A DNA stretch of 64,000 nt from a virus. The translations under genes and the position numbers were made by a program. How positions within the stretch are numbered: the stretch's first letter is position 1; the number at the start of each line of letters is the position of its first letter. The notes below the pieces were generated by a model. It was not told the origin of the DNA, made no database searches, and was given only the letters and a program-made list of their open reading frames with translations. This document shows positions 1-64,000 of the stretch, one piece after another. Location of the stretch: positions 1 to 64,000 of the IMG/VR virus record IMGVR_UViG_3300033141_005269; one strand, 5' to 3'.

Positions 1-25
1 AACAATTCCACACGAAAGCGTAATA

Positions 26-601
26 TTGATCAATGAATTAAACCCGAAGGATCGAGTTTTAGACCTTGGCTGCGGGAATGGCTGGGTGTATCACGATGTT
101 TTGCTACCAGCTGGATATGATGGAGAATATGTTGGTTATGATGATGACAAGAGCCTAATCGCGAAAGATTTCAAACTTTATCACGACTGGGACGAGTTAG
201 TTCGAAATGAGGAAAGATTCGATGTTGTAATAATCTTCAATTTGTTAGAGCATCTAGATTTCGAACACGTTATCAATTGGTTAGAATTTATAAGTAAGAA
301 TTTGATGAAAAAGAAGAGCAAAATGCTCATTTTGACCCCGAACGTCTTTTGCTTCGATTATCTGTTTAAAGACCCTCAACACAAAACGTTTTGGTCGTTC
401 GAGGCACTGTACGGATTACTAAAGGCGCTGAACTTCGACAAAATTAGTATGTGGAGATGTAAAGGCTATCACCAACTTCGAAAAGGGATATGGAATGAAC
501 GTCAAATAGAAATTTGCAAAGCCTTGTTTTTGGACTGGTATGGAAATATTCTCGCACTTGGAGCAAGAGGAAAAGAAAATGTGCAAGCTAGGACTTCATA
601 A
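26..601 (+). CDS. Class I SAM-dependent methyltransferase
   Basis: VLDLGCGNG motif I; FDVV..LLEHL; ILTPN. Confidence 0.85.
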   Translation: MINELNPKDRVLDLGCGNGWVYHDVLLPAGYDGEYVGYDDDKSLIAKDFKLYHDWDELVRNEERFDVVIIFNLLEHLDFEHVINWLEFISKNLMKKKSKMLILTPNVFCFDYLFKDPQHKTFWSFEALYGLLKALNFDKISMWRCKGYHQLRKGIWNERQIEICKALFLDWYGNILALGARGKENVQARTS

Positions 602-811
602 ATGGAAATATATAAACAATGTTATGCGATACTGCGTTAAATGTTGTTTAGTAGAACATTTCGAGAATGGGAAATGGGTGAGGAGTGAAATTGGAAATTA
701 AACATATTTTCGCTGAAACAACAACGACTGATGGAAAGCGAGTTCTGCTAGCTGGAAGGCCAAATGGTGCAACTGGAGATGTTGAGGAAATAATTATCGA
801 GGAGATAAGGC

Positions 812-1705
812 ATGAAAATTTTCTTATTGAGTAGTTTCAGCTTTGGAGAATACGGAGTATTAGTTTATTACGCTTTGCGAGATTTGGGACATCAAGTCTT
901 CGCCTTTGATTATCGAAAAACTCTTGCGCAGTTCGGCGAAGAGGAGATGAACTATAGATTCATAAAAAGTGCGCTTGCTTGGGAACCCGATGTTTTATTC
1001 GCGATAAAAGCTGAATGGATGAGAAAAAACGTTCTTGATTTGTTATCATGCAGAAAAATTTTGTGGTTTCCGGATGCTGGGACTAGATATGCTCGCTTTG
1101 AACAGATTAAGGACAGCTTTGATGAAGTTTACATGACAGAATTCGGTAGGGGATATGATACCTTGTATCCGGGGGCATACCCACCGGTCCATCGCGAGGT
1201 GGAGTTGAAGGGAGACGACCTCTGGAAATACAAGACCGATTGCGTCTTCGTTGGTACAGCACATCCACAAAGAATTAAAAGTTTCCGGAAGTTAATCAAT
1301 GGTCTTTCTGTTAGAATGAAAATTTGGGGTAATGGTTGGCCAGAAGATTTTCCGTATTATGCTGGCGGACCGAAATATTTCCTCGAATTATCAAAAGCAA
1401 TTAGTGGCGCGAAAGTTGTGATAAATTTTCATTATGATTGGCCATACACGCCGAGTATTCGAGCTTTCGAGGTTACTGCCTGTAAGCGCTGTTATATTAG
1501 CGAAGAAGGAGAAGGACTAAATAATTGTTTCGAGCCGAACAAGGAGTATGTTCTATTTAATACTATTGAAGAAGCTCGAGAAAAAATCAAGTATTATCTG
1601 GAACACGACGATGAACGAGAACGAATTGCGGAGAATGGATATAAGAGATGTATGCGAGATCATTTATTAACAAAAAGATTAGAAGGAGTTTTGAGAAATG
1701 GTTGA
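812..1705 (+). CDS. Glycosyltransferase, CgeB/Glyco_trans_1_2-like
   Basis: VFVGT..R, IWGNGW, RAFEVTAC, YYLEHDDERERIAENGY. Confidence 0.85.
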   Translation: MKIFLLSSFSFGEYGVLVYYALRDLGHQVFAFDYRKTLAQFGEEEMNYRFIKSALAWEPDVLFAIKAEWMRKNVLDLLSCRKILWFPDAGTRYARFEQIKDSFDEVYMTEFGRGYDTLYPGAYPPVHREVELKGDDLWKYKTDCVFVGTAHPQRIKSFRKLINGLSVRMKIWGNGWPEDFPYYAGGPKYFLELSKAISGAKVVINFHYDWPYTPSIRAFEVTACKRCYISEEGEGLNNCFEPNKEYVLFNTIEEAREKIKYYLEHDDERERIAENGYKRCMRDHLLTKRLEGVLRNG

Positions 1706-2762
1706 TGTTATCTATACTGGGAAAGTTGAGTTGGGCGGGGCCGGAATTGGAAAAACTGCGCTTCATCAAGTTAAACCTCTTATCGAGAAGAATTTGTTAA
1801 AAAGAGCCTATGTTGCGAATACTGTTCCAGAGTTCAAAGAATATGTAACGATTATACCAACGGTTAAAGCTGACTATGCGAGCCAGGACCTTATGTTTGA
1901 CTCAGTAACTTCTTTAGTTGCTCAATCATCCAAATTATTACAGAGTTGGTTATCGCACAGTTTATTTACAATGCAGAGCTTGAACTTTGAATACAAGGTA
2001 GTTAATTGCTTCAGTGCTCATGTCCAAGAACAGGAAGAATTAATCGAAAAAGCGATTGGACCTACAATGATTATTCATCCACTTCTAAAAGAGAAAATTA
2101 TTCGAGAAATGAAGCTCGCGACGCATATTTTATGCCCTTCAGAATTTGTTTTCGAGAGTTTGAAAAAACACGGACTTGCATCGAAAGCTCAGATAATTCC
2201 ATTTGGTGTTGACACAGAGAAGTTTGTTCCTGGAAAGAAACTAGATGAGAAGTTTCGAATATTATTTATTGGAAGAAACTGGATAAGGAAAGGATTAATT
2301 TATTTGCTAAGTGCTTGGAACGAACTTGAATTGAAGGATGCAGAATTACTCGTCATAACTTCCAAAATACCAGAACAAGTTGAACTACCTCCAAACACTC
2401 GAGTTGTTGAATGGGTTGACGATATTATCGAAACTTATCAAAACTCCGATGTATTTGTCTTGCCCGCAATAGAAGACGGATGCCCACTAGTTACTTATGA
2501 GGCGCTGGCTTGTGGTTTGCCCGTAATTATAAGTAAGACAACTGGAACGAAGCAGCATGTTTGGAATGGAACTAATGGCTTCGTGATTGATTCAGGCAAT
2601 GTTTCAGAGATTGCAGATCGAATAAAATTTCTTTACGAACATCGAAACGAGCTTGCTGAAATGAAGAAAAAGGCTCGAGAAAGCGTTATGGGCTTAACAT
2701 GGAAGAGTTTTGAAGAGCAATATGCGAAATGGATCCAAGGCATATTAAATGGTAATTTTTGA
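1698..2762 (+). CDS. GT4 family glycosyltransferase
   Basis: IPFGVD, RKG, DVFVLPAIEDGCPLVTYEALACGLPVI. Confidence 0.9.
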   Translation: MVDVIYTGKVELGGAGIGKTALHQVKPLIEKNLLKRAYVANTVPEFKEYVTIIPTVKADYASQDLMFDSVTSLVAQSSKLLQSWLSHSLFTMQSLNFEYKVVNCFSAHVQEQEELIEKAIGPTMIIHPLLKEKIIREMKLATHILCPSEFVFESLKKHGLASKAQIIPFGVDTEKFVPGKKLDEKFRILFIGRNWIRKGLIYLLSAWNELELKDAELLVITSKIPEQVELPPNTRVVEWVDDIIETYQNSDVFVLPAIEDGCPLVTYEALACGLPVIISKTTGTKQHVWNGTNGFVIDSGNVSEIADRIKFLYEHRNELAEMKKKARESVMGLTWKSFEEQYAKWIQGILNGNF

Positions 2763-2984
2763 GCATTTTAAAAGAAGGGCAAAATCAGAATATTTTGACG
2801 AAAGAAGAACGTAGAATGCTCCTTTTGTTATAAAATTATAATGACTTGCGATCATAAGTGCATATTTTGAAGCCGCGGAACCTAGATTTCCCGATTACAA
2901 AATTTTAGGGAGTACTTGATACGGAAAAGATAAGGAATATTTAAATATCAAAGAATAACTAAGGAGTATATGAGGTGATTAAAT

Positions 2985-3158
2985 ATGGAAAATCTAGAAG
3001 TTGCAGAAAATCTGAGGTTTCTGAAGCTTACTTTTACATGTCCTGAGAACCTAATCGAGGGGTTAGATAAACTCTGTAAAGCTAAAGGGTACCATCGAAG
3101 CGAAGCGATAAGAAGTGCGATAAGAGATAAACTCGATCGCGAAAGAATCAAGTATTGA
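2985..3158 (+). CDS. Ribbon-helix-helix (CopG-like) regulator, 57 aa, below the ORF-track cutoff
   Basis: Manual translation MENLEVAENLRFLKLTFTCPENLIEGLDKLCKAKGYHRSEAIRSAIRD; GAGGTG SD. Confidence 0.8.
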   Translation: MENLEVAENLRFLKLTFTCPENLIEGLDKLCKAKGYHRSEAIRSAIRDKLDRERIKY

Positions 3159-3252
3159 GGGAACAGACCCTTCTCGAGAACTACAACTTCCTTTATTTTT
3201 TACTCGAAATGTTTAAATAATTGTATGTCTTAAAGTTATATCGGTGAAACAA

Positions 3253-3402
3253 ATGCCAACACGGGTTGTTCATGAGAAGAAAGTAATTTTTAGAATGTCC
3301 GTTGACCTATTAGATAAGCTTGATCGTTACTGTGAAGCTTATGGTTATACTCGAAGCGAAGCAATACGGAAAGCTATCAGATCATTGGTCGGTATAAAAT
3401 GA
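3253..3402 (+). CDS. Ribbon-helix-helix regulator, 49 aa
   Basis: Manual translation includes [33 protein letters not shown]. Confidence 0.8.
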
Positions 3403-3671
3403 TCTTGTCATATGAAGATGAGATCGCGAATGAGCTTGGAATAACGGAAGAAACCTTTGTTGGGACTATTGAAGTTATTGGCAGGCGTTTGAATATCTGT
3501 CCTTATGTAATTGACCTTAGGAACTTACGGAAGATTATTCGAAAGGCTAGTAAACTCGGATATCAAGTTGCTTTACCGCGAGCTGTTTTGAGTAACTCGA
3601 AAGTCTTAAGAATTAAAGGCTTTTATAAAACAGAGAATTTTTGGGTATTGGAACCTCAAGAGAAAAGATGA
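3399..3671 (+). CDS. Hypothetical protein
   Basis: ATGA overlap with the upstream RHH gene. Confidence 0.5.
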
Positions 3672-3964
3672 GGATAACGCTCCTTTATTTTTCTATATTC
3701 CTCAACTTCATCGAGAAGACGATTTATTAACTCGTTCCACTTTTCGCCGAAGAATCCGAAGCGTTGAAGACGAATTTTTGTTCCTGTTCGAATCGAGATA
3801 GTTGTAATTTTCCAGTCTGGAAACTCGATATCTAAACTCGGGTTTCGTTCGTGTTCGAGTCTATGACAGCGAGAACAAAGCGGAATGAATTGCTCCGGAG
3901 AATGAGCTATCCAGTGAACTTCAATATTTTTGCGAGAACCGCAATTGCGACAAACTCGATCCAA
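3656..3964 (-). CDS. HNH-like Zn domain with a C-terminal DNA-binding-like domain
   Basis: CRNCG..EVH..LCSRCH; TTISIR...LINRLLD. Confidence 0.6.
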   Translation of the reverse strand: MDRVCRNCGSRKNIEVHWIAHSPEQFIPLCSRCHRLEHERNPSLDIEFPDWKITTISIRTGTKIRLQRFGFFGEKWNELINRLLDEVEEYRKIKERYPHLFS

Positions 3965-4077
3965 GCCTAACCCATGTGAAAATAAGTATTGTTTAATTAA
4001 TAAAAATTGCTATTTGCAGAAACTTTATAAAGTAAGTTTACAAGAACTTCGAATGAATAAATTAGAGGTGGAAATGA

Positions 4078-4869
4078 ATGAGTGTAGCGAAAAGAGCCTG
4101 GTTACCAGAAGAAATTCAGTTATTGAAGTCAGAGTATGCCACTAACTCGCTTGATGAACTCTGTAAAGTAATAGGTCGTCATAGCCGAAGAGCGATACGA
4201 CAAAAAGCTTATACACTAAACTTAAGAAAACATCCTTGGAAATACGAAGTGAATCATAACTTTTTTGAAGAATGGAATGAAGAGATGGCTTATATCTTAG
4301 GCTTTTTCTGCGCCGATGGTTGTCTGAAAGATAGAAACAGGATTAATTTTTCGAATTGCGAATATGAAATAATTCGTCTTATAAAATTGGCTTTACAAGC
4401 TGAAAATCCGATTTATGAATTCAATCGAGAAAATAGAAAAACACTTTATGTTTTGGAATTTACTTCTAAGAAAATTAAAGAAAAACTCGAAGAGATTGGA
4501 TTGACTGAAAAGAAATCCTCTACTCTCAAATTTCCAAAAGTTCCAATTGATTATTTGAAAGATTTTATTCGTGGATTTTTTGATGGCGATGGGGGACTTC
4601 ACATTTCGAAACGAAACAATCAACTAATTATTTACTTTGCTTCTGGCTCGGAAGCGTTTATAAAGAGCTTGGAAAAGAAATTACGTTGCAAACTCAAATT
4701 GAGAGAAAAGAAAATAAACTTTCGAGGAGGAGTTTATAGATTGAGGTATTATTCAAACGAAGCGAAAACAATTCTATCTTGGTTATATGAAGGCGCTTCA
4801 TTATTCATGAAATCGAAATACGAAAAGTTTATGGTCCTATCGGACATAAGAAGAAACAAAGGAGGTTAA
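4078..4869 (+). CDS. Free-standing two-motif LAGLIDADG homing endonuclease
   Basis: YILGFFCADG and FIRGFFDGDG motifs. Confidence 0.9.
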   Translation: MSVAKRAWLPEEIQLLKSEYATNSLDELCKVIGRHSRRAIRQKAYTLNLRKHPWKYEVNHNFFEEWNEEMAYILGFFCADGCLKDRNRINFSNCEYEIIRLIKLALQAENPIYEFNRENRKTLYVLEFTSKKIKEKLEEIGLTEKKSSTLKFPKVPIDYLKDFIRGFFDGDGGLHISKRNNQLIIYFASGSEAFIKSLEKKLRCKLKLREKKINFRGGVYRLRYYSNEAKTILSWLYEGASLFMKSKYEKFMVLSDIRRNKGG

Positions 4870-4904
4870 AAAATGGGAGAGTTGAAAAGTGAGGTGACCT
4901 TCCC

Positions 4905-5304
4905 ATGAGTGTTGCCAAATGAGCTTTGAGGAAACCTCAAGCTCTGGTTAAGAGCTTGGGAAGGCCATATCAAGAAAGACGGATCGGAAATCGGTTTCGC
5001 GGAAGGAAGTATAACTATAGATCGTGGACTGCAAACGTTTTATGAACTCGGAAATTATGATCTGGCGGCTAGACGAGAAACAGCTCGCGAAATAACAGGA
5101 ACAATTGATCATGGGTTTATAGATCCCACGCTGTTTGGTACTTTAGCTACGGGAAATAACATGACAACTTTCCAAATCGAAATGAGTACTGCTGACGGGC
5201 GCTTTACCCTGAGCGGATGTACAATCGAAAGCTACGACTTCGATATTCCAACTGATGGTTGGATAACTGAAAGCATAGATTTCAGAGCTAAGGGATTTGG
5301 ATGA
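4905..5304 (+). CDS. Tail tube-like protein 1, spliced join(4905..4919,4951..5304), 122 aa
   Basis: GAGGTG SD before ATG 4905. Spliced product is MSVAK|RAWEGHIKKDG. Its C-terminus FTLSGCTIESYDFDIPTDGWITESIDFRAKG parallels the next gene (FKFSGCYIESLDQDNAADDWSTFSVDLRALG). Confidence 0.8.
4920..4950 (+). other. 31-nt BHB intron in the tail tube gene
   Basis: GCCA/UGGU central helix, bulges AAU and UAA, intron hairpin GAGCUU(U)GAGG-AAA-CCUCAAGCUC. Removal deletes an in-frame TGA and fixes the frame. Confidence 0.85.
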
Positions 5305-5315
5305 GGTGATTAGAA

Positions 5316-5726
5316 ATGAGCGTGCAGACTGGAAAAGATGTAGAGGTTTATTATCATAATGGAGCTTTCGCTGATTTGTTTGCGTCTGGAACACTGATTG
5401 GATTAGCTGAAACTGCGACTTGGAGCATGGATGAAGGACTCGAAGAATATCATGGCGCTGGTAAGCGATTACCATGGGGTATTGCACCTGGTCCAAAAAG
5501 TGTAACCTTAACACTCGAAGGATTATGGGTTGAGAGCGGAGCACAGAAATTTTTCATGGACGAAATAGTGAAAAGCGGAGCAACAAATCAATTCCATGTT
5601 GGAATAAGTGGTTTAGATCGCGCCTTTAAGTTCAGTGGTTGTTATATCGAGAGCTTGGATCAAGACAATGCAGCAGATGATTGGTCAACTTTCAGTGTGG
5701 ACTTACGTGCACTTGGGATAAGCTAG
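5316..5726 (+). CDS. Tail tube-like protein 2
   Basis: Beta-rich, 136 aa, immediately before the chaperone and tape measure genes. Confidence 0.7.
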   Translation: MSVQTGKDVEVYYHNGAFADLFASGTLIGLAETATWSMDEGLEEYHGAGKRLPWGIAPGPKSVTLTLEGLWVESGAQKFFMDEIVKSGATNQFHVGISGLDRAFKFSGCYIESLDQDNAADDWSTFSVDLRALGIS

Positions 5727-5735
5727 GTGGAATAA

Positions 5736-6152
5736 ATGTCTAAGGAAGAGGAAAGAAGGAAACGCGTAGAAGAAGCTCGGAAAAGAATACAAGCTGAACG
5801 CGAAAAACTGCTTAAAGAAGCGCCAAAACTCACAGCAGAATTATTGCAAGGAGTGGCAGTAAGCGAAGAAGTTCCAGTTCGGTTGAAGAATGGAAAATTC
5901 GCGAAGATTACAGTTCATGCGCTGAGCGAAGGTGATATGCTCGAGGCACTTGCTTCGAAACCAAATCTGAACCTTGGGAACTTGACGATCAGTGATTATG
6001 ATGTGTTAGTTAAAATCGCTACGAAAGCCACTGATTTCGATGAAGAACAATTGAAACAAGGACTCGCTTTTGGAGAAAGCGCAGTTATCGCGAATAAAGC
6101 TCTGGAATTAAGTGGCTTTGGTCAGGAGAAAGAAATCGAGTCCTTTCGTTAG
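5736..6152 (+). CDS. Tail assembly chaperone
   Basis: Lies between tube and TMP genes; ends at TCC TTT CGT TAG. Confidence 0.7.
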   Translation: MSKEEERRKRVEEARKRIQAEREKLLKEAPKLTAELLQGVAVSEEVPVRLKNGKFAKITVHALSEGDMLEALASKPNLNLGNLTISDYDVLVKIATKATDFDEEQLKQGLAFGESAVIANKALELSGFGQEKEIESFR

Positions 6153-6333
6153 AAGAACGAGTATTGGAAAAGCTTTTGCCTTTTTAGTAACAAAGGGCCA
6201 TACATTGGCCGAACTGAGAAACTGTACACACACGCAGATATTGTTTTACTTGGAAGCGTATCGCTGGCAAGCAACGGAAGAAAGAAGAGCTATGAGGCGC
6301 GCGAGAAGAAAATCACGACCAAGGTTGAAGTAA
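6145..6333 (+). CDS. Tail assembly chaperone C-terminal extension via a putative +1 frameshift
   Basis: The +1 frame is open from the TTT-CGT site to just before the TMP start and has no evident SD or start of its own. Confidence 0.6.
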   Translation, partial: FVRRTSIGKAFAFLVTKGHTLAELRNCTHTQILFYLEAYRWQATEERRAMRRARRKSRPRLK

Positions 6334-6334
6334 T

Positions 6335-8617
6335 ATGAGTATGGGAACAAGTACGTTAAGGATTATTCTGCGGGGAGAAGTTAGTGGACTCGAGGGAGCA
6401 TTAACGCGCGCCGTAATGTCTTTGACAAACTTTCGAGATGCGGTTAAGAAGGTTTCAGATGCACATCCTGGGCTAATTTCAGCTTTGACCGCAGCAAGCG
6501 CATATTACTCAGCTTTGGGCGTCGCTGTTGGAAAAGCAGTTAATGCAACGAGAGATTTTGAATACCAGATGTATAGAATAAAATCACTTTTCGTCGCGCT
6601 TGAAAGCTCAACGGAAGACGCAACGAAGGCTTATGAAGAAATGCACGATGCGGCATTGAGAATAGGCAAAACAACTATTTTCAGCGCGACGGAAGCTGCA
6701 GATGCAATGGGCAAATTAATAGAGGCTGGACTTACAGTTAATGAAGTGATGAGCTCAGTCGACAAGGTATTAAAATTCGCTGCTATTTCATCGATTAGTT
6801 TGGAAAGAGCCTCAATTATCGCAGTCCAGGTAATGCGAGCATTTGGCTTGGAAGCTGAGCAGCTTGATAAGGCGCTTGGCGTAATGACTATAGCCGCACT
6901 TGAGTCAACTGGAAGAATTTCAGATATGGCATTATCAATTGGATATGTCGCTGGTGTCGCTGGTGAACTTGGACTAACACTCGAGGAAACAGCAATGTGG
7001 ACGGGTGTCTTAACAAACGTTTTGACAACCACGACTGGAACCTTCATGCAAGCTGGAAAAGCTGGGCGATATTTGAGAACCTTGTTAATGGAGCTTTCAG
7101 AACCGAAAACAGCACGCCGCCTCGAAGCTGTTGGTATACAAGTCTGGGATGAAAGCGGAGATAAAATGCGGGATTTAACTGGTATATTTATGGATTTCAG
7201 GGATTTAGCAGGAAAGATGAGTAAGCGGGAATTGTTTTGGTTTGCAGATCAGCTCGGATTGAGCCAGGTAGCCGCAAGCGCGTTGTACTACGCGATGAGA
7301 GCCGGAGAAGAGGTAATAGGTCGTTTTCGGAAGGAATTGCAAGATGTGAGCGATTGGCAAGAAATCTACGCTGAGAGATCAATGTCGCTTAACTGGCAAC
7401 TTGAAAGGTTAAAAAATGTGACTGATGTCTTATGGATTTCAATGGGAGAAGGATTAGTTCCTTCGCTTAAAGATCTAGTTGATTCGATAACAAACCTTCT
7501 TGATCAAGGAGATTCGGTAGAAGGATTTTTGAAAGGATTCGGAGAAGGAATCGCCGAGTATACTATAAATCCGCTTGCAGAAGCGATTAAGTTCATAGGC
7601 AGATTTACAAATAAACTCGATGGCTTAGGTGTGGATGTCGAAGACTTCGGAAAAAAGCTGGGAAACTTATCAATTATTTTACCAACGCTTATGCTTATTG
7701 CAAAGTTTCTTCATCCAGGGTTAGCAATTGCACTTGGTTTATTATCCGCTGCATGGGAATCGAATTTCCTTGGGATGAGAGATGCTTTAGAACCACTTGT
7801 CGAAGAAATTTCTAAAACCCTTCCAGATGCTTTAGCAATGTTTCTTGCTTCCTTCACAACAACTGATTGGGGCGCAGTGGTCAGGAAGTGGATACATGGT
7901 ATCGAAATCAATATAAAGAAAGGTCTTTTAACTATAGCTCAAGCATTTTTACCACTGACGAAAGCCTTAGCAACCATATTACCTATTTCTGCTGAACCCC
8001 TCGAAAAATATATTGAAAGCCTGAAGCGAGATATCGGATGGGGAAAATTCGCTCCGCCAGACTGGGTACCGAACGAAATCCAAGAATATATAAATCGATA
8101 TGCAGATTGGACGAATACCGCTAATAGGTCAAGTTCGGAATGGTCAAACACCACCAGGGAAACTGCTGTAGACATAACACACTCATACGATTTGATGGGA
8201 AGCGGACTCGTCGATTTGAATAAGATTAGTAATAATACTACGGCTAACATGAACAAAAATTTGAATAATTGGAAAGCAAACCTTAATGCTGTTCTGGATG
8301 TTTACTCTGAAGCGAAAAAAGGAGTTGAATCCACTGGATTTTTAGGCGAAAGCTTACTCGAACAAATTCAACGGTCGGCACGAGATTTCCTGCAGAGTAT
8401 AGGAGCTTTCCAAACTTTCGAATTTAACCCACCAACTGGCGGGAATGAGGGAGCTTTGGGAGCTACAGGTGAAAACACAATAGTGAATACAGATAAATTG
8501 GTTAACATCGAAAATTTAAATCTTACCGGGTTTGAAGATGTCGATGCTATTTCTTCTTATCTTGGTTCTCAAATAGAACGCGAACTAAGAGAAAGAGGAG
8601 GTGGAATTCCTGCCTAA
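6335..8617 (+). CDS. Tape measure protein (TP901-like core)
   Basis: TIFSATEAADAMGKLIEAGL; helical, Ala-rich, 760 aa. Confidence 0.9.
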   Translation: MSMGTSTLRIILRGEVSGLEGALTRAVMSLTNFRDAVKKVSDAHPGLISALTAASAYYSALGVAVGKAVNATRDFEYQMYRIKSLFVALESSTEDATKAYEEMHDAALRIGKTTIFSATEAADAMGKLIEAGLTVNEVMSSVDKVLKFAAISSISLERASIIAVQVMRAFGLEAEQLDKALGVMTIAALESTGRISDMALSIGYVAGVAGELGLTLEETAMWTGVLTNVLTTTTGTFMQAGKAGRYLRTLLMELSEPKTARRLEAVGIQVWDESGDKMRDLTGIFMDFRDLAGKMSKRELFWFADQLGLSQVAASALYYAMRAGEEVIGRFRKELQDVSDWQEIYAERSMSLNWQLERLKNVTDVLWISMGEGLVPSLKDLVDSITNLLDQGDSVEGFLKGFGEGIAEYTINPLAEAIKFIGRFTNKLDGLGVDVEDFGKKLGNLSIILPTLMLIAKFLHPGLAIALGLLSAAWESNFLGMRDALEPLVEEISKTLPDALAMFLASFTTTDWGAVVRKWIHGIEINIKKGLLTIAQAFLPLTKALATILPISAEPLEKYIESLKRDIGWGKFAPPDWVPNEIQEYINRYADWTNTANRSSSEWSNTTRETAVDITHSYDLMGSGLVDLNKISNNTTANMNKNLNNWKANLNAVLDVYSEAKKGVESTGFLGESLLEQIQRSARDFLQSIGAFQTFEFNPPTGGNEGALGATGENTIVNTDKLVNIENLNLTGFEDVDAISSYLGSQIERELRERGGGIPA

Positions 8618-10808
8618 TCCGGATTATAAAATAACTTTTCGTGGCAGCTCATATTACCCTGAAACGTTAATCGTAAAAAGAGAGGTTAATCGACCAGCTA
8701 CTTTCGAGTTTACATTGCCAAATGAGGAGGGTGAATACACAGATATTTTCGCTCCGGGAAATACAGGAATAATGGTCAATTTGGAAGGAAAGAATGTTCT
8801 ATATGGCTTAATAAGAAACGTGCGGCACAGTATCGACGAGAATGGAGAAATTGTTCGAGTTATTGGCGAGGATTACCTAGGTCCGTGTGCTGATGAATTA
8901 ATATTCAGATACTTCTTTAAAAGCGATGTCGCCGATATAGTAGTTAACGTTTTGCCTTCAGACTTCGATACGACAGATGTTGTAAGCACGCATACAAGCG
9001 GATCGTTACTAGCTTTCGAAGATGAGAGCCGTTTAAGGGTCGTAAGGGATTTAGCTGAAATCGCGAGATCTGAGACGCAATTCGGTTATGACTTTTATCT
9101 TTCGCCAAGCAAAACATTCCACTTCTTTCCGAGAAAGTCAAGAGATAGTTACAAGCGATTTGTTTATGGTTCAGACTTCGCGACTTTTAACTATGAGAAG
9201 GACATCTCCCAACTCGCGAATATAGTTCGAGTTTACGGACAAGGTAGATTGTATAAACCACCAGACAAAGAACTCGGAACTGAAGGTCAAAGCACTGGAT
9301 GGGATGGATTAGGATTTGGCGGAGGAACACCAACTGAGAAGACTGGAGCGGAATATGTAGCAACGGGAACTTATTCAATTAAATTCGAAATTGCTGCGAC
9401 AGAATCGGGTGGTTATTGGAATGTCTTATATCCTAGTGGAAAAAACCTAAATTATAATCTTCGAGGGTTTGAATACTTCAGAGTTAAAATGCTTGATGCA
9501 ACTGGAGCACTAACCGTCAAATTAAAAACGGCTCCGAGTGATTACTTCTACTGGGAATGGAAGAATCCAAGCGATGGATGGCGAGAAGTTTTCGCACCTT
9601 TAAAAGATTTCAAAGTTTATGGCAAACCTGACTGGAACGAAATTAATTACGTTCAATTCGACTTCTCGAGAGTAGATGTTGGGCACGAACTTTATCTGGA
9701 CGGAATGTATTTTTATGGCAGAACATTTTATGAAGTTTCAGACCAAGCTTCAATTTTGACTTATGGAAGTAAAATGAAGGTAATTCAAGACTGGAGCATA
9801 TCGACTTCAGATGAAGCTCGCTTTGTCGCTGAAGCAATCCTCGATCAGCTTAAAGAACCGATAGAAAGAATTCAGTTCGAGACAGAGGGTGATCCAGAAT
9901 TAGACCCGGGATATCTCGTTCAATTAAAAGTCCCGCAGTTAAATGTAACTGGACATTATCGAACAGTTGGAATAACTCATATGGTCGATGAAGGCGGATT
10001 TAGAAATCAAGTTAGGTGTGCTTATGAACCACCAGATTTCAATAATATGATAGGAAATTTAGCGAATGTGCTTTCGATGAGCGCGCCTAAAAGAAAAGGA
10101 ATTAATGAGCCGGGAGCTTTAAGCGAATGGGAGCCAGATATAACTCGCGAGAAAATCGCACCTCAAGCTATTACGACGAGAAAGATAGATGAAAGTGCAG
10201 TAACAGTAGAGAAAATTGATGACACGCGGGACATTTATCTTAATAAACAACATGTAAGATTTACCGGGGAGTCCGAGTCTGGATATACGAGATATACTCA
10301 GGGCTCGGCTTCGATATCAGTTGTCGCAGGCAGAATTCAACTTTCAACTGGAGCAACTGCCGGGAGCATAGCAAGAATTTATTCTACGGCAGAAGTTCTA
10401 GACTATAGCAAAAATCCGCGATTCAAAGCCAAAATTAAATACGTGACAGTTAATTTCCAGGCGGGCAGCCGTGCTTTAGTCCTAAATTTTTCAAGCGCTG
10501 GTGACGAGGGCTTTGGGTTTTATGTAGATAATGGGACGTTGAAAACATGGATTAATGCGGGGGGAACGTTATATAACCATACGATAAAATCATTGAATGA
10601 TGGCGATACTGTCATACTGGAAGCGATTTACTATAGCGGCGAGAAGATTGAGTTTTATGTGGACGATGTATTAGAATATACAGAAACAACTCATCTGCCG
10701 GATACGAATGCGAAGGGCAATCAGATGTACCTCGATGCATATAATGGAACTGAAGCTGCCGATAGAGTATTACAATTAGAATATTGGAGCGCGTTTCAAG
10801 ATTGGTAA
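8601..10808 (+). CDS. Tail hub/tip protein with inserted carbohydrate-binding-like and C-terminal lectin-like domains
   Basis: Follows TMP; NIVRVYG, GDPELDPG; ITREKI/ITTRKI/VTVEKI repeats. Confidence 0.7.
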   Translation: MEFLPNPDYKITFRGSSYYPETLIVKREVNRPATFEFTLPNEEGEYTDIFAPGNTGIMVNLEGKNVLYGLIRNVRHSIDENGEIVRVIGEDYLGPCADELIFRYFFKSDVADIVVNVLPSDFDTTDVVSTHTSGSLLAFEDESRLRVVRDLAEIARSETQFGYDFYLSPSKTFHFFPRKSRDSYKRFVYGSDFATFNYEKDISQLANIVRVYGQGRLYKPPDKELGTEGQSTGWDGLGFGGGTPTEKTGAEYVATGTYSIKFEIAATESGGYWNVLYPSGKNLNYNLRGFEYFRVKMLDATGALTVKLKTAPSDYFYWEWKNPSDGWREVFAPLKDFKVYGKPDWNEINYVQFDFSRVDVGHELYLDGMYFYGRTFYEVSDQASILTYGSKMKVIQDWSISTSDEARFVAEAILDQLKEPIERIQFETEGDPELDPGYLVQLKVPQLNVTGHYRTVGITHMVDEGGFRNQVRCAYEPPDFNNMIGNLANVLSMSAPKRKGINEPGALSEWEPDITREKIAPQAITTRKIDESAVTVEKIDDTRDIYLNKQHVRFTGESESGYTRYTQGSASISVVAGRIQLSTGATAGSIARIYSTAEVLDYSKNPRFKAKIKYVTVNFQAGSRALVLNFSSAGDEGFGFYVDNGTLKTWINAGGTLYNHTIKSLNDGDTVILEAIYYSGEKIEFYVDDVLEYTETTHLPDTNAKGNQMYLDAYNGTEAADRVLQLEYWSAFQDW

Positions 10809-11071
10809 GAATAAAATTTAAAAAGAAAATTTTCTCTCCGGAGACATTAACACGAAAAACTCCAATTCGTGCTATCGAAGAGTCTCCAGAAGGAATTACT
10901 ATAGATTTTGATGGAACGCCTTCTGCCAATGAATTGAAAGAAATAAAAGAGTATATCATGAGAGTTAAAGGATACGTTGAAGATGGCATAGTCATAAAAA
11001 CTGAAGAAAAAGACTTATCCGTGTTACATCCTTATTCTGATATCAATGAATCGGAGGATAAGAAACAATGA
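10784..11071 (+). CDS. Hypothetical tail-region protein
   Basis: Co-oriented ORF in the tail operon. Confidence 0.45.
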   Translation: MERVSRLVRIKFKKKIFSPETLTRKTPIRAIEESPEGITIDFDGTPSANELKEIKEYIMRVKGYVEDGIVIKTEEKDLSVLHPYSDINESEDKKQ

Positions 11072-11490
11072 CTTTTGTGATTGGTGTCGTAGAATTACCT
11101 GAACCCTTGGCATTAGAACGGATAAATGAAATTATTCGAATTCGAAGTGCAGTGCACAACATCGCACATGGACTTTCAAAAGTTAGGTGGTTCGGAGTTG
11201 GAAAGCCACGCAGAAGATATAGCGGAAGATGCTACGACGAAAGCGCTTTAAGAAAACTCGAGAGTTTGAAAGAGATGTTTAGAAATCCAAGTTTCAATTA
11301 TCCGTTATATGCCATGCTTGACGAAAACTTTTTCTTTATTCCAGAAAGCTTTAGTTATGATAAAATTGGCGGGTATAATGATTATTTCCGCTTCGACCTC
11401 GCGTTAATTTGGTATGGAAATACCGGAGGCCATGTAAGAGGTTATAAGGTAGAAGATTTAGAATCAATTAGTAATGATTGGGGGCTGTAG
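11068..11490 (+). CDS. Putative distal-tail-like protein
   Basis: Beta-rich, 140 aa, in the tail operon. Confidence 0.45.
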   Translation: MTFVIGVVELPEPLALERINEIIRIRSAVHNIAHGLSKVRWFGVGKPRRRYSGRCYDESALRKLESLKEMFRNPSFNYPLYAMLDENFFFIPESFSYDKIGGYNDYFRFDLALIWYGNTGGHVRGYKVEDLESISNDWGL

Positions 11491-11503
11491 TAGGTGAAAA
11501 AGA

Positions 11504-11767
11504 ATGATAAGAATTAAAAGTTTAGCTCGAGAATTAGACGCAGCAGTGATAACTATTGAATTCGATGATTCAGATGGCAACTTGCACGAAATAACGCATA
11601 AAGTGTCAGCTAGCTTGCTGAATAATATGACGGAAGAAGAAATAAAAAGGAAAATTAAGAATGTAGTCGCCATTAAGAGAATGAATTTAATCGAGACAAG
11701 CTTGCGCGAGAAACTCGAGAAAATGATGGGTGTTGATTTGGAGGCAGGTGAAAGTGCCGAGTTATGA
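11504..11767 (+). CDS. Hypothetical protein
   Basis: AGGTG SD; within the tail operon. Confidence 0.55.
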   Translation: MIRIKSLARELDAAVITIEFDDSDGNLHEITHKVSASLLNNMTEEEIKRKIKNVVAIKRMNLIETSLREKLEKMMGVDLEAGESAEL

Positions 11768-14700
11768 GTTAGCCCTTCCTCCGGGCACGAAGAACATTAA
11801 GATTAAAACTTCAACGCAAGAAATCCCAGTAGACTGGTCGTTTACTCGAGATGGTAAGGACGGAGCAGAGGTAATTGTGCCCCTCATGTCGGGCGACGAG
11901 TTCGTCGGTGAAGTCTTAGAAGGCAACTGGCTAAAAGGTGACGATGGAAGTATTCAAGGACCGTTCACGGCGAAGATAAATAATGGATACTTAGAGATGA
12001 CTGGGAGAAGCAATTCGGCAGGAACATATAGAAGTGGTTGGCTTTCCTCACAAAATAAGATACCACTACTCGATGACTTGATAATTGATATTCATCTCAA
12101 ACTGCCAAGCCATTCCTCTTCGGACGCCTTCGAATTTCAATTCTTGTTGTCGGATACTGGTCAAGGTTCTAATCCTGTTTCAAGTAACTATCTACGGGTG
12201 ATGATTCATACAGACACTTCTTCTTATAAGATTTATGCAGACAAAACAATAAATGGCGTTACTACTCGTCTAATAGATTATGTAACAGTTTCGAATTCAG
12301 AAGGCATCTTCCGGATAAAATTCGAAGAGAATAAAAGCGGACATTATCATACACATATTTATTATCATGATGGATCTGGTTCAGTAGATGAAACAACTGA
12401 TGAAGTCTCTGGAAGTCCATTTCAGCTTGGTCTATCTATATCATCAGCGTACCCCGCATTTAGATTTCCGATATCAGAAACAACCAATCGCACAGTCAGC
12501 AGCGACTTCGTTCGCGTCACCTATCCAGACTTCAAGGTTGTTTACGACTTAGACGACGATGCGGTTATTGGTGAAGGCGAAGAGTTACTCGAGAAGGCCT
12601 GGGATACATCAGGGAATGAGAACCATGGAACGGTGCATGAAGCGACGTGGCGAAGAGATGGGAAGTATGGAAAGGCGCTAGAATTTGACGGTGATGACTA
12701 CGTGGACATGGGTAATGCGTTATCCTCGATTGGAAGCTTTACTATTGAGGCATGGATAAAACCAGATGATATATCTGGCATCAAAACTATCGCAGGAAAA
12801 CTTTCTTATGGCGCCCTAACTGGTCAAGTTGAATGGGGACTTTATATTTGGAATGAAAGAATTGCAGTCAATATAGCGGATGGAACAGTTAGTAAACTAA
12901 GTTTTGCTGGTCAGTATTTAACAGTTGGTATCTGGCAGCATGTCGCAGTAACTTGGACTCAAGGAGGAACTGTTACTCTATATTTAAACGGGGAAGGAAC
13001 ATCCTCTAGCTATGCTGGAGGAACCCTTAATGATACAGAACCACTTAGAATCGGAGCGTCTAGCCCAAGTTTAGGGAATTATTTCGACGGCATCATCGAC
13101 GAGGTTCGCATCTACAACCGAGCCTTAAGCGAACCAGAAATCCAAACACTCTATAATGGCGGCGAAGTTACAAGCGGCTTGGTCGGCGAATGGCTTTTCG
13201 ACGGAGGCAACAATCGAGGCGAAGTCAAATGTTATTCGGAAGACACTGAAGTTTTAACTAGAAATGGCTTTAAACTTTTCAAAGACTTAACTTTCGAGGA
13301 TGAAATTGCGACACTAAATCCGAAAACTGGTTTGATCGAGTATCATGAACCGAGTAGAATAATTTCGTACTTCTATCATGGCAAAATGTATCGTTTTGGA
13401 GGCAAGAACTCTCCAATCGACTTGCTAGTAACGCCGGATCATAATATGTTCGTAAAGGAAGATCGCTGGAGCAAATATCGATTTATGGATGCCGAAGAAC
13501 TAGCTAAGAAAGCGCCATCGAAGCATTATTCTATAAAGAGAGATGCAAGATGGAAGGGAAAAGAGACTGAATGGTTTGAGCTTCCAATTCCAGAAATTAA
13601 GAAGAAAAGAACCTTCAAACCGAGAATTAAAAAGAAAGTTCCAATTGAATCCTTCCTAAGATTTTTGGGTTGGTATTTAGCTGAGGGCTGTGCAATAAAG
13701 CGAAAAGATGGAGCCTATGAAATTTACATAAGGCAGAAAGACCCCGCAAATGTAGAAGAAATAATCAACTCAGTGGAAGGAATGGGCTTTCATGCTTGGT
13801 ATGATGGGAAATATGTCCGAATAGGTTCAAAACAATTATTCAAATACGTGAAACAGTTCGGGAAATCCTATGAAAAATTTGTTCCGGGATTTATAAAAGA
13901 GCTTAGCCCACATCTGATTAAAATTTTCTTTGAAGCTTTGATGAAAGGCGATGGTCATTATCAAAATGGCAAACTTCGTTCCTTCACTACTACTTCTCCA
14001 AAACTTCGCGATGATGTTCAAGAACTCGCCTTGAAACTTGGAATTCCGGTGGTTATAAGAGAGCGTTCGGGAGAATATAATAAATCAATGGCGAAAGGGA
14101 AATGGAGCCAATTTAACTATCGAACTAGCTGGCAATTATCCTTCGCTACGAAACAACCTAATGCCAGAGCCACGAAAGTTGAGGAAGTTGAATACTCTGG
14201 AATGGTCTATGATGTTACGGTTCCAAATCATACATTATATGTTCGAAGAAATGGAAAGGCAGTTTGGTCGGGCAACTGCTACGACACAAACAACAGCGAT
14301 AATGAGTCTGAGTGGATTCGAGTCCTTGACGTGAACCATCAGTTTGAAGGAGACTGCGTAATAGAAAATGGGCTGATAAGGCTGTGGATAAATGAAGGAG
14401 CACATCAAGGTCTAAAATTCTATTGGTGGAATGGCTCATCGTGGACACTTCAAGTTAGTGATATTGGTATCAAAAGAACCAATGACTGCGATTATCCATT
14501 TCTGAAATCTATTAACTTCATTTCAACTGAATCTGCATGCCTGAATATACGACTAGAAGATTCGGCAACACAAGACAATGATTATTTTGTAGATATACAA
14601 ATAACCCTGAAAAGAGGAAGTTATGCCTTTGAAGTTGATTTTCAACAGGCTTATCCGAATGGTTCAATAGAACCAGACATCAGAGGGTTTGGCGGTGGAT

Positions 14701-15491
14701 TTGTTTATGTCCAAGATGACTTGATAGGCGGTGGAAAACTGAGTCTTACTGCGAATAATCCAACGATGACTGACAATTTCATAGCACAGTTTCTCGAAAC
14801 TGGAAATGCTATTCTATTCGTTGTGGCTGTAAACAAGAAACCTGCAGCAAGTAACCAGTGGTTCAGAAGTTGGACAGGAACAACAATAGAACTAGAAAAT
14901 ATTGATAGCAACGATATAGAAGCCACTAAAATGTATTTGGGACTTATTCCTTTCGCTTACGTTTCCAACCTGTTCAAGGAAGCCGAAAACGCAACGCTTG
15001 GCGGTGGAGCAACAGTTGATTCGTCACAGGGTGATGACAGTGGAGATTCGGTGTTGCTGGATGCACAAGGAAACTTTTTGACTGGAACGGGAGATTATGT
15101 ACATTATCAACTGGCTGACGTCCTCAACAAGCTACCAAAAGGTAGGTACCTTCTGTTTGTGAGAGCTAAGGACTCTGCACAGATAACTGACGATTTAAGG
15201 TTCTACGTTAGAAACACCACAGACAACCGCTACCTTAATGAAGAGAACGATAAGGTTACTAGGACCCTGACTGGTTCCTTCGCTTATTATGGTATCGTGT
15301 TCGATTTGACTGACGATGATTCCGGAGATACAGTGAGTTTCGTAGCAGAAAAGGCAACCACATCCACCAATAGCATTTGGGTCGACTACTTCCTCATCAT
15401 TCCAATTTCAAACGGCAGATCATGGGCACAGGATTTGGCACACGGAGCGTTACGAACGCTTACTCAAACACCAAAAGTTTATCCTCGATAA
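11730..15491 (+). CDS. Large tail/adsorption protein with a LamG domain, intein-containing (true start likely GTG 11748 or 11754)
   Basis: LamG motifs ALEFDGDDYV, FTIEAWIKP, WQHVAVT, FDGIIDEVRIYNRALS. Confidence 0.85.
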   Translation: MLIWRQVKVPSYELALPPGTKNIKIKTSTQEIPVDWSFTRDGKDGAEVIVPLMSGDEFVGEVLEGNWLKGDDGSIQGPFTAKINNGYLEMTGRSNSAGTYRSGWLSSQNKIPLLDDLIIDIHLKLPSHSSSDAFEFQFLLSDTGQGSNPVSSNYLRVMIHTDTSSYKIYADKTINGVTTRLIDYVTVSNSEGIFRIKFEENKSGHYHTHIYYHDGSGSVDETTDEVSGSPFQLGLSISSAYPAFRFPISETTNRTVSSDFVRVTYPDFKVVYDLDDDAVIGEGEELLEKAWDTSGNENHGTVHEATWRRDGKYGKALEFDGDDYVDMGNALSSIGSFTIEAWIKPDDISGIKTIAGKLSYGALTGQVEWGLYIWNERIAVNIADGTVSKLSFAGQYLTVGIWQHVAVTWTQGGTVTLYLNGEGTSSSYAGGTLNDTEPLRIGASSPSLGNYFDGIIDEVRIYNRALSEPEIQTLYNGGEVTSGLVGEWLFDGGNNRGEVKCYSEDTEVLTRNGFKLFKDLTFEDEIATLNPKTGLIEYHEPSRIISYFYHGKMYRFGGKNSPIDLLVTPDHNMFVKEDRWSKYRFMDAEELAKKAPSKHYSIKRDARWKGKETEWFELPIPEIKKKRTFKPRIKKKVPIESFLRFLGWYLAEGCAIKRKDGAYEIYIRQKDPANVEEIINSVEGMGFHAWYDGKYVRIGSKQLFKYVKQFGKSYEKFVPGFIKELSPHLIKIFFEALMKGDGHYQNGKLRSFTTTSPKLRDDVQELALKLGIPVVIRERSGEYNKSMAKGKWSQFNYRTSWQLSFATKQPNARATKVEEVEYSGMVYDVTVPNHTLYVRRNGKAVWSGNCYDTNNSDNESEWIRVLDVNHQFEGDCVIENGLIRLWINEGAHQGLKFYWWNGSSWTLQVSDIGIKRTNDCDYPFLKSINFISTESACLNIRLEDSATQDNDYFVDIQITLKRGSYAFEVDFQQAYPNGSIEPDIRGFGGGFVYVQDDLIGGGKLSLTANNPTMTDNFIAQFLETGNAILFVVAVNKKPAASNQWFRSWTGTTIELENIDSNDIEATKMYLGLIPFAYVSNLFKEAENATLGGGATVDSSQGDDSGDSVLLDAQGNFLTGTGDYVHYQLADVLNKLPKGRYLLFVRAKDSAQITDDLRFYVRNTTDNRYLNEENDKVTRTLTGSFAYYGIVFDLTDDDSGDTVSFVAEKATTSTNSIWVDYFLIIPISNGRSWAQDLAHGALRTLTQTPKVYPR
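13230..14276 (+). mobile_element. Intein with LAGLIDADG domain (349 aa)
   Basis: Starts CYSEDTEVLT; block B VTPDH; LGWYLAEG and LMKGDG; ends VYDVTVPNHTLYVRRNGKAVWSGN followed by Cys+1. Confidence 0.92.
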
Positions 15492-15493
15492 AA

Positions 15494-15772
15494 TTAATGA
15501 GTTAAATATTTCTTGAGATACTTGCGCCACAAAGCTTTCTTAACTCGCTCGATAATTTCGATTACGCCGAAAGTCGCAGCCCACTCATAAGCTTCATCAT
15601 ATGTTACGCCGAAACCAGTCGCAGCGCCACCAACTATCGCGCCAACAATTACTGTTTGAAAGAATTTTTCCGCGTCAAAGTCCTCTTTATCAATCGATTT
15701 CGCATATCCTAACGCGGCATTAAGCATGCCATTAAACATTCCGATTGCGATGTTTTTGAAAAATTCTAACAT
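15494..15772 (-). CDS. Small membrane protein (holin-like)
   Basis: Hydrophobic Gly/Ala segments and a basic C-terminus. Confidence 0.5.
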   Translation of the reverse strand: MLEFFKNIAIGMFNGMLNAALGYAKSIDKEDFDAEKFFQTVIVGAIVGGAATGFGVTYDEAYEWAATFGVIEIIERVKKALWRKYLKKYLTH

Positions 15773-15822
15773 TTCGTTTGAACCTCAGTTAAACTTTTTA
15801 GTCTGAAGTTACTTAAAAAGTT

Positions 15823-16137
15823 TTGGTGTGCAGAGTGGCAAGTAAAAAGACATCGAATAATGAAATATACCGTGTATTACTTGACCACAGCGATAGACTC
15901 GGAAGGATTGAAGGCGAAGTCACGAAGATCAATGAATTGAAAGAAACAATTGAAAAGAATTTTAAGGATTTGAAAAAAGATCTGGGGAACCTCGAAACTA
16001 AAGTCCAGGAGAACTCGAATGATATCATAAAGATTAAGCAGACCGCGAGAACGATAACAAAAGTTGGAGGAATCAGTGGCGGAATTATATCATTTGCTTA
16101 TTTTGTCTTTCAACTGCTTGCTAGTATTGGTAAGTAA
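15823..16137 (+). CDS. Coiled-coil protein with a C-terminal TM helix
   Basis: Heptad pattern followed by GGISGGIISFAYFVFQLL. Confidence 0.5.
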   Translation: MVCRVASKKTSNNEIYRVLLDHSDRLGRIEGEVTKINELKETIEKNFKDLKKDLGNLETKVQENSNDIIKIKQTARTITKVGGISGGIISFAYFVFQLLASIGK

Positions 16138-16785
16138 AACTTCTCGAATATGTTGCAATGCCTTTTTACCGAGACCCTTTATCGAAATGTTTTGCTGATT
16201 AACTGCCTCGAAGAAAGCTTCCGGTGAACCATATTCCGAAAGAATAACTTCTGATATCTTCGCGCCAATGCCCGGTAAACCTTGTAGTAAATATTTTTGC
16301 TTATCACACAAACTCATGCTTTTAGCCGGACTGGTTCGAAGAGTGAATGGGTTTTTAATCCCGCCAGCTCGACGAGCAAGCGAGGCAAGAAAACTTACCG
16401 TCCATGAGCGAGAGGGTAGAACTATAATTGGAACCTTCCAACCATATAAAATACTCGAGATTGCACCGGTTATTGAATTGATATCGACTTTAATCCACTT
16501 ACGTGGATATGCAAGCGAACCTTCAATTAGAATTACTGGACTTGCTTCTGTTTCCTTCATACGTTTAAGCTGATCAAAAATTCGATTTTGGAAAATTGAA
16601 CTCATAAAATCGGTTGGAGTTTTTCGTTCAATTATGAAAGATGTCTTCTCATCACCCCCAAAAATTAGGAAGTCCCCAGTTGGAAGTTTCTGAATGTCCA
16701 CTTGAAGTCCTTTCGAAGCGAGTTTATCGCGAAAGTATTTTTTATGATGCTCGCGAGAATCGATTATTATATCCAAACTAATCAC
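16090..16785 (-). CDS. ERCC4/XPF-family nuclease with HhH domain
   Basis: IDSRE, GDF, ERKT..D, LPGIG, IKGLG. Confidence 0.92.
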   Translation of the reverse strand: MISLDIIIDSREHHKKYFRDKLASKGLQVDIQKLPTGDFLIFGGDEKTSFIIERKTPTDFMSSIFQNRIFDQLKRMKETEASPVILIEGSLAYPRKWIKVDINSITGAISSILYGWKVPIIVLPSRSWTVSFLASLARRAGGIKNPFTLRTSPAKSMSLCDKQKYLLQGLPGIGAKISEVILSEYGSPEAFFEAVNQQNISIKGLGKKALQHIREVLLTNTSKQLKDKISK

Positions 16786-17278
16786 CCTTTGCGGCTTTGC
16801 ATCCCTCTTTAAATCCTTCGAGATAAGCTTCCTGAATCAGCGAAGTTTTCATTAAGTTACGATACATTGCGAAGATTGGATCTGGATACTCGATTTCATA
16901 ACTGAACAATTTCCAGCTTTCGGCTAAGACTCGATCATAGCCTTCTAATAAACGCTGAAAAGAAGCTCCGGAAAGCTTGTTTTGTTCCATCATGCCTATC
17001 GCGCGCAGAATACCCTCGATTGTTTGCTTTTGAAGTTTACGGTGCGCTTTGAGTGGATTATGCCCTTTTGTTTGTTCAGCTTTGACAGCAAAATGACACT
17101 CGGGACAAAGTAAGACGAGATTATCGTACGAGTTACTCGCTGGATTTCCATCTTTATGATGACGATGAAAACCATTGCTCAGAGGATTATTACAATTAAC
17201 ATTACCGCATACTCCGTCTTGCTCGATATATTTACGGGTTACCATGAATTCTGGAAAGTCCTTACGAATTTTGCTCAT
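16778..17278 (-). CDS. HNH endonuclease
   Basis: HHKDGNPASNSYDNLVLLCPECH. Confidence 0.85.
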   Translation of the reverse strand: MSKIRKDFPEFMVTRKYIEQDGVCGNVNCNNPLSNGFHRHHKDGNPASNSYDNLVLLCPECHFAVKAEQTKGHNPLKAHRKLQKQTIEGILRAIGMMEQNKLSGASFQRLLEGYDRVLAESWKLFSYEIEYPDPIFAMYRNLMKTSLIQEAYLEGFKEGCKAAKGD

Positions 17279-17290
17279 TATAAATCACCT

Positions 17291-17710
17291 CTAATTTACC
17301 CAAGATTTTTTTCGCAACCACTTTTTCACTTCGAAACGCGAGTCCTTACCAGCTGGTATATAATGCCCGCCACGCTTTGCAATTTCAAGTTTAACACGTG
17401 CGAAAATGTCTGAGCCGAGATAAGTCTTTGGTTTAATTATCCAGCGATCACCTGCATCCTCGAAATTGAGTAACTTTTTGTCTTCATCATTGAACCAAAA
17501 AGAAGGGTGTTTGCCGAGGTCGAGTTCGAGATACATCGAGACAAGTTTGAAAATATCTTTTCCAAGCTGCGTTATGCCATCGTTTATTAATTGCAACTGG
17601 ACCGAGAGCGAAGTTTCAAGTTTATCTAAACGCTTAAGCAAGGCGTCCTCGAAGTTTTTCTTCTCATCCAATTTAAATCGCCCTAACTTTTTCGCCATCG
17701 AATTCGGCAA
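17291..17710 (-). CDS. Hypothetical protein (start uncertain)
   Basis: Co-oriented ORF in a minus-strand cluster. Confidence 0.55.
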   Translation of the reverse strand: MPNSMAKKLGRFKLDEKKNFEDALLKRLDKLETSLSVQLQLINDGITQLGKDIFKLVSMYLELDLGKHPSFWFNDEDKKLLNFEDAGDRWIIKPKTYLGSDIFARVKLEIAKRGGHYIPAGKDSRFEVKKWLRKKSWVN

Positions 17711-18263
17711 TACCCTGTTTAACCATTTCCCGAATTATTTCGTTTACTGGCGGGTGCTTTGCGAACTTATTGTCAAACCATCTATTCATTTCATCAATGG
17801 TTATTTCGCGAAGAATGGTGAAAACATCCTTGAACGATTCGACATAACTCGAAATATCTTCCTTTGGAACAACTTTTGGAGCCGCAGCCTTAAGGAGCGG
17901 CCCCGAAACCTTTTCAGCGGTGTATACTCGATTGTTCCGAATTTTCGTTTCGCCACGAGCTATTTTTGCCATTTTGTTTTTCAATTTTGGAACCTCATCT
18001 GGGTTGCTTGGATCAGCAAATGCTCTTGAAAGTGCTATCGCGAGTGTTTTGCCTATCCATAGAGTATATGTCTTACCTTTTTCAGCCGGACCAACACTCG
18101 AAAGAGCAGTGCCTTCAACATATTCAACGTCAACACACCATCTGTCCTCATCTTTAACCTGAACCATCCTTGGCTCAGCAAGAAATCGAACGACTGCCCA
18201 TTGTGGATAATTGATTTTCAGGCTTGGTGGATATCTGCTTCTAGAAGCTGAATACCAGCTCAT
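17673..18263 (-). CDS. Hypothetical protein, possibly ssDNA-binding
   Basis: GGAGGTG SD; beta-rich N-domain; in the recombination gene cluster. Confidence 0.5.
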   Translation of the reverse strand: MSWYSASRSRYPPSLKINYPQWAVVRFLAEPRMVQVKDEDRWCVDVEYVEGTALSSVGPAEKGKTYTLWIGKTLAIALSRAFADPSNPDEVPKLKNKMAKIARGETKIRNNRVYTAEKVSGPLLKAAAPKVVPKEDISSYVESFKDVFTILREITIDEMNRWFDNKFAKHPPVNEIIREMVKQGIAEFDGEKVRAI

Positions 18264-18636
18264 TTTGACACCTCCGTAACTATTTCAAAGCCTATTGCGT
18301 CGAAGTTTTCATTAACTTCGGTCCTAATATCGACTACTTCTTCGTCTTCTGGAATTTCCAGAAGCTTGCATAGCTCGTTTATCGAATATCGCCTTATCAC
18401 ATGAAGTTTCTTTTCCAAACTCAAAACCTCCAAATCGATACTTGATGTATGTCTTTGTGTTATATTTAAACATTGTGCTACTAACCGGGGAAGCTTTATA
18501 TATGGCGTTTTGACATACTAAATTCGTGAAGAGGTGAAAAAACTGAACAAATTAATGCTTGGAATACTAATACTTTGCTTACCTTTCATAACCCTGGTTC
18601 CGGCATTAGCTTTGATTATGCTACGAAAAGCGAGGA

Positions 18637-19851
18637 TTGATGAAGATGCTTGATAGGCTGCAACATATCGTATCGCCGAGAGTATTCAAGAGATCTGAGA
18701 AAGTCGTGCCAAGGATATTTAAACTCGAAGAGATCAACGGTTGTATTACAGCGTATATTCGAGGAAGCAAACAACCAGAAGTACACACGGCAAGCATTGA
18801 CAAGAACGGCAATTACTTTTGCAATTGTCAAGGGTTCATGTCTCACAGCGAGAAGTTATGTTCGCACCTCTTCGCATTACTTCGAAAAATGGAAGAAGAT
18901 GGAAAAGATATTACACCATATGTAAAAGGAATACTGGGTTTTGGTGATGAGAAAATGGAAATAATTAAAACAAGTCTTGAAGGCTATAACAAACTATTCG
19001 ATGGATTGCATAAGGGAAGAATAAACGCGATATATGGCAAACCAGAAATGGGAAAAAGCATACTTGATATGCAATTCGCGATAGATGTAATGGAAGCTGA
19101 GGAAGGAAACTCGCTAATAATCGATACGGAAGGCGGAGTTGAAGTAGATTGGTTGAAATATTTTCTGAAGAGAAATCCAGACTTGAGCATCGAACGAGTA
19201 ACTTGGCCGGTTGAAGAAGTAGTAAGCGAGAAAGGAAATGCTGTAGAGAAGCGAGTATTGTTTAACTATGATGACTTAGAGTATAAGCCAACTCAAAAGA
19301 ACACGATTTACATCTGGGAGTGCAGAACGCTTTTACCAGTTTTAGCTTTTCATGGTAGACCGCTTTACTTCAAGGAATCGGGCGGAGTCATCGAACCAAT
19401 CGACGAAGTTAGCCAGCTTAGAACAGTTACGAAGAGCCCAATAGGAAGAATGGTCAAGGAATGCAAAATAAAATACATTGGATATGATAGCATAAGCGCG
19501 CCGGTAGAGAGCGAGTTCACGGGTGGGCAGAGTAACTGGAGGACGCGAGCAAAAACAGAGTTTGTCTTATTGAATAGAACTCAGCAATTGCTCGATAAAT
19601 TCAATTTGGTTGCGATGCTGGTGATTCATTCGACGCAAGGCGGATTTAAGAAGCCAGAGCCTGTAGGCGGAAAAGCTTTACTACATAACTCGAAGTTTGT
19701 AACATATATCACGCAGATAACCAAGCGCAGTGGACCATGGGCTGGTAGCAAATCGCTGAGAAAACTCGAAATTTATCGAAGTCAGTTCAAGGAAAGCTGG
19801 AGTGAAAGCGCAGAAGTAGTGATTACTGATGAAGGCTTTAAGGACGCATAG
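18637..19851 (+). CDS. SWIM Zn-finger fused to a RadA/RecA-family ATPase
   Basis: CNC-x9-CSH; IYGKPEMGKS Walker A; IIDTEGG; YDSISAP; PVGGKALLH. Confidence 0.85.
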   Translation: MMKMLDRLQHIVSPRVFKRSEKVVPRIFKLEEINGCITAYIRGSKQPEVHTASIDKNGNYFCNCQGFMSHSEKLCSHLFALLRKMEEDGKDITPYVKGILGFGDEKMEIIKTSLEGYNKLFDGLHKGRINAIYGKPEMGKSILDMQFAIDVMEAEEGNSLIIDTEGGVEVDWLKYFLKRNPDLSIERVTWPVEEVVSEKGNAVEKRVLFNYDDLEYKPTQKNTIYIWECRTLLPVLAFHGRPLYFKESGGVIEPIDEVSQLRTVTKSPIGRMVKECKIKYIGYDSISAPVESEFTGGQSNWRTRAKTEFVLLNRTQQLLDKFNLVAMLVIHSTQGGFKKPEPVGGKALLHNSKFVTYITQITKRSGPWAGSKSLRKLEIYRSQFKESWSESAEVVITDEGFKDA

Positions 19852-20080
19852 CCGGTTCATGGATTATGTTAAGGATATAAAATATCTGCCCGACGGAGAA
19901 TTCATGGTAAAGCTGAAAGGGAACTGTAGGATTTGCGGGAAGCTCTTCGAGAAAGAAATAAAACTGAAGAAAGAAGCTTTAATATATAATTACCCCCAAA
20001 AATTCGAGGAAGTACTAAGTAGAAAATGTGTTTGCGATGAAGAACTGTGCAAAATAGCTATTGGATTGACCGCTGGTTAA
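19829..20080 (+). CDS. Small Cys-containing protein
   Basis: CRICGK...CVCDEELC. Confidence 0.5.
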   Translation: MKALRTHSRFMDYVKDIKYLPDGEFMVKLKGNCRICGKLFEKEIKLKKEALIYNYPQKFEEVLSRKCVCDEELCKIAIGLTAG

Positions 20081-21017
20081 CCCAATTTGCACAAGAACCA
20101 TCGCATATTCCCAAATTTTTCAATGTTTCTTCTTTGAATGGTCGTAAACCGTTTTGTTGGACGCGACGCAGAGTATATTCGATTTGATATCGAGTTTGTT
20201 CCTCGTCGAAATCACTACATATCCGGAATCGATCAATTATCTTTTCAATTGGAATGCCAGCGAAAATAGCATCTAAAACGTAAGCAAGCCTTACTTCATG
20301 GTCTGGAGATTTACGAAAAGCTTTCTCGATACATGGACGGATCCTAAAATGTCCCAGGTTTTCGCATCCCTCAACTTTATTTTTGCTTTGTTTTATCGCT
20401 GCTTGAACGGCAAGTTTCATTGTATTATTTCGAATATGATGCTCGAGTAAGTCTTGAATATCGATTTCCTCGATAAGCTTTCCGTGCTCGTCATACGGCA
20501 AAACTTGTTTGTTTGTCTTTTCATGTATAGAATATGGAACGCGGCAAAGCGCCGCTAAATGAAGCGGTTTTTTATCGAGGGTCGGGTATACCTTGTTAAT
20601 TTTTTGCCAATCACAACCCACAAGAATTTTTATTAGTTCGCGGTAAGCTCTAAAAGCGATTATTTGCTCATCGTATTTGTAAACAATCGGTGAATCCGAA
20701 ACGAAGGCGTATAAATGATAACCACGATTTCCTGTATCAAAGATAATTGGTTTTGCTCCGAAGCTTTGGAGACGACTATTCAGTTTCAAACAATCCAAAC
20801 GGGCTAACCATTTGTTTTTCGAATCAAAATCGAAGAAAACTTTAAAGATGGAATTTTTTGGTTGCACGGAGACAAAGGCTGGCTCGGAATTAATTGTGCA
20901 ATGTTTGACCCATTCCGAAAGCTCATCCGAATTATAGATTTTAACGTTCCGAAATCGTCCGAATGTGTAGACCAGATAATCTGGCCCGAACCAATCATTC
21001 CAAAACTCTTTTCTCAT
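20058..21017 (-). CDS. Archaeo-eukaryotic primase: PriS domain plus a PriL-CTD/PriX-like C-terminus
   Basis: FFDFD, TGNRGYHLY, RVPYSIHEKT; RPCI...FDEEQTRYQIEY. Confidence 0.85.
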   Translation of the reverse strand: MRKEFWNDWFGPDYLVYTFGRFRNVKIYNSDELSEWVKHCTINSEPAFVSVQPKNSIFKVFFDFDSKNKWLARLDCLKLNSRLQSFGAKPIIFDTGNRGYHLYAFVSDSPIVYKYDEQIIAFRAYRELIKILVGCDWQKINKVYPTLDKKPLHLAALCRVPYSIHEKTNKQVLPYDEHGKLIEEIDIQDLLEHHIRNNTMKLAVQAAIKQSKNKVEGCENLGHFRIRPCIEKAFRKSPDHEVRLAYVLDAIFAGIPIEKIIDRFRICSDFDEEQTRYQIEYTLRRVQQNGLRPFKEETLKNLGICDGSCANWVNQRSIQ

Positions 21018-21034
21018 ATCTCAAAAGCACTTCC

Positions 21035-21379
21035 TCACAATTCGCCGCCGATTGGAGTTGAAGGAAACAGTTTACGGATGCGACTAAGTAAGATACTTCG
21101 ATGACAGTGGCTAGCATCCTTTTCGTAGCAAACTAATACAACGTCTTTTTGCCTTGCACGAGTAGCAATGTTTTTCATCCACGTCCAAGCTTCAATATTT
21201 TCAAGTTTTTCGCGATAACGTCGAGAATATTCATGCCATGAAATTGAACCGTTTTTATAAGCCTCAAGATCGTCTTTGTTCGGCGCGACTATATCATTAC
21301 CACGTCCTATCATCACGTAGACTACTTCGAAATTATCTGGGAAACTTCTCTTTTTGCTTAAGTATGAAGTATAAAGCAA
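21035..21379 (-). CDS. DUF488-like protein
   Basis: LYTSY, VAP, VVLVCYEKDASHCHRSIL. Confidence 0.75.
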   Translation of the reverse strand: MLYTSYLSKKRSFPDNFEVVYVMIGRGNDIVAPNKDDLEAYKNGSISWHEYSRRYREKLENIEAWTWMKNIATRARQKDVVLVCYEKDASHCHRSILLSRIRKLFPSTPIGGEL

Positions 21380-21458
21380 GAAATCGAACCTCCAAAATTA
21401 ATGATTTGCTCAGGAAACATCATCGCGAAACACTGCAAGATAATAAATTTGGAAGTTT

Positions 21459-22313
21459 TTAAGTATTACTATCTAGAGATTTCGATGGTTTTAACAAAGA
21501 AATTGGAGTTTCAAGGTAAATTCGATACATGTTTCGCGGAACTGCAAAGTTATGCTCCCTAGCCTCGATAGTTAAATGCTTCGCGACAACTGGCATGGCT
21601 ATTCGTTTATTGTCCCAATTATCCTCGCCAACTTCATCAAAAGCGTGCTGTAGAGCGCGAATTATGCGATCGTGAGGCATTTCTGGGAGCTGAACTTTCG
21701 GTGGCTTCTTAACTTTGGGGAGTTTTGGTAAATCAACTTTTTCTTTGAAGAAGACCTGATTTTTATAATCCTTTCCGACTACTCCTTCCCGTCTGTGTCG
21801 TCTGCACCACTTAAGCGCTTGTTCAATATGCTCGAAAAGATCATCTGTGGAAGCGGGAATAAATCTGTCTACAACTCGAACAATCGGTAAGCGATGATGA
21901 AAGGCTTTTTGATAAATGATATTATATCCAAGAAAACGTTCTGTTTGACAGTCCCAAATATCGAATAATATCCAATGAATATGTTTGCGCTTGGGCTCGA
22001 TCCTGGTAGGCGAAATGCGCTTAAGTAACTCGCCGAATAGGATGTAATCGTTACCATAAATTTGCTCGTCGCGAAGAAGCTCAACTGCTTTCGAAAATTC
22101 AGGAGTTGATTTAAGGCGAGTTTGGATATCATTTGATGCTTGTTCTAGATTGCGGCTTGAGATCCTAACTACTCCGGAGTCATCAAGCCAGATTGAAACG
22201 TTTTCGCCGTCTCGTTTTTCAGTTAGATGAAGAAGCTGACCAATTAATTCGCGACCTTGATTTCGCAAACGGCGAATCGGTTCCAAATCATAATATTTTC
22301 TCCATCGAGTCAT
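21459..22313 (-). CDS. ATP-dependent RNA ligase family protein
   Basis: TEKRDGEN motif I, LFGE, LFDI, EGVV, FKEK. Confidence 0.8.
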   Translation of the reverse strand: MTRWRKYYDLEPIRRLRNQGRELIGQLLHLTEKRDGENVSIWLDDSGVVRISSRNLEQASNDIQTRLKSTPEFSKAVELLRDEQIYGNDYILFGELLKRISPTRIEPKRKHIHWILFDIWDCQTERFLGYNIIYQKAFHHRLPIVRVVDRFIPASTDDLFEHIEQALKWCRRHRREGVVGKDYKNQVFFKEKVDLPKLPKVKKPPKVQLPEMPHDRIIRALQHAFDEVGEDNWDNKRIAMPVVAKHLTIEAREHNFAVPRNMYRIYLETPISLLKPSKSLDSNT

Positions 22314-22352
22314 AATTTCGTCCTCTTTTTCGAGGAATACTCAAATGAATGT

Positions 22353-23090
22353 TCAAATTATCAATCCAAAAATGAAGTTTTTATATTGTTGTTTCCACGC
22401 GAATATATACTGACAATTGCTTTGAGGCCATGTTGAAACTGCTTCTATCGTTGCCCAACTTGCGATATCATTTCCCCAATCGTAACTATATTTTTCGAAA
22501 AGCGGCACATCCGATAAATCGACGAAGTTATCATCAACTGCTAATTGAACATAATGTTCTTTGTCGAAATCAGCTATCATTAACACGTTATGCCACTTTT
22601 TATCAATTGGAATGACAAGCCCAGAGTCTACATTACCATTTCTTGTAGCAACAAACACCTTGCCTCGCTTGCCATCAGGTGACCATGGATTTAGCTTTCG
22701 GAACATTGATGCTTCAATCCGACGATGTGAACCTCTGCCAAATTGGTTTCGACCATCATAAATCGTCATGTTCCAGTCGTGTTGTTCAGCATTAAATATT
22801 TGCGAGGTTGAAGGTTTTGGTATAGTTGGCATCCGTGTTTGAAACGCTAAGAACATCTTGGTCAAGTGTATCGGTATGTCTCCCCACGCTTCTTGATATT
22901 TCTTTCCTACCAACGCGTTTGCCCAAGTGTGACGCAACCTTACATTCGAGATAACTTCGCCGTATGTCTCGAGTATTTCCAATGCAACATCATCGATGCT
23001 ACAAGGACAGCTGGTGCCGCCACCGGGATTGCATTCAACATTTAACGATAAGCCCTCAAGATTTGGGGAATAAAACAATGGTTTATACAT
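22353..23090 (-). CDS. Hypothetical protein
   Basis: 245-aa ORF with a GAGG SD. Confidence 0.6.
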   Translation of the reverse strand: MYKPLFYSPNLEGLSLNVECNPGGGTSCPCSIDDVALEILETYGEVISNVRLRHTWANALVGKKYQEAWGDIPIHLTKMFLAFQTRMPTIPKPSTSQIFNAEQHDWNMTIYDGRNQFGRGSHRRIEASMFRKLNPWSPDGKRGKVFVATRNGNVDSGLVIPIDKKWHNVLMIADFDKEHYVQLAVDDNFVDLSDVPLFEKYSYDWGNDIASWATIEAVSTWPQSNCQYIFAWKQQYKNFIFGLII

Positions 23091-23123
23091 CGTGTTAATT
23101 CGCCTCTTTAGCTGCTAACTCGA

Positions 23124-23209
23124 AGCAGATCCCGGGTTATCGTCCCGACGGCACGCCGAAGTCAGGACCATCATAGCTAGGCACGCGCAGCCTCGGGTTA
23201 GCATCTGCT
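23124..23209. ncRNA. Candidate small structured RNA element
   Basis: GC-rich intergenic stretch closed by AGCAGAT/ATCTGCT, with internal hairpins. Confidence 0.4.
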
Positions 23210-23889
23210 AAGGTCATTTCACTATTGGATTCCTTTTGATGAAAAGATCAGCGCTCGCCTTTGTAAATTTTGCGATGTCCTCTGGTTCGCCTTCAATTTC
23301 CATATCTGCTTGCTTGAGTATAACTCGAATTTTCCCCAAATTAATACCTCCTATTTATTGTTGAAGAAAGCTTCTTTAACTTTCAAATCGTTTGCAACTT
23401 CTCGAATTAATTCCTCGTCTTTGGAATGGCAAAACATCCAACCGTTCCTGTATACCACCCATATTTTCCCCTCTTGTTTGACGTTAATCAACCAAGCCAA
23501 CCTCCTTCGCACATTCATAATGTCTAAGCTTAACTCGACCATTTGCGAGACTAGAAGCTATTTTATCTCCAATATCGAGTTTTCCACCACAAGTGTAGCA
23601 AACAAGCTTTACTCCGCGAGTTATAAGCAACCTTTTGATCGGTTCATCAATTGTATAAACTTTCAATTCGTAACCTCCAAATTATTTTTCATGAATCGCT
23701 GGTCTCGCTCAGTGAATATCCATGACAGCTTCTTGATCGCGAACAGAAGGAAATCGTTTATGTCAATGCTTGGGTGATCACTCCAAACTGTAATGATATG
23801 TTCCCTCTTTTCACGGCCAGCAATTGCCGAGCGCAAATAAACTTCGAACCGCTCTTTGTTATATATTATCTCGAACTCAAAAGTAGCCA

Positions 23890-24075
23890 TCATCTGGACT
23901 CCTTGATCTTTACTCCTTCCCTCTTCAACTTTTCGCGAATAGCTTGCCGGATTGCTTCACTACGTTGCGAACCCAATTGTTTGCACATTTCGTCGAGTGC
24001 TTCAAGAAGATTCGCAGGACAAGTAAAGGTAACCCGTAGAAATGCCGGATTTATTCCAATATTGTCTGGTTTCAT
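23890..24075 (-). CDS. Ribbon-helix-helix regulator, paralog of 2985..3158
   Basis: FLRVTFTCPANLLEALDEMCKQLGSQRSEAIRQAIRE. Confidence 0.85.
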   Translation of the reverse strand: MKPDNIGINPAFLRVTFTCPANLLEALDEMCKQLGSQRSEAIRQAIREKLKREGVKIKESR

Positions 24076-24499
24076 ATTTGATTACCACCGAATGTAATTA
24101 AATAGAATTAAAGTATATAAAGATTACTATATTTTATGAATTAGACATTACCAATAATTTTGAAGCCGAGACATCTAGGTTTCTGGACCTCAAAATATGC
24201 GATCGTGTTTCGAGAAGCGATAGAATTTGAGCAAAAAGGGGCTAATTTTGAGCGGCAATGGCGCTTGGAAGGCTATTTCTCCGTCCTTTGAAAATACTGA
24301 AATTATGCAACATTCGAGTGGTTTTCCTGTTGAATCATAACGCCACATGAAATCGCGAATTATTGCTTGGAAGTCATCCTTCGAGAATGATTTCTCCTCT
24401 GTAAGCTGTGACCAGAACCCTTCGAATGCTTCAAAATTTGTTAAATCAAAAAAATTGGAAAGGGTCTGAATGTTCTGGAAGATTACTCGAGTGGGGAGC

Positions 24500-25408
24500 T
24501 TAGCTGCACCCTTTAAGCCATTCATATGTCCTCGCTAACCCTTCCTCTAAATTAATTTTTGGAGACCAACCCAAGCTTTTTGCCTTCGAGATGTCGAGTG
24601 CAAGTCGGAGACCCTTTTCGCCAGGTCTGAAAGGTTTAATCGTAAGCTTGCTGCTACTTTTGGCAACTTTAATACAGAGCTCAGCGAGTTCCTTGATAGA
24701 AGTTTCGCGTCCAGATGCCACGTTGTAAATTTCGCCTATCGTCTTATCCGGGTTTTCAATTGCTGTCAAAACAAAATCGACATAATTCGAAACATAGTTG
24801 AAATCCCTAGTTTGTGTTCCGCCTTCAACAGTTATCGGTTTACCTTCGAGTGCTTGTTTGAGGAAAATTGAAACTACTTGTTTCATTCGCATGGTAGGTC
24901 CGTAAAGCGTACCGCTTCGCAGTATGGTGATGGGTAATTCGAAACATCTGGCATAAGTCTGCGCTAAAATATCAGCCGATGCTTTTGTCGCGCCGTAAAT
25001 ATTGGTTGGTCTTAGCGGATGTTTTTCATCTATTGGCAAGTATTCAGCTCGACCATAAACTGACTCGGAGCTCATATGAATGAAATGTTTGACCTTACTT
25101 CGCGATAAAACCTCCAAAAGATTGAGCGTGCCGAAGATATTTGTCTGTGCGGTGTAAGATGGGGAAGTGAATGCGAATGGAACATCAGCTTGTGCAGATA
25201 GGTGTACTGCTACATCGTATGGAAGGCTTCGAATGTCTTGTATACTCTGCCAATGATAGTTTACTTTATTCATGATATCAAAGAGTCTTCGCGCAGAAGT
25301 CGGTGGTAAAATATCTACGCCATGAACCTCATATCCATGCTGAATAAGCTCGCGAGCGAGGGCCGAGCCAACAAATCCTGCTATCCCAGTTATTAAAACC
25401 GAAGTCAT
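24500..25408 (-). CDS. NAD-dependent nucleotide-sugar epimerase/dehydratase
   Basis: ITGIAGFVG, SSESVYG, YGATK, TRDFNYV. Confidence 0.92.
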   Translation of the reverse strand: MTSVLITGIAGFVGSALARELIQHGYEVHGVDILPPTSARRLFDIMNKVNYHWQSIQDIRSLPYDVAVHLSAQADVPFAFTSPSYTAQTNIFGTLNLLEVLSRSKVKHFIHMSSESVYGRAEYLPIDEKHPLRPTNIYGATKASADILAQTYARCFELPITILRSGTLYGPTMRMKQVVSIFLKQALEGKPITVEGGTQTRDFNYVSNYVDFVLTAIENPDKTIGEIYNVASGRETSIKELAELCIKVAKSSSKLTIKPFRPGEKGLRLALDISKAKSLGWSPKINLEEGLARTYEWLKGCS

Positions 25409-25455
25409 GAAAACACCGAAGAAGTAAGAAAGATTGCAAATATATAAATTTACGT

Positions 25456-26286
25456 CTAGGATATCGATTTTATTTCGACTTTGAACGGGAAAACATGCTT
25501 CTCTGTCCATTTAATTGTGATGACCGGCGAACCAAGTGTTGTTGGAACATAGCTTTTGGCTTCAACATATGATATAGCATTCGGCATGTAACCTTTCAGG
25601 AAACTACCAGTGAAAACGAAGTTTTGTTTCATTTCGCGAACATTTAAACCATTATCGACTTGAAGCTGAACTCGCGGTGGAATTGGCCCAAGCAAGTGAA
25701 CATGACCTTGGAGATAAAGCGGAAGATTCGGAAAAATACTCGCGAGATCAGTTATTCTGTTTATGCGTCCGCCCATAGTTCTGGCTGTTGTCCACCCGTG
25801 ATGAGCATAAAAGTCGAATTGCTTTTGTTTTGCGCGCTTGCCACTATTTCGCTTGAAAACTAATCGAATGTAAGCATCAATTGTAAGATAAGGAACGCCA
25901 AGATCATAAGCTAAAGAGTCAACATAGTTATGATTGTGGAGCTTCCAGTGCAGATAGTCATGATTTCCATCCAATAAGCCCAAACATTTTTCTTTAATTG
26001 GTTCGAATAATTCGCGAATCCGACGATATTGTTTATCTGGTGTTGGATAATTCGGGTCGATACTGTTTAAGTCAAAGCGTCTGTCCTTCACTGTAATAGC
26101 ATCTGCATAATCACCCATGCCAAGCCAGAGGCAATTATCCTCGTTTTTTATGAAGTTAATCACTTTGTTCAAAACCCGCAAATCAACGTTTCGATGTCCA
26201 AGATGAATGTCGCCGAGCGCTACAAGCTTAAGGGTCCCATCATCACCAGACGAGTACTCGAAAACTTTTTTCAAAACTTGCATCAA
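25456..26286 (-). CDS. Calcineurin-like metallophosphoesterase
   Basis: GDIHLG, GD, GNHD, HHG, GHVH. Confidence 0.88.
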   Translation of the reverse strand: MMQVLKKVFEYSSGDDGTLKLVALGDIHLGHRNVDLRVLNKVINFIKNEDNCLWLGMGDYADAITVKDRRFDLNSIDPNYPTPDKQYRRIRELFEPIKEKCLGLLDGNHDYLHWKLHNHNYVDSLAYDLGVPYLTIDAYIRLVFKRNSGKRAKQKQFDFYAHHGWTTARTMGGRINRITDLASIFPNLPLYLQGHVHLLGPIPPRVQLQVDNGLNVREMKQNFVFTGSFLKGYMPNAISYVEAKSYVPTTLGSPVITIKWTEKHVFPFKVEIKSIS

Positions 26287-26347
26287 ATCAACCTCGAGAC
26301 TTGTAGATTTAAATAATTGGCAAGAATTTAAATATTATGATTTCAAG

Positions 26348-27670
26348 ATGTCAAGTCAGAAGCTAGTAGGCCTCCAAAACGATCCGGTAAAGTTTTATAA
26401 TGAATTCCTGAAAATTAAAGGGGAAAAGCTTCACTGGTATCAAAAAGAATTCTTAAGATGTAAAGCTCGAGTAATCACTGTTCTGAAAGGGCGGAGTATA
26501 GGAATAAGCTGGGCTGGTGGGATTAAAGCCTTACATCGAGCTTTACTATGGCCAAATCAAAACGTATTAATTGTAAGCTGGAATGAAGACCAAGCGAAGA
26601 AAATATTAGAATACGCGAAAATGTTCGTAAGACGAAATAGTGACTTGGAGAGCCTTGTCAGAAGCTCGCCATCGCTTGCGCTTGTCTTTCGAAATGGAAG
26701 CAGAATCGATGCTACTGGAACAACGAGACCAAATGCTGATAACGTGAGAAACTTTCATTGTAACTTATTATTCGTTGATGAAGCAGCTTTAATTTATGAT
26801 GAAATGTTCGCAGCGATAACTCCAACTACGCGAGGAATGGAAAACCCGCAAGAAATCTACATTAGTACCGCTGGACGAGTTGGAAGCTTTTTCCATAGGC
26901 AGTTTTTAGCGGCACGAAAGCATGGAACTAAACAAGGCGAAGTTGCTCCGGATGGCTCAGCATGGTTTATGATACCGAGCACTGAATGTGATAGGATAAG
27001 CGAAGAAGAACTTCAAACAGAAAGAGAAAGACTTGGAAAACTAAGATTCGAGCGAGAATATCTATGTCAATGGGTCGGCGCGAAAAATCAAATATTTCCA
27101 AAGGTTCCGAAATTACAATACAACTTGCCAATGAGGAGCGAGCAACCATGTGTTGCTGGGTTAGATGTTGGCTTGGTGGAGAACCCAACCGTTTTAGTAG
27201 TACTCGAACCCATAGATGACGAGAGAATGCGAGTTGTTAATGTTACAGAATGGCGAAGAACCGGAACCGAAGAAATGTTCCCGGAAATCATGCAATTACT
27301 GGAAATGTACAACGTAAAACGCTTGATTATAGATGCCGAGGGGATAGGAGAAGGATTATTCACATTACTACTTGGAGCAAATGCTCCAGTTCATGGAATG
27401 AAGATTAAGGATAAACAGAAAAACGAACTAATGTTTAATTTAGCCAGATTACTCGAGAAAGAACAAGTGTATTTGCCGAAAGATGGGAATGAAGCGACCA
27501 GAGAATTAAACTTTGAGTTGCAAAGCTACATCGCAACGCCTTCGAAATCGAAACCCGGAATTTATAAATTTGATTCGTTGATTGGACGCGAAGATTATGT
27601 GATTGCATTAGCCTTAGCGCTTGAAGCCAGTAAAATCGAGAGTTATCAACCAATAATTAAGATTGTGTAG
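26348..27670 (+). CDS. Terminase large subunit
   Basis: YQ motif, KGRSIGIS Walker A variant, LFVDEAA, ISTA, FEREYLC, GLDVG, DYVIALALA. Confidence 0.9.
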   Translation: MSSQKLVGLQNDPVKFYNEFLKIKGEKLHWYQKEFLRCKARVITVLKGRSIGISWAGGIKALHRALLWPNQNVLIVSWNEDQAKKILEYAKMFVRRNSDLESLVRSSPSLALVFRNGSRIDATGTTRPNADNVRNFHCNLLFVDEAALIYDEMFAAITPTTRGMENPQEIYISTAGRVGSFFHRQFLAARKHGTKQGEVAPDGSAWFMIPSTECDRISEEELQTERERLGKLRFEREYLCQWVGAKNQIFPKVPKLQYNLPMRSEQPCVAGLDVGLVENPTVLVVLEPIDDERMRVVNVTEWRRTGTEEMFPEIMQLLEMYNVKRLIIDAEGIGEGLFTLLLGANAPVHGMKIKDKQKNELMFNLARLLEKEQVYLPKDGNEATRELNFELQSYIATPSKSKPGIYKFDSLIGREDYVIALALALEASKIESYQPIIKIV

Positions 27671-28328
27671 ACCATTCAAGATCGCGTTGATTTATTAGTA
27701 ACCAATGCTTAAAGCAGATCGGAACATCTTCAAAGATTTTTCCATGTTTCATTCGAATTGAAACTATTATATCATCTCGATTGCATCTTCGATATGAAGT
27801 ACCAAGCATTTTATTGAGACGATGAATTTGACACTTCATGAAATTGCCTCAATGAACTTGTTCAGTTTTGTTAACTCATTTCGTAAATATCGCTTGATCA
27901 TGAATAAGAATCGAAGTAAAAACTTAAGCAACTCAATCAGTCCTTGAATGGCGTCATCCACTTATTCGATTTCGGAGCTGGCATATTCACAAAAATTCGA
28001 TCTTTTGGAACTTCAAGAAATACTTCGAGTGCGTGACGCAGGCTATGCAACTTCGCATATTCCTTATTTGAGGCTGTTCGTTCCGCTTTGATTACTTCAT
28101 GCAGCAACTCACTCGCCTTTTCACGAATATTCATCAATCAGTGCCTCCCGCGAAGTATGGATTATCAGTTTCGAAATAATCATCAAAAGCTTGCATCATT
28201 GAGTCGACTAAATCTTTAATCTCCTTAACATCAGTTCCTATCGAATAAAAAGTAAGTAGAAGCTGGTTTTTCACTATTCGACGAATATATTTAATCTTTT
28301 CTTCATCCAATTAATCCGCCTCCAAAAT

Positions 28329-28796
28329 TTAGCTTGTCATAGAATCGGCGATAAGAAGCGGTCCAAGTGTTTTGCCAATATTTTCCAAGACTTCGGCTAT
28401 TTCAGAACTTTCTGCTTCCACTTCTTCGCGAGTTTTCTTCAAGTTAATCAAAAAATCATCGAAATGCTCTATGAACGACTTTATCTTGTAGAAATCCTTA
28501 AAGTTTTCTTTACGATTAAGAAAATCCCAAATCTTTGGAGCTTGGGGAATTTTGTTTTCAGTCCACCAGAGTATAAAGTAAGGCGAAGTCCAAGAAATCT
28601 GCACTTCAAGCCAGTCAGTTACTGGGACACGAATGAAGAAAACGTGACCGGGAGTTCTTTTAAACTCCTTTTTCATGAAGGCTCGAAACTTAGTGAACCA
28701 GTGAAAAATTTCGTTGATATTGTTTGATGTTTTGTCAAGAGTTTTGATGATAGATTTAATTTCCGTTACTACTCCCTCGACCTCGATTGTAACCAC
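28329..28796 (-). CDS. Hypothetical protein
   Basis: GGAGG SD; ends with the recurrent C-terminal motif. Confidence 0.6.
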   Translation of the reverse strand: MVTIEVEGVVTEIKSIIKTLDKTSNNINEIFHWFTKFRAFMKKEFKRTPGHVFFIRVPVTDWLEVQISWTSPYFILWWTENKIPQAPKIWDFLNRKENFKDFYKIKSFIEHFDDFLINLKKTREEVEAESSEIAEVLENIGKTLGPLLIADSMTS

Positions 28797-29503
28797 GCCT
28801 CCGCCTTTTGAATTGATTTAAACGAACCACAGTCCCACCAAACAACGGGTTCGGGGAATACTTGGACTTGATATTCGGGCATGGAAATAATCTGGGGTAT
28901 TACATCCGAGAAGATGTCAAGATGTGGACTGAAAAAGTAAAGAGTCGAATTATTCGCGGCTAGAATGCCAATAGTTGCGAAATAATTATGATTTGGGCAG
29001 AACTTGAAATCGGAAAGCTTTGGCTTTTCATGCATAGAAATAGAGCCGGAAGGCTTCGTCGCAATTACACCAAATGGAACCTGCACATTATCCGAAACCG
29101 CGATAGTCAAATCAGAATTAGTCTCCTTATGAGCTTGCCAGAACTTCGACAAATTTAAATCGGTGATTATATCGCCATAGTAAATCATGAAATCATCCTC
29201 GATTAAGTTTTGTTTGCAAGCATTCCATATTTCCCCAGCTGTTCCCAAGCCACGTGAAACAGAATATGAGATTTCCAGCCCGTATTGTGACCCATCTCGA
29301 AAGAAGGATTTAATGAACTCAGCGTATTTTTCGTTAACGCAAAGGAGCACTCGCTTCCCGCCATGTTTCGCGATATGCTTCATTATGTGCTCGCCAAGCG
29401 GTCGTCCATAAACTGGAATTAAGATTTTTGGCAAAACATTCGAAAGTGGCAAAAGTCGTTTTGCTTCGCCAGCTGCTAGAATGATAACTTGTGGTAAGCT
29501 CAT
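28769..29503 (-). CDS. Sugar-phosphate nucleotidyltransferase
   Basis: ILAAGEAKRLLPL..PK, LGTAG, YGD, HEKP, WWDCG. Confidence 0.9.
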   Translation of the reverse strand: MSLPQVIILAAGEAKRLLPLSNVLPKILIPVYGRPLGEHIMKHIAKHGGKRVLLCVNEKYAEFIKSFFRDGSQYGLEISYSVSRGLGTAGEIWNACKQNLIEDDFMIYYGDIITDLNLSKFWQAHKETNSDLTIAVSDNVQVPFGVIATKPSGSISMHEKPKLSDFKFCPNHNYFATIGILAANNSTLYFFSPHLDIFSDVIPQIISMPEYQVQVFPEPVVWWDCGSFKSIQKAEAWLQSRSRE

Positions 29504-29780
29504 CTTTTATCCACCTCTGGCAAAACTTCTGCGCCTTCAAGTGAATCGAGATCGCGAATTAATGTTTTGCCGTCTTGATGCCAGATTTGATGCCAGATGC
29601 CATCTGAAGTCTGAAAAAGCTTTGTTGTTTGTTCTTTGACTTTATCATAATTTTCATAGTGAAAAGTCTGCTTTGCAATTAAAACCCGTGAGTTAATTAC
29701 TCGAGACAAATTACATCCTCCAAGACTAAAGATGAAAAGTATTTAAATATTACCAATTTGTATAAGAAACTAGAAAATAA

Positions 29781-30296
29781 TTGATGGTAGTTATAGAAAT
29801 GAATGTTAATCCTCGAGATAGAATACCGGAAGAGAAGAGATGCAAGGCAATAAAGAAAGACGGGACAAGATGCAAAAATGCGGTAATGCCCGGATCCGAT
29901 TATTGCTATTCGCACTCAGCGCAAATTCAAAGAATTCATTTGCAGCGCAGTTTGAAAGGCGCTTTTTCATTTAAGTGTAATGATTGCAGTATAAAAGATA
30001 TCTGCCCTTACTACGAGAAAGATGCTATCTGTGGAGTAACATTACCAATTAAGAACGCGAGATTAAAAGACGAAGAAACTTTACTAAGTGTATGGGAAAA
30101 AGTGCTTAAACTAGCTATTCAGAATTATTCGCGAATGCTATGGAAAGAAGAATTAACTGGGAAACCATCGAAAGAAGCTGAGGAACATCTAGTTCGAATA
30201 ACAAAAGCTTTTGATGCTTTTTCGAGAGCACTTGAAAGACATAAAAAGAAAAGAAAAGCAAAAAGCTTCGAAGATATACTGAAAGCCAGGCGTTAA
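29781..30296 (+). CDS. Zn-finger protein, possible terminase small subunit
   Basis: RCKAIKKDGTRCKN..YCYSH plus a second Cys cluster; the TerS role is inference only. Confidence 0.45.
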   Translation: MMVVIEMNVNPRDRIPEEKRCKAIKKDGTRCKNAVMPGSDYCYSHSAQIQRIHLQRSLKGAFSFKCNDCSIKDICPYYEKDAICGVTLPIKNARLKDEETLLSVWEKVLKLAIQNYSRMLWKEELTGKPSKEAEEHLVRITKAFDAFSRALERHKKKRKAKSFEDILKARR

Positions 30297-30343
30297 ACTT
30301 AATATTAGTAAAATTGAAAAACTGTTAGAAAAGCTTTGGATGT

Positions 30344-30493
30344 TTAGCCTCCAAAAACAATCCTCTTATAAGGATTGCGTCGCTGTAGCGCAGTTTGTAT
30401 TTTGTTTAAACACTCGCGACAGTGAGTTCTGGTCGAAGTCGTTTGCACCCAGAATTCCTTACCGCATAGAGAACAAATCCTTTTTTCCTTCAT
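30344..30493 (-). CDS. Small Zn-finger protein, 49 aa
   Basis: Manual translation MKEKRICSLCGKEF...HCRECL; ATGA overlap with the upstream gene. Confidence 0.65.
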   Translation of the reverse strand: MKEKRICSLCGKEFWVQTTSTRTHCRECLNKIQTALQRRNPYKRIVFGG

Positions 30494-30846
30494 TTTTCAT
30501 CTCCAGATAAATTCTCGGAAATTAGAGCGAGTTCAAGCTCCTCATTTATTATTTTTAATTTATTAGCTACTTCCTCAGAGGATTTCGTTTCGAGGTCCTT
30601 TTCGAATAATTCCAAAAGCTCGTTATATTTCGTTGCCCAGGTAGCAGGAGATGACTTAAAGTTTGAACGCAAACTGTAGAATTTTAGAAGTTCCCGTCTG
30701 AAATCCTTCGAGTTTTGAATATGCTTTCGAACAAATTTCCTTAACTCTTGAATATGGCGCGGATCTTCTTCTGATACAAAAAACAAAACGAGTCCTTGCA
30801 TAAGTTCTGTTCTTATCTTAGCTAATCGTTCGCCCATCGAGTCCAT
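30490..30846 (-). CDS. Hypothetical protein
   Basis: Co-oriented ORF. Confidence 0.55.
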   Translation of the reverse strand: MDSMGERLAKIRTELMQGLVLFFVSEEDPRHIQELRKFVRKHIQNSKDFRRELLKFYSLRSNFKSSPATWATKYNELLELFEKDLETKSSEEVANKLKIINEELELALISENLSGDEK

Positions 30847-32128
30847 TTGGCAACTTGACCTCCATAAGAGTCAAAATTGTCGGCGTGATGTCCAATATGC
30901 TAGCTATTTGTTCGCCAGTTTTCGAAGCCGGCGAAACGCAATAAAAACCATTCATATCATGATCTGAGTAATTAAACTGTTGATAACGCCGCGTACCAAT
31001 TCGAACCCAATGAACGAAATATCCAGCTTTAGAATTGGGAAGACAGAGGATATCTGGCATGTATTTCAGATAAGGGCCGGACCAAACTTCATCTTTCCTA
31101 AAAATACCTTCGAAAGGCGAAGCATTAGTTGCTGGATCGAGCTCTGAGTTGAGAATATCGAATAAGGCATCATGAACGCTAGAATTTGTAACCTTATTAT
31201 GAAACCGATCATCATTAATGACTATCGCGCCTTGACCAACTGACCAAGCATACGTTTGGGTGAAATCAATTGAATCCAAGTCGAGATAAACTGGATATGT
31301 GAAGAAAAGCTCCCTAGCTTTGGATTTAAGCTGAATGAAACCCTTTTCGAGAAGCATTGTATTTAAATTAAAAGCTCGAGAAACGGGGTGCATACCATGA
31401 TCACTTGCTATAACAACATATTCCGGCTTAGTCGCTTCAATTAATTCTCCTATCGCATCATCGATTAATTTATGAGCCCAGCGTAAAAGAGGTTCGCCTT
31501 GTTTAAGATGCATCAACTGATGTTGTAGCCGATCGAGTATTAGAAATCCGATAAACGCGAAGTCATAATTATCTCCTCGAAGAAGCTTTAATGCAGTCGA
31601 TTTAATCAGTTGAGTCCGATCAAACCAATAGCGTGCATAGTCTTGCAAGTTATTGAAATCGCGGATATTTTTTTCCCATGGTATAAAACCCCATTTCGCT
31701 AAATCACCTTTAACCACTTCATCGCTTGCCCATTTATCACCTGTCGCGTCATAACTTGCAATTTGCACGCCATTGATTGGTTTAGCTGGGTAGGTCATCG
31801 GTAGATTAAAGACGAGGCATTTAAATCCTTCTCGAGATAGGATATCCCATACTCGATCGCCTACAAGCTTATCAGCCTTATCAAAGAACGTCATGCGGTA
31901 GTCTTGCCCGGTCGAATCGAAGCAAAACGATCGCGATTTACCCGGATTTAGACCTTGAAACATCGCGGGAAAACCAATCGAGGTTGTTGGCGGTGGAACA
32001 GTGCGCAAAATACCGCTTAAACCTTTTGAGCGTAGTTGCCCCAAATTTGGCATATACCGTGAAAATTGTTGAAAAGCAGAAAAGCTCGCAGCGTCAAGCG
32101 CTATAGCTAAGACTTTCATATTGAACAC
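30818..32128 (-). CDS. Alkaline phosphatase superfamily (type I phosphodiesterase-like) protein
   Basis: IALDA, TVPPTT, DRLQH, SDHG, DHDMNG, DITPTIL. Confidence 0.88.
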   Translation of the reverse strand: MFNMKVLAIALDAASFSAFQQFSRYMPNLGQLRSKGLSGILRTVPPPTTSIGFPAMFQGLNPGKSRSFCFDSTGQDYRMTFFDKADKLVGDRVWDILSREGFKCLVFNLPMTYPAKPINGVQIASYDATGDKWASDEVVKGDLAKWGFIPWEKNIRDFNNLQDYARYWFDRTQLIKSTALKLLRGDNYDFAFIGFLILDRLQHQLMHLKQGEPLLRWAHKLIDDAIGELIEATKPEYVVIASDHGMHPVSRAFNLNTMLLEKGFIQLKSKARELFFTYPVYLDLDSIDFTQTYAWSVGQGAIVINDDRFHNKVTNSSVHDALFDILNSELDPATNASPFEGIFRKDEVWSGPYLKYMPDILCLPNSKAGYFVHWVRIGTRRYQQFNYSDHDMNGFYCVSPASKTGEQIASILDITPTILTLMEVKLPNGLDGRTIS

Positions 32129-34847
32129 CTAGAACTCAAAAACATCTTCTGGTTTTACTTTAGGAAATCCGTGAGTTGTAATCGCGAATGCTGCGGCAGT
32201 ATCAAGCTTGGCCATATCTGCTTGGCTAATCCATCTCCCATGTTTGCCTAATTTAGACATTATTTCCTTCGCCTCATCTAGGGTTATGTCATCTATGACT
32301 AAATAACCTTTCATTCGATATTTCCTCCAAAACTATGGACTTTTTCCTTCGGCTTGAAACAAGACTTCGAAAATTGCTTTGGCAACTTCGAGCCTAGTTC
32401 TTCTTTTCCGATTAGCTTTTATTTTAACCTCCTCCGTAAATAGCAATCCCGCCGACAGAGTCTATGACTTCGGGTTTTCGCTTAACCGCGGAAACAAATT
32501 CCTCGAAAGTGCTTCTTCTAAGCGGACAACTATAATCGCAGATTTCCCAAGCCAATGTTTCCCATTCGAGTTCCCCTGTTTTCGCCTTTGTATAAATAAA
32601 TTTTAATGCCTCCTCATAGCTTTCTGCATGGACGACAGCTACGCCGCAGGTATAATCGCACAAAACATTTTTCCAAACAAACATTTTCATTTTGCTAAGT
32701 CCTCTCCGGGTTCACGGCTGCTCGAAGGCGCGGTATTTATTTGATTGCCGAGATAATTGCTGTCCCCTTCCAGCGCCCCGCATCTCCTTCCGAGCAATTG
32801 CCGACCCAGCGGACGCAATTTTTAAAGCCTTTTCAAGTTCAACCTCTATACCTTCCGCATAAACTCCAAGAATTTGAGCGTCCTTGAATTGCCTAAAGTG
32901 GGATAAAACCATCTCCAGATATCCCCGAAGTTTTTCAAGACGATTTTTACAATCCTCTAATTCATCAGCGTATTTAACATCATTTCTTGTTAAATCGGAA
33001 ATATAATCTCTTAATTCCTGGACTTCTTTCTGCGCATCCTCGAGTCGAACCCACTTCTGGTCCAACAGCGGATTATGCACTCCATCTACAGTTTTTGCCC
33101 ATGCTTCTTTCCATAACGCGTAAACTTCTTCGTAAGACTTCGCTTTGTTTTTCAAACTCATCGAGAAACCTCCTTAGCTAATGCCTCGAAAAGTTCTTCA
33201 TGCTTCGCGATATCTTTGCGCAACCAAGCCTCGAGAAACTTTTGCTGAAAGTGAATAAGCAAGCTTTTAATTCGGATCATCCAAATCAACCAGCTGATAA
33301 TCATAACCGAGAATAGCCGTTTCGAGACCAGAAAGAAAGCAACCAAATCGATCGCGAAAATCAAAATGTTCTATCGTCCATCGCTTAGTGTCCGGGTTAT
33401 AATTTGGAATGTAAGTTTGAGCAAGCCAGCTTATCGCGCCTTTTAAATACAATAATCTTTCGAGTATGGAAAGCCTGCGTTTAACAAATTTCAAATTAAT
33501 CTTCCTCCAAGTGATCCCATGGAAACTTCCAACCATGCCGTCGCTTTTCATGCATAAGCAAGCTATGAGCTGCCATGCCGAGTATGAATGAACAAATGCA
33601 CGAAACAATGAAGTTCACAAAATCGATCACTGATTATTCCCCCAAAATGAATAGCGAATTATTCGCTTATATTTGCACTATCTGTTTTGAAAGCTTCCAG
33701 GAGTGCAGGAGACATCCGGACGAAATATCGATTCGGTTTATGATCTTCAAGGTGTACTCGAGAACCATGCTTGCGCGCGAAATTACGAATTTCAGTATAT
33801 TCCGACTTCGTCATCCGAACTACTACTTCTCCGCGTTTATATTTATAAACTTCCAACTTACAACCTCCAAAATAAGGGAAAGATTTTTCGTATATAAACT
33901 ATTCTTCCCTAAGTATTACTTTCAAATTACCTGACAACGGAAGCTTATTTAGTCTCATATAATCACTATTAAGAATAGTTGCTTCAATCGAAAGTCTAGT
34001 CTCCATTGGATCGAATGAAACACTGAGTTCGCGAACAGTTGCCTTAAGATAGATTTTCTTTCCTTTCAGTGCATCAGCTAGCTCCTCAATTTCAATTTCG
34101 TCCAATTATTGCACTTCCCCTTCATCTGGATTAAGTCCAAGCTCCATATCAATTAGAAGAGCGATTTCGAAGGTTAACTTCATCAACCGTCTAAAATCAT
34201 CCCAAGTCCACAGCTTGTTAAGATGCCCGTGGCCAATACCTATTCCCAAATCCTTAAGCTCATTAACTTTTCTTTCGAGTTCTGAGCCTTTTAAACGCTC
34301 TGGAACTTCAATTTCCAAAAGATGATCAGATGCTCTGCTTGCCCAGCTTTCGATTAGCCTTGAAGACTCCCTCGAATTCGAAAGCGATGTTTTGAGAACT
34401 GTCGGGTCCATAAAATGCATTGCAAACTTGACCAAGCAAATAACTAGCCCGCGCCCATATTCTGACGGTGGAATATTTTTAATTGCATCTGCAAGTCGTT
34501 TAGCTTCGAGTGACAAGAATAAACCTCCAAAACTTTGCGAAGGCGAAGTTGTTGATAGGCTTCAGAAGCCGGTAGTTTGTAAGGTTTGCGGAAATCGAGT
34601 AAGACTAAAAATAAAGTAATGAAGATTAGAAGAACTGGCAATATTAATCCCAGCTTTATTCAATTTTTCGCCAGGAAAGCCAAGAATTGAACATCGCGAC
34701 TATTTTTTCATCTTCCCAAATTTTAAGTCTAGACTCCTCATCAACCGTGACCTTACTTATGTTTTCGAAAATTTCTTTGAATAATCTGTCTAGAGCACCC
34801 TCGACAAATACAGCAACTTTCAACCGAAAACACCTCCAAAACGGAGT

Positions 34848-35435
34848 TTAATGCTTGATCATAGCCACACGCTTCCCATCTCCTCGAATAAAACAATAAT
34901 TACAATTTACAAGGCAATGATTGAGCTTAACCGAACAAATGAACCAATTGTCTCGATACTTTTGAACTTCATCCTTTTCGATTATTGTTGCAATATTTCC
35001 TTGTTCTGGAATTAAATTATCCCACTTACTCCAAGTTGAATGAAACAAGATGAAATTTGACGGTAAATTCGAGAAATCGAGAATATGCGCTTTAGTGTAT
35101 GCAAGAAAAGTTACTTCTGGAAGCTGACGTGATATAGAAACCCATTTATCGAGATAAGACTGATTATAGAAATCACCAGAAACATGCACCCTAATGTAAC
35201 GTCCCTTCATCTTCTTAATTTTATTCACCATAAGCTCTGGAAAGTCCTCGCGAAGGGAAAGCTTATAATTGCGCAAACGTGAAGCCAAAACTCCCGGGTA
35301 TAATCGTTCAGCCTTCTTCGCATAACAAATTGAAGCGCATCGGCCCGCGCCAATACAGGTAAGCTTTGTTGGCAAAGACCAAGTTAAGATTTCCTTACTC
35401 AGTTTTAGATTACCACGTCCTAAGAAAAGCGACAA
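34848..35435 (-). CDS. Phage gp88-like Cys-rich protein
   Basis: GNLKL, WSLP..TC..C..CYA, IRVHVSGDFY, AYTK. Confidence 0.7.
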   Translation of the reverse strand: MSLFLGRGNLKLSKEILTWSLPTKLTCIGAGRCASICYAKKAERLYPGVLASRLRNYKLSLREDFPELMVNKIKKMKGRYIRVHVSGDFYNQSYLDKWVSISRQLPEVTFLAYTKAHILDFSNLPSNFILFHSTWSKWDNLIPEQGNIATIIEKDEVQKYRDNWFICSVKLNHCLVNCNYCFIRGDGKRVAMIKH

Positions 35436-36271
35436 AGCAAAGCCTCCAAAAATGGAGTGGTTAGGCGCAACATTTTCGTAGCGCCTCGACGACTTCCTCG
35501 ATAACTTTTTCGAAGTCTGCAGTATATACGGTAAACGATCTCGAACCAGAGTATCTACCATTACTAAATCTGCGAATTGAAACGCTTACATAGTCTGGTC
35601 GCTTGCCTATTATTATTCGCTGAGCTCGTGGCAAAACTTTCCCTCCAAAAATAAAGATTTATCGATGACTTCTCTTTCTTCTTATTGAAGTCATCATTGT
35701 TCGCCTACCCGCCGACCAAGCCTTATTGGGACGGATTCCACTTCTTTTCAGCGAATCAGCAATTTCTTCTATCATCTTATTATACTCGCGCCATTTGGAG
35801 TGGAAATACTTAAAGAGTGCGAATGATGGCCAGATAAGGAATGAAATTGATAGAATGAGACAAGCTAGATACTCACTGAACGATAAGCTAATTAAGCCAA
35901 TGAGATGATCAATCAGTACATACAGCGAAATAGTAAAGCAAATGAAATGAATAATAAGCGAAGAAATTATTATGCTTTCTCGAGTTAATTTCGAGGTTAT
36001 GTCGCGAAGGCAGAACTTCAGGAAATCAAATATCATCCTGATCATTTTTAAAACCCTCCGCTATAGCATGTGGTTCAACTTGTTCTAGAAGATCGCTAAG
36101 AACTTGAAACAGAACCTTTGCGTTAGGAAAGAATAGAACTATTTTCCCAGACTCGCTGGAAAAGTCTATAGTGCAAAAACCCTCATGATTTTCGAAGCGA
36201 ACTGTTTCATCTTCATGATTAGAGTAATAGCAAACCAAAATGCCCAAGATATTTCCTCCAAAATAAAGGGA

Positions 36272-36649
36272 TTATTTGCCAAGAGAACGAGCAATATCTA
36301 GAAGCTCTAGACTAGATTCAACAAACTCCGCGAAAGAACAATCGAGAATCACTTCGCCAAGATCGATTACTCGAATCCGTTGGTTTTTGCAGTCCACCTC
36401 GATGAGACGCCAAATATCACCATGTTGATTGGTACAAATCCCATATCCAGTCTCGCCATCGAGGTCACCGTGAAGCATTTCGCAAAAGATTATCCGGGCT
36501 AAATAACATGAATCGTCCCAACGCGCTCGTCTACTTAAAGCGCGATGGACATCTTCTATTAAATAAGTCGCGCCCCAGTGAGTGTAAAGGTAAACAGCTT
36601 TTGTCTCATCCCAAGAATCAATAATTTTAACTTGTCCGCGATCGCCCAA
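36272..36649 (-). CDS. Phage-type hypothetical protein
   Basis: MGDRGQV...YLYTHWG N-terminus; GGAGG SD. Confidence 0.6.
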   Translation of the reverse strand: MGDRGQVKIIDSWDETKAVYLYTHWGATYLIEDVHRALSRRARWDDSCYLARIIFCEMLHGDLDGETGYGICTNQHGDIWRLIEVDCKNQRIRVIDLGEVILDCSFAEFVESSLELLDIARSLGK

Positions 36650-39600
36650 AATTTACCCTCCAAAACTCGAGTTACTTCAAGAGAGAATCAGAAATCGCAT
36701 GAGCTGATAATAGATTTAAGACACTTTGCTTTGTTTCGCCGTCTAAGAGCATACTTTTAACTTTAAACCAGACACGATATTTCGAAGAAGGAATGAGCTC
36801 CAAGAACTTAAGAAATTCGATATCTTCTTGCGCTTCGAAATTATAAGTCTTCTTTAAATTAACATTTCTACGACCGAAAAGAAATAATTTCACCGCTTCA
36901 GCTTTGTAAGTACTTATCCCGAAACTGGAAAGTGTTCGCCATAAACATGATCCAACAGATGGAACAAATTCATGTCCTTTGACAACGAGATATGTATTTT
37001 CGAAGATTCGACCATGTTTCACAAAGTTTCGAGTTATAATTCGAAATACAACTTCCAAGATTATCACCACCTCAACTAGATAAGGCCTCGGATAAAGCTT
37101 CGAGCTCAAGAAACTCCAAAACGTCTTTCCGGCTTTTATGTTCAACAAATATCATATTGTAAGCTTTGCGCCAAACGCTAAATCGTTGAGCTGAAAATTG
37201 GCTCGCAACTTCTAAAAATCTCTTATCATTATCCGAGAGTTGCGTGGAAAACAAGCCCGCATCATCGACTTCTACTTTCTTGTTATGGAATAAAAAATAT
37301 TTGGCGACGAGATCGCGATAAGATGTATTGCTTTGTTGAATACCAACTGGAAGACCATTCACCCTGCCCACGAAGGCTGTATCCACATATGCATAATATC
37401 CATCATATATGAACTCGAGAGTTATTCTATCCTTCCCCATTTTTTATCAGCTCTAAATCCTTTCTGCAAGCTCGGCAAAGTCCATTCGAAAGATACTGGA
37501 TTGGAACGCGAGCTCCACATCGCCTACACTTTCCCATTGCAACCAAAGAGTTAATTCGCAGAAGAATCGGAACATCAACCAAATGAAAACCTCCAAAACA
37601 ATTGTCTTTAGAAAATCGATAAGCAAGCCATAGATTTACAATGAACAGAACTAGGAAGAAGAAAGCGTCTGCCGCGTTTTCAGCAGTAAAGAAAGCATTT
37701 AAACTTGTTCCCGAACCGAAAGCTACTAAATGGCTCCAGAACTTGTTACTCATTAATCTAATCCTCCAAAATTAACTTTCGCGAAGTGCGTCGATTACTT
37801 GCCACAAAATCCGCTTATCTATGCAGATGTAATCATCATATGGTTTTTTCTCGATAAGTTTTTCAAGATGTCTTGCGAGTGAGCGTTTGCGCATAGAATC
37901 ACCCTAATAATGAGCATTGAAAGGAGTTATGAAAACATCGAGACCTTCATATATGTCATTCATATTTGTTTTTTCTAGTACGCGAGAAAATCTAGATAAT
38001 ACCTTTTCAAGATATGTTCGATTGGTTATTTCAAATCCATCGTTATCGAATAGATAAACGGAATGTGAACAACCGTAACGAGAAAGCTCATGGAATAGAA
38101 ACTGGTTTAAATGTAAGCCTCGAAACATCTTATCATCATTCGTCAAACCAGCGGAGATTTTCTTTAATTCGTTTGGTTCCAATTCGAAAATTTCTTCGTC
38201 GGAAAAGTTCTCAAGAAGTGAACGGATTTCAGAAATCGCGCTTTTAAAGTCTTTCCAAGTAGCATCCATAAGTCGCTCAATCAACTTTTTGCCTTCAGGC
38301 GAATCAGCACGACATACTGTTGGGAGTTTACCCCATCTACTGATCGCGAACTCATCATCAAATGGTATCGCATAATCGAAATGATCTCGCTCGATTAATT
38401 CCTCAATTACGTTATTAGCCTTGCGAAAAGCTTCATCTTCATTCGAAGCATATGTTATTACACCAATGAGCATATGCAAAAGCTTCCCTCCAAAACTTAA
38501 GCATCGACCCATCCAAGAATTTGACGTTTAACAAGCTTGCCATTATCATAGATTAGACGTTCGCCGTCCATGCTTTCTTCTCCAAAGTATTTCAATTCGA
38601 TGTCGCATTCGAGTTGTTGTGAAATGTCTTTTAGCCCGAAACCTTCGAAAATTCCATCGCCATCGTAAAACGATTTCCCCACTACAACCAAAGTTAACGA
38701 GGCATTTCCTCGAATTATGGAGAATTCAAAATTATTCTCAAAGAACGAGATAAGTTTCGGAAAGGACATATTTAAAGCAATCCAGATTGAATTAGGATCG
38801 AATCCCTTCTTCGCGAAGGTTATCGAAACTTCTTGATAATAGCCCATGTTTAATCATCCTTTAGTTTATTGGCAAGGTAAGATGAAACGAAAGAATCGGA
38901 TAAAATCCCAAGAGACTCAAAGATTTGTGAAGAATAACCATATACCGCGAAAAGCTCCTTGCAGAGGATACAGGCATAGAAACGAACCATTACTGTATTG
39001 AGTATGCTATTATCCACTGTTTCGTCCCAAACTTTCTTTTTAACTCCATGTTTTTCCGTGAAGAAACCTTGGTTTCGCGAAAACTTTCCACTAGCAATGA
39101 GAACTAATCGCTGCCCGCACTTGTGACAATAAACACCTGACATGAAAAACCTCCAAAACATTGTCTAGAAATAAGCCATGTAATCGGTTTCAATAAAGCG
39201 AGCTAAGATGCCTTTGGAACGTAAGAAATCATACCACTTATCACTATCATAGTCAAAAGCCATGTTACGTCTAAACTCCATAAGCAAATCTTGAACTTTA
39301 TTCTTTGGAGCCCAAATTTCCATCAAGAAATTTTGACCGGATTTGCTGCCACAAAGGAATTGATAGATATATGAACGCTCGCCTTTTAGTCTAGCTGCTA
39401 ATATCTCCTCCTCGCTCATTGCCTTTCAACCCTTGAGTTATCATAATTGGTGCGAAGAAACTTTCGAGTTCTTCGACTTTATTTTTTAAATTGGCTAACT
39501 CGTTCTGTTTTTCATCTATTAAGAGCTTGAATGTGTAAATTAAACTCGAAAGGTTTTCATAGATATTTAAAATATTTCCTATCGTGAGCTTAATACCTTC

Positions 39601-40746
39601 GACTTCCCAGCTATTATAGGACAACCTTCTAAAGTTATGATTCGGAAATGGTTTTGGATGATAGCTTTCGAGAAAATTATTCATCAACCTAATGAGTTTT
39701 ACTAATTGAGAATAGATTTCGATGAAGTCATCCAAATGCTTTAACCTCCAAAAAGCTCAGCGTCCTAAATTTTTCGCGAGAACTTGATATTGTAGAGATG
39801 AAAGCTTATCACAGTATTTCTGAACTTCTGGATTATCCTTAAAGTATTCGCGAATGCCGTTTAGAACATCTTCTGAAGGGAGTGTTGGACGCCTTTGCCT
39901 GCAGAGTGAATTATAAACACTTCGAAGGATTTTCACTATTGAGTTAGTCCCATCTTTCATTAAACGAGCGAATAAAGTCGAATTAGTGTATATAGAAGTG
40001 AGTGAAATCAGTTTTGCTATGTCAAGATATATGAGCTTTCCGGATTCGATGAGTTCGAGGAATTTAAGAATTGAAGTTTGGTACCCGCAGAATATCCAAG
40101 AACCTTGAATGACTAATCCGTAACTTGTTTCATAAGCTGATGTGTAAAATTTCAAAGAGATTGGAATGTCGTTGATTGTAAAGGAAATACCATTGTAATG
40201 AATTTCATCTATATCGATAGTAACCAAAAACAGAACCTCCAAAACGTAAGTTTAAGTTAATTTCCCCGCAACTATTTCAGCCCATAAATCAGCTAATTTT
40301 GGATGCTCGAGTATCAAATCTCGAAACCGAAAAAGTTCTCTATTTTCTTCTTCCAGCTCCTCGATTCTGTCTTCTGCGGCTTCGAGTTCGCTTTCGAGCT
40401 CCTCGCAATGTCTTTGTAAGTCTTTGAAACACTCACCGCATACAACAGCATCTTTTATCTCATATCCGCAATTATCACACCAAATTTTAACTTCAACGTC
40501 CAATTATTTCAACGCTCCGTAATTTCTGAGAGTTTGGAAACTAATCGTCCAAGAAGCGGGACGTCGAATAACCAGTCAGCTAAATAGAACCCAAATGAAT
40601 TACTGCGAAGCTTCAGTAATATGAAATGAAAGATGCAAACTCTAAACCAGCTGTTTTCAGTAAAAGCTTCAGCGAATGCTGGGAGATTGCATAAATCGCA
40701 TTGCCAATATCGAGTAAACATTTGATTTGCCTCCAAAAAGAAGGAG

Positions 40747-42946
40747 TTAATTTTCGTTATTGATTTCAACTTTGACGTAAACCCATCCTTGAGGCATTGG
40801 GTCTGGTCGTTGACCAGTTGAAACTAATACCGCGACAGAAGCCTTACTAGCAACATCTGAAAGTAATTGTTGAGTTTCCTCGTTATCCCAATCATAGATG
40901 TAAAAATCCGAGAAAATCACTACAATGTCCTTTGAACGCATTAAATTAATAACTCGACGTAGAACCGGAGCGACTTCAGTACCTCCGCCGCCACGAATAT
41001 GCGAAATTACCTTCTCGATTACGTCTTGTTGAGTTCGCCCTTCAATTGTTTCGTAAGCCGAAGAATCCCAGCAGATAACCGTAAATTCACATTTCCTCGC
41101 GATAGAATAAAGCTCTGTCATAGCTTGCGTGATTTCCGTATCAGACATCGAGCCACTCATATCTGGCAAGAAGAACACCTTGGGAATTGTATACCTGATT
41201 ATCCCTGGCAACGCTGGATGCTTGCGAGATGCTCGCCGATAACTTGAAACAACGGTTTTCCCAAGCCCAGTCATTATCGCTTGTCGAAGAATTGTTTCCC
41301 AGCTTACTTTCGAGTGTAGCATGCGGTCAATAACTCGTTTAAGTCCAGCTGGAACAGTACCCGCTAACTTCTGCGTGGAATAAGCTCGAATAACCCGGTC
41401 TCGCCATTTCTGCTCGAGGTCGTCTTCGGAGTTTTCTTGATTGTAAATTTCGGGGTCGCCTTCCTGCAAGACTTTGCCTTCGAGGTTATCATCGCCTTTG
41501 AGGTCATGAGTTAATCCATCTTCAATTTCATCGATTGGAATTTCAATCCCTTGTCCACCAGAACCTTTTTCGAACTGAACTTGTGAAGTCCACTCATGAC
41601 CACAAGAATCACATTTGAATTTAGCTTCGCCGTATTTAACTGAAAACTTCTTGATTCGAATTTGTTTGCTGCCACAAGCCGGGCATTTTGGAGCTCCGCC
41701 TGAAGGCATAGAAATTTTTGGGATTAAATCGTAAATTTCCTCTTTGCTCATTTTAGCTAAATCCTCTTCGTTATACTGAAACTTTTTGAAGAAATCATAG
41801 AACGCATTGAAAAACCGACGAATTGTCCAAGTCAGTCCGCTGAGCTGATATGGCGTTCGCAAGAAATCATCAATCATATCGTTGTTTAAAGAGTTTTGAC
41901 TCGCATATATCGCCATATTTTCTTATTATTTCTTTTCCTAAACTAAATTGGAATTCTGGATTTCGTTCTTGCCCCTGTTTATGCAGTTCCTTAAGAGCCC
42001 AGAAAATCCATTTAATTTCATCGGTTTCCCATGTCAAATTTCTAAGACGCTGTTTGCCTCGAATTTGAATCAAACGGTAAACTAGAAGGGCTTGAGGTTT
42101 TTTGATTATAAGAAAAGGAATTATTTGTTCTAAAATTGATTTTGAGCGAAACCAACTGACACATTCAAAGTTTAAATATAGATCTACTCCTTTGCCACGC
42201 TTTCTTCTTATTTTTCTGATTTTGAAACCAAATTTTCTTGAGATTTCTTTTCCAAAAAGGCTACTTTGTGTTATTCTAATTACAGGATGAGGGTATCGCT
42301 TGCCATTGACATTACTAAAGGTGATGGAAATCGTTCCATCTCCATCTATTAGTCCAGCTAAATAAGCTCTTTCGGTTTCTGAAAAGAGTTTTTCCTTGTC
42401 GATCCACCGTTTTTTCCAAATGTCTTCCATTGTCAATCTTCCGCTTAAACCTTTTCTATCAAGGAAACCTTTCAAAGTTGTCCAACGACAACCTAATTGT
42501 TTTGCAATATCATCTAATTTCATTACTCGATAATTTTCAAGAACGAATTTCTCCCGCTCGGGAGTCCAGAAAACCCGCTTTGATTTCATCTTATATCAAG
42601 AAATTATTACATAAATTCCCTAATAAGCCTTTCCTTTTGGCGACATAATGCGATCTGTCACAAGATTCCACATGAAATGATTTCGATGACCTGCTCGTTT
42701 GGCATCTCGGAAAGCAATATGCATTGTCTCATGTGCGAGAAGCCATGCTTTAGCATCAGATTGCAGATTAGCCCAGAATTTGGGATTAATTGCCATGATA
42801 TCGTTTCGAGTTACTCCAGCAGTAGGCACATCTTCGCTTAAGATTATGCGAACCCGGCGAAGTAAGCTTGAGATGAATGGAGCCACGACTGTTAAGGCTG
42901 AGCTAAACTCATCATAATCCTTTTTAATTCGCTCGAATAAATCCAA
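40747..42946 (-). CDS. HExxH metallopeptidase-like + VWA protein (DUF2201-like), spliced complement(join(40747..41894,42655..42946)), about 479 aa
   Basis: LAHETMH; junction WNLVT-D-SLNND; MIDAS DMSGSM, GGGGT, FSD; adjacent to the AAA gene. Confidence 0.85.
41870..42589 (-). CDS. Intron-encoded LAGLIDADG endonuclease with N-terminal HTH; linear stop lies in the downstream exon
   Basis: YLAGLIDGDG; IIPFLIIKKPQA. Confidence 0.9.
   Translation of the reverse strand: MKSKRVFWTPEREKFVLENYRVMKLDDIAKQLGCRWTTLKGFLDRKGLSGRLTMEDIWKKRWIDKEKLFSETERAYLAGLIDGDGTISITFSNVNGKRYPHPVIRITQSSLFGKEISRKFGFKIRKIRRKRGKGVDLYLNFECVSWFRSKSILEQIIPFLIIKKPQALLVYRLIQIRGKQRLRNLTWETDEIKWIFWALKELHKQGQERNPEFQFSLGKEIIRKYGDICESKLFKQRYD
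41895..42654 (-). other. 760-nt BHB intron in the VWA gene
   Basis: UGAC/GUCA central helix, bulges AGA and AAA, about 15-bp intron helix. Confidence 0.9.
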
Positions 42947-42972
42947 AAACGAATCCTCCAAAAAATTAAGGA

Positions 42973-45900
42973 TTAAGCTGCAATCGCATCTTTTAATCCA
43001 ATCGCTATTTTGCTGAGTGTTTTGCGATAATGAGGTTGGTGGAGTATCAACTGTTGAAGAAGTTTTATTAATTTCTGTCTTTTCATCGAAGTGCAAGTTA
43101 TGACCAGAAATTCAGTTCGCATGGAAGACATTACATCGATGAGCGGAAAAGCTTTCTTCATATCCTTCGCTTTGCTGAGCCAACTCGCGAGCATAATCGC
43201 ACTCATGTATTGAGCATCGAACGCCAAGTTACGAAAGCTTTCTGGTTTCTTGATTAATTCGTTTATGTTGACTTGAGTTTTCATGAACGCTTGAAATTTG
43301 GCTCCAACTTCTTGCCCAACATATCCTTTTATATCATCTGGTGAATCAAAGCCTTCTTTCAATTCGAGAGCGAGCCAAGACCATGTTATGCCGGAAGCTT
43401 ATAACTTCTCTCGGCACGGGATATGGGTCAAGTGTCTCGCGTCTTCTCGGTGGCATCATTAGATAATTTTCGTCCTGAAATGCTATTTCCCGGCTATAAA
43501 TGGTTTTCCCTTCTTTTTTGGCATTCATTCAAAAGTTTGAGAGCAACACCCTTTTTGATTTTAAGAAATGGAATTATCGACTCAAGAAAAATTATAATAT
43601 CGGTCATACGTTGAATTCGCCAGTTCCAACAAATGCCATATTTTCCATGTTTAGAACCATAAATGAATCCGCCGACCTTATCTTTCAGCCAAAGCATGAT
43701 TTCCTTATTTTTATTTGCAATTCCTAAATGGTGTTGATAGCCCTTTATTTTGTCGAAATGACAATAACCTTCTCCATCAAAAAGACCAGCAATATAGAGG
43801 AGATCATCTTTGGGCGGAATTTTGATTGTTTGTTCGAATAGTTTCGGTTTTCTAGTCTTTAGTCCAATACTTTCCAAATATTCAGAAATTATCTTTCGAT
43901 CGCGATGAAGAAATTTAGTAATTTGTCTTATCGTGAATCCTTTTGAATATAGTTTTCTAGCTTGCTCTTTTTCGGCATCTGAGAATTTTTTTCTTCGCCT
44001 TTTAATTTGATCCTCAAACTTCTTTAATACGCGAATTACAGTTGTAACCGCGCAACCAGATCTTTTAGCGATTTCCTCTAACGAAAGACCCTTTCTATAA
44101 AGTCTAAGGATCGATTGATTACGCCTCGAAATTTCTGATCTTTTCTCTTTGGAAAGTTTCGGACTTCTTCTCATTTCATTTGGTAGAGTTTTCAAAATTC
44201 GCGAAAGAGTAGAATGACCGATACCATATTTAGAAAGAATCTTTTTCCATTTAATTCCATTGATGTAATCGGAAACTATTGCTTTTCGGGTGTCCTCAGA
44301 TAACTTCATTATTGCCACAATAATAAAAGAGGGAAAACTCACTTATAAACCTGTAGGAAAGCATATGTTCGCTTGTCCCAAGCATCGCCATATTTCTCAT
44401 CCATCCACTTCCGCCAGTCATCTCAGCGGTTATAAGGAAAAGCCCACATATTCTTCTATTTCATTTATGACCATGGAAACTTTATCGCGTTTAATAACCA
44501 GATAAGGAAGAATTAGCTTCAAGATTTTGCCTACTTCAAGAAGAGGGTATTTCGCCCAAGCATAAACATTCTTTTTGGAGGTATATCCCGCTATTTGCTT
44601 GCCCTTTGGATCGGAAATTGTTATTCCGCCACCAAATCTACTTACTAGCCAAGACATGATATCTTTTGATGTATTATAAACAGAGAGTCTGACTTCTAAA
44701 GTTTCTTTTTTCCAACGTTTCCGTCGTTGAGTTACTAACGAACCCTCGCCATCGAATAAACCTGCAAAGTAAATTAAATCTTTTTCTGGAATATTATTCC
44801 TCATCACTGGATGTTTGAATCGATGGCGGGTTATTCCATGCTTTTCAAGAATATATAAAATCGTAGTGTTCGAGACTCCAAGTTGACGCGCAACCTCTTT
44901 GGCATTATGGCAAGCTAAATAAAGGCGAATTACTTCCTCTTCATTAAGTTTAGATTTAAATTTTTTCGCTCGGAGTTTCCATGACATCTATTTCAACCAT
45001 AAGAAAGTAGTGGGCGGTAACTTATAACCTTTACTGTTGGTGGTTGGATGCGAATGATTTTAAATCGCGAGGCTAACGGGGCAGAAATTAAATGTGCAAT
45101 GCTGGAATGTTCAGGGGCATTGCCCGCTGCGATAACCATAGTTCCAGAACTGAATTGAACAAAGCCCGCTAGATGGTCAAGAATTACTGGATAGCTAGCA
45201 GCTTCGACATCGGGCCTATTAATTTGTGTGAATTCGTCCGCGAATAGTATTCCAGAAGTGCATGAATGCAACACAGCCCAAGCGATTCGCCGGAAGGCTA
45301 AACCTCAGCCAAATTTTCTATTATAATACTCGACTAGGATAGGATACTTTTCTTCAAGAAATCTTATTACTTTTTCCGCTTGCTTTCGCTTTACGATTAG
45401 ATATGGCAAAACCGATTTTAGAATGATGTAAGCCTTGAACCGATCATAAGTTTGCCAATGATAAACTATTTCTTGATGGAAAGAATAAGGCTTTGAGGCG
45501 TAATAATTAGATCCAAATTTCTTCTTCAGCCATTCAGCTAACTCTTTCGAGGTATTTGCAACTCGCACGCCTATTCGCCTTTGATAATCCCGTCCCTTCC
45601 ATTTATCGAATTTGATATTGCCATCAGCATCAAGCATACCCGCAAAATAAATTAAGGAATCTTTGTCTGGTAACTCGAAATTTTTAATAAACGGTCTTCT
45701 CGTCTTCGGCTTAATCAAGCCAAGTCTAATTGCTGTCATCCTTACACAAGCGGAAGAACATCCTATAATCTCTGCAATTTGTTTATAAGTTAAATTCGAA
45801 GTAATTAAGAACTCCTTGATTTTGTTTACTTTGAACTTATCTAGTCGGTTCATAATAGGAAATATAGCCTCATGGGATTTAAACCCTCCTGTGGCTCGTA

Positions 45901-46239
45901 GAATGAAGTATGATTATGGCTTCTGGGAATGCCTATCAAATCCTCTGGGGCAATTGTTGATAAGCGGATATCAGTTAGCACGAAGTAATTATCTGGCGCG
46001 TTCAATATTTCGAAGAACTCTTTTTCTCCATCGTGAGAAATCACGAACTTGCCTTGTTTCCAACGCAATCGCATGCATATGAACTTCTTGCCGAGTTTTT
46101 GTGCGATTTGTTCCGCGGCTTCATAAACCGAAATTGATTTCCCGATTCCTGGCGCACCTAGTACGAGCAAAGCTCGTCGCCTTGCTACTTCACTGAAATA
46201 TCTTCTGACTATATAATTCCGAAGCTCGGAAATCCTCAT
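42973..46239 (-). CDS. MoxR-like AAA+ ATPase in five exons (45891..46239, 45031..45285, 44353..44421, 43410..43485, 42973..43387), 387 aa
   Basis: GAPGIGKS, DLIGIP, ILFADEF, AAGN, LASRF, PVPRTW; exons sum to 1164 nt = 388 codons. Confidence 0.9.
43388..43409 (-). other. 22-nt BHB intron 4 of the AAA gene
   Basis: GCCG/CGGC helix, bulges AGA and AUA, hairpin GAAGUU-AUA-AGCUUC. Confidence 0.88.
43486..44352 (-). other. 867-nt BHB intron 3 of the AAA gene
   Basis: UCCU/GGGA helix, bulges ACA and AAU, long intron stem; junction AFL-L-AFQ. Confidence 0.85.
43494..44318 (-). CDS. Intron-encoded LAGLIDADG endonuclease with tandem N-terminal HTH repeats (start GTG 44318 or ATG 44309)
   Basis: YIAGLFDGEG; three HTH-like segments. 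Confidence 0.88.
   Translation of the reverse strand: MAIMKLSEDTRKAIVSDYINGIKWKKILSKYGIGHSTLSRILKTLPNEMRRSPKLSKEKRSEISRRNQSILRLYRKGLSLEEIAKRSGCAVTTVIRVLKKFEDQIKRRRKKFSDAEKEQARKLYSKGFTIRQITKFLHRDRKIISEYLESIGLKTRKPKLFEQTIKIPPKDDLLYIAGLFDGEGYCHFDKIKGYQHHLGIANKNKEIMLWLKDKVGGFIYGSKHGKYGICWNWRIQRMTDIIIFLESIIPFLKIKKGVALKLLNECQKRRENHL
44422..45030 (-). other. 609-nt BHB intron 2 of the AAA gene
   Basis: CAGU/GCUG helix, bulges AAA and AGA, perfect GGUUAUAAG/CUUAUAACC stem; junction PPTV-N-DW. Confidence 0.9.
44430..44987 (-). CDS. Intron-encoded HTH-LAGLIDADG endonuclease
   Basis: YFAGLFDGEG; ILPYLVIKR. Confidence 0.9.
   Translation of the reverse strand: MSWKLRAKKFKSKLNEEEVIRLYLACHNAKEVARQLGVSNTTILYILEKHGITRHRFKHPVMRNNIPEKDLIYFAGLFDGEGSLVTQRRKRWKKETLEVRLSVYNTSKDIMSWLVSRFGGGITISDPKGKQIAGYTSKKNVYAWAKYPLLEVGKILKLILPYLVIKRDKVSMVINEIEEYVGFSL
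45286..45890 (-). other. 605-nt relaxed BHB intron 1 of the AAA gene
   Basis: AGCC/GGCG helix with one A-G mismatch, bulges ACA and AAU, GGAGGG/CCUUCC stem; junction YEP-L-AW. Confidence 0.8.
45305..45853 (-). CDS. Intron-encoded HTH-LAGLIDADG endonuclease
   Basis: YFAGMLDADG; VLPYLIVKRKQA. Confidence 0.9.
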   Translation of the reverse strand: MNRLDKFKVNKIKEFLITSNLTYKQIAEIIGCSSACVRMTAIRLGLIKPKTRRPFIKNFELPDKDSLIYFAGMLDADGNIKFDKWKGRDYQRRIGVRVANTSKELAEWLKKKFGSNYYASKPYSFHQEIVYHWQTYDRFKAYIILKSVLPYLIVKRKQAEKVIRFLEEKYPILVEYYNRKFG

Positions 46240-46263
46240 GTTAATCCTCCAAAAATTCGAGAG

Positions 46264-46992
46264 TTACTTCAAGGCTTTACTCAATCGATACGGCGCAACC
46301 ACATCTTCCATTTGTTGGATTATTGCGTTATTATGCTCGCGAATATCTTTTACTTGCTGGTCAGCTAATTTGAAAAGCTCAACTAACTCATCGATAAACT
46401 GAGAAGCAAAATGAATATCGCTGTAATAGTTAATATGAAAGCTTTTCGAGAAGCTTCGATTGGAATAAATCTCTATTCTTGATGGTGTATTTGTTTCGAG
46501 TTTAATTGCAGAAACTTCGAGAGGAGTTAGTCTGAATGAACGAGAAAGAGAATAATCGAAAACCTTCTTTACTTCTGGTAGTTTATAAATTACTTCATTA
46601 TCAGATGGTCGTTTTATCTGCTTTGTAAGCTTCACTAACTTATCGAAGTCTTCCATAATGCTTTTGCGAAGATGTGGAAGAATCTGGTCTCCGTACTTGA
46701 TGATAAATTCGATGAAATCGGTGTAAAGATTTCTTCCATAAGTATACCAGCTGGTCTTAGCTCGGAACCAAGTACCAATTGCCAGACGAGTAGGACGCCA
46801 ACCTTCATCGAGCTCAATTTGAGTTACTGTATATTTTCTGCGAAGCGGTTTAAGTGATTCAAACGCAAATTTAGTTCGCGAATAAATCATGTTTTCAAGT
46901 AAGCGAGTGTTAACCTTTTCTGCAGTTTCGAGTATGAAAACGAGTTTTGGTTTAATTTCCCGAAGATGTTGAATTATCATGAAAACCTCCAA
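46264..46992 (-). CDS. Hypothetical protein (start likely ATG 46980)
   Basis: Long ORF immediately upstream of the AAA gene. Confidence 0.65.
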   Translation of the reverse strand: MEVFMIIQHLREIKPKLVFILETAEKVNTRLLENMIYSRTKFAFESLKPLRRKYTVTQIELDEGWRPTRLAIGTWFRAKTSWYTYGRNLYTDFIEFIIKYGDQILPHLRKSIMEDFDKLVKLTKQIKRPSDNEVIYKLPEVKKVFDYSLSRSFRLTPLEVSAIKLETNTPSRIEIYSNRSFSKSFHINYYSDIHFASQFIDELVELFKLADQQVKDIREHNNAIIQQMEDVVAPYRLSKALK

Positions 46993-47221
46993 AATAGAAA
47001 GAATGTTAAGTTAGTCCAATCCGGCTATGAATGCCGCTAGAATAGAAAGTATGAAAATGTAAAGTCCAATACAAAAGACAAGTGAAACTAAATTTTGCCA
47101 GAAGCCGATTGGTTGAAGGAATTGCCATAGCAACCATACTGGAATTGCTGGAACGATGAGTACTATTATGACTATTAGAATTAGAAACAAATCTTCACGA
47201 GACATTTTTTCCCTCCAAAAC

Positions 47222-47425
47222 TTAAGATGTCAAGCAATTAGCCAAGATTTCCTCGAGAGAAACTCGTTTACCACAAGACTTCCAAAAATCAACTAGAGAG
47301 GAGCCTATTTTGACTAGAGTGCAAACAGATGGACATGAAGAAAGATCTGGACAGAACCTGCAACAAATGAATTTGTCTAAACCAGATTTAATTTCGCACT
47401 CCTGAAGGCAATATTTTCTAGTCAT
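47222..47425 (-). CDS. Cys-rich small protein
   Basis: KYC..CCRFC..SLEEILANCLTS; paralog of 47739..47915. Confidence 0.65.
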   Translation of the reverse strand: MTRKYCLQECEIKSGLDKFICCRFCPDLSSCPSVCTLVKIGSSLVDFWKSCGKRVSLEEILANCLTS

Positions 47426-47706
47426 TTGCGACGCAACCTTTCAGTAATTAAGATTATTTCGTCAGAAATTTGCTCATCAAACTCGATAACTTTGAAAGCC
47501 TTTTGCAAACTGAGTAAGTATTTTCCAATTACCGAGTCGTGGAAAAATTCTGGATTTATTTCCCCGGTATAACAAAGAACTGCTAATGCATGTGGGCAGA
47601 AAATATCATCGATTTGACAAGTACAAGTCAGCGATTCGTCAGAAAACTTAACCAAGAAAAGATTATTCCTTTTGTCTTTAACCAAGAATTTTCGCATGAT
47701 TATCAC
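47422..47706 (-). CDS. SWIM Zn-finger protein
   Basis: RKFLVKDK..CTC..CPH. Confidence 0.7.
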   Translation of the reverse strand: MIIMRKFLVKDKRNNLFLVKFSDESLTCTCQIDDIFCPHALAVLCYTGEINPEFFHDSVIGKYLLSLQKAFKVIEFDEQISDEIILITERLRRK

Positions 47707-47738
47707 TTGTAATAAGTATTAAATACCTCCTCCAAAAA

Positions 47739-47915
47739 TTAAGAAGTTAATTGTTCAGCAATAAGCTCCTCAAGAGAACATCTGTATGGGCAAGGGTCAC
47801 GATAGAAAACGCACATGGGTGACCGTATACATGTTTTGAACTTTTCGCAAAAATAACAACAATATACCTTTCCATGTCTGCAAGGACCTAATCGGCAATA
47901 TTTTTTCTCGGACAT
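47739..47915 (-). CDS. Cys-rich small protein, 58 aa
   Basis: Manual translation MSEKKYC..CCYFC..SLEELIAEQLTS. Confidence 0.65.
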   Translation of the reverse strand: MSEKKYCRLGPCRHGKVYCCYFCEKFKTCIRSPMCVFYRDPCPYRCSLEELIAEQLTS

Positions 47916-47917
47916 TA

Positions 47918-48217
47918 TTATCCACGCCCCATAGAATCAGCAAGACGGATTATTGTGCCGGTAAGCTCTGGGTCGATTTCCTCAACATTAAACAGACTGC
48001 TTAATGATTCGACATAAGAAATATCATCAAGCTCATCGATTTTGCCGAGATTAATGTTGAACTTGAACCACACTTGCAGAATATGCTTGCATGTCTTCCT
48101 TCTGAAAATCCAGTATTTACAGTCGCACTGCCACTCATCGTTTCGAGTTAAGCTCACAATGTATTTTTTCCTCGAAAGTTTATCAGTAACAACAAATTTC
48201 CTTTTCCATCGTCCCAT
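47918..48217 (-). CDS. SWIM Zn-finger protein
   Basis: WQCDC..CKHI. Confidence 0.8.
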   Translation of the reverse strand: MGRWKRKFVVTDKLSRKKYIVSLTRNDEWQCDCKYWIFRRKTCKHILQVWFKFNINLGKIDELDDISYVESLSSLFNVEEIDPELTGTIIRLADSMGRG

Positions 48218-48513
48218 TATTCATCACCCTTTAAAGCGAAAGAAATTAAGGCTATATCATTCGGAATATCCGGATTAATTTCGATAATGCGAAAAAGGTC
48301 TTTAACCGCGAAAGATATTAAAGTAATTGAATAACCAAGTGAGTCTAAAACGACTACCGCATGAATGCAAGGACGAGGAACTTTATTTCGACCACAAGTA
48401 CAAGAAATCCGTGGTACATCATCTATTGGAGCCATAAGCTCAACGATGAATTTTTTCTTTGTAAGTTTATTTTCAACCAGAAACTTCCTCTTCATACTTC
48501 TGGACGAGCTCAT
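48217..48513 (-). CDS. SWIM Zn-finger protein
   Basis: RKFLVENK..SCTC..PCIH. Confidence 0.75.
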   Translation of the reverse strand: MSSSRSMKRKFLVENKLTKKKFIVELMAPIDDVPRISCTCGRNKVPRPCIHAVVVLDSLGYSITLISFAVKDLFRIIEINPDIPNDIALISFALKGDE

Positions 48514-48708
48514 GTTTAATGCCCTTCATTTCGAGGAAACTAAGAAACTCCTTGAGTCCGTCTCGTGGTTTACGCTTTCTGAATTCGCGCCAGACCCTTT
48601 TCATATAAACTGGGTCAGCCCAAATTTTGATTATTTGAATCATATCATTTGTGCGAATCCAGTAAAAACGTGCTTCCAAAGAAAGCAAACCTCCAAAAAA
48701 TAATTTGC

Positions 48709-48960
48709 TCACTTGGTGAGCTGAATTTCGATTGTTGAGACCCGAGTTACTTTTCCTTCGTTTTCGAGTTCCTCTGTGCCAATTTGAACGCTTTGAACCG
48801 AAGCTGAAAGCGTCCGAGCGGCTACTTGTGCAACATCAACGGCATGACTGATTGCACGTCCTCTAGCCTTAATGACTACTTCTGGTTCCTCGTTGAAAGC
48901 GTTTACGCATGCCAAAACGTAAACCCATGTCGGCTTTTTACCTACGAGAACTTCCTGCAT
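48709..48960 (-). CDS. albA: Alba DNA/RNA-binding chromatin protein
   Basis: VLVGKKP..YVLA, VVIKARGRAISHAVDVA, IGTE, VSTIEIQL. Confidence 0.92.
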   Translation of the reverse strand: MQEVLVGKKPTWVYVLACVNAFNEEPEVVIKARGRAISHAVDVAQVAARTLSASVQSVQIGTEELENEGKVTRVSTIEIQLTK

Positions 48961-48976
48961 GTCAAGTCCTCCAAAA

Positions 48977-51590
48977 TTATCCAAGCGAATTAGCTATCAT
49001 AAAAACTTCGAAGCGTTTCATGAATTCATCGAGAGAAATAATCCCCATTACGAATTCCATGACTAAATGCTTTTGCTTCTTGTTTCGAAGGTCAAGAGTA
49101 TCACCAAGAATTTTCATAGTTTTCACAAATTTATCTTCGATACGCAAGGTTATTCCGCCATAAGCATGTAATTGAATAATTTTGTATTCTGATTGAAAGA
49201 GAAGTCTATAAAATAACATGCGTCTAATCGAATGATGCATCCCAAAATATATCCATTTTCCGTTGTCTTTAATTAGAACATGCGGCCCAGCGAATCCACG
49301 ATACCATAGCGTAATCATCGCCATGAAGTTTAATCCTCCAAAAGCTCATTTTGGCTTGCCCAATAAATTTTCAATTTGAATCGGAGAATTCGAAATAACT
49401 GCTTTGCCATTATGCCCAATAAGCCGTTGCGCGTCATCCGGAAATTTAAGTCTAATAATTATCGGTCGTCCAGTTTGTATCGAGAATCGAATTGCTTCGT
49501 AAATATCTGTCCAAGCGCGAACAGGAGGAAGAATGCACCCTTGTCGATAATATCGCATAAGCTTTTTGAATGAAGTGACATGATAAACAATCATGGAAAT
49601 CCTCCAAAAATGAATTAAGAGGAAGTTGCATTTACTTCTTCGATAGATAAGACATATCCTCGAATTTCAAAGCCAAGAATTGTAAACCATGGCTGATTAA
49701 TGAAAGTTATTTTATATGTTTTGCCTACTTCCAAATTCACGAAGCCAATAAGCCGATAGCTCACATCTTGGTCTCCATAGACTCGAGCCCAAACATTTGT
49801 GTGTTGACCGAAGCGTGTGCTATGCTCGATAGCTTGAACCGTCACTGTAACTTCATATGTTTGCCCAGCAAAAGTTAGAGCGTATAAATATGAACCACCA
49901 TAAACTACACCAACAAGAATTCCAAGAACAATGAGTACGGCTATCGCCGAGGCTAATAAGTCATATTTGTCCATTTTAATCCTCCAAATATAAAAAATAG
50001 GGGAGTTTATTTGTAGAAGCTGATTGGATATGGAGGTCTTGTCTGGTCAAACAAAACCGCAAAGACTGAACCCCAAGCTGAAGCAAACCACTGATTAGCT
50101 ACTCGAAACAGCTTGATATCCTCGCACGCCTCGAAAGAGATTATTGGGTCTCGTCTATCGAAGAACACTCGAGTGTTTTTGGGGATTTTCAACTGAATAG
50201 TTGGAGTTCGAATTGTGAAGCCCTTGAATAGAACACCACTGAGCAAATCGTAAGCCTCCAAAACTATTAATCAACTAATCGCTTCGAAATTTTATCATCA
50301 TCTAAAGGTTCGAGACAATTTGGACAAATGAATTTATCAAAATCATAGCTCATTATGAAATGCTCATCGTCGCAACCCTTATGATAGAATCCGTCACGGC
50401 GAAAATGAAATCTGCCAAGAACCTTACAAGTTGAATGTCCTTGATAAATAATATCATCGAGAATAGAGCCACAATGAGGACAGATTATCCTCTTATCTCC
50501 CTTTATTGCATGAGCCAACCGCTTTGCTTCAATTGAATTATTCATATTAATCCTCCAAAATTAGAATTAGTAAACTCGAAAGCCACCACAATTAAGGCAG
50601 AAGTTAGCCCATTTTTCCACAAGCTTTCTGTCGAGGTGATAACCGGGCGGCAAAAACTCTTCTATCTCCTTTTTCTTCTTTTCGAATTTGCAAGTTAGGG
50701 CATTGAAAATTGCCTCGACATCATCTTTTCCGTGGAGAAATTCAAGAACCCTTCGACCTATCTTTTCGGCGTCTTCTTGCTCGATTAAAAACCCATCGTT
50801 ATAAAGACCAACTTGAAACTTGTAATATTTTCGAGTTTCTTTATTTCCATCTTCATCCTCGATTTCGATTTCCATTTCCTCTTTTAGAAAATCATGGCAA
50901 AGAATGTAAACTAAACCCCATATTGGTGTCCAATACCACCAGTTTAGCGAGAAAAATTCTCCGTCTTTGTTCTTCGGGTTAATGCCAACAATGTCCACTC
51001 CCAAGATAAATCCTCCAAATAAAAATGGAAAATTACTTAATTCTGCGATAAGGTATTTGCTCGATTTCGAAGCTGATGAAGACTTTATGTCTTCGAACCT
51101 CGAAAGAAACATCCTTTGCCTCGAGTACTTTAAGTATCATTAGAACCTCATCAAGAGTTATATTTTCTGTATCGTTGGTAATCATTTCTGCGACCTCCGA
51201 TTATCAAAATGAGAGCCTTGAACCAGAACGAATTGATTATTTTTGCGAATTGTTTGGAAAGCTCTTGGGAACTCAAAAGTTTTTCCTCCTCGAAGAGATT
51301 TTAGCTTCGATAAGAATCAGTGCTGAAGAAAGCACGATGACTATCGAGAAGCTCCAGAAAATCATTTGGGTTGAAATCAACTGATAGCCTCCAAAAAGAG
51401 CTTATGCGAGATAATAGACTAAAGGTTTTCCTTTCGAATCAGTAGCTAAAATCCATTTGCCCTTCCATTTGCCGTTTGCCTCGAATTGTTTTTCGAGTAA
51501 GAAGTAGAGGGTATGATAACCGTTACTCCCAAGAATCATTCTTTTTCCGAGCTTGAACCTTCGCAAATTTGAACCTCCAATTATTTTCAC
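48977..51590 (-). other. Array of short hypothetical ORFs, including a membrane-anchored protein at 49615..49974
   Basis: Co-oriented ORFs with TTGGAGG SD motifs. Confidence 0.65.
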
Positions 51591-52036
51591 GGGACAAGGC
51601 GGGAAAGGGCTTTCCCTTACCGAGCCAGCTTTTCAGCTGACCGCTCCACGCAGGGAGGAACTCGCTTCGAGTCTGCCCTACAAGGCTTTTCACTGTTCGC
51701 CTTATGCGATGCCCTTCGAGCTTCATATCTCGAGGAAAGCTTGGAGCTGGGTGCCTCACAACCCGAGCACTTTAGCTCGAGCTGCTTCGTCTTACTGGAG
51801 GTGTTCGACAACTCTCTCCTTTCAGTTATGGAGAAGAGCCGGCACTCGCCCGAGCGGTCACCCGCTACTCTCGCCTTGTTGCCCGCCCTCGAGGCCAGGT
51901 CGGCTCTATGCCTCTGATTCGCTTGGCATAAGGTGGAGGACGCCTTCCAACTCGCAGTCGGAGCTGGAGTTGCCGCCTGCACTCCCGAGGGTTCGGCGAT
52001 GAGCTTCTCCTTTCACTGCAGTCCCGCCTCATTCCC
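51591..52036 (-). ncRNA. Candidate large (about 450 nt) structured ncRNA
   Basis: GC-rich island; 5' GGGAAUGAGGCGGGA pairs with 3' UCCCGCCUUGUCCC; many internal hairpins. Confidence 0.65.
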
Positions 52037-52231
52037 ACTCAAAAATTCGAGAAGGACGATTTACGAGCTGAACCTTACACCCTCGCAAACTCCTTCTCAT
52101 AGTTAATCTTTTTGGCTCAGAGCACGGGATTTCTGCGAAAGCTCTTTTCTGCCCGAAGCTCCTTCTTGCGAGGGAGGATTTGACTCCTCGAGAACCTCGC
52201 CTCAACAGAAAAAGAAAGGGGAATTTGAGAT

Positions 52232-52675
52232 TTATTTAGATTTCTTCTTGGGCTTTTCCTTCTTGACAGAACGCCGAGCGACAATTGCCTTGATTTCGCT
52301 TGGTACTCGTTTGATTGGTTTGATTGGCGTTCCTGCTTTTTCTTCCAGCATCTCCTTTGCTTCCTCGTCCACGAAGCGAATCGCTTTGCTTAATGGACGA
52401 GCCTTCTCGTTATAAGGAGCTCTTGCTTCTTTGAGTTGAGCTTGTAGCTCTTCGAGCTCCTTATGGGCTCTTTGGAGATGCGGGATTACTGAAGTGTCGC
52501 CTTTCTGAATCAGCTGAACAAAAAACTTGTTTAGCTGACCAGACACCGCACTTTTTGCCTGAACAAGAGCTTTGGTTGCCTTGTTCTTCTCGCTGTTTAT
52601 CTCTTTACGCCCGAAGCTTAAGCCCAATCGATAGTAGTAGAGCCTTTCCGCTGGAGTTAAATCAGTGTCGGACAT
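52232..52675 (-). CDS. Basic coiled-coil protein
   Basis: 147-aa ORF with a Lys-rich tail. Confidence 0.65.
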   Translation of the reverse strand: MSDTDLTPAERLYYYRLGLSFGRKEINSEKNKATKALVQAKSAVSGQLNKFFVQLIQKGDTSVIPHLQRAHKELEELQAQLKEARAPYNEKARPLSKAIRFVDEEAKEMLEEKAGTPIKPIKRVPSEIKAIVARRSVKKEKPKKKSK

Positions 52676-52762
52676 TTTTAATCCCTTTCGATAGGGAGCT
52701 TCGGTTTACAGAAGAGCTTTAACTCCCCGTCCAGCCTCGTGGCATATAAAAAATATGGGCTT

Positions 52763-53014
52763 TTAAAGAATCGGTTGGAGCCTAACGGCTTTCCAATATT
52801 CTGAATGCTCAAAAGCTTCTTTGTAAAGTTCGTAGTCTTCTCTGCGAATTTTCCTGATAAACGCTTGTTTTTCGATAATTTGAAAATCTTCTGTTTTTTC
52901 GAACAAGACTTTATGAGAATTCCTGAAATGCTCGATTAGCTGTTGCTCAATCCGTTCAAGTGTCAGCCCTATAAATCTCTGGTTACACTTTCGACATCTC
53001 GCCCAATATGGCAT
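52763..53014 (-). CDS. C2H2-like Zn-finger protein
   Basis: CRKC-x15-HFRNSH. Confidence 0.6.
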   Translation of the reverse strand: MPYWARCRKCNQRFIGLTLERIEQQLIEHFRNSHKVLFEKTEDFQIIEKQAFIRKIRREDYELYKEAFEHSEYWKAVRLQPIL

Positions 53015-53019
53015 TTTAG

Positions 53020-53305
53020 CTCACGCTGGACGGTCTGGAGAAGCTCGTTGTTAGCGTTCTCACTTGTCCGTTCCCCGCCCTCCCCTCGCCCGCTACGCTT
53101 TATCCTTAAGGCGAGATTCGTTACGCCTTAAGATTCAGCGCTCGTTTCTACACCGTCCGCCCGCATTACGACGCACGATAAACCATAACGTGCGTCCGTC
53201 GGTACGGTGTATCCCGTCGTGCGTCGTGTCGCCACGAGCGCACTTAACGGTTTGTTGGTTTTTGCACATACGTGCAATAGGCACGGTGTGCTTATCCAAA
53301 CCGTT
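53020..53305 (-). ncRNA. Candidate structured leader RNA of the minus-strand array
   Basis: Nested inverted repeats downstream of a TTTATATA box near 53320. Confidence 0.4.
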
Positions 53306-53699
53306 TGGGTGTCGGAAATATATAAAAAAGGAATATTATTTAAGCCTTTATAACATGCTATAATATATGAAACAAATATTTTATATCGAATATTATATAA
53401 TTTGGTTTATCCTTGACAAACAACCAAAAAGGAATTATGGGCAAGGCACGAATAACAACAAACGCTTTAAACCCTTTAACATCCCTTTATTTTTTGTTTT
53501 TGTCTTTTTGTGAAAACCTTTTTCGAGAATAAGAGCAAATTATGCCTTTTGTATGTTGTTTGTGCCTCAACCTTATTCGATAACTTAACAATAGTAACTT
53601 ATCCCGTATAGAACACTTCAGCTATGTTATACTATACTATTAGAGCTTATTACTCGAAATAATCAAGAAATTTCATAACTCGAATAAGTTTCAAGAATA

Positions 53700-53823
53700 T
53701 CGAGATTAAGCTATAAGCTATTAGCTATAAGCTATAGAGGGCTGGAGGGCTGTTAAACATTCGAGATTAATCCATGCAGAGAAAACAAATTATTCGAGAT
53801 TAATCAAATATTCGAGAAAAATC
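53700..53823. repeat. Direct-repeat cluster in the AT-rich divergent intergenic region
   Basis: 4x AGCTAT(A/T), 2x GAGGGCTG, about 4x TCGAGA(TT/AA)AA. Confidence 0.75.
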
Positions 53824-53965
53824 ACATAGTCCGCCGAGCCTTAAGTAATAATAATAATATTCGGTGTTGGGCAGAGGGAAAGGGAAAGATGCTTAACCAT
53901 TACTTTCCAAGTGAGTACATGGAAATAGGCGAAAATTTAAATAGAGAAAAGCGAAAAAGAGTTCA

Positions 53966-54370
53966 GTGATTCCGATGTGGATTTTGATAATTGGCTTCTT
54001 GATTTTGTATGGATTAGCAAAGCTTTTTAATTTATTGTCTGAAGAACCTACTTCATACTCGATCGAGTGTTCGAGACCTATGGGCTCGGAACCACCAACT
54101 CCAGGACCGGAAACAAATCCTATTATTCGCGGTCATATTTTCGAGCAACAAGCGCCCTTGCTAAAATTTCCTGAAGATATGCGAGATGCTCGCTTTATTG
54201 GGGGACCAGTTGATTATGTAATATTCAAGAATTGTTCTAAGGGCGGTCCTGTGGAAATACTCTTCGTTGAAGTTAAATCAGGAAGTTCGAATTTGAGTAA
54301 GCGAGAAGAATTAATAAAAGAAGCCGTATTGAATAAAAGGGTGAAATGGCTCGAAGTGAGGAGATCATAA
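53966..54370 (+). CDS. Holliday junction resolvase-like PD-(D/E)XK nuclease with an N-terminal TM helix
   Basis: EQQAP, DARFIGGPVDYVIF, FVEVKSG. Confidence 0.8.
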   Translation: MIPMWILIIGFLILYGLAKLFNLLSEEPTSYSIECSRPMGSEPPTPGPETNPIIRGHIFEQQAPLLKFPEDMRDARFIGGPVDYVIFKNCSKGGPVEILFVEVKSGSSNLSKREELIKEAVLNKRVKWLEVRRS

Positions 54371-54382
54371 AAACTTTGGGCA

Positions 54383-55618
54383 GTGAGTGAGTTGAAACAG
54401 GTTGTTTTGATAAACTTACCAAGTCCATTTTTGATTGATGATCAGGTGATGCCTCCACTTGGTCTGCTTTACATTTCGAGTTATTTGAAGAAGCATAAAG
54501 TTTCAGTTGAAGTTATCGATCTATCTGGGGGAGAAAAGTTTCCATCGATTAATGCGGATTGGATTGGAATATCTGCTACAACGCCACAGTATGAGGAAGC
54601 CTTGAGAATATTAACGAAGATTAAAGCGAGAAATCGATATCAGAGAGTTATTATAGGCGGACCTCATGCGACATGCATGGGCGAAAAATTACTCTTCGAT
54701 GGATTCGATGGAGTTGTAATAGGCGAGGGGGAACGGGCAATGTATAAAATAGTTTGCTTCGGAAACGATGTTTTGCCAGTAGTCCAAGAACCAGAAATTG
54801 AAGATTTAGATATTTTACCGTTTCCAGATCGAGAAGCGATTAATTTGGAAAAATACAAATACTTTATAGACGACGAACGAGCAACAACGATGATTACCTC
54901 GAGAGGGTGCCCCTTTCATTGTGCGTTTTGTTCCCATACCTGGGAATCAGTGCGATTTAGGAGCGCTGGGAACGTGCTCGCAGAAGTCGATGAAATACAG
55001 AAAAAGTTTGGGTACAACGCGATAATGTTCTATGACGATAATTTTACTTTGAACATCTCGAGGTTGAAAAAGATTTGCAAAGGCTTGAAAAAACGCGGTG
55101 TGAAATGGCGATGTTTGGTTAGAGCGAATTTAGTTAATGAAGAATTATTAAAGAGGATGAGAAAGAGTGGATGCGTCGAAATATTAGCAGGCTTGGAGTC
55201 AATGGACCAAGATATCTTAAATGGAATAAATAAGGGAACGACTGTGGAACAAAATTATGAAGTTACCAGGCTTGCAAGGAAAGCCGGTTTGCGTTTCAAG
55301 GCATTATTAATGATTGGATTGCCAGGAGAGAGTCACGAGAGCGTGGAGAAGATTCGAGAGTATTTGGAGAAAATGCAACCAGATGATTTCGACTTAACGA
55401 TTTACACACCTTATCCAAAGAGCTTAATTTGGGAATTCCCTGAAATGTTCGATATTAAGATAGACTACGAGAAACTTGGTTGGTATAAGGGTAGAATTGG
55501 AGAGTATAGGTGCGCCGTGAGCACTTCGAAATTAAGAAGCGATGAAATTGTAAGATTGCGTGATGAAATCGAGAAAGAATTCAGCTACCTCAAGAAAAGT
55601 AATAAAACATTCTATTAA
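54383..55618 (+). CDS. B12-binding radical SAM protein
   Basis: PPLGLLY, GGPHAT, TSRGCPFHCAFC, YDDNF. Confidence 0.92.
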   Translation: MSELKQVVLINLPSPFLIDDQVMPPLGLLYISSYLKKHKVSVEVIDLSGGEKFPSINADWIGISATTPQYEEALRILTKIKARNRYQRVIIGGPHATCMGEKLLFDGFDGVVIGEGERAMYKIVCFGNDVLPVVQEPEIEDLDILPFPDREAINLEKYKYFIDDERATTMITSRGCPFHCAFCSHTWESVRFRSAGNVLAEVDEIQKKFGYNAIMFYDDNFTLNISRLKKICKGLKKRGVKWRCLVRANLVNEELLKRMRKSGCVEILAGLESMDQDILNGINKGTTVEQNYEVTRLARKAGLRFKALLMIGLPGESHESVEKIREYLEKMQPDDFDLTIYTPYPKSLIWEFPEMFDIKIDYEKLGWYKGRIGEYRCAVSTSKLRSDEIVRLRDEIEKEFSYLKKSNKTFY

Positions 55619-56448
55619 AAATAGCCTAGAGCGCGTAGAGTTTCCATTAGATATTTTTCTTTCTCGGTATGTCGACCAGCACGCTCCGAAGTTTTGGTTT
55701 TTTCGATTTCTTTAATTATCTCATCGACTGTTTTTGCGTTTGAACGAATTGGTTTTGAGCATGGCCAGCAACCCAGGCTACGATATCTCCAACTATCTTT
55801 TGAGAAATAGAGTGGGTTAACTGGCAAGTTTCTGGATTTGATATAGCGCCAAACATCCAACTCAGTCCAATGAAGAAGCGGATGCACGCGAACATGATTA
55901 CAGTTGGAACCGAAATCTGAGGCATATAAATCCCAAAGCTCTGCGTCTTGGAGCGCTTCATAATTACTATCGGAATTTGGCGATATTATCGTTTTTTGCT
56001 GATAAACTTTCCAACGCCAGTTTTCATCTCGTGGCGACATAACTCGTTCCTTACTCCGAATGGCATGTTCGTCGCGTCGAATTGAAACCATTAGAGCATC
56101 GAGTTTGTTCTGTTCTACTACTTGTTTAAGCGCTGTCATTTTGTGCTCGGTGCAACATTGTTGAACTGAGTTCTGGAACGGGTTAACCTTGGAATCCGAC
56201 TTCGCGATGATTAACTTTAACTTCCAATCAGAAGCAATTTGATCTCTGAAGTCTAAAAGCTCTTGAAAGTGGAAACCTGTGTCGATATGAATTACCGGGA
56301 ATGGAATTGTTCCGAAGAAAGCTTCTCGAACAAGAGAAAGTAAGGTCGTGGAGTCCTTGCCAGTACTCCAAAGAACTGCAATGTTTTCGAACTTTGCATT
56401 TGCCTCTCGAATTATGTAAATTGATTTTTCGACTAGATCGTCAAGCAA
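55615..56448 (-). CDS. cysD: Sulfate adenylyltransferase subunit 2 / PAPS reductase family
   Basis: WSTGKDS, HIDTG, IRRDEH..RSKER, RVHPLLHWTE, YRSLGC, LRALGYF. Confidence 0.75.
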   Translation of the reverse strand: MLDDLVEKSIYIIREANAKFENIAVLWSTGKDSTTLLSLVREAFFGTIPFPVIHIDTGFHFQELLDFRDQIASDWKLKLIIAKSDSKVNPFQNSVQQCCTEHKMTALKQVVEQNKLDALMVSIRRDEHAIRSKERVMSPRDENWRWKVYQQKTIISPNSDSNYEALQDAELWDLYASDFGSNCNHVRVHPLLHWTELDVWRYIKSRNLPVNPLYFSKDSWRYRSLGCWPCSKPIRSNAKTVDEIIKEIEKTKTSERAGRHTEKEKYLMETLRALGYF

Positions 56449-56454
56449 AGTTAA

Positions 56455-57062
56455 TCACTTCCCCAAAGAAAGGACTATCCCGCACAGCTCACTGCAAATT
56501 GGCACGAAAGAATCGTGATTAGAATCGTAATACCATTTGAGTTTATCTAGCGGAATTTCTTTTCCGCAGATAGCACAGATAAATTTTATTCCCTTGGGAG
56601 GTAATACAGGACCGGTCGCCGACACCCCCGAGGAGAAAAATTGATATTCCAAATTACCCCCTCCCCAGTCTATATGCAACTTCACATGTTTCAGAACAGA
56701 AAACAAGGAAAGTACGTCTTTTTTCATCGTAGTATATTCTGTACGGATGTCCTACAATTATACATTTGCAATTTTTACAAATCCAAGGCGAAAAAACATC
56801 TTTTAATTGATCAGTGTAATCTATAATTTTTTTCACGCCCCAAATTGTAAACAATTTCACAGAGTTCCGAACAAGTAGCTTTTCGTGAGAACTCGAGATA
56901 TTTTTCATATGGCAAATTCACAAAGCATATAGCTTTGCCGCAAATAACACAGCAGATTATTCCAGATACTGTTGTTATTGATTCAGTGCTTAGTGTTTGT
57001 TGATTAGGAGTCCAATTAATTACTACACTCATTTTGCTCGAAAAACTCCTTAACCTTTTCAA
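56455..57062 (-). other. Three tandem TRASH-like Zn-finger ORFs
   Basis: CxxC..CSELC, CSETC and CSELC. Confidence 0.6.
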
Positions 57063-58119
57063 TTATGAAATTTTGCTCTTCTTTAAACATTTCGGGGAAA
57101 AGTGGTAAACTCAATAATTCGCGAGATGCTTGTTCAGCAATTGGCAAATCACCAGGTTTATAGTTAAGATGTTTATATGAAGGTTGTAAATGTGAAGGAG
57201 TTGGAAAATGAATACCAGTTTGTATACCAGCTTTTTCGAGGAAAATTTTAAGCTGATCACGTAACGGAGTGCGAATGGCGTAGAGGTAGAAAACATGCTT
57301 AGCCCAAGGAGCTTCGTATGGAGTGACAACCAATTTATTTAAATGTTGGGTGTATCGCTGCGCGAGTTGCCTTCGTTTCGAAATCCACTTGTTGACGTGG
57401 TCCAGTTTTACTGAGAGGATTGCAGCTTGCAAAGCATCTAGGCGACTATTATAGCCTATGCAAACATGATGATCACGCTTAATCTGTCCATACTCACGAA
57501 GAATTCGCGCCCGCTTAGCGATTTCTGGATCAGAAGTAACTATTGCTCCGCCATCGCCGTAACACCCGAGAACCTTGGTTGGATAGAATGAATAACAAAC
57601 TGCATTGCCAAAATGTCCGAGTTTAAATCCTTCGAAGGTTGAGCCGAGGGCTTGTGCAGCATCGAAAATTATTTTTGTATCATCATCCAAAGCATTAAAG
57701 ATCGAAAGAATATCTGCTGGATGGCCGAATAAGTGAACTGGTATCACGGCTTTAATCTTTAAGCTGATAAGATGTTTTGCGTTTAGGGTTAAAGTTTTTG
57801 GCTCAACGTCCAGTAGGAGTGGGTGAGCGCCAAGACGTGGAATACAATCAACTGTCGATATCCAAGAATTAGGGACAGTCGCTACTTTATCATCGGTTGA
57901 AATGCCACAAGCTCGAAGAGCTATGAGTAGAGCATCTGTGCCACTGTTAACTCCAATTGCATAGCTTGCGCCAACTGCTCGTGCGAATTGTTCCTCGAAG
58001 TCCTCAAGAAACTTGCCCTTGATGAAGTGACCGCTTTGGAGAACTTCTTTAATTGCCGAATCAATCTCGTCTTTAATTTCCTGATATTGTCTTGTTAGAT
58101 CGCAAAGTGGAATTTGCAT
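57016..58119 (-). CDS. DegT/DnrJ/EryC1 sugar aminotransferase
   Basis: NSGTDAL, PVHLFG, DAAQA, SFYPTKVLGCYGDGG, GYNSRLD. Confidence 0.93.
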   Translation of the reverse strand: MQIPLCDLTRQYQEIKDEIDSAIKEVLQSGHFIKGKFLEDFEEQFARAVGASYAIGVNSGTDALLIALRACGISTDDKVATVPNSWISTVDCIPRLGAHPLLLDVEPKTLTLNAKHLISLKIKAVIPVHLFGHPADILSIFNALDDDTKIIFDAAQALGSTFEGFKLGHFGNAVCYSFYPTKVLGCYGDGGAIVTSDPEIAKRARILREYGQIKRDHHVCIGYNSRLDALQAAILSVKLDHVNKWISKRRQLAQRYTQHLNKLVVTPYEAPWAKHVFYLYAIRTPLRDQLKIFLEKAGIQTGIHFPTPSHLQPSYKHLNYKPGDLPIAEQASRELLSLPLFPEMFKEEQNFIIEKVKEFFEQNECSN

Positions 58120-58121
58120 TG

Positions 58122-59009
58122 TTAACCCCTTAATGAATTGATTATTTTGACAACCTTCGCAGCGAACTTAAAATTAGTCAATGGCTCGAGATCGTTTTGA
58201 ATACAATCAATAAAATGAGAGCAAGAAACTGTGAGTGGAGGCGTAGGGTCAATTTGAGAGCTCTTTTCAATACCGAAGAACTTGATGCATTTTTCGCGTG
58301 GCAGATTGATTTCATCGAATAGAATTGCTTGTTTATCATAAATGACATTAATTATTCGTTGCTTCATCATTTCATAACTAACTGTAACATGGAAAAAGGA
58401 ATTTTTATCGAAGAAAGTAGCTAGAGCAGTCTTTTGATCGATTTCGATACATCCGCCAGGTCGTAATTGTTTAAAGAATGAAAGTAAGATCGAAGTGGGG
58501 TGGGGCATCCAGTCGTTGAAAGCGCTGAGATCCACTCTGAAGGGTTCGAAATTAGAGAAAAGAATACTTATGAATTTTGGCTTACCAAACTCTGAAATTA
58601 ATTCTCCTAATTTTTGAATGCCTGGGTGATACAAGTAAGTATAGTCAACCATACAGGTTAAATCGTCTGGTTTATTAAGTTTGAGATATTTCGCATCGCG
58701 ATAAGAAAGCGTGAAAGGTTTTTCGACAAAACAATGCAAATTGTATTTCAAAGCTTGGTATGTAAGCTCGAAATGAGTGACTGCCGGGGTAGCGATTGCA
58801 ACCGCATCTATATCAGCGGATTTGAAAAAATCATCTCGATTAGAAAAAGTGCTTATTGATCCGTAAGAATTTATCGCTTCATGCAGTTTAGCTTCCGAGG
58901 AGTCGCAGATTGCGGTTAATTTGCAGTTGGGAATGTTTGTGAATGTTTTCGCGAGATTGTGTCCCCATCGGCCGAAACCAATCAAACCCACCTTAATCAA
59001 GTATTTCAC
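58122..59009 (-). CDS. Gfo/Idh/MocA oxidoreductase
   Basis: IGFGRWG, IATP..H, FVEKP. Confidence 0.9.
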   Translation of the reverse strand: MKYLIKVGLIGFGRWGHNLAKTFTNIPNCKLTAICDSSEAKLHEAINSYGSISTFSNRDDFFKSADIDAVAIATPAVTHFELTYQALKYNLHCFVEKPFTLSYRDAKYLKLNKPDDLTCMVDYTYLYHPGIQKLGELISEFGKPKFISILFSNFEPFRVDLSAFNDWMPHPTSILLSFFKQLRPGGCIEIDQKTALATFFDKNSFFHVTVSYEMMKQRIINVIYDKQAILFDEINLPREKCIKFFGIEKSSQIDPTPPLTVSCSHFIDCIQNDLEPLTNFKFAAKVVKIINSLRG

Positions 59010-59082
59010 CTTTATATTTTTATAATTGTTCGAGAAAATAATAAAAGAAGCAATTACATAAACTTTCTGTTGAAAGAGGAAC

Positions 59083-60354
59083 GTGAGAGAAAGGATGTCT
59101 TTTCTAAGGAATTTGGCGAGAAGAAAACCGAGAAAACCTGAGAAATGGGTATATTTAGTGAACAGTGAGTTGTCCAGAGCTTGGGAAATGAGTAAGGGAA
59201 TTGTCAGAAAAAGTAGAATTTCTAGTATTTGGGGAGAGCCATTACGTCATCAAACACGAAAGATTCGAATGGAGAAATATCAAGAATATTATCAGAGCGA
59301 TGGATTAGTTCGTCGAGCGATAGACACGTACGTAAATAGCGCACTGACTGGCTTCCAATTGATTGATTTAGAGTCGGGGCAAAGTGACACCAAAGAAGTT
59401 GAGATATGCAAACAGCTTATGGATAGAATTAATGCGGAAGAAGTTTTAGCTCGAATGTTTGCTGAAGTATTAGTTTTCGGGACCGCTTTTATGGAGCTTG
59501 ATATCCAAAATGGGAAAATCGAAAGAGTTCTGTTTTTGAATCCAAAGGATATGAGGATACATATTGATGAACATGGGCGAATAATTAAGATCAGTCAACG
59601 AAGAACTAGCGAAGAAGGAGAATATCCAACTTGGGAGGGGGAAGAACTTGAGGATATTATTCCAGTGACATGGGATGTAGTTGGGTCTGAGCCATATGGT
59701 CTTGGTTTGATCGAACCTATCGCAGACTTACTCGAAAAGAAAGAAGAAATAGAAAAAGACCTTGCTGTTGTAACTCATTTGTTTGCGCACCCATGGATAC
59801 TCGTGAAAGTTGGAACTGATCAGTACCCGGCGAGCCCTTCCTCTGTAGATTCAGTTCGAAAAGAACTCGAGAATTATAAGCCGGGAAAATATCTAGTGAC
59901 CAGGCATAATGTGAATATTGACATGTTAACGCCAAGGGTGCCTCAAGGTTTGCAGGAGCACTATGATAGAATAGTTGAGAATATAATAGTCGGGCTTGGC
60001 GTGCCGAGGACTTTCCTAGCTGGCGGCGGAAGAGTAACTGGTGGAGCCGAAAGATCACCTTTGCAGGCGCGAATTATTTTCGATAGAAACGTCAGAAGGT
60101 TACAACATCTCGGAGCGTTTGTTTTCGAGGAAAGAATTTTTCCACGAGAGCTCGAACTCGCTGGGCTTGGGAAGAAACAAGTTGTTGGGATGAGATGGAA
60201 TGCTTCCGAATTACCAATCGAATTGTCAGGCAAAGAGTTAACAGAATTGCTTGCTGGTGGAATATTGTCGAAAGAAGAAGCGAGAAGATATTTGCAATCA
60301 AGGGGCGTGCCTATAAGTGAGAAAGGTGAATTTGAAAGTGGGGAAGTTATCTAG
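59083..60354 (+). CDS. Portal protein
   Basis: LVFGTAFME, YGLGLIEP, GLGVP, GGILSKEEAR. Confidence 0.85.
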   Translation: MRERMSFLRNLARRKPRKPEKWVYLVNSELSRAWEMSKGIVRKSRISSIWGEPLRHQTRKIRMEKYQEYYQSDGLVRRAIDTYVNSALTGFQLIDLESGQSDTKEVEICKQLMDRINAEEVLARMFAEVLVFGTAFMELDIQNGKIERVLFLNPKDMRIHIDEHGRIIKISQRRTSEEGEYPTWEGEELEDIIPVTWDVVGSEPYGLGLIEPIADLLEKKEEIEKDLAVVTHLFAHPWILVKVGTDQYPASPSSVDSVRKELENYKPGKYLVTRHNVNIDMLTPRVPQGLQEHYDRIVENIIVGLGVPRTFLAGGGRVTGGAERSPLQARIIFDRNVRRLQHLGAFVFEERIFPRELELAGLGKKQVVGMRWNASELPIELSGKELTELLAGGILSKEEARRYLQSRGVPISEKGEFESGEVI

Positions 60355-60580
60355 AAAATATCCTAATCCGTATCCGAAACCGAAATGCCCATATGCGTTG
60401 ATATGCCCATTTACAAAACCAGATCCGAAACGCTTCGCGGAAGCTTTCCCAAGATACTATGGGAGAAGGTTACGATGTCATTATGTCAACGTGTTTGAAT
60501 GCCCAGTTGAAGATAAATATCCTTCGAGTAAGCGATATGATGAACGCTGGCCATACCCAATATTTTATCGGAGATGGTAG
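60317..60580 (+). CDS. Hypothetical Cys/Pro-rich protein
   Basis: ORF between the portal and ligase genes. Confidence 0.4.
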   Translation: MRKVNLKVGKLSRKYPNPYPKPKCPYALICPFTKPDPKRFAEAFPRYYGRRLRCHYVNVFECPVEDKYPSSKRYDERWPYPIFYRRW

Positions 60581-60583
60581 AGG

Positions 60584-62809
60584 ATGGATTTACCAGTTCG
60601 TCCTGGCATAATGCTAGTGAAGCCACATGCCGAGTTGCTTTGGAAAGGCGAGAAGAAGATCATAATCAAGGCGAAACGATTCGATAAATATAATGACACA
60701 CGGATTTACTGGTTTGATGATGATTACGTTTATGGTATGTTAATACTTGGAAAACCACGCGGACCCATCACTCGAGAAGAGGCAAAGGCACTATCTTCAG
60801 AATCAAGAATTACTGATGAAGAATTCGAGAAATGGTGGCCAGACCAGAAAGAATTCTGGGTGTGGAGACCAAGAATTTTAGTTCGCTTCAAGGAGCCGAT
60901 AAAACATCCAAAGTGGGAAGGCATACAAACCTTCAAGCGTCAAATTGCGCTCAGTGAAAAGCAAGAATACGGTCCTCCATATGCTCCGGTGCCCAGATCG
61001 GGAAAGAAGCTGGGTGAGCTGATAAAACTCAAGGATGTTTTGGACGGCGGTTTCAAGCCCATAGTGTTGCAAGACTTGCTTGTTAATTTGACGGGAGGAC
61101 TGGTTAATACTGGCGAGACGGAAGGCGATGTGGATATACCTTATCGAGCTCCTTCACCTCAACCAATAACTTCTGAAATGGAAAAATTATCCGATTTATT
61201 CGAACAATTACCAGACAGTGAGCTTAAAGGACAGATTAAAGCGGTTGGAGAAAATCTTTTCAGCAAAATTATCGAATATTTAGACTTCTGGGACAACGCG
61301 ATAAGATTTCGTCTTTATAGGTACTTAGAAGGTACACGACCCAAATTGAAAGGGAGACTTCATATCTTTCCAGATTTGCGTGGACCGATAACAAGTTATA
61401 TTCCGTTATATAGCCTAATGCTAGTGCCCATAAAGCCGCTAAAACGAGTGGAGATGAGTGAGATTGATTTAGCCAGAGATGATATCGCTGACAAGATATT
61501 CGAACTGATCAAGACTGGAAAATGGGAGAAAATTAAAGCTGATGAAAGAGTCGAGATGATGAAGAAGCAAAAAGAAATTACTCCTCCTTTACCAATCGTG
61601 CCAACTAAAACATCAAAGGCTGGATATCGAGAACTCGAGTTATTCGAAAAACGCTCGGTTGCTAAGCTTGCCTCAGAATGGCTAAAAGAACATCCTGGAG
61701 CCAAAATTTATACGGAAGTTAAATTCGATGGGATGAGATTAATACTTGTTAAGGATAAGGACAAGGCTTGGATGTGGACAGAGAGCGGGGAGAATGTAGC
61801 TGATGTTTTGCCGAACTTAAGGAAGGACTTACTGTCACTGAATGCGGAAACAGTCTATCTGGATAGTGAAGTCGTGCCATATGATGAAGGAGGACGAGCA
61901 CTCGGTCGAAGAGCAGCAATGGGAGCTATGGGGAAAGGAGAAATTGATGATAGTCACTGGATAGCTCATGTTTTTGACTGTATTTACCTAAATGGATCAC
62001 AGCTTTGGAAGAAACCATATGAAGAAAGAAGGAAAATTTTGCGTGGCATCGAATTGCCGCGAGCTGATGTACCTAAAAGTTTCAAGTTCCATTTGCAAGA
62101 AAATATACCAAGGATCGCGACAAGTCCTGAAGAAGTCATTAAGTTCACAAATGAGGTTTCAGCAATACCATACAGCGAAGGCGCTATGTACAAACTGAGC
62201 GATTCGATATATCCAATTGGAAAGAGGACGCCGAGCTGGGCGAAACTCAAAAAGTTTGCTGATGTAGACGTGCTTGTAGTTGCTAAGTTCGCGAAGACCT
62301 ATAGAACTGGTCCGCAGAAAGGGAAACCGATACCAGGTCAATGGATGCTTGCTGGTGCTGTTGGTCCAGTTGATCCGAAGGATTTGCCGAAAAACGCGAA
62401 AGTTTGGAAACCCAATGAATTAACTCATGACGGCGTGAAGAAGAATAAGCAAGTTTTCGTGAAATGGAACGGAAAGATTTATTCTCTGCTCGGGTTAACT
62501 TTCGCGACCGCGGAGAAAATAAAGCCTGGTGAAATAGTTCGGGTAACGGTACGTTTGATACGAAAGATAAGTCCGGTTGAGTACCACTGGTTGATACCGA
62601 GGGTATTAGAGAAAAGACCAGAAAAGAAGGAACCAGATCCGCTGAGTGTTGTAAGTGCAATTGCGAAGAAAACACAGTATAAAATCGAACGCGAGAAAAA
62701 GATGAGTGAAGAAGAGATTTGGGAGCTATACGAGGGATTAAACGATTATTTGGCGAGTTTAGAACTTAATGAGTTAAACGAAAAGATACCGGAGTTTGAC
62801 GTCGAATGA
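60584..62809 (+). CDS. Multidomain protein with a C-terminal ATP-dependent DNA ligase
   Basis: KFDGMR, LDSE, VFDCIYLNG, EGAMYK, WAKLK; N-terminal ASCH-like and GG..DVD segments. Confidence 0.85.
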   Translation: MDLPVRPGIMLVKPHAELLWKGEKKIIIKAKRFDKYNDTRIYWFDDDYVYGMLILGKPRGPITREEAKALSSESRITDEEFEKWWPDQKEFWVWRPRILVRFKEPIKHPKWEGIQTFKRQIALSEKQEYGPPYAPVPRSGKKLGELIKLKDVLDGGFKPIVLQDLLVNLTGGLVNTGETEGDVDIPYRAPSPQPITSEMEKLSDLFEQLPDSELKGQIKAVGENLFSKIIEYLDFWDNAIRFRLYRYLEGTRPKLKGRLHIFPDLRGPITSYIPLYSLMLVPIKPLKRVEMSEIDLARDDIADKIFELIKTGKWEKIKADERVEMMKKQKEITPPLPIVPTKTSKAGYRELELFEKRSVAKLASEWLKEHPGAKIYTEVKFDGMRLILVKDKDKAWMWTESGENVADVLPNLRKDLLSLNAETVYLDSEVVPYDEGGRALGRRAAMGAMGKGEIDDSHWIAHVFDCIYLNGSQLWKKPYEERRKILRGIELPRADVPKSFKFHLQENIPRIATSPEEVIKFTNEVSAIPYSEGAMYKLSDSIYPIGKRTPSWAKLKKFADVDVLVVAKFAKTYRTGPQKGKPIPGQWMLAGAVGPVDPKDLPKNAKVWKPNELTHDGVKKNKQVFVKWNGKIYSLLGLTFATAEKIKPGEIVRVTVRLIRKISPVEYHWLIPRVLEKRPEKKEPDPLSVVSAIAKKTQYKIEREKKMSEEEIWELYEGLNDYLASLELNELNEKIPEFDVE

Positions 62810-63387
62810 GCGAAGTTGTTAAGAAACGTTTTACTGAATGCGAATGGGTGAAAGATATTCTTGGAAGAAGAAAAGAGTTTCAAGAAACACCATCAGAAAC
62901 CTTGGGCATGAATGGTCCTCTGAAACCACGAGTGAAATTCGCCTTGCAGATAGCTTCGGAAATTACCCCGAAGGGAAAGGCTTTAGATGTTGGTTGCGGA
63001 TCGCAATTGTATTTCGCGCATGGGCTTGAGAAACTTGGGTATGAAGTTTACTGTGTAGATGTTTTGCCAAGACAGTTCGAAAGATTTGTTTTGGCTGACG
63101 CACACAGACTACCATTTCGAAGCAATGTCTTCCATCTGGTGAACTGTGGATCAGTTTTAGAGTACTTATTTTACCCAGAACTTTTCGTTGAAGAAACTTT
63201 TCGAATAACAGATGATGGAGGTTATTTCATTTTGCACGTACCAGAGAAGCCAGATTGGGGCAAATGGCCATTGATCGCTAGAGGATTTACTAGAAACGAG
63301 ATTGAGAGCATGATGAGTGATGCTGGTTTCGAAATAATGGGTTGGAAGAAATTTGGGGAAAATTTAGTTGAGGTGGGGAGAAAGTAA
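62806..63387 (+). CDS. Class I SAM-dependent methyltransferase
   Basis: ALDVGCGS, DAHRLPF. Confidence 0.88.
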   Translation: MSEVVKKRFTECEWVKDILGRRKEFQETPSETLGMNGPLKPRVKFALQIASEITPKGKALDVGCGSQLYFAHGLEKLGYEVYCVDVLPRQFERFVLADAHRLPFRSNVFHLVNCGSVLEYLFYPELFVEETFRITDDGGYFILHVPEKPDWGKWPLIARGFTRNEIESMMSDAGFEIMGWKKFGENLVEVGRK

Positions 63388-64000
63388 TGCCAATACTTCA
63401 TTTCCTTGGGACAAGAGGCGAAATTCAAGAAACTCGAAGCGGGCATGAAAAACATTCTGGATTACTTATTAAGTACTATAAGGAACGGATTTTATTTGAT
63501 TGTGGAGAACCAGAGTTTTTGAAGGAAAATCCGAATTATATCTTCTTAACTCATGCTCATCCAGATCACGCTGCTGGTTTGAACGGTGAAAAGGGAGAAG
63601 GTACAAAAATTCCAGTTTATTGCACTGAAGAAACTCGAAATCTGTTAGAAGAAGCTAAAGTAAAGGTTCGTTACTGGCGCGAAATAAAACCTCAAAAAAC
63701 GATAAAACTTGGATCGTTTAGGATAACTGCTTTTCGAGTTTTGCATAGCATAAAAGCTCCAGCAGTTTGTTTCAAAATCGAGGTTGGTAGAAAAACTTTC
63801 CTTTACGCGCCAGATGTCATTAAAATACTCGATGAAAGCGCTTATGATAATGTGCAAGTTTACATCGCTGATGGATCGAGTTTAGATCGAGATTTGATTA
63901 GAAAGAAGAACAAGAAGATATTTGGGCACGCGAGCTTGAAAAGTCAAATAACTGAAATCAGAAAGCATAAAATCCCAGAGATGATAATTACTCATTGGGG
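63387..64000 (+). CDS. MBL-fold metallo-hydrolase, truncated by the window end
   Basis: Manual translation: FLGTRG, LFDCG, THAHPDH, VLHS, YAPD, GHAS. Confidence 0.85.
   Translation, partial: MPILHFLGTRGEIQETRSGHEKHSGLLIKYYKERILFDCGEPEFLKENPNYIFLTHAHPDHAAGLNGEKGEGTKIPVYCTEETRNLLEEAKVKVRYWREIKPQKTIKLGSFRITAFRVLHSIKAPAVCFKIEVGRKTFLYAPDVIKILDESAYDNVQVYIADGSSLDRDLIRKKNKKIFGHASLKSQITEIRKHKIPEMIITHW

Follow-up and report, generated by a model that had tools for sequence, protein, structure and literature searches.

A homing-endonuclease gene fused to a copy of a viral tail-tube gene start, beside a predicted BHB mini-intron in the second copy

Introduction

How does a virus make its tail-tube protein when one copy of the tube gene's first codons has become the start of a homing-endonuclease gene, and the other, directly ahead of the rest of the tube gene, runs into a stop codon after five residues? 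The locus that raises this question lies in a window of 64 kb, by which we mean the whole stretch of DNA analysed, from the 77-kb genome of an uncultured, tailed virus, probably of archaeal affiliation, whose record carries terminal repeats. In order, the locus comprises a promoter-like element, a nuclease ORF (4078-4869), tube exon 1 (4905-4919), a putative intron (4920-4950) and tube exon 2 (4951-5304), with 36 nt separating the end of the nuclease stop codon (4869) from the tube start and 51 nt separating it from the intron. Here we examine how the two copies of the gene start are related, whether the interruption has the form of a bulge-helix-bulge (BHB) intron, and how the arrangement compares with systems in which a free-standing nuclease could mobilise a neighbouring intron.

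The tail-tube gene and its relatives

Direct reading of the plus strand places tube exon 1 at 4905..4919, where it encodes MSVAK, the first part of the second copy of the gene start (copy 2), and is followed immediately by TGA. Exon 2 (4951..5304, plus strand) comprises 117 codons and a stop; its first 9 nt complete copy 2, its frame opens R A W E G H, and it is assigned to the tube family by a Phage_tube_2 match and 22 relatives. The profile match scores 35.6 bits against a cut-off of 27 and covers only profile positions 160-266 of 266; members of the family here are 122-128 aa long, and exon 2 falls into the 58-83% identity class with the 22 relatives. The closest tube relative is P0071, and P0074 is an N-terminally short homologue.

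Because the frame from 4905 stops at the TGA of 4920, and because the frame of exon 2 is closed by a stop at 4927-4929 and offers no ATG, GTG or TTG before 5161, ordinary translation cannot yield the tube protein. The gene was wholly missed by gene callers. Two forms of recoding were also considered and ruled out, a +1 frameshift by the stop at 4927 and a bypass of the gene-60 type by the absence of a matching landing codon in register.

Four independent DNA-level relatives (L001/L002, L005, L006 and L012) share the synteny of the locus and carry the tube gene in one piece, with neither the nuclease nor an intron at this position. Their tube proteins begin MSVAKRxWEG, or MSARRGWEG in the variant of L006, and the MSVAKRxWEG start recurs in 21 of the 22 protein homologues. 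Since the relatives' genes start in one piece without nuclease or intron, the splice junction AAA|AGA is independently supported; the comparison with nuclease-lacking relatives for which the original prediction had called finds an uninterrupted and native tube start. The predicted N-terminal peptide of the spliced protein is (M)SVAKRAWEGHIK. A tube paralogue lies directly downstream (5316-5726), and both paralogues are kept in all relatives.

A predicted BHB-type mini-intron

The 31 nt at 4920..4950 (plus strand) hold no ORF, and both their fold and the reading frame of the relatives mark them as a BHB-type mini-intron whose splicing is predicted. A central helix pairs 4914-4917 with 4945-4948 (GCCA/UGGU), flanked by bulges at 4918-4920 (AAU) and 4949-4951 (UAA), and an inner stem of 10 bp joins 4921-4931 to 4935-4944. 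The minimum-free-energy (MFE) fold reaches -32.4 kcal/mol (z = -4.65, equalled by 0 of 200 shuffles), and cofolding gives the same structure. The GCCA/UGGU helix, the bulge on the 5' side and the inner stem of 10 bp all conform to the canonical pattern; in the MFE structure the UAA bulge sits within a 3x5 internal loop followed by 3+8 bp, and it is clean only when two weak pairs (U-G and U-A) are admitted. When each bulge is cut behind its second nucleotide, at 4919|4920 and 4950|4951, the joined product reads MSVAK|RAWEGH, as in the relatives. We therefore read 4920-4950 as a candidate intron of the archaeal BHB type, a reading that draws on fold and frame.

The folds also contain an outer helix of 8 bp, also recovered as inverted repeat I6, in which a 5' arm at 4898..4905 on the plus strand (CCTTCCCA) pairs with 4957-4964 (TGGGAAGG, the conserved W-E-G codons); the complement CCTTCCCA is absent upstream of the relatives' tube ATG. 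The intron falls within the duplicated 24 nt, at a distance of 9 nt from the point of fusion. The presumed target recurs in inverted form in the 3' half of the intron, and the beginning of exon 2 recurs at the intron's 5' end; the intron may have originated in place, when the nuclease's own target was duplicated by fold-back or template switching.

Elsewhere in the genome, at least one boundary pair of another interruption follows the same cut rule when checked by eye, and another putative intron tolerates a mismatch in its 4-bp helix. Three exon-sized pieces of a putative split ATPase gave only a weak P-loop match in Pfam. A naive genome-wide scan for BHB patterns returned 1,606 matches on the plus strand alone and was dropped as too permissive.

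The duplicated gene start

The peptide MSVAKRAW is encoded twice, by nuclease codons 1-8 (4078-4101) and by the tube gene (4905-4919, continuing at 4951). Copy 1 (4078..4101, plus strand), found by direct reading and by a repeat search that returned the pair as D2, has no interruption and continues in frame into the nuclease. It differs from copy 2 at 3 of 24 nt (4086 A/T, 4089 G/C and 4098 C/T), all of them synonymous and together exactly the three four-fold degenerate sites, and the probability that the seven non-Met residues agree by chance is about 1e-9. Direct reading thus confirms the observation with which the original prediction began, that nuclease and spliced tube gene share an eight-residue start with synonymous differences. 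Serine 2 is AGT in both copies of the window and TCA or TCT in the four relatives, while alanine 7, also found in the closest protein relatives, is common to both copies where the DNA-level relatives have T, F or H; on account of this shared, derived AGT and shared Ala7, we place the duplication within the present lineage.

That the duplicate marks the uninterrupted junction was likewise borne out, with stronger evidence coming from the one-piece MSVAKR(T/F/H/A)WEGH of the relatives. Such an internal duplicate offers a rare check, from sequence alone, on a predicted splice junction. Nothing is alike between copy 1 and the tube sequence past TGG, and the suggestion that one copy is protected from cleavage "by recoding" is therefore not needed, as copy 1 diverges wholly from the tube gene at that point.

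The LAGLIDADG nuclease and its expression signals

The gene fused to copy 1 (4078..4869, plus strand) encodes a free-standing, double-motif LAGLIDADG homing endonuclease of 263 aa, an assignment on which the Pfam family LAGLIDADG_3, a homologue alignment, an AF2 model and Foldseek agree. Two stretches of the ORF match LAGLIDADG_3 (E 1e-13), D80/G81 and D169-G172 are invariant in an alignment of 14 homologues (A1), and the catalytic residues D80 and D171 are both present. In the AF2 model (pLDDT 88.4), residues 1-9 are coil, 10-46 form a three-helix helix-turn-helix whose helix 1 begins at residue 10, and 60-263 form the nuclease core; model and Foldseek together show the alpha-beta-beta-alpha-beta-beta-alpha fold repeated twice, and Foldseek gives probability 1.0 to the TliVMA intein nuclease, I-Tsp061I, I-AniI, I-DmoI and I-SceI. 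No Pfam family name attaches to the N-terminal 61 residues. With both catalytic aspartates and a modelled fold like that of monomeric LAGLIDADG enzymes, the nuclease is probably active.

Homologues of the nuclease, at no more than 38% identity, carry differing leaders of 3-6 residues followed by a conserved Trp, which begins the family's N-terminal motif W-T-x-E-E...L-K-x-x-Y and opens the helix-turn-helix. Because this Trp is conserved among the nuclease homologues themselves, only residues 1-7 are demonstrably derived from the tube gene, and the join falls at Trp8. Of the eight residues held to be borrowed, then, seven stand as such and the eighth is the nuclease family's own; nor do the homologues carry MSVAKRA regardless of context, since they lack it. 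The other intron nucleases of this genome are of the single-motif type with their own starts.

Upstream of the nuclease, alignment with the relatives reveals a putative promoter-like element from the tail-tube gene at 4019..4032 on the plus strand (G-AAAC-TTTATAAA-G). It aligns with a GAAAnnTTTAWWA block that is conserved 27-32 nt upstream of the tube ATG in L001, L005, L012 and L006, and no comparable element occurs in 4870-4904. The alignment suggests that 4019-4032 is the tube promoter, now driving both nuclease and tube genes. A Shine-Dalgarno-like GAGGTG precedes the nuclease ATG by 7 nt (4065..4070, plus strand), a second precedes the regenerated tube start at 4905 by 8 nt (4891..4896, plus strand), and the same hexamer also stands ahead of the next gene (5316). 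The proposal that the nuclease invaded the gene start and took over its translation signals fits both the position of the relatives' promoter block, which aligns upstream of the nuclease, and the absence of nuclease and intron from the relatives.

Distribution of the arrangement

The nuclease shows presence/absence polymorphism, being missing from L001/L002, L005, L006 and L012, and the combination of fused start and intron is known from one genome. Scans of IMG/VR gave no match to the nuclease protein, no match to the fused start as a degenerate DNA pattern and no other instance of the mini-intron, of which a second copy was likewise not found within the 64-kb window. Two profile-based scans of IMG/VR added 0 loci and a third, using a profile of the paralogue, added only L012; GTDB genomes yielded no relative of the tube protein, and GenBank phages no match. 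A search of sequencing runs turned up no RNA run covering the region, and two DNA runs gave only fragments of 36-151 nt, none of them crossing the junctions. An assembly artefact was judged unlikely, as the copies differ at three sites and in their upstream sequence, the record has terminal repeats, and an identical nuclease protein is known from 4 contigs.

Discussion

The reading we favour, on which our own opinion is evenly divided, is an in-frame insertion of the nuclease together with a replacement gene start, and a BHB mini-intron that splits the replacement copy. A homing-endonuclease gene would have integrated in frame at the extreme 5' end of the tail-tube gene, where it would use the tube promoter, ribosome-binding region, start codon and first seven codons, the join falling at a Trp codon that both proteins require. 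The insertion would have brought a replacement ribosome-binding site and a copy of codons 1-8, allowing the tube protein to be made from the same transcript. This replacement copy would be split after codon 5 by the 31-nt intron, which a host tRNA-splicing endonuclease, assumed to be of the archaeal type, would excise; a ligase, either host RtcB or the virus's own RNA ligase, would then rejoin the exons as MSVAK|RAWEGH. The virus does code for a protein of the RNA-ligase family.

The arrangement would leave no intact ancestral sequence around codons 4-12, since copy 1 departs from it once codon 8 is passed and copy 2 is split between codons 5 and 6. That ancestral sequence, uninterrupted in the relatives, may be the target of the nuclease, in which case fusion and intron would jointly confer immunity on the genome that bears them, and repair of a cut made in a naive relative would copy in the nuclease along with the intron, as in collaborative homing. 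Cleavage near the intron site and its blocking by the intron are suggested by the intron's position and by the conserved, uninterrupted site of the relatives. Sequence resembling the target persists over 24 nt in copy 1 and over 16 of the first 17 nt in the intron allele, so immunity hinges on where the key contacts of the nuclease lie. The fuller proposal, that nuclease and 31-nt intron form one composite mobile element exemplifying collaborative homing in archaeal viruses, with the LAGLIDADG enzyme cutting naive tube starts and the intron conferring immunity because the host tRNA-splicing enzyme removes it, is one we advance tentatively and think doubtful as a whole.

Close behind this proposal, and itself unlikely, is the view that two unrelated insertions happen to adjoin, the nuclease having entered by illegitimate recombination and cutting elsewhere, and the intron being one of many BHB introns whose adjacency is meaningless. 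One other BHB boundary pair in the genome was confirmed by eye, and the cleavage sites of free-standing phage nucleases are often hundreds of bases away from the nuclease genes themselves (PMC2988022). However, an intron within the 24-nt duplicate, 9 nt from the fusion, would be expected by chance in about 0.3% of cases given about ten introns in 77 kb; both elements are missing together from all four DNA-level relatives, and the outer BHB helix draws on 4898-4905, which is part of the inserted block. Improbable, to a greater degree, is a history in which 4093-4950 (858 nt) was once a single nuclease-bearing BHB intron at AAA|AGA, its ORF fused in frame to exon 1 much as in "core creep", until the 5' splice-site region and ribosome-binding site were duplicated beside the 3' splice site, so that the last 31 nt alone are now removed and the nuclease has become exonic. 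Here the whole difference from the relatives is one contiguous insertion exactly at BHB cut positions, although insertion registers 15 to 24 are equally contiguous. If copy 1 is given the letters of copy 2, a perfect GCCA/UGGU core with an 8-bp inner helix results (-11.2 kcal/mol in this what-if fold), each of the three differences costing the large BHB one pair. Further LAGLIDADG genes of the genome lie inside putative BHB introns, but these are single-motif nucleases with their own starts; and while intron ORFs fused in frame to upstream exons are known (PMC10448965), IMG/VR scans for the fused start and intron found no intermediate form. As a scenario of origin, moreover, this history is not recoverable from the present sequence alone.

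Two further readings concern how the locus works today. The original prediction held that a weaker BHB could splice 4092 to 4951, and it is very improbable that 4919|4920 and 4092|4093 now serve as alternative 5' splice sites, both joined to 4951, with the larger splice removing the nuclease ORF to leave a monocistronic tube mRNA. Either join would give an identical tube protein, and the GCGA/UGGU pairing exists with one G-G mismatch; another putative intron here tolerates a mismatch in its 4-bp helix. That pairing is worth -6.9 kcal/mol, however, against -18.1 for a competing 3' hairpin and -20.0 for the mini-intron BHB; it is missing from the cofold MFE structure, lacks the outer-helix pair beside the 3' bulge and is weakened by all three copy differences. 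A targeted scan for a better BHB enclosing the nuclease ORF found none, and placement of the ORF inside a large BHB intron was accordingly rejected: it ends 51 nt before the intron that it might mobilise instead of lying within it. Least probable of all the readings is that no splicing occurs, the tube copy being either a pseudogene broken by a 31-nt palindromic insertion, with the paralogue at 5316-5726 supplying tube function, or a gene read by bypass or frameshift. The stop codon and ensuing hairpin here resemble the take-off site of T4 gene 60, and the paralogue does lie directly downstream. Yet exon 2 keeps an open frame of 117 codons and is as conserved as its homologues, both paralogues persist in every relative, a +1 shift meets the stop at 4927, no AAA/AAG landing codon stands in the right register, and the insertion follows the BHB cut rule to the nucleotide.

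If the favoured reading of an in-frame insertion with a split replacement start is true, this would be the first protein-spliced (BHB) intron to cooperate with a free-standing homing nuclease, and the first of this sort in a structural gene of a virus, extending the collaborative-homing route from bacterial group I introns to archaeal tRNA-type splicing. It would also mean that a nuclease with no intron or intein of its own can settle in an essential gene by taking its start and bringing a spare, and that production of a virion protein relies on the tRNA-splicing enzymes of the host. At about 900 bp, the locus is of a size suited to direct tests of cleavage specificity and splicing.

In Aeromonas phage Aeh1 nrdA/mobE, insertion of a nuclease has split a gene into separately translated pieces. 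The process known as "core creep" yields intron nuclease ORFs joined in frame with the exon lying upstream (PMC10448965). As at the present locus, in these cases the nuclease gains host-gene signals in frame and the host gene stays functional through new downstream signals; what differs here is that the displaced segment (ribosome-binding site and 8 codons) is duplicated, the duplicate carrying an intron. Archaeal rRNA BHB introns with LAGLIDADG nucleases (I-DmoI and I-Tsp061I; PDB 2vs8 and 2dch) share with our locus the splicing motif, the class of nuclease fold and, presumably, the archaeal domain of the host. In those systems, however, a non-coding RNA gene carries the intron, which encloses the ORF; the ORF at our locus is external to the intron, belongs to a viral protein-coding operon and is translated from the start of the host gene. 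A BHB intron has also been described in the cbf5 pre-mRNA of Crenarchaeota (PMC2738675), likewise a tRNA-type intron within a protein-coding message whose reading frame needs its removal; cbf5 is a cellular gene without a nuclease, in contrast to a viral structural gene with a putative intron 15 nt after the start codon.

Among mobile introns, that of T4 nrdB is subject to homing in trans by the free-standing HNH nuclease MobE (PMC2790892). There too, an intron lacking a working nuclease of its own could be made mobile by a free-standing nuclease encoded nearby, but T4 is a bacterial system with a group I intron, and its cleavage site and nuclease gene are apart and share no coding sequence. 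A precedent is collaborative homing as outlined for cyanophage S-PM2, where free-standing F-CphI lies beside an intron-containing psbA (Zeng, Bonocora & Shub 2009, as in PMC6083498 and PMC2988022). According to these accounts, F-CphI and psbA differ from the present case in an intron that is group I and self-splicing, not a 31-nt BHB element predicted to be spliced by proteins, and in a nuclease that is Endo VII-like, not a LAGLIDADG enzyme whose ORF continues in frame from a duplicate of the target gene's opening codons and whose cleavage specificity is presumed. In both, as far as S-PM2 is described there, a free-standing nuclease gene adjoins a gene whose intron has no nuclease ORF, relatives carry alleles with neither intron nor nuclease, and the intron would split the presumed target; the arrangement that characterises collaborative homing, a free-standing nuclease adjoining a gene with an ORF-less intron, is the one found here.

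Results

The tube gene is a single uninterrupted ORF in all four independent relatives of the locus for which DNA was compared (L001/L002, L005, L006 and L012), lying in each directly after a divergent small gene and opening with MSVAKRTWEGH, MSVAKRFWEGT, MSARRGWEGH or MSVAKRHWEGH. Neither the nuclease nor the 31-nt insert is found in any of these four loci. An MSVAKR-type start was likewise recovered in 21 of 22 tube protein relatives from a database search, and conservation in the tube protein alignment reaches at least 90% at each of M1, A4, R6, W8, E9 and G10. The remaining homologue, P0074, lacks the first 12 residues in its gene call, the 21 others being complete, and may represent another interrupted allele. 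In the window, the reading frame opened by the ATG at 4905 runs through S-V-A-K to a TGA at 4920, and the tube-protein frame resumes 31 nt on with R-A-W-E-G-H from 4951, the exon 2 product matching Phage_tube_2 above cut-off. Removing exactly 4920-4950 recreates the N-terminus of the relatives, which argues for a native tube start and a correctly placed splice junction, and is firmer support for that junction than the internal duplicate offers.

The nuclease ORF (4078-4869, +), whose product is a LAGLIDADG_3 protein, has the N-terminus M-S-V-A-K-R-A-W, and the claim that it shares this opening with the spliced tube gene through synonymous differences can be read directly in the sequence. Mismatches between the two 24-nt copies are confined to 4086, 4089 and 4098, these being the third positions of one Val and two Ala codons and the only four-fold degenerate sites of the segment; with three mismatches placed at random among 21 sites, exactly these would be chosen in 1 of 1,330 ways. 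The nuclease leader thus looks constrained at the peptide level, possibly through use as a homology arm, through translation-initiation requirements, or because the copies diverged while both were tube starts in two strains. In contrast, the leader is free to vary among nuclease homologues, which are distant (at most 38% identity) and none of which begins with MSVAKRA, so that this N-terminus is not one that such enzymes carry regardless of context. Both window copies encode Ser2 as AGT, versus TCA or TCT in all four DNA relatives, and both have Ala at residue 7, a position occupied by T, F or H in three of the four and, as aligned, by Gly in L006; Ala7 also occurs in the closest protein relatives, P0071 and P0077. 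The shared AGT and Ala7 indicate that the two copies are each other's closest kin and that the duplication arose in this lineage. The heptamer CTGGTTA occurs both at the intron's end (4944-4950) and at nuclease codons 8-9 (4098-4104), with a chance expectation of about 0.01.

Several nuclease homologues begin with Met and 3-6 unrelated residues followed by W-T-x-E-E-x-x-F/L-L-K-x-N/E-Y, and from residue 8 the window nuclease reads W-L-P-E-E-I-Q-L-L-K-S-E-Y. Its AlphaFold model (pLDDT 88) places residues 1-9 in coil and 10-46 in a three-helix bundle, followed by a double LAGLIDADG core. Motif and model together indicate that Trp8 is common to both proteins, that residues 1-7 were borrowed, and that the join lies at the shared TGG. 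With both catalytic Asp residues present in a predicted monomeric LAGLIDADG fold, the nuclease looks active. A GAAAnnTTTAWWA block lies 27-32 nt upstream of the tube ATG in all relatives; its window counterpart aligns at 4019-4032, 46 nt upstream of the nuclease ATG, and the 35-nt spacer that separates the nuclease stop from the second tube start contains a Shine-Dalgarno motif and no block of this type. These positions point to the nuclease as first cistron behind the old putative tube promoter and the tube gene as second, in keeping with the proposal that the nuclease invaded the gene start and took its translation signals.

Positions 4920-4950 are a predicted intron of the bulge-helix-bulge (BHB) type. 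The minimum free energy fold of 4895-4975 (-32.4 kcal/mol, z = -4.65; none of 200 shuffles as stable) contains a 4-bp central helix (GCCA/UGGU, 4914-4917/4945-4948), a 3-nt 5' bulge (AAU, 4918-4920), a 10-bp inner stem and an 8-bp outer helix (4898-4905/4957-4964). The UAA bulge is clean only with two weak pairs (U-G and U-A) and otherwise forms part of a 3x5 internal loop. One outer-helix arm, CCTTCCCA, lies between the second Shine-Dalgarno motif and the ATG and has no counterpart in the relatives. BHB motifs are cut after the second nucleotide of each bulge, following the geometry of tRNA position 37/38, and here this rule gives 4919|4920 and 4950|4951. It also holds at no fewer than one other interruption of this genome, the first boundary pair of a putative split AAA+ ATPase (45853-45895 and 45270-45310, -; helix AGCC/GGCG with one mismatch, bulges ACA and AAU), whose exon homology is weak, a P-loop match. 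Between these boundaries lies a LAGLIDADG ORF that has a single motif and an ATG of its own. The virus further encodes a 284-aa RNA-ligase family protein (21459-22313, -; Pfam RNA_ligase, E 1e-14), which could join or circularise BHB cleavage products. The 3' half of the intron can also pair with the start of exon 2, and the resulting alternative 10-bp hairpin (4936-4945/4951-4960, about -18 kcal/mol) would conceal the 3' splice site; xGAGCTT of exon 2 recurs in the same register at the 5' end of the intron. This series of insertion-site copies, forward, inverted and forward again, may be the trace of a fold-back or template-switch duplication, or an RNA switch masking the 3' splice site.

The 77,415-bp IMG/VR virus record, of which the window covers the first 64 kb, has direct terminal repeats; the G+C content is about 40%, and no tRNA genes were found by ARAGORN. 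The locus heads the tail module, in the order two glycosyltransferase-like genes, divergent small gene, nuclease ORF, two adjacent paralogous short tail-tube genes (4951-5304 and 5316-5726), chaperone-like gene and tape-measure gene. In this virus group the tube proteins occur as two neighbouring paralogues of very small size (122-142 aa), and the Pfam match of the first is limited to the C-terminal 107 of 266 model positions. The divergent gene (3656-3964, -) fuses an HNH-like Cys/His module to a DUF7557-like tail, as in L005 (about 440-830, -) and L012 (2094-2486, -); in L001 (3738-3908, -) and L006 it encodes a short DUF7557-like protein only. It is a second, polymorphic nuclease-like module next to the tube gene. 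The interval between the glycosyltransferase and divergent genes contains three small ORFs (2985-3671, +) that are missing from L001; two have CopG/ribbon-helix-helix-like sequences.

Discussion

Relative to the ancestral state, all novelty at this locus can be described as one contiguous block, made up of the nuclease body and stop codon, a spacer, a second ribosome-binding site, a repeat of the first codons and the intron. The nuclease is fused to the resident start, behind which the same block would restore the tube gene. Copy 1 keeps to the ancestral sequence only as far as codon 8, and in copy 2 the intron separates codon 5 from codon 6, so that no intact codon 4-12 sequence, highly conserved and uninterrupted in relatives, is left in the genome. 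Were this sequence the target of the enzyme, the carrier would be immune, and repair of a cut in a naive relative would copy nuclease and intron together. We give about an even chance to this reading, an in-frame nuclease insertion with replacement start and intron, following the logic of collaborative homing.

That nuclease and intron are instead coincidental neighbours, with a distant nuclease target, seems to us doubtful, although it is the most probable of the rivals. Two others concern a larger BHB enclosing the nuclease ORF. The original prediction that 4092 might also be joined to 4951 did not hold up: this pairing (4092|4093 to 4950|4951, GCGA/UGGU with a G-G mismatch) reaches only -6.9 kcal/mol, is out-competed by a 3'-side hairpin (-18.1) and the mini-intron (-20.0 kcal/mol), and is absent from the cofold, and a targeted scan of 4020-4110 against 4840-4965 yielded no better BHB around the ORF. 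Present-day use of alternative 5' splice sites is accordingly very improbable. As an origin scenario, a remodelled former nuclease-bearing intron is unlikely, with somewhat more in its favour. Giving copy 1 the three letters of copy 2 would give a large BHB with a perfect core, an 8-bp inner helix and -11.2 kcal/mol, each of the three differences costing one pair. These losses fit such an origin, or selection that kept the nuclease message from being cut, and carry little weight, since almost any position in the segment would be paired anyway. We regard an absence of splicing as the least credible reading. Plain translation from 4905 stops at 4920, a +1 frameshift meets a stop at 4927-4929 in an exon-2 frame with no start codon before 5161, and translational bypass has no Lys codon in the right register.

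The arrangement, which rests on one genome, combines elements of known kinds, namely homing-endonuclease insertion, a BHB intron and collaborative homing. For BHB introns in protein-coding genes, the literature match was cellular cbf5 only (PMC2738675); within an incomplete literature coverage, no paper was found that describes such introns in viruses or together with free-standing nucleases. Collaborative homing has been shown for F-CphI and the psbA intron (PMC6083498; PMC2988022), whose logic is the same as that proposed here, with the difference that our locus would pair a protein-spliced intron with an in-frame fusion, both missing from that system.

What the first reader, a model, noticed from the sequence alone, without database searches (positions are those of the whole stretch)
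4891..5304. Hidden tail-tube gene rescued by a 31-nt BHB intron after codon 5
Seen: SD, then ATG AGT GTT GCC AAA followed directly by TGA. Removing 4920-4950 by the BHB rule gives MSVAKRAWEGHIKKDG and a 122-aa paralog of the next gene. The exon flanks also pair (CCUUCCCA/UGGGAAGG) around the start codon. The ORF track misses this gene. Inference: production of a structural protein depends on host splicing, which could gate late expression or set the ratio of the two tube paralogs.
Basis: partly seen in the sequence, partly recalled or inferred. Interest (0 to 1): 0.9.

Follow-up and report, generated by a model that had tools for sequence, protein, structure and literature searches.

The report
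tRNA-type mini-intron in viral tail-tube gene
A tail-tube gene of an uncultured tailed virus of archaea is broken after its fifth codon by a 31-base insert shaped like the introns archaea cut out of tRNAs, so the virus very probably needs its host's tRNA-splicing enzymes to make this structural protein, although no RNA data show the splicing.

Summary
ATG 4905 opens MSVAK, then TGA. The 31 nt at 4920-4950 carry a stop in all three frames. Removing them gives a 122-codon frame ending at 5304.

Sixteen homologs from other viruses (121-126 aa) begin MSVAKRAWEGHI with no interruption, so the predicted K5|R6 join is exactly right.

The insert fits the bulge-helix-bulge (BHB) geometry: a 4-bp central helix GCCA/UGGU, 3-nt bulges AAU and UAA, a 10-bp inner stem and an 8-bp outer helix. 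Cutting after the second base of each bulge gives the homolog join.

Five further introns in the same genome have joins fixed by homologs or by a Pfam profile, and all sit on the same geometry. Random position pairs fit it about 5 times in 10,000.

PriL-like, Hef/XPF-like and aCcr1-like genes point to an archaeal host.

The mini-intron is the 3' end of an 858-nt insertion that a close relative lacks. The insertion also carries a LAGLIDADG homing endonuclease gene grafted onto the tube gene's original start.

Splicing itself is not shown, because no RNA runs hold this DNA. The idea that splicing gates late expression is speculation; a selfish endonuclease-plus-intron cassette is the simpler reading.

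This scan has noted similar cassettes in other archaeal tailed viruses. My literature searches found no published description.

The parts
4078..4869 (+). Free-standing double-motif LAGLIDADG homing endonuclease gene (263 aa). Its first 8 codons (MSVAKRAW, 4078-4101, 'copy A') are the tube gene's original start.
   Evidence: Pfam LAGLIDADG_3 E 1.1e-13, with two domains at 4279-4500 and 4555-4764. PHROG 4645 endonuclease E 3.4e-47. Family members natively start M-x(1-7)-W-[ST]-x-x-E, so the fusion lies at the shared W. Window 3993-4101 aligns with the promoter, 5'UTR and first 24 nt of the tube gene in relative L017.
4093..4950 (+). 858-nt insertion relative to the intronless relative L017. It holds the endonuclease gene body, a new 5'UTR with Shine-Dalgarno, a second copy of codons 1-5 and the mini-intron. 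It is flanked by a 9-10-nt direct repeat (A)AGAGCYTGG, so the equivalent boundaries 4102-4959 fit as well.
   Evidence: blastn: window 3993-4101 = L017 2926-3024, and window 4950-5126 = L017 3015-3191. L017 has the same upstream synteny but no endonuclease gene and no insert.
4891..4897 (+). Shine-Dalgarno-like GAGGTGA for the restarted tube gene.
   Evidence: Read in the sequence. It lies 7 nt before ATG 4905. GAGGTGA or a close variant also stands a few bases before the starts of the endonuclease gene and of the next gene, 5316-5726.
4898..4905 (+). 5' strand (CCUUCCCA) of the 8-bp outer exon-exon helix. It lies in the 5'UTR and includes the A of the AUG.
   Evidence: Pairs with 4957-4964 in the MFE fold. 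No relative has CCTTCCC before its start codon.
4905..4919 (+). Exon 1 ('copy B'): ATG AGT GTT GCC AAA = MSVAK. Bases 4914-4917 (GCCA) form the 5' strand of the central 4-bp helix. Bases 4918-4920 (AAU) form the 5' bulge, cut after 4919.
   Evidence: The Ala4 codon is GCC only here; 14 relatives have GCA, GCG or TCA. The wobble base C4916 pairs with G4946.
4920..4950 (+). 31-nt BHB mini-intron. Inner stem 4921-4931/4935-4944 (10 bp, one bulged U, loop AAA). UGGU at 4945-4948 is the 3' strand of the central helix. The 3' bulge UAA (4949-4951) is cut after 4950. The insert has stops in all three frames.
   Evidence: Fold. Geometry test: central helix 4/4, inner stem 6 consecutive pairs, outer helix 2 adjacent pairs. 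Single copy in the window. No Rfam family in 3900-5400.
4951..5304 (+). Exon 2 of the tail-tube gene (RAWEGHIKKDG...KGFG, 117 codons plus TGA). Bases 4957-4964 (UGGGAAGG, coding W-E-G) form the 3' strand of the outer helix.
   Evidence: Pfam Phage_tube_2 E 1.2e-8, 35.3 bits against a cut-off of 27. 16 homologs at 55-85% identity. All invariant family residues are kept. dN 0.10 against saturated synonymous sites versus L007. A model of the 85%-identical homolog matches solved tail-tube proteins.
5316..5726 (+). Paralogous second tube-like gene (136 aa), uninterrupted.
   Evidence: BLASTP to exon 2: E 8e-11. The same tube1-tube2 order occurs in relative L001.

Best explanation
The 31 nt at 4920-4950 are an archaeal bulge-helix-bulge (BHB) mini-intron inside the first tail-tube gene of a tailed virus of archaea.

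Proposed mechanism, step by step:
1. In the transcript, exon bases GCCA (4914-4917) pair with intron bases UGGU (4945-4948) to form the 4-bp central helix.
2. This helix is flanked by the 3-nt bulges AAU and UAA, by a 10-bp intron hairpin, and by an interrupted exon-exon helix that ends in 8 bp between the 5'UTR and the W-E-G codons.
3. The host tRNA-splicing endonuclease cuts after the second base of each bulge (after 4919 and after 4950).
4. The host RNA ligase joins GCCAAA to AGAGCU.
5. The ribosome, starting at AUG 4905, then makes the 122-aa tube protein MSVAK|RAWEGH...
6. Without splicing, only a 5-residue peptide can be made.

The mini-intron is part of an 858-nt selfish cassette. A LAGLIDADG homing endonuclease gene has been grafted onto the tube gene's original promoter, Shine-Dalgarno and first 7-8 codons. 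The tube gene restarts behind it with a new leader.

The mini-intron probably also breaks the endonuclease's likely recognition site and so protects the carrier genome. This would be collaborative homing of a free-standing endonuclease with an ORF-less intron.

What is shown: the anatomy, the exact join, the geometry, the presence/absence polymorphism, and the recurrence of the same intron type in the genome.

What is inferred: that splicing happens, which host enzymes do it, and the endonuclease's target.
For: 1. Join. 16 homologs of 121-126 aa start MSVAKRAWEGHI uninterrupted. Loci L001, L007, L008 and L017 show this at the DNA level. The spliced frame has 122 codons and aligns without gaps to L007.

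2. Geometry. The MFE fold contains the central helix, the 5' bulge, the inner stem and the outer helix (z -4.6). The strict BHB structure is 2.8 kcal/mol above the MFE. Of the two cut pairs that give the homolog peptide, one meets the geometry and the other meets none. The random expectation is 4.8e-4.

3. Same rule elsewhere in the genome.
- An AAA+ ATPase gene has four insertions. Their joins are fixed by intronless homologs P0019-P0023. Three of the four have a central helix of 4/4; the first has 3/4. Their inner stems are 4-9 bp. The 22-nt one gives DPYPVPRTWSW.
- Pfam DUF2201_N is split at profile position 91-93 by a 760-nt insert, and the BHB cuts give WNLVTD|SLNND in frame.

4. The exon context fits the motif. 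The Ala4 wobble base C is unique to this allele and completes the central helix. The CCUUCCC leader is unique to this allele and builds the outer helix.

5. No other route to the protein. There are stops in all three frames of the insert. The next in-frame ATG, GTG or TTG is at 5161.

6. Archaeal signals in the genome. PriL-like, Hef/XPF-like (E 6.9e-39) and aCcr1-family RHH proteins. The TerL relatives include Methanobacterium virus PhiF1 and haloarchaeal tailed viruses.

7. Cassette. The relative L017 shares the upstream synteny but lacks both the endonuclease gene and the insert. The endonuclease family's native N-terminus begins at the W.
Against: - No RNA evidence exists. No RNA run holds this DNA, and the DNA contigs that were laid do not even cover 4905-4991. 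The insert therefore rests on one assembly.
- The host is unknown. No provirus was found in the genome collection, and the virus record carries no splicing endonuclease.
- The 3' bulge is 3 nt only if two weak pairs form (U4913-G4952 and U4912-A4953). The MFE shows a 3x5 internal loop there instead. The motif is therefore of the relaxed kind, which only some archaeal endonucleases are known to cut (PMC2738675).
- No relative carries an intron at this site, so there is no covariation test.
- The outer helix also buries the Shine-Dalgarno and AUG, before and after splicing, which could limit translation.
Confidence: 0.8

Rival explanations
1. The tube gene is dead or dying. The 31-nt insert is a scar of endonuclease-driven rearrangement that is not removed from the RNA, and the virus relies on the second tube paralog (5316-5726).
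For: No RNA data exist. The 3' half of the motif is imperfect. An intact paralog lies next door. The insert blocks all frames.
Against: - Exon 2 is intact over 117 codons and keeps every invariant family residue, with dN 0.10 against saturated synonymous sites.
- A dedicated Shine-Dalgarno, ATG and five matching codons are kept in front of the insert.
- The insert meets a geometry expected at 4.8e-4 by chance, exactly in the register that restores the frame.
- Exon and leader bases unique to this allele build the helices.
- Relatives such as L001 keep both paralogs side by side.
- Five other broken genes in this genome follow the same rule.
Confidence: 0.1
2. The functional intron is the whole 858-nt insertion. 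The 5' cut is after copy A's AAA (4092|4093) and the 3' cut is the shared site 4950|4951. The endonuclease gene then lies inside a large BHB intron, its ORF is fused to exon 1, and the tube protein is made from the ancestral start. The proximal 31-nt form would be secondary or an alternative.
For: The insertion relative to L017 begins exactly at the K5|R6 site and ends exactly at the 3' splice site. With copy A, the central helix would be 3 of 4 pairs (GCGA/UGGU) and the inner stem 4 bp (GAGC/GCUC), by my reading of the sequences. Four other endonuclease genes in this genome do lie inside BHB introns.
Against: A two-strand fold of the copy A side with the 3' side forms no BHB. The local 10-bp hairpin of the mini-intron uses the same 3' strand and is much stronger. 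The kept Shine-Dalgarno, ATG and MSVAK of copy B, its helix-completing GCC codon and its CCUUCCC leader are explained only if the proximal site is used.
Confidence: 0.07
3. Translational bypassing, as in phage T4 gene 60: the ribosome takes off at AAA 4917-4919 in front of the UGA and the hairpin, skips 31 nt and resumes at AGA 4951.
For: A stop codon directly follows the last sense codon, and a stable hairpin starts one base after it, as at the gene 60 take-off site (from my own knowledge of that system).
Against: There is no matching landing codon. The codon before AGA is UUA. The only nearby AAG (4950-4952) lands in the wrong frame, which ends at a UGA about 30 codons on (read). The nascent chain is only 5 residues long, too short for a gene-60-like peptide signal. 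The same genome has inserts of 605-867 nt with the same boundary geometry, which no ribosome could hop.
Confidence: 0.02

Closest known systems
BHB intron in the cbf5 pre-mRNA of Crenarchaeota (Watanabe 2002; Yokobori 2009, PMC2738675)
   Same: A short, tRNA-type, protein-spliced intron inside a protein-coding gene. The BHB motif is relaxed, and removal of the intron is needed for a functional product. That paper attributes cutting of relaxed motifs outside tRNA to the hetero-tetrameric crenarchaeal endonuclease.
   Different: Here the gene is viral and structural. The intron sits 15 nt into the ORF, with the 5'UTR forming part of the motif. It travels with a homing endonuclease gene. It is one of at least six such introns in a 77-kb genome. 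The cbf5 intron is a single cellular case.
Homing-endonuclease-bearing BHB introns of archaeal rRNA genes (LAGLIDADG enzymes such as I-DmoI and I-PorI; from my own knowledge, and PMC4496867 for 16S rRNA introns of Thermoproteales)
   Same: A LAGLIDADG endonuclease is associated with a BHB-spliced intron, with presence/absence polymorphism between relatives. Four other introns in this genome have exactly that form.
   Different: At the tube gene the endonuclease ORF lies outside and upstream of the 31-nt intron. It is fused to a duplicated copy of the target gene's start. The target is an mRNA, not an rRNA.
Collaborative (trans) homing: free-standing F-CphI with the ORF-less psbA group I intron of cyanophage S-PM2 (Zeng, Bonocora and Shub 2009; from my own knowledge)
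   Same: A free-standing endonuclease gene lies next to a gene that carries an ORF-less intron. The intron would interrupt the enzyme's target and protect the carrier, and the two would be inherited together.
   Different: The intron type differs: protein-spliced BHB here, self-splicing group I there. The host domain differs too. Cleavage of the intronless allele has not been tested here.
12-bp 'putative introns' in protein genes of a Sulfolobus rudivirus (Peng et al., as cited in PMC2738675)
   Same: Short insertions in protein-coding genes of an archaeal virus that were discussed as possible introns.
   Different: Those insertions keep the reading frame. No BHB motif is mentioned in the cited passage, and splicing was not demonstrated. 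The present insert breaks all frames and has a BHB motif in the right register.

Membership tests
Archaeal BHB (tRNA-type, protein-spliced) intron | Two 3-nt bulges separated by a 4-bp helix. | tested here: met
   Central helix GCCA 4914-4917 / UGGU 4945-4948. The 5' bulge AAU is present in the MFE. The 3' bulge UAA forms if U4913-G4952 and U4912-A4953 pair; that strict structure has -27.9 against the MFE of -30.7 kcal/mol. This makes it a relaxed motif on the 3' side.
Archaeal BHB (tRNA-type, protein-spliced) intron | Symmetric cuts after the second bulge base give the mature sequence. | tested here: met
   Cuts after 4919 and 4950 give MSVAK|RAWEGH, identical in register to 16 intronless homologs.
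Archaeal BHB (tRNA-type, protein-spliced) intron | Flanking helices: intron-internal (h') and exon-exon (h). | tested here: met
   h' has 10 bp with one bulged U. h has 2 bp, then 3 bp, then 8 bp, separated by small bulges.
Archaeal BHB (tRNA-type, protein-spliced) intron | The host has the splicing endonuclease (EndA) and the RtcB ligase, that is, the host is an archaeon. | tested here: inconclusive
   The host is unknown. The virus carries PriL-like, Hef/XPF-like and aCcr1-like genes, and five more homology-verified BHB-type joins. No provirus was found in genomes.
Archaeal BHB (tRNA-type, protein-spliced) intron | Excision and exon ligation observed in RNA. | not testable with these tools
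   No RNA run holds the sequence.
Free-standing homing endonuclease with ORF-less intron (collaborative homing) | An intact endonuclease gene adjacent to the intron-bearing gene, with both absent together from relatives. | tested here: met
   The 263-aa ORF has two LAGLIDADG domains. L017 lacks both the gene and the intron at the same locus. This rests on a single informative relative.
Free-standing homing endonuclease with ORF-less intron (collaborative homing) | The enzyme cuts the intronless allele at or near the intron insertion site, and the intron protects the carrier. | not testable with these tools
   This needs a cleavage assay.
Phage tail tube protein | Family profile match, tube fold, and a position in front of the chaperone and tape-measure genes. 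| tested here: met
   PF18906 at 35.3 bits against a cut-off of 27. The model has pLDDT 80. Foldseek hits to solved tail-tube proteins have TM 0.45-0.58 and probability 1.0. The tape-measure gene lies at 6335-8617.
Programmed translational bypass (T4 gene 60 type) | Matched take-off and landing codons in the productive frame. | tested here: not met
   The take-off codon is AAA. The codon before AGA 4951 is UUA. AAG at 4950-4952 is out of frame.
Group I or group II self-splicing intron | A ribozyme core. | tested here: not met
   No Rfam match in the window at gathering score, and none in 3900-5400 at E up to 1. 31 nt is far too short for a ribozyme core.

The most novel reading that the evidence does not exclude
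Tailed viruses of archaea carry a population of mobile, protein-spliced BHB introns in their protein-coding genes. The tube-gene cassette would be a new mode of intron mobility. A free-standing LAGLIDADG endonuclease takes over the target gene's own start signals. It brings along a replacement leader, start and mini-intron, and their bases are fitted to build the host's splice motif. The host tRNA-splicing machinery thereby becomes an essential late-gene expression factor for the virus.
Probability: 0.5. Interest if true: 0.85.

Novelty: new variant of a known kind. Interest (0 to 1): 0.78.

Why it matters
Protein-spliced BHB introns are known from archaeal tRNAs and rRNAs. In protein-coding genes the textbook example is cbf5.

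Here a structural virus gene, and at least two other genes in the same 77-kb genome, cannot be read without the host's tRNA-splicing enzymes. Three consequences follow:

- Gene callers silently lose such genes in archaeal viromes.
- The BHB motif alone can serve as a marker that a virus from a metagenome infects archaea, and probably archaea whose endonuclease accepts relaxed motifs.
- It gives a natural system for asking how homing endonucleases spread protein-spliced introns through mRNAs, and whether tRNA-splicing capacity limits virus production.

The 31-nt intron with its known mature join is a compact substrate for in vitro tests.

Tried and rejected
- **RNA evidence.** The look-up of sequencing runs listed no RNA holder. 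Four hydrothermal-vent DNA runs hold small shares. When laid, their short contigs did not cover 4905-4991 and showed no joints. This gives nothing on splicing or on DNA-level variants.
The contigs of P0003 and of the truncated homolog P0017 could not be fetched.
- **Provirus and host search.** The tube alignment found no confirmed relative in genome contigs.
- **Relatives with an insert at this site.** None was found among 20 loci from viral and metagenome collections. L019 diverges just upstream of the match, but the contig ends there.
- **Copies of the 31-nt element.** None elsewhere in the window. The hairpin pattern found nothing in viral contigs.
- **Close relatives of the endonuclease** in viral contigs: none.
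- **Other lookups that found nothing.** AAA_3 and AAA_5 profiles did not find the split ATPase. Exon 5 of the ATPase was not found in three related virus records.
- **Naive genome-wide BHB scan.** It gave hundreds of hits and was useless as a detector. I replaced it with tests at joins defined by homology.
- **ERCC4 protein in the protein atlas.** It gave no host information.
- **Frameshifting.** Rejected: +1 runs into UGA 4927, and the third frame ends at UAA 4949.
- **Truncated product.** An internal start at 5161, or a non-canonical ATC at 4969, would lose the invariant residues R6, W8 and G10.
- **Assembly artefact.** Unlikely given the motif geometry, but not excluded by independent reads.
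- **Literature.** Six searches found no paper describing BHB introns in virus protein-coding genes. The library lacks most subscription journals.

Full report
**What is in the sequence**

The window is the first 64 kb of a 77,415-bp IMG/VR virus record with 114-bp direct terminal repeats.

At 4891-4897 there is a Shine-Dalgarno-like GAGGTGA. At 4905 the frame ATG AGT GTT GCC AAA opens and is followed at once by TGA.

The frame that carries the rest of the gene is open from 4930 to the TGA at 5302-5304. It has no ATG, GTG or TTG before 5161, so ORF listing shows only a 47-aa piece.

The 31 nt at 4920-4950 contain a stop in every frame: UGA 4920, UGA 4927 and UAA 4949. Taking them out joins AAA to AGA and gives a 122-codon frame starting MSVAKRAWEGHIKKDG.

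**The join is right**

A search with exon 2 alone found 16 proteins of 121-126 aa at 55-85% identity. Nearly all begin MSVAKR.WEG.

R6, W8 and G10 are invariant in that family, so a product starting downstream would lack conserved residues.

At the DNA level, relatives from viral and metagenome collections have the start uninterrupted. The spliced frame aligns to L007 codon for codon without a gap. dN is 0.10 while synonymous sites are saturated.

The protein is a tail-tube protein:
- Pfam Phage_tube_2 scores above its cut-off.
- A model of the 85%-identical homolog (pLDDT 80) matches solved tail-tube proteins of SPbeta-like phages, phiCD508, phage 812, Mu and an R-type bacteriocin.
- The gene lies in front of a paralog (E 8e-11), a chaperone-like gene and the tape-measure gene.

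**The insert has the BHB shape in the right register**

The minimum-free-energy fold of 4885-4975 has -36.6 kcal/mol and z -4.6. It contains these elements:

| Element | Bases |
|---|---|
| Central 4-bp helix | GCCA 4914-4917 / UGGU 4945-4948 |
| 5' bulge (3 nt) | AAU 4918-4920 |
| Intron hairpin | 4921-4931 / 4935-4944 |
| Outer helix (8 bp) | CCUUCCCA 4898-4905 / UGGGAAGG 4957-4964 |

On the 3' side the MFE shows a 3x5 internal loop. If U4913-G4952 and U4912-A4953 pair, the loop becomes the canonical 3-nt bulge UAA. That strict structure costs 2.8 kcal/mol more than the MFE.

The BHB rule cuts after the second base of each bulge, which means after 4919 and after 4950. Those are exactly the positions that homology demands.

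Only two cut pairs can yield the homolog peptide. One meets the geometry (central helix 4/4, inner stem 6 consecutive pairs). The other meets none of it. Among 400,000 random position pairs in this genome, 4.8e-4 meet it.

**The same rule holds at other broken genes of this genome**

I tested leads from earlier first-reader notes.

An AAA+ ATPase gene on the minus strand (46263-42976) is in five pieces. Intronless homologs found with exon 2 (P0019-P0023) fix all four joins: YEP-L-AW, PPTV-N-DW, AFL-L-AF and PVP-R-TW. A blind search for cut pairs that give those peptides returned one or two solutions each. In every case one solution had a central helix of 3-4 pairs, 3-nt bulges and an adjacent inner stem of 4-9 bp. 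The intron lengths are 605, 609, 867 and 22 nt.

The Pfam profile DUF2201_N is split between 42650-42895 (profile positions 13-93) and 41188-41901 (positions 91-261). The BHB cuts at 41895-42654 give WNLVTD|SLNND in frame, with helix UGAC/GUCA and bulges AGA and AAA.

An 85-nt element at 32713-32797 is a textbook motif with helix CGGC/GCCG and flanking helices of 6 and 8 bp. I did not check its join against homologs.

In total, six joins fixed by homology sit on BHB geometry. Rfam finds no group I or group II intron in the window.

In five of the six, the exon-exon helix next to the bulge is only 1-2 bp. These are relaxed motifs. PMC2738675 links cutting of relaxed motifs to the broad-specificity hetero-tetrameric endonuclease. 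This hints at a host with such an enzyme, but that is inference.

**Host**

No host is named and no provirus was found.

The genome encodes several archaeal-type proteins:
- a PriL-like protein;
- a Hef/XPF-type ERCC4-HhH nuclease (E 6.9e-39);
- RadA/RadB-like ATPase traces;
- an aCcr1-family RHH protein.

The closest isolates to its terminase include Methanobacterium virus PhiF1 and haloarchaeal tailed viruses, beside Thermus phages.

Short near-identical DNA pieces occur in hydrothermal-vent metagenomes, but the shares are small.

Together with the introns, an archaeal host is by far the likeliest. It is not proven.

**The cassette**

Directly upstream lies an intact double-motif LAGLIDADG gene at 4078-4869. 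It begins MSVAKRAW, the same eight residues as the tube protein, with synonymous differences.

The relative L017 has the same upstream genes: an RHH gene, a small ORF and a minus-strand HNH-like ORF. Its tube gene follows directly, with no endonuclease gene and no insert.

blastn places window 3993-4101 on L017 2926-3024, which is the promoter region through codon 8. It places window 4950-5126 on L017 3015-3191, which runs from codon 6 onward.

The window therefore has gained 858 nt (4093-4950), bounded by a 9-10-nt repeat (A)AGAGCYTGG. The gain begins at the K5|R6 site of the ancestral start and ends at the 3' splice site.

Members of this endonuclease family, including the one in the DUF2201 intron, natively start with one to seven variable residues and then W-[ST]-x-x-E. 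The endonuclease has therefore been fused to the tube gene's promoter, Shine-Dalgarno and first seven codons at the shared tryptophan. The tube gene restarts behind it.

Two details show that the restart is fitted to the splice motif:
- Its Ala4 codon is GCC. All 14 relatives have GCA, GCG or TCA. The wobble C is the base that completes the central helix.
- Its leader CCUUCCC, absent from all relatives, is the complement of the conserved W-E-G codons and builds the outer helix.

**How it most likely works**

Shown:
- the anatomy;
- the exact join;
- the motif geometry and its rarity by chance;
- recurrence of the same intron type in the genome;
- the presence/absence polymorphism.

Inferred:
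- the host endonuclease cuts the transcript at 4919/4920 and 4950/4951;
- RtcB-type ligation follows;
- translation from AUG 4905 then yields the tube protein.

More speculative: the LAGLIDADG enzyme cuts intronless tube alleles near K5|R6 and the mini-intron shields the carrier, as in collaborative homing of F-CphI with the cyanophage psbA intron.

The outer helix does bury the Shine-Dalgarno and AUG both before and after splicing. Translation may be damped, but that is not specific to the unspliced form.

**Rivals**

- Pseudogene (0.1). It is contradicted by the intact, conserved exon 2, the kept start signals and the fitted helices.
- Distal 5' splice site after copy A, removing the whole 858 nt (0.07). 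It has a 3/4 central helix and a 4-bp inner stem, but it does not form in a two-strand fold and competes with the local hairpin. Copy-specific bases in junction reads would tell the two apart.
- Ribosome hopping (0.02). It lacks a landing codon in frame and cannot explain the long inserts with the same boundaries.

**Comparison with what is known, and novelty**

The closest published case is the cbf5 pre-mRNA intron of Crenarchaeota (PMC2738675). BHB introns of rRNA carry LAGLIDADG genes. For archaeal viruses that paper mentions only 12-bp frame-keeping insertions whose splicing was not shown.

Six full-text searches found no description of BHB introns in viral protein-coding genes. The library is incomplete.

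This scan has reported the same kind of mini-intron, sometimes beside an endonuclease gene at a gene start, in other archaeal tailed viruses (e1-6052204, e1-6052211, e1-6073367, e1-5325545, e1-3380807). I did not test those findings. This finding is therefore one more member of a recurring but apparently unpublished class.

I rate it a new variant of a known kind, with interest 0.78. Confidence in the BHB-intron reading is 0.8. The missing piece is RNA.

Noticed in passing
window 42976-46263 (-): An AAA+ (MoxR-like) ATPase gene is split into five exons by four BHB-type introns: 45286-45890, 44422-45030, 43486-44352 and 43388-43409. The first three hold LAGLIDADG ORFs. All four joins match intronless homologs P0019-P0023.
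   Followed up: yes
window 40750-43111 (-): A DUF2201 metallopeptidase/VWA gene is split at profile position 91-93 by a 760-nt BHB-type intron (41895-42654) that holds a LAGLIDADG ORF. The join WNLVTD|SLNND is in frame.
   Followed up: yes
window 32713-32797 (-): A textbook hBHBh' element of 85 nt (CGGC/GCCG, bulges AAU and UGA, flanking helices of 6 and 8 bp) lies at the 3' end of an ORF. Excision would change the C-terminus and place the stop over the next ATG. The join was not checked against homologs.
   Followed up: partly
window 11730-15491 (+): A 1253-aa protein with a Laminin_G_3 domain carries a LAGLIDADG domain (residues 733-783), with weak intein-splicing and ribonucleotide-reductase and thymidylate-synthase intein-like PHROG hits. 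This is probably an intein in a tail-fibre-like gene.
   Followed up: no
window 3656-3964 (-): An HNH-like zinc-finger ORF (CxxC ... CxxCH) lies on the opposite strand just upstream of the cassette. It is conserved at 77% nucleotide identity in relative L017, so it predates the LAGLIDADG insertion.
   Followed up: partly
window 21459-22313 (-) and 25456-26286 (-): An ATP-dependent RNA ligase-like gene (PF09414) and a calcineurin-like phosphoesterase gene. Together they could heal and seal RNA ends. Whether they relate to the many spliced genes or to tRNA repair is unknown.
   Followed up: no
window 2985-3158 (+) and 3244-3402 (+): Two small RHH proteins. The first matches the archaeal aCcr1 cell-cycle-regulator family (E 1e-10) and CdrS.
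   Followed up: partly
window 5736-6152 and 6112-6333 (+): A 138-aa ORF and an overlapping 73-aa ORF lie between the tube genes and the tape-measure gene. The layout is that of tail-assembly chaperones made by a programmed frameshift. No slippery site was examined.
   Followed up: no
L019 1-60: A more distant tube homolog diverges from the family consensus just upstream of ...SLFKDG, with a stop in frame, 25 nt from the contig end. It could be another insertion near the gene start, but the contig is cut.
   Followed up: partly
window 812-2762, L021 8982-14097: There are at least five or six glycosyltransferase genes, plus sugar-nucleotide genes (epimerase, DegT aminotransferase, nucleotidyl transferase). 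This is an unusually large glycosylation module for a 77-kb virus.
   Followed up: no

What the first reader, a model, noticed from the sequence alone, without database searches (positions are those of the whole stretch)
41870..42654. Intron endonuclease ORF that closes only on the circularised intron, using 759 of 760 nt
Seen: the BHB intron just after the HExxH motif (join WNLVT-D-SLNND) holds a LAGLIDADG ORF with no stop inside the intron. In pre-mRNA the ORF ends at 41870 in the exon. If the intron ends are ligated, the frame continues ES-K-SHYVAKRKGLLGNLCNNFLI to TAA at 42593-42591, one base before its own ATG (42589), giving 252 aa. Established: excised archaeal BHB introns circularise, and I-DmoI has different linear and circular forms. 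Inference: this is a protein-coding circular RNA with two C-terminal isoforms.
Basis: partly seen in the sequence, partly recalled or inferred. Interest (0 to 1): 0.85.

Follow-up and report, generated by a model that had tools for sequence, protein, structure and literature searches.

The report
Endonuclease intron in viral peptidase gene
A tailed archaeal virus has a peptidase gene interrupted by a 760-base protein-spliced (tRNA-type) intron that carries its own DNA-cutting enzyme gene; the fact that this gene would close almost exactly on the circular form of the intron is real arithmetic but looks like coincidence.

Summary
A 760-nt insert (42654..41895, minus strand) splits codon D98 of a DUF2201 metallopeptidase/VWA gene. 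Its LAGLIDADG ORF has no stop inside the insert. It ends in exon 2 (239 aa) or, on a ligated circle, at TAA one base before its own ATG (252 aa).

The insert is very probably a bulge-helix-bulge (BHB) intron:
- A 4-bp helix lies between two 3-nt bulges, closed by a 14-bp intron stem.
- The predicted cuts give a gapless WNLVTDSLNND join that matches uninterrupted homologs.
- The same architecture recurs in the neighbouring MoxR gene and in related metagenome contigs.

The record is a 77-kb tailed virus without EndA or RtcB, so splicing would depend on the host.

I found nothing to support the circle-closing as a selected feature:
- The chance of an exact closure is about 1.5%, and of an open frame 16-40%.
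- Five of nine comparable endonuclease introns stop inside the intron.
- A near-identical sister contig implies a 74-nt frame-shifting deletion in this ORF.
- The predicted I-CreI-like fold ends before the junction.
- There is no Shine-Dalgarno site.

No RNA data were available. An endonuclease-bearing BHB intron in a viral protein-coding gene appears undescribed. This scan's first readers noted the same intron set in this genome, but it had not been followed up.

The parts
42655..42946 (-). Exon 1 of the DUF2201 metallopeptidase/VWA gene (TTG start at 42946, HETMH motif, ends ...WNLVT + G of the D98 codon). A GGAGG Shine-Dalgarno site lies at 42955-42959.
   Evidence: Pfam DUF2201_N E=1.2e-8. 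N-terminus and motif align with intact homologs. SD.
41895..42654 (-). 760-nt BHB intron
   Evidence: The BHB-predicted cut sites coincide exactly with the homology-defined junction. The end-to-end stem is present in the MFE and centroid of the 861-nt fold. No ribozyme family matched.
42654..42660 (-). 5' half of the BHB core: central-helix strand UGAC (42660-42657, in exon 1) and the 3-nt bulge AG|A (42656-42654). The cut falls between 42655 and 42654.
42638..42653 (-). Intron-side stem, 5' strand (UCGCAUUAUGUCGCC). It pairs with 41901-41914.
41894..41914 (-). 3' half of the BHB: stem strand GGCGAUAUAUGCGA (41914-41901), central-helix strand GUCA (41900-41897) and bulge AA|A (41896-41894). 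The cut falls between 41895 and 41894. The exon-side helix next to this bulge is missing (1 bp), so the motif is relaxed.
41870..42589 (-). Endonuclease ORF as read on unspliced RNA: 239 aa, an N-terminal HTH followed by a single LAGLIDGDG motif (I-CreI-like). The last 7 residues (LFKQRYD) come from exon 2 read out of frame.
42591..42653 (-). Intron leader read as the circle-specific tail (SHYVAKRKGLLGNLCNNFLI + TAA 42593-42591). The TAA is one base before ATG 42589.
42620..42622 (-). TAG where the exon-1 reading frame ends on unspliced RNA, 30 nt before the endonuclease ATG
40747..41894 (-). Exon 2: the rest of the DUF2201_N domain, a zinc ribbon and the VWA-like domain
   Evidence: Pfam. 220 homologs, the intact ones 460-485 aa long.

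Best explanation
This is a mobile archaeal-type (bulge-helix-bulge) intron in a protein-coding gene of a tailed archaeal virus. It sits inside codon D98 of the conserved WNxVTDxxNND motif of a DUF2201 metallopeptidase/VWA protein, the partner of the neighbouring MoxR ATPase. It is almost filled by a gene for an HTH plus single-motif, I-CreI-like LAGLIDADG homing endonuclease. Inferred mechanism: the host tRNA-splicing endonuclease cuts after the second nucleotide of each 3-nt bulge, and the host RtcB ligase joins the exons into a 479-aa reading frame. The ligase probably also closes the intron into a circle. The endonuclease cuts intron-less alleles in co-infecting relatives and so spreads the intron. 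The endonuclease ORF has lost, or never had, a stop inside the intron. Its last residues therefore depend on the template: 7 exon-derived residues on unspliced RNA, or 20 leader-derived residues on a circle. Both tails lie beyond the folded domain. The near-perfect closure on the circle (759 of 760 nt) is most likely incidental rather than selected. Shown here: the sequence anatomy, the fold prediction, the homology-defined junction and the recurrence of such introns. Inferred: splicing, circularisation, homing, and which RNA is translated.
For: 1. BHB structure. The central helix UGAC/GUCA lies between 3-nt bulges, next to a 14-bp intron stem. The structure survives in the MFE and centroid of the 861-nt fold and in the circular fold. 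A motif this good occurs at 6.2e-5 of arbitrary site pairs in this genome, and it is the best such pair within +/-12 nt of the junction (the only two others have a 3-4-bp intron stem).
2. Junction. The predicted cuts give a join that aligns without a gap to 17 uninterrupted homologs at the conserved motif and to intron-less DNA alleles.
3. Cut rule. The same rule reconciles reading frames at five other interruptions of homologous genes (L016 28 nt, L042 35 nt, L043 65 nt, L035/L046 686 nt) and at four introns of the adjacent MoxR gene. All show the same strong inner stem and weak exon-side helix.
4. Not a ribozyme. No group I or II ribozyme was found, and the ORF leaves only 40 nt unused.
5. 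Endonuclease. It has a LAGLIDGDG motif. The family profile hits I-CreI at E=2e-12. The AF2 model matches the whole I-CreI chain with TM 0.67.
6. Host dependence. The record is a tailed virus with terminase, portal and tape measure and no EndA or RtcB.
7. Closure looks incidental:
- Five of nine endonuclease introns stop 8-36 nt before the 3' site, and four run 25-41 nt into exon 2.
- The sister contig implies a 74-nt frame-shifting deletion in this ORF.
- Residues 232-239 have pLDDT below 50, while the fold is ordered to about residue 228.
- There is no SD before the ATG, whereas the host gene and the adjacent MoxR gene both carry a GGAGG Shine-Dalgarno site.
Against: There is no RNA evidence for splicing or circles. 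The exon-side helix next to the 3' bulge is only 1 bp, so the motif is relaxed and needs a tolerant endonuclease, and the host and its enzyme type are unknown. The exact stop-1nt-start arrangement has only about a 1.5% chance probability. Four of nine related introns lack an in-intron stop, so use of the circle as a template is not excluded. The sister-contig deletion is inferred from called proteins, not from DNA I could read. The single-sequence Pfam scores of the endonuclease are below the gathering cut-offs (19.5 against 22.5 bits).
Confidence: 0.7

Rival explanations
1. One reading: the excised circular intron is the real mRNA, the ORF is built to close on the circle, and the 239-aa and 252-aa forms are two functional isoforms.
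For: The arithmetic is exact, and exact closure has about a 1.5% chance probability. The TAA-G-ATG stretch is single-stranded in the predicted circular fold. Three further related introns (L035-a/L046, L043-a, L043-b) also lack in-intron stops and stay open across the junction for 8-24 codons. Reviews credit archaeal circular introns with endonuclease production (PMC5387670, PMC6538810).
Against: No SD precedes the ATG, and a circle has no 5' end for leaderless initiation. Five of nine comparable introns, including all three in the neighbouring gene, stop inside the intron. The sister contig implies a 74-nt deletion that shifts the junction frame and would give a different tail. The tails lie outside the predicted fold. 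In the other three run-through introns the circle stops at unrelated positions, not before the start.
Confidence: 0.12
2. There is no splicing. A free-standing homing endonuclease gene inserted into the peptidase gene and split it into two separately translated halves that reassemble, as in the phage Aeh1 nrdA genes-in-pieces case (from my own knowledge).
For: The exon-1 frame ends at a TAG 11 codons into the insert. An in-frame ATG (41916) lies 7 codons before exon 2, so gene callers produce a 389-aa C-terminal product.
Against: The insert ends coincide exactly with BHB cut sites. ATG 41916 has no SD. The break falls inside the DUF2201_N domain. Frame-shifting mini-inserts of 22-65 nt with the same motif, in this gene family and in the MoxR gene, cannot be explained by endonuclease insertion.
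Confidence: 0.06
3. The gene is simply inactivated by a selfish insertion (a pseudogene), and the BHB-like pairing is fortuitous or left over.
For: The sister contig carries several indels in and around this gene: 74, 51 and 40 nt.
Against: Both exons are intact and conserved, with no other stops or frameshifts. The BHB coincidence is about 6e-5 per site pair. The partner MoxR gene is restored by the same rule.
Confidence: 0.05
4. It is a self-splicing group I or group II intron.
For: LAGLIDADG genes are common in group I introns.
Against: No Rfam intron family matched at the gathering threshold or at E<=1. Only 40 nt lie outside the ORF, too little for a ribozyme core.
Confidence: 0.01

Closest known systems
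Endonuclease-bearing BHB introns of crenarchaeal rRNA genes (the Desulfurococcus mobilis 23S intron with I-DmoI; 16S introns with I-Vdi141I)
   Same: Protein-spliced BHB boundaries. The intron is nearly filled by a LAGLIDADG gene. Circular excision is expected, and the endonuclease may be made from excised intron RNA. I-Vdi141I (3e54) appears among the structural matches.
   Different: The host gene here is a translated viral protein-coding gene, not rRNA, so unspliced RNA is itself a possible template. The endonuclease is I-CreI-like with an extra HTH domain. The ORF runs through the 3' splice site.
Archaeal pre-mRNA BHB introns in cbf5 (Aeropyrum, Sulfolobales, Desulfurococcales)
   Same: A BHB intron in a protein-coding gene, often with a relaxed motif, removed by the tRNA-splicing endonuclease.
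   Different: The cbf5 introns are 16-44 bp and 'too short to encode such a nuclease' (PMC2738675). This one is 760 nt with an endonuclease gene, and it is viral.
I-CreI / I-MsoI homodimeric LAGLIDADG homing endonucleases (group I intron-encoded)
   Same: A single LAGLIDADG motif. The profile E-value is 2e-12 and the predicted fold covers the whole I-CreI chain.
   Different: About 20% identity. An N-terminal HTH extension of about 70 aa is added. The gene is carried by a BHB intron rather than a ribozyme intron. Activity is untested.
Phage genes split by free-standing homing endonuclease genes (Aeh1 nrdA/mobE; from my own knowledge)
   Same: A viral gene interrupted by an endonuclease ORF, with a stop and a start flanking the insert.
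   Different: Here the boundaries form a splice motif and give a seamless in-frame join.

Membership tests
Archaeal BHB (tRNA-type, protein-spliced) intron | A 4-bp central helix flanked by two 3-nt bulges on opposite strands | tested here: met
   UGAC/GUCA with bulges AGA and AAA. Kept in the 861-nt MFE and centroid.
Archaeal BHB (tRNA-type, protein-spliced) intron | Flanking helices on both sides (strict hBHBh') | tested here: inconclusive
   The intron-side helix is strong (6 contiguous bp, 14 with one bulge). The exon-side helix next to the 3' bulge is 1 bp, with only a distant exon-exon pairing. This is the relaxed form. The related introns show the same pattern.
Archaeal BHB (tRNA-type, protein-spliced) intron | Cutting after bulge nucleotide 2 restores the functional product | tested here: met
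   Gapless WNLVTDSLNND against 17 homologs and 7 intron-less DNA alleles. The rule also fits the frame changes at 5 other sites.
Archaeal BHB (tRNA-type, protein-spliced) intron | Splicing endonuclease (EndA) and RtcB ligase available | not testable with these tools
   The virus encodes neither. The host is unknown; the only cellular-genome relative is a short Methanomethylicaceae MAG contig.
Archaeal BHB (tRNA-type, protein-spliced) intron | Spliced and circular RNA observed | not testable with these tools
   No sequencing run was listed.
LAGLIDADG homing endonuclease, I-CreI-like | LAGLIDADG motif with the catalytic acidic residue | tested here: met
   YLAGLIDGDG, with G79, D82 and G85 invariant in the alignment.
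LAGLIDADG homing endonuclease, I-CreI-like | Family profile match and fold | tested here: met
   The single sequence is below the Pfam cut-offs (19.5 against 22.5 bits). The 10-sequence profile hits I-CreI at 2e-12. The AF2 model (pLDDT 76.7) matches I-CreI with TMt 0.67.
LAGLIDADG homing endonuclease, I-CreI-like | Cleaves the intron-less allele | not testable with these tools
   Needs an enzyme assay.
Translated circular intron RNA (as reported for I-DmoI) | A complete ORF on the circle | tested here: met
   252 codons plus stop within 760 nt.
Translated circular intron RNA (as reported for I-DmoI) | An internal ribosome entry signal (SD) before the start | tested here: not met
   No GGAGG-like motif in -22..-4, unlike the host gene and the adjacent MoxR gene.
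Translated circular intron RNA (as reported for I-DmoI) | The junction-spanning frame is conserved in homologous introns | tested here: not met
   The sister contig implies a frame-shifting 74-nt deletion. Five of nine related introns stop inside the intron, and the other run-through introns stop at unrelated places.
Group I / II self-splicing intron | A ribozyme core detectable by covariance model | tested here: not met
   No match.

The most novel reading that the evidence does not exclude
The circle is a self-coupled mRNA. Its stop (TAA) lies one base before its own ATG, the same kind of stop-start abutment that links the upstream exon frame to the endonuclease start in the neighbouring introns (ATGA and GTGA overlaps). 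A terminating ribosome could therefore re-initiate on the same circle and make endonuclease repeatedly without a Shine-Dalgarno site or a 5' end.
Probability: 0.06. Interest if true: 0.85.

Novelty: new variant of a known kind. Interest (0 to 1): 0.55.

Why it matters
Protein-spliced BHB introns are known in tRNA and rRNA genes. In protein-coding genes they are known only as tiny cbf5 introns without an ORF. An endonuclease-bearing, apparently mobile BHB intron inside a translated viral gene, as one of many in related viruses, would show two things. This intron class can colonise mRNAs, and archaeal viruses rely on the host tRNA-splicing machinery to express genes. It also gives a tractable case for asking which RNA (unspliced, linear or circular) is the template for an intron-encoded protein, because here the three give distinguishable C-termini. 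The specific 759-of-760 closure adds little unless RNA or protein data show that the circle is translated.

Tried and rejected
- Public sequencing runs for 40700-46300: none was listed, and no RNA holder was listed.
I could not read the contigs of the closest homologs (P0009, P0027) or the 76,608-nt sister contig.
- An exact-pattern scan of viral contigs for the inferred deletion junction found nothing.
- Single-protein scans of viral contigs with the endonuclease, exon 2 and P0027 found no relatives.
- The endonuclease has only five distant relatives (about 35% identity) among 5.8 billion proteins, apart from its own cluster. No second copy of this particular intron was found.
- None of 51 metagenome loci has an insert at codon 98.
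- I tested whether the three sister-contig deletions (74, 51 and 40 nt) are themselves BHB mini-introns. They are not.
- A DGDG-like string in the circle-frame leader of the L035 intron looked like a permuted LAGLIDADG motif. It merely overlaps the real N-terminal HTH frame, so I rejected it.
- The sub-threshold RAGATH-33 hit (24 bits against a 120-bit gathering score) is chance.
- The primary I-DmoI paper (PMID 8390663, PMC46730) is not held.
- Literature searches for BHB introns in archaeal virus protein genes returned nothing relevant.

Full report
**What is there.** The window is the first 64 kb of a 77,415-bp IMG/VR virus record with direct terminal repeats. The record encodes a large terminase, a Mu-type portal and a tape-measure protein, so it is a tailed virus. 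On the minus strand, a gene with a perfect GGAGG Shine-Dalgarno site and a TTG start at 42946 encodes the N-terminus of a DUF2201 metallopeptidase, including the HETMH motif. After ...WNLVT the frame runs into a stop. The rest of the DUF2201_N domain, a zinc ribbon and the VWA-like domain resume at 41894. Between them lie 760 nt that contain a 239-codon ORF with an HTH region and a LAGLIDGDG motif.

**Check of the observation.** reproduces every number:
- The intron is 42654..41895.
- The join is WNLVT-D-SLNND, with the D codon split G|AC.
- The ATG is at 42589.
- The linear ORF is 239 aa and ends at 41870, 25 nt into exon 2.
- On a ligated circle the frame continues K-SHYVAKRKGLLGNLCNNFLI to TAA 42593-42591, then G, then the ATG.
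- That gives 252 codons plus stop, or 759 of 760 nt.

The junction codon is AAA in both forms, so the isoforms differ only after residue 232: 7 residues against 20.

**Is it an intron, and of what kind?** Short constructs fold into a textbook core. Exon-1 UGAC (42660-42657) pairs with intron-3' GUCA (41900-41897). A 3-nt bulge AG|A lies on one strand and AA|A on the other, and a 14-bp stem joins the two intron ends. The same structure closes the intron in the MFE and the centroid of the whole 861-nt region.

A motif at least this good (4/4 central pairs plus 6 or more stem pairs) occurs at 6.2e-5 of arbitrary site pairs in this genome. It is the best such pair within +/-12 nt of the junction (the only two others have a 3-4-bp intron stem). 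Independently, 17 uninterrupted homologs of 460-485 aa align to the predicted spliced protein without a gap across the conserved WNxVTDxxNND motif. Seven intron-less DNA alleles align codon for codon. No Rfam ribozyme family matches, and the ORF leaves only 40 nt free.

The exon-side helix next to the 3' bulge is essentially absent (1 bp), so this is a relaxed motif.

**The cut rule is validated elsewhere.** 'Cut after bulge nucleotide 2' works in other places too.
- In related metagenome contigs, the homologous gene is interrupted at other positions by inserts of 28 nt (L016), 35 nt (L042), 65 nt (L043) and 686 nt (L035 and L046, identical).
- Each has a 4-bp core, A-rich bulges, a strong inner stem and a weak exon helix.
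- Each has a length that exactly accounts for the tblastn frame change.
- The adjacent MoxR ATPase gene is restored by four such introns (605, 609, 867 and 22 nt), as an earlier first-reader note (e1-6082882) had suggested.

The virus encodes neither EndA nor RtcB, so splicing must be done by the host. The only cellular-genome relative of the gene is on a short Methanomethylicaceae MAG contig. That is a weak hint about the host.

**The endonuclease.** A profile of the protein with its paralogs and distant relatives hits I-CreI at E=2e-12. The AlphaFold model (mean pLDDT 76.7) superposes on the entire I-CreI chain with TM 0.67, and it also matches the archaeal intron enzyme I-Vdi141I. The model is ordered to about residue 228, while residues 232-239 have pLDDT below 50. 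The folded enzyme is therefore complete before the splice junction, and both alternative tails are appendages.

**Is the circle-closing meaningful?** I applied five tests.
1. Chance. The 21 post-junction codons stay open in 16% of leader shuffles and in 40% of genome windows. A first stop at exactly the last codon occurs in 1.4-1.7%.
2. Comparable introns. I examined nine endonuclease-bearing BHB introns: four in this virus and five in loci L006, L035 and L043. Five have their stop 8-36 nt before the 3' site, including all three in the MoxR gene. Four run 25-41 nt into exon 2. In the three other run-through cases the circle frame stops 8-24 codons after the junction, at unrelated places. Run-through is therefore common, but closure just before the start is unique to this intron.
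3. The only true homologue. A 76,608-bp sister contig is visible only through its called proteins. P0001 (209 aa) is reproduced exactly by deleting 41988-41915 (74 nt) from this ORF. That deletion shifts the frame at the junction and would give a different tail on a 686-nt circle. P0129 shows two more indels in exon 2. None of these deletions has BHB ends.
4. Initiation. The host gene and the MoxR gene have GGAGG sites, but none of the intron endonuclease genes does. In MoxR introns 1 and 3 the upstream exon frame stops overlapping the endonuclease start (ATGA, GTGA), and in intron 2 it stops 5 nt before. This suggests termination-reinitiation on unspliced RNA. In the present intron the gap is 30 nt. 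A circle offers neither a 5' end nor an SD.
5. RNA data. None could be obtained.

**Conclusion.** The object is best read as a mobile, endonuclease-bearing BHB intron in a viral protein-coding gene, spliced by host enzymes. The dependence of the endonuclease C-terminus on the template is real, but probably neutral. The exact closure on the circle is most likely coincidence.

A small residual possibility remains. TAA-G-ATG may act as a stop-start coupling signal on the circle, allowing repeated translation. The stretch is single-stranded in the predicted circular fold.

**Known context.** Circularisation of BHB introns, and endonuclease production from circular introns, are credited to Kjems & Garrett 1988 and Dalgaard 1993 in PMC5387670 and PMC6538810. 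The known mRNA BHB introns (cbf5) are 16-44 bp and 'too short to encode such a nuclease' (PMC2738675). That paper mentions only unproven 12-bp putative introns in an archaeal virus. My searches found no description of endonuclease-bearing BHB introns in protein genes or in archaeal viruses. The class of object therefore appears to be a new variant, while the specific circle claim remains unproven.

Noticed in passing
window 43388-45891 (minus strand): The adjacent MoxR-like AAA+ gene is restored by four BHB introns: 45890..45286 (605 nt), 45030..44422 (609 nt), 44352..43486 (867 nt) and 43409..43388 (22 nt). Three carry HTH+LAGLIDADG genes whose stops lie 8-19 nt before the 3' splice site.
   Followed up: partly
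window 45850-45853, 44339-44342, 44987-44995: In MoxR introns 1 and 3 the upstream exon reading frame ends overlapping the endonuclease start (ATGA, GTGA). In intron 2 it ends 5 nt before the start. None has a Shine-Dalgarno site. This looks like termination-reinitiation coupling on unspliced RNA.
   Followed up: partly
window 41915-41988, 41492-41542, 40745-40784: A near-identical 76,608-bp sister contig, seen only through proteins P0001 and P0129, implies deletions of 74, 51 and 40 nt here. The 40-nt deletion fuses this gene to the downstream 86-aa ORF. None has BHB ends.
   Followed up: partly
L035:381-1066 and L046:1468-2153: An identical 686-nt BHB intron (GCUG/CAGC core) sits at codon 283 of the homologous gene in two metagenome samples. 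Its HTH+LAGLIDADG gene is frame-shifted between the HTH part and the nuclease part, and it also runs 30 nt into exon 2.
   Followed up: partly
L016:5422-5449; L042:333-367; L043:10480-10544: ORF-less mini-introns of 28, 35 and 65 nt with perfect 4-bp cores interrupt homologs of this gene at other codons (about 268 and 322-329).
   Followed up: partly
L043:7380-7987 and 8443-9138; L035:2919-3675; L006:3447-4045: Further candidate endonuclease-bearing BHB introns lie in neighbouring (MoxR-like) genes of related contigs. The L006 intron sits at the same site, and has the same core, as MoxR intron 1 of this virus.
   Followed up: partly
window 11730-15491 (+): A 1253-aa Laminin_G_3 (lectin-like, probably tail fibre) protein has a LAGLIDADG_3 domain at residues 733-783. 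It may be an intein.
   Followed up: no
window 4078-4869 (+): A free-standing LAGLIDADG gene, paralogous to the intron endonucleases, has an SD-like GAGG upstream.
   Followed up: no
window 54383-58119: A B12-binding radical SAM enzyme and a DegT/DnrJ-type aminotransferase are unusual cargo for a tailed virus. A type I phosphodiesterase lies at 30818-32128.
   Followed up: no

Follow-up and report, generated by a model that had tools for sequence, protein, structure and literature searches.

A predicted AAA+ ATPase gene of a tailed archaeal virus interrupted by four putative tRNA-type BHB introns

Is an AAA+ ATPase gene that lies in five pieces on a viral genome broken, or can its mRNA be mended? 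The question is raised by a locus at positions 42,973 to 46,239 of the window analyzed here, a stretch of 64,000 nucleotides that comprises positions 1 to 64,000 of the IMG/VR record IMGVR_UViG_3300033141_005269, a tailed virus with a 77-kb genome and 114-bp terminal repeats. Our reading, to which we assign a probability of about 0.85, is that this is a functional gene for a MoxR-like AAA+ ATPase of a tailed archaeal virus, interrupted by four archaeal BHB introns whose splicing is inferred, without RNA data. With the gene in five pieces separated by such introns, the protein would be made only if the tRNA-splicing enzymes of the host mend the viral mRNA. All features of the ATPase gene and its partner gene described below lie on the minus strand.

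Exons and encoded protein

Exon 1 (45891..46239, 349 nt) starts with an ATG at 46239, with GGAGG 6 nt upstream, and carries the Walker A motif GAPGIGKS. Exon 2 (45031..45285, 255 nt) carries Walker B (ILFADEF) and sensor-1 (AAGN), and is followed by exon 3 (44353..44421, 69 nt), exon 4 (43410..43485, 76 nt) and exon 5 (42973..43387, 415 nt including the stop). The exons sum to 1164 nt, enough for 387 codons and a terminal stop, and the frame stays open throughout; the joins read YEP-L-AW, PPTV-N-DW, AFL-L-AF and PVP-R-TW. These joins result when the sequence is cut in silico after nucleotide 2 of each bulge, on both sides, which gives a frame colinear with uninterrupted homologs and free of indels. 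The initial annotation had proposed the four introns, the 388-codon exon sum and the in-frame joins; coordinates and arithmetic proved exact.

In alignments with six homologs (P0002, P0003, L091, L092, P0001 and a spliced version of L093), the spliced protein has no gap at any of the four joins and no residue is missing or extra there, as the proposed introns require. Over exon 1, identity to P0001, P0002 and L091 is 68–72%.

The assignment of the protein to a MoxR-like family, also made in the initial annotation, carries a qualification. Pfam matches intact homologs only to the generic AAA family PF00004, with borderline scores of 21.7–23.1 bits against a cut-off of 21.2. Support comes instead from phage relatives (25% identity) annotated as MoxR family ATPases, and from a gene with DUF2201_N and VWA domains located directly downstream of the ATPase gene, both here and in L091, L099, L001 and L098. 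We therefore call the product MoxR-like, a designation predicted from this partner and these annotations.

Split AAA+ genes and LAGLIDADG inteins are known in archaea and their viruses, and the fragments could in principle be translated separately into a split ATPase, or the endonucleases described below could be inteins, without any RNA splicing. This is scarcely tenable here. Each of the four splits interrupts a codon (phases 1, 1, 1 and 2), exons 3 and 4 amount to only 23 and 25 codons and have no start codons, and the endonuclease ORFs run in other frames than the exons, from start codons to stop codons of their own. No Hint/intein domain was found in these ORFs by Pfam.

BHB structures at the intron boundaries

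At every boundary pair, the last four exon nucleotides before the first 3-nt bulge can pair with the four intron nucleotides before the second. The resulting central helix (H) between two 3-nt bulges on opposite strands is present in all four ATPase introns and in a fifth intron in the partner gene. Next to the bulges, the intron ends can also pair with each other (h'), which encloses the endonuclease ORF, where there is one, in a loop.

In intron 1 (45286..45890, 605 nt), H is AGCC/GGCG (three base pairs and an A.G mismatch), the bulges are ACA/AAU and h' is GGAGGGUU/AGCCUUCC; the BHB-constrained fold lies 3.1 kcal/mol above the MFE, and the MFE z-score for this intron is not significant. Intron 2 (44422..45030, 609 nt) has H CAGU/GCUG, bulges AAA/AGA and a perfect 9-bp h', GGUUAUAAG/CUUAUAACC, and its BHB-constrained fold is itself the MFE structure. 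Intron 3 (43486..44352, 867 nt) has H UCCU/GGGA and bulges ACA/AAU; its h' stem is long but interrupted, an outer exon helix of 5 bp (AUGCU/AGCAU) is also present, and the BHB-constrained fold lies 0.8 kcal/mol above the MFE. Intron 4 (43388..43409) is only 22 nt long and has no ORF. It shifts the frame within the Arg codon of PVPRTW, a motif that the homologs have, and folds with a perfect H (GCCG/CGGC), bulges AGA/AUA and an h' of GAAG/CUUC closed by the loop UUAUAAG, at 1.4 kcal/mol above the MFE. The four central helices and their bulges, including the mismatch in intron 1, are those given in the initial annotation.

The inner pairing h' adjoining the bulges, which the initial annotation did not list, measures 8, 9, 4 and 4–6 bp in introns 1–4 and, with the partner gene included, is seen in five of five introns, where its length ranges from 4 to about 15 bp. 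Of the outer helices (h) expected in the canonical hBHBh' form, that of intron 3 alone is clear; in the other four of the five introns it is weak or absent, which corresponds to the relaxed HBh' form. According to the literature, two-subunit EndA of the crenarchaeal type accepts this relaxed form, whereas an EndA of strict specificity would not cut these four.

A genome scan of 2.4e8 position pairs gave a background of 8.8e-4 BHB motifs per pair. Against this rate, the occurrence of a BHB at the exact pair of positions required by homology in five of five introns is beyond chance. For four of the five, the homology-defined pair is also the sole or best frame-keeping BHB candidate within ±12 nt. 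Across eight independent introns (the five in the ATPase and partner genes, one in L093, and one each at window positions 4920-4950 and 32713-32797) the central helix is paired at 31 of 32 positions, with a different sequence at each site. Nucleotide conservation around the junctions exceeds the gene average at site 1 only and is not counted as evidence. Scans of the whole genome for generic BHB motifs, combined with rules for joining ORFs, were far too noisy to reveal further introns without homology and yielded only the partner-gene intron.

Intron-borne endonucleases

Introns 1–3 consist almost entirely of an ORF for an I-CreI-like LAGLIDADG endonuclease with an HTH region, in agreement with the initial assignment of homing endonucleases to three of the four introns. 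The ORF in intron 1 (45853-45305, 182 aa) encodes an HTH and one LAGLIDADG motif, LDADG, and that in intron 2 (44987-44430) encodes 185 aa. The intron 3 ORF begins at an ATG at 44309 or a GTG at 44342, ends at 43494, and encodes repeated HTH domains and a LAGLIDADG motif. With the partner-gene intron included, the motifs of the four ORFs are LDADG, FDGEG, FDGEG and IDGDG, and their acidic residues are intact. Individually, the sequences score below the cut-off for Pfam LAGLIDADG_3; in a PDB profile search, in which hits have E values of 5e-12 to 1e-9, the endonucleases match I-CreI and I-MsoI at 1e-10 to 5e-12. The genome also contains a free-standing LAGLIDADG gene at 4078-4869.

Group I introns bearing endonucleases are common in phages and also occur in archaea (PMC6125680), and the three large insertions could be ribozymes of this kind or of group II that splice themselves out, as happens in many phage genes, with the 22-nt insert being something else. 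We give this very little credence. A permissive Rfam scan (evalue mode) of 41500-46500 revealed no group I or group II intron ribozyme, and the sequence outside the ORFs (37+19, 43+8 and 10 to 43+8 nt in introns 1, 2 and 3) is too small for a ribozyme core. Moreover, the BHB register is common to all five insertions, including the short one.

By analogy with characterized homing endonucleases, the three I-CreI-like LAGLIDADG + HTH proteins of the ATPase gene would cleave alleles of co-infecting relatives that lack the intron, and repair of the break by recombination would copy the intron in; the activity is inferred. Intron 4 may be an ORF-less remnant that retains an element of the large introns, GUUAUAAG. 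A survey of 79 viral loci with distant endonuclease homologs (about 30% identity) gave no excess of flanking BHB motifs, with 23 matches compared with 62 in a shifted-window control.

Partner gene and further introns

The downstream partner gene encodes a DUF2201_N metallopeptidase with a VWA domain. Its exon 1 (42655..42946) has a probable TTG start at 42946, after a GGAGG, and contains the motif HETMH, and its exon 2 (40747..41894) encodes the remainder of DUF2201_N, a Zn ribbon and the VWA/MIDAS region. Between them lies an intron of 760 nt (41895..42654) with H UGAC/GUCA, bulges AGA/AAA and an h' of UCGCAU/AUGCGA that extends to about 15 bp; the BHB-constrained fold is the MFE structure. 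An endonuclease ORF with the motif LIDGDG starts at 42589. The join, WNLVT-D-SLNND, aligns without a gap to L091. At least two further small BHB introns are found elsewhere in the 77-kb genome; two such introns, at window positions 4920-4950 and 32713-32797, entered the helix count above. A tail-like gene and the 3' end of a gene are among the sites of small ORF-less BHB introns. In our reading, the same intron system has invaded the partner gene, with smaller BHB introns in other genes of the genome.

We also considered that the ATPase gene is dead and decaying, that free-standing homing-endonuclease genes have inserted into it, and that the BHB-like pairings are incidental. The genome does contain such free-standing LAGLIDADG genes (4078-4869), and there are no expression data. 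Four observations nevertheless make this account very unlikely: (i) All 387 codons are open and conserved once exactly the BHB-defined segments are removed. (ii) The motif is in exact register in all five insertions. (iii) The 22-nt insert contains no ORF, yet has a perfect BHB. (iv) The partner gene is interrupted in the same manner. A functional, intron-bearing ATPase gene remains the reading that we prefer.

Comparison with relatives

The intron sites differ among related sequences. L091, from a related virus contig, is syntenic and has uninterrupted ATPase and partner genes, with 62% identity in the ATPase. L093 has a 35-nt BHB intron at a different site, 8 codons upstream of site 1. The protein P0001 is 95% identical to that of L091, yet is interrupted after AFLK, the position of site 3. 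A break at PVPR|TW, the position of site 4, is seen in P0143, P0114, P0102 and P0127, two of which are on contigs of 17–25 kb. Many fragment ORFs of this ATPase family in public protein sets end at the same motifs. A scan of viral contigs with P0002, P0143, P0102 and P0033 found no relatives. Overall, the presence of insertions varies between relatives at 90–95% protein identity, and relatives with empty sites or with introns at other sites are what is expected of mobile elements.

It is conceivable, though improbable, that the BHB introns are not actively mobile but act chiefly as a regulatory switch, coupling a MoxR-VWA module to the splicing capacity of the host, with the endonucleases domesticated or inactive. 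The clustering of introns in one two-gene module would fit such a switch, as would the small introns without ORFs, of which one site is the tail-like gene and another the 3' end of a gene. However, all four intron-borne endonuclease ORFs are intact and retain their catalytic motif residues, and the variation in insertions among such close relatives fits recent mobility.

Virus and host

The host has not been identified. Several features suggest an archaeon, probably of the Thermoproteota or Bathyarchaeia, which we regard as a lead only, predicted from sequence comparisons. The virus encodes a short XPF-like nuclease (ERCC4 + HhH), which we count as a sign of an archaeal host; its closest TerL clusters are mostly archaeal, with Bathyarchaeota the most frequent; and relatives of the ATPase are found on MAG contigs of Thermoproteota and Sulfolobales, whose genomes have two EndA paralogs. 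By inference, the mostly relaxed BHB form, with good H and h' and a weak outer exon helix, points to a host whose EndA has two subunits and a broad specificity, like that of Thermoproteota.

A search of the record found neither EndA nor RtcB encoded by the virus. CheckV estimates completeness at 65%, though the record has a 114-bp terminal repeat, so that a splicing enzyme encoded on missing viral DNA is not wholly ruled out. From the biology of archaeal tRNA and rRNA introns, we infer that the host EndA would make both cuts at each intron and that the host RtcB would ligate the exons and circularize the introns. The initial view that these are tRNA-type introns is upheld by the gap-free joins, the lack of a detectable ribozyme and a tailed virus without EndA or RtcB; RNA data for the splicing itself are lacking.

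Discussion

In the literature that we searched, precedents in mRNAs or viruses were limited to cbf5, a single 5'UTR of Haloferax and, as an unproven case, the 12-bp inserts of a rudivirus; as the initial annotation had supposed, no multi-intron viral case was found. BHB introns have been described in the cbf5 pre-mRNA of Crenarchaeota (Watanabe 2002; Yokobori 2009, PMC2738675) and in the 5'UTR of Haloferax HVO_1309 (PMC7714728). As in these genes, a tRNA-type BHB intron interrupts an mRNA, removal would be by EndA and a ligase of the cell (inferred for the virus), and the codon of a conserved residue is interrupted, so that function needs splicing. Those introns, however, are single, short, ORF-less and in cellular genes, whereas the virus has four in one gene and a fifth in its partner, four of the five with endonuclease genes.

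LAGLIDADG-bearing BHB introns are known from archaeal rRNA genes, e.g., those encoding I-DmoI, I-PorI and the homodimeric I-Vdi141I (PDB 3e54), and from the 16S introns of Thermoproteales (PMC4496867). The viral introns resemble them in the BHB boundary, in the long stem closing the endonuclease ORF, in the circular intron RNA that is expected and in homing at the DNA level, which is inferred here, but unlike them sit in protein-coding genes. The viral enzymes, moreover, are single-motif, I-CreI/I-MsoI-like proteins with an N-terminal HTH, and match 3e54 only weakly (E 1e-3).

In ecological role, the closest parallels are the endonuclease-bearing group I introns of phage genes, such as T4 td, nrdB and sunY (reviewed in PMC3984707), which are likewise selfish, lie in conserved motifs, spread between co-infecting genomes and number several per genome. 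The phage introns self-splice as ribozymes, whereas the viral BHB introns have none and must borrow a protein enzyme of the host, which limits them to hosts with EndA. Within the literature searched, the sole earlier proposal that viral protein genes contain archaeal-type introns concerns the putative 12-bp 'introns' of rudivirus (SIRV) genes (Peng et al., as cited in PMC2738675). The SIRV inserts preserve the reading frame, with no demonstration of splicing or of a BHB; the ATPase introns break the frame, and their junctions are defined by homologs.

Beyond this genome, the evidence somewhat favors a broader picture, held with less assurance than the reading of the ATPase gene itself. A wider group of tailed viruses with Thermoproteota- or Bathyarchaeia-like hosts may carry active mobile BHB introns that home by means of I-CreI-like endonucleases and rely wholly on the tRNA-splicing enzymes of the host, with correct expression of four viral genes or more (those of the ATPase and the VWA partner, the tail-like gene and one other) possible only after protein-catalyzed mRNA splicing. 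Gene callers break such intron-split genes into fragments, which affects their annotation.

Features that had been known apart, BHB introns in mRNAs (cbf5 and the Haloferax 5'UTR) and endonuclease-bearing BHB introns in rRNA genes, are combined here at four sites of one viral protein gene, with a fifth case in the partner gene and smaller introns elsewhere in the genome. If splicing is confirmed, protein-spliced introns can colonize coding sequence as freely as the group I introns of phages, and the locus, with its full-size introns, a remnant and empty sites, would offer a compact test system for the spread and decay of introns without a ribozyme or spliceosome. If the reading as a population of mobile introns is also true, this would be the first natural system to show such spread and decay in protein-coding genes. 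Confirmed splicing would further mean that viral gene expression is bound to a housekeeping enzyme of the host, which could be a determinant of host range and possibly a timing device.

Organization of the interrupted genes

The window covers the first 64 kb of a 77,415-bp IMG/VR virus record with a 114-bp direct terminal repeat. Genes for a tape-measure protein, a large terminase and a portal show that the virus is tailed. Nine ORF pieces occupy positions 46239–42973 of its minus strand. Joining five of them (46239–45891, 45285–45031, 44421–44353, 43485–43410 and 43387–42973) yields an AAA+ (putatively MoxR-like) ATPase gene of 1164 nt, i.e., 387 codons plus stop without internal stops, in the frame and with the four joins that the initial annotation had claimed: YEP-L-AW, PPTV-N-DW, AFL-L-AF and PVP-R-TW (phases 1, 1, 1 and 2, respectively). 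Introns 1–4 are 605, 609, 867 and 22 nt long. ORFs of 182, 185 and ~270 aa fill the first three. Each of these ORFs begins at its own start codon, ends at its own stop codon and is read in a frame different from that of the exons, ruling out that they are inteins; Pfam found no Hint domain in the intron ORFs.

Directly downstream lies the usual MoxR partner, a gene for a DUF2201_N metallopeptidase with a VWA domain. It contains a fifth intron (42654–41895, minus strand; 760 nt), which holds a fourth LAGLIDADG ORF. In the linear pre-mRNA this ORF enters the exon and meets a stop at 41870 (239 aa). In the circularised intron it would comprise 252 codons plus stop, or 759 of the 760 nt, ending one base short of its own ATG.

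Alignment to uninterrupted homologs

Alignment of the product to intronless homologs had been set beforehand as a refuting test, and it revealed no missing or extra residue at any join. The relatives comprised two uninterrupted proteins, P0002 (389 aa) and P0003 (385 aa), found by searching with ATPase exon 1 for longer proteins, and three loci added by a metagenome scan: L091, a 39.6-kb contig whose gene is one open frame of 388 codons; L092, also uninterrupted; and L093. Against all five, the spliced product aligns with zero gaps or extra residues at four of four joins, and YEPLAWA and YPVPRTW are identical in most aligned relatives. The window and L091 share the order of upstream ORF, ATPase, VWA partner and next ORF, and all intron sites are empty in L091. 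The partner-gene join, WNLVT-D-SLNND, likewise aligns to L091 without gaps.

Bulge-helix-bulge motifs at the intron boundaries

At each ATPase boundary pair, the last 4 nt of the exon before a 3-nt bulge pair with 4 intron nt before a second 3-nt bulge (apart from one A·G mismatch in intron 1), and the nucleotides following the first bulge pair with those preceding this central helix to form an inner helix, h′. In silico, cutting past bulge nucleotide 2 on both sides gives the homology-defined joins, in keeping with the proposed bulge-helix-bulge (BHB) geometry and cleavage point at every ATPase boundary pair. The h′ helices measure 8, 9, 4 and 4–6 bp in introns 1–4; those of introns 2 and 3 continue as long stems with interruptions. 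In the partner-gene intron the central helix is UGAC/GUCA, with bulges AGA and AAA and an h′ stem of up to ~15 bp. Intron 3 has an outer exon helix of 5 bp; the remaining introns show the relaxed H-B-h′ form.

The exact pair required meets the BHB criteria at all sites, against a background of 8.8e-4 per pair (2.4e8 position pairs scanned in this genome), and at four of the five sites it is the sole or best frame-keeping candidate within ±12 nt. When short constructs were folded, the BHB was the minimum free energy structure for ATPase intron 2 and the partner-gene intron, and lay 0.8, 1.4 and 3.1 kcal/mol above the minimum for introns 3, 4 and 1, respectively. The gene could instead be a decaying pseudogene, but in such a gene 387 conserved codons would not stay open, nor would a BHB be set in register five times. 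Group I or II introns would be another source of the interruptions, but a permissive Rfam scan of 41500–46500 gave no match to either, and the ORFs leave merely 8 to 43 nt of intron on each side. Thus, with the homolog alignment, the BHB register and no ribozyme or intein found, the reading as tRNA-type BHB introns put forward in the initial annotation is supported.

Two small BHB introns lie elsewhere in the genome. One (4920–4950, plus strand; 31 nt) has a GCCA/UGGU helix, bulges AAU and UAA, and a strong hairpin. It follows codon 5 of an ORF otherwise lacking a start; its excision adds MSVAK and gives a 122-aa product (MSVAK/RAWEGH...), a paralog of the next gene (5316–5726; 28% identity, E 5e-11). 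The other (32797–32713, minus strand; 85 nt) is a textbook hBHBh′ motif with CGGC/GCCG, bulges AAU and UGA, and a 6-bp outer helix; excision gives the ORF a different C-terminus, ...SAKPGEDLAK, and a stop codon that overlaps the next ATG. Across eight independent introns (five in the ATPase and partner genes, one in L093 and these two), the central helix pairs at 31 of 32 positions with a different sequence at each site. This pairing of exon and intron 4-mers amounts to covariation.

Just upstream of the 31-nt intron is an apparently free-standing LAGLIDADG gene (4078–4869, plus strand; 263 aa, two LAGLIDADG_3 matches). Its product shares its first eight residues, MSVAKRAW, with the protein predicted from the adjacent gene after excision of the 31-nt intron.

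Intron polymorphism among relatives

The L093 ATPase reads SHQ/SMSF only with a 35-nt BHB intron removed (L093:969–1003; CACC/GGUG, bulges AAA and AGA, perfect 11-bp h′), 8 codons upstream of site 1. A full HMMER search returned 3935 matches to the ATPase family, mostly uninterrupted proteins of 370–410 aa; the smaller share consists of fragment ORFs, whose breaks recur at particular points. P0001, 95% identical to the L091 protein, diverges past AFLK, which is site 3. Three fragments (P0143, P0114 and P0102) stop at PVPR/TW, which is site 4, and P0127 starts there; because cluster members of these fragments are located on contigs of 17–25 kb, the breaks are not contig ends. In two further lineages (P0145/P0033 and P0183/P0090/P0191), represented by over ten contigs with lengths up to 36 kb, gene calling yields a pair of ORFs divided at the Walker B region, and in one of them a full-length allele, P0191, shares a 90% cluster (at least 90% identity) with split alleles. 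That the breaks in these fragment ORFs are BHB introns is an inference made without their DNA.

Intron-encoded endonucleases

The four intron endonuclease ORFs share one layout, an HTH region at the N-terminus and a single LAGLIDADG helix whose acidic residue is preserved (LDADG, FDGEG, FDGEG and IDGDG), bearing out the claim that three ATPase introns carry endonucleases. When combined into a profile, the four ORFs matched only themselves in the whole genome, and the profile matched the single-domain homodimeric I-MsoI and I-CreI with E values of 5e-12 to 1e-9.

Each of the four ATPase introns has at its 5′ end an A/T palindrome (UUUAAAU, GUUAUAAG or UUUAUAAG; 45878–45884, 45021–45028, 44342–44350 and 43399–43405, minus strand), 27–37 nt upstream of endonuclease start codons. 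The palindrome resembles an archaeal TATA box and could allow the endonuclease genes to be transcribed on their own, or could merely be part of the stem.

Putative host and inferred splicing

The BHB introns, an XPF-type nuclease, the TerL clusters and ATPase relatives on archaeal MAG contigs suggest an archaeal host. The nuclease (16090–16785, minus strand; 231 aa) is of the short ERCC4 plus helix-hairpin-helix form typical of archaea, and supports such a host. Among the TerL clusters of the protein atlas, the nearest are mostly archaeal, most commonly labelled Bathyarchaeota, which we treat only as a lead. The ATPase relatives are on Thermoproteota and Sulfolobales MAG contigs, where genomes have two paralogs of the splicing endonuclease EndA; from the literature only, the relaxed motif form fits the broad-specificity EndA of two-paralog genomes. 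The virus encodes neither EndA nor the ligase RtcB. It also encodes a protein of the ATP-dependent RNA-ligase family (21459–22313, minus strand; PF09414, E 1e-14), whose link to intron/exon ligation or RNA repair remains open. In the absence of RNA evidence, splicing, circularisation and homing are inferred; we put the probability of host-spliced BHB introns at about 0.85.

Endonuclease-bearing BHB introns have been described for rRNA genes. For mRNAs or viral protein genes, a full-text search of the published literature found BHB introns of only three kinds: in the cbf5 mRNA (PMC2738675), in the HVO_1309 5′UTR (PMC7714728) and, unproven as introns so far as their citation in PMC2738675 indicates, as 12-bp inserts in a rudivirus. 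As of 2020, cbf5 was the sole reported mRNA case besides HVO_1309 (PMC7714728). The present case adds multiple introns within one gene, full-size intact endonuclease ORFs in a protein-coding viral gene, and a remnant intron beside full-size ones, with the sites in relatives empty or differently occupied.
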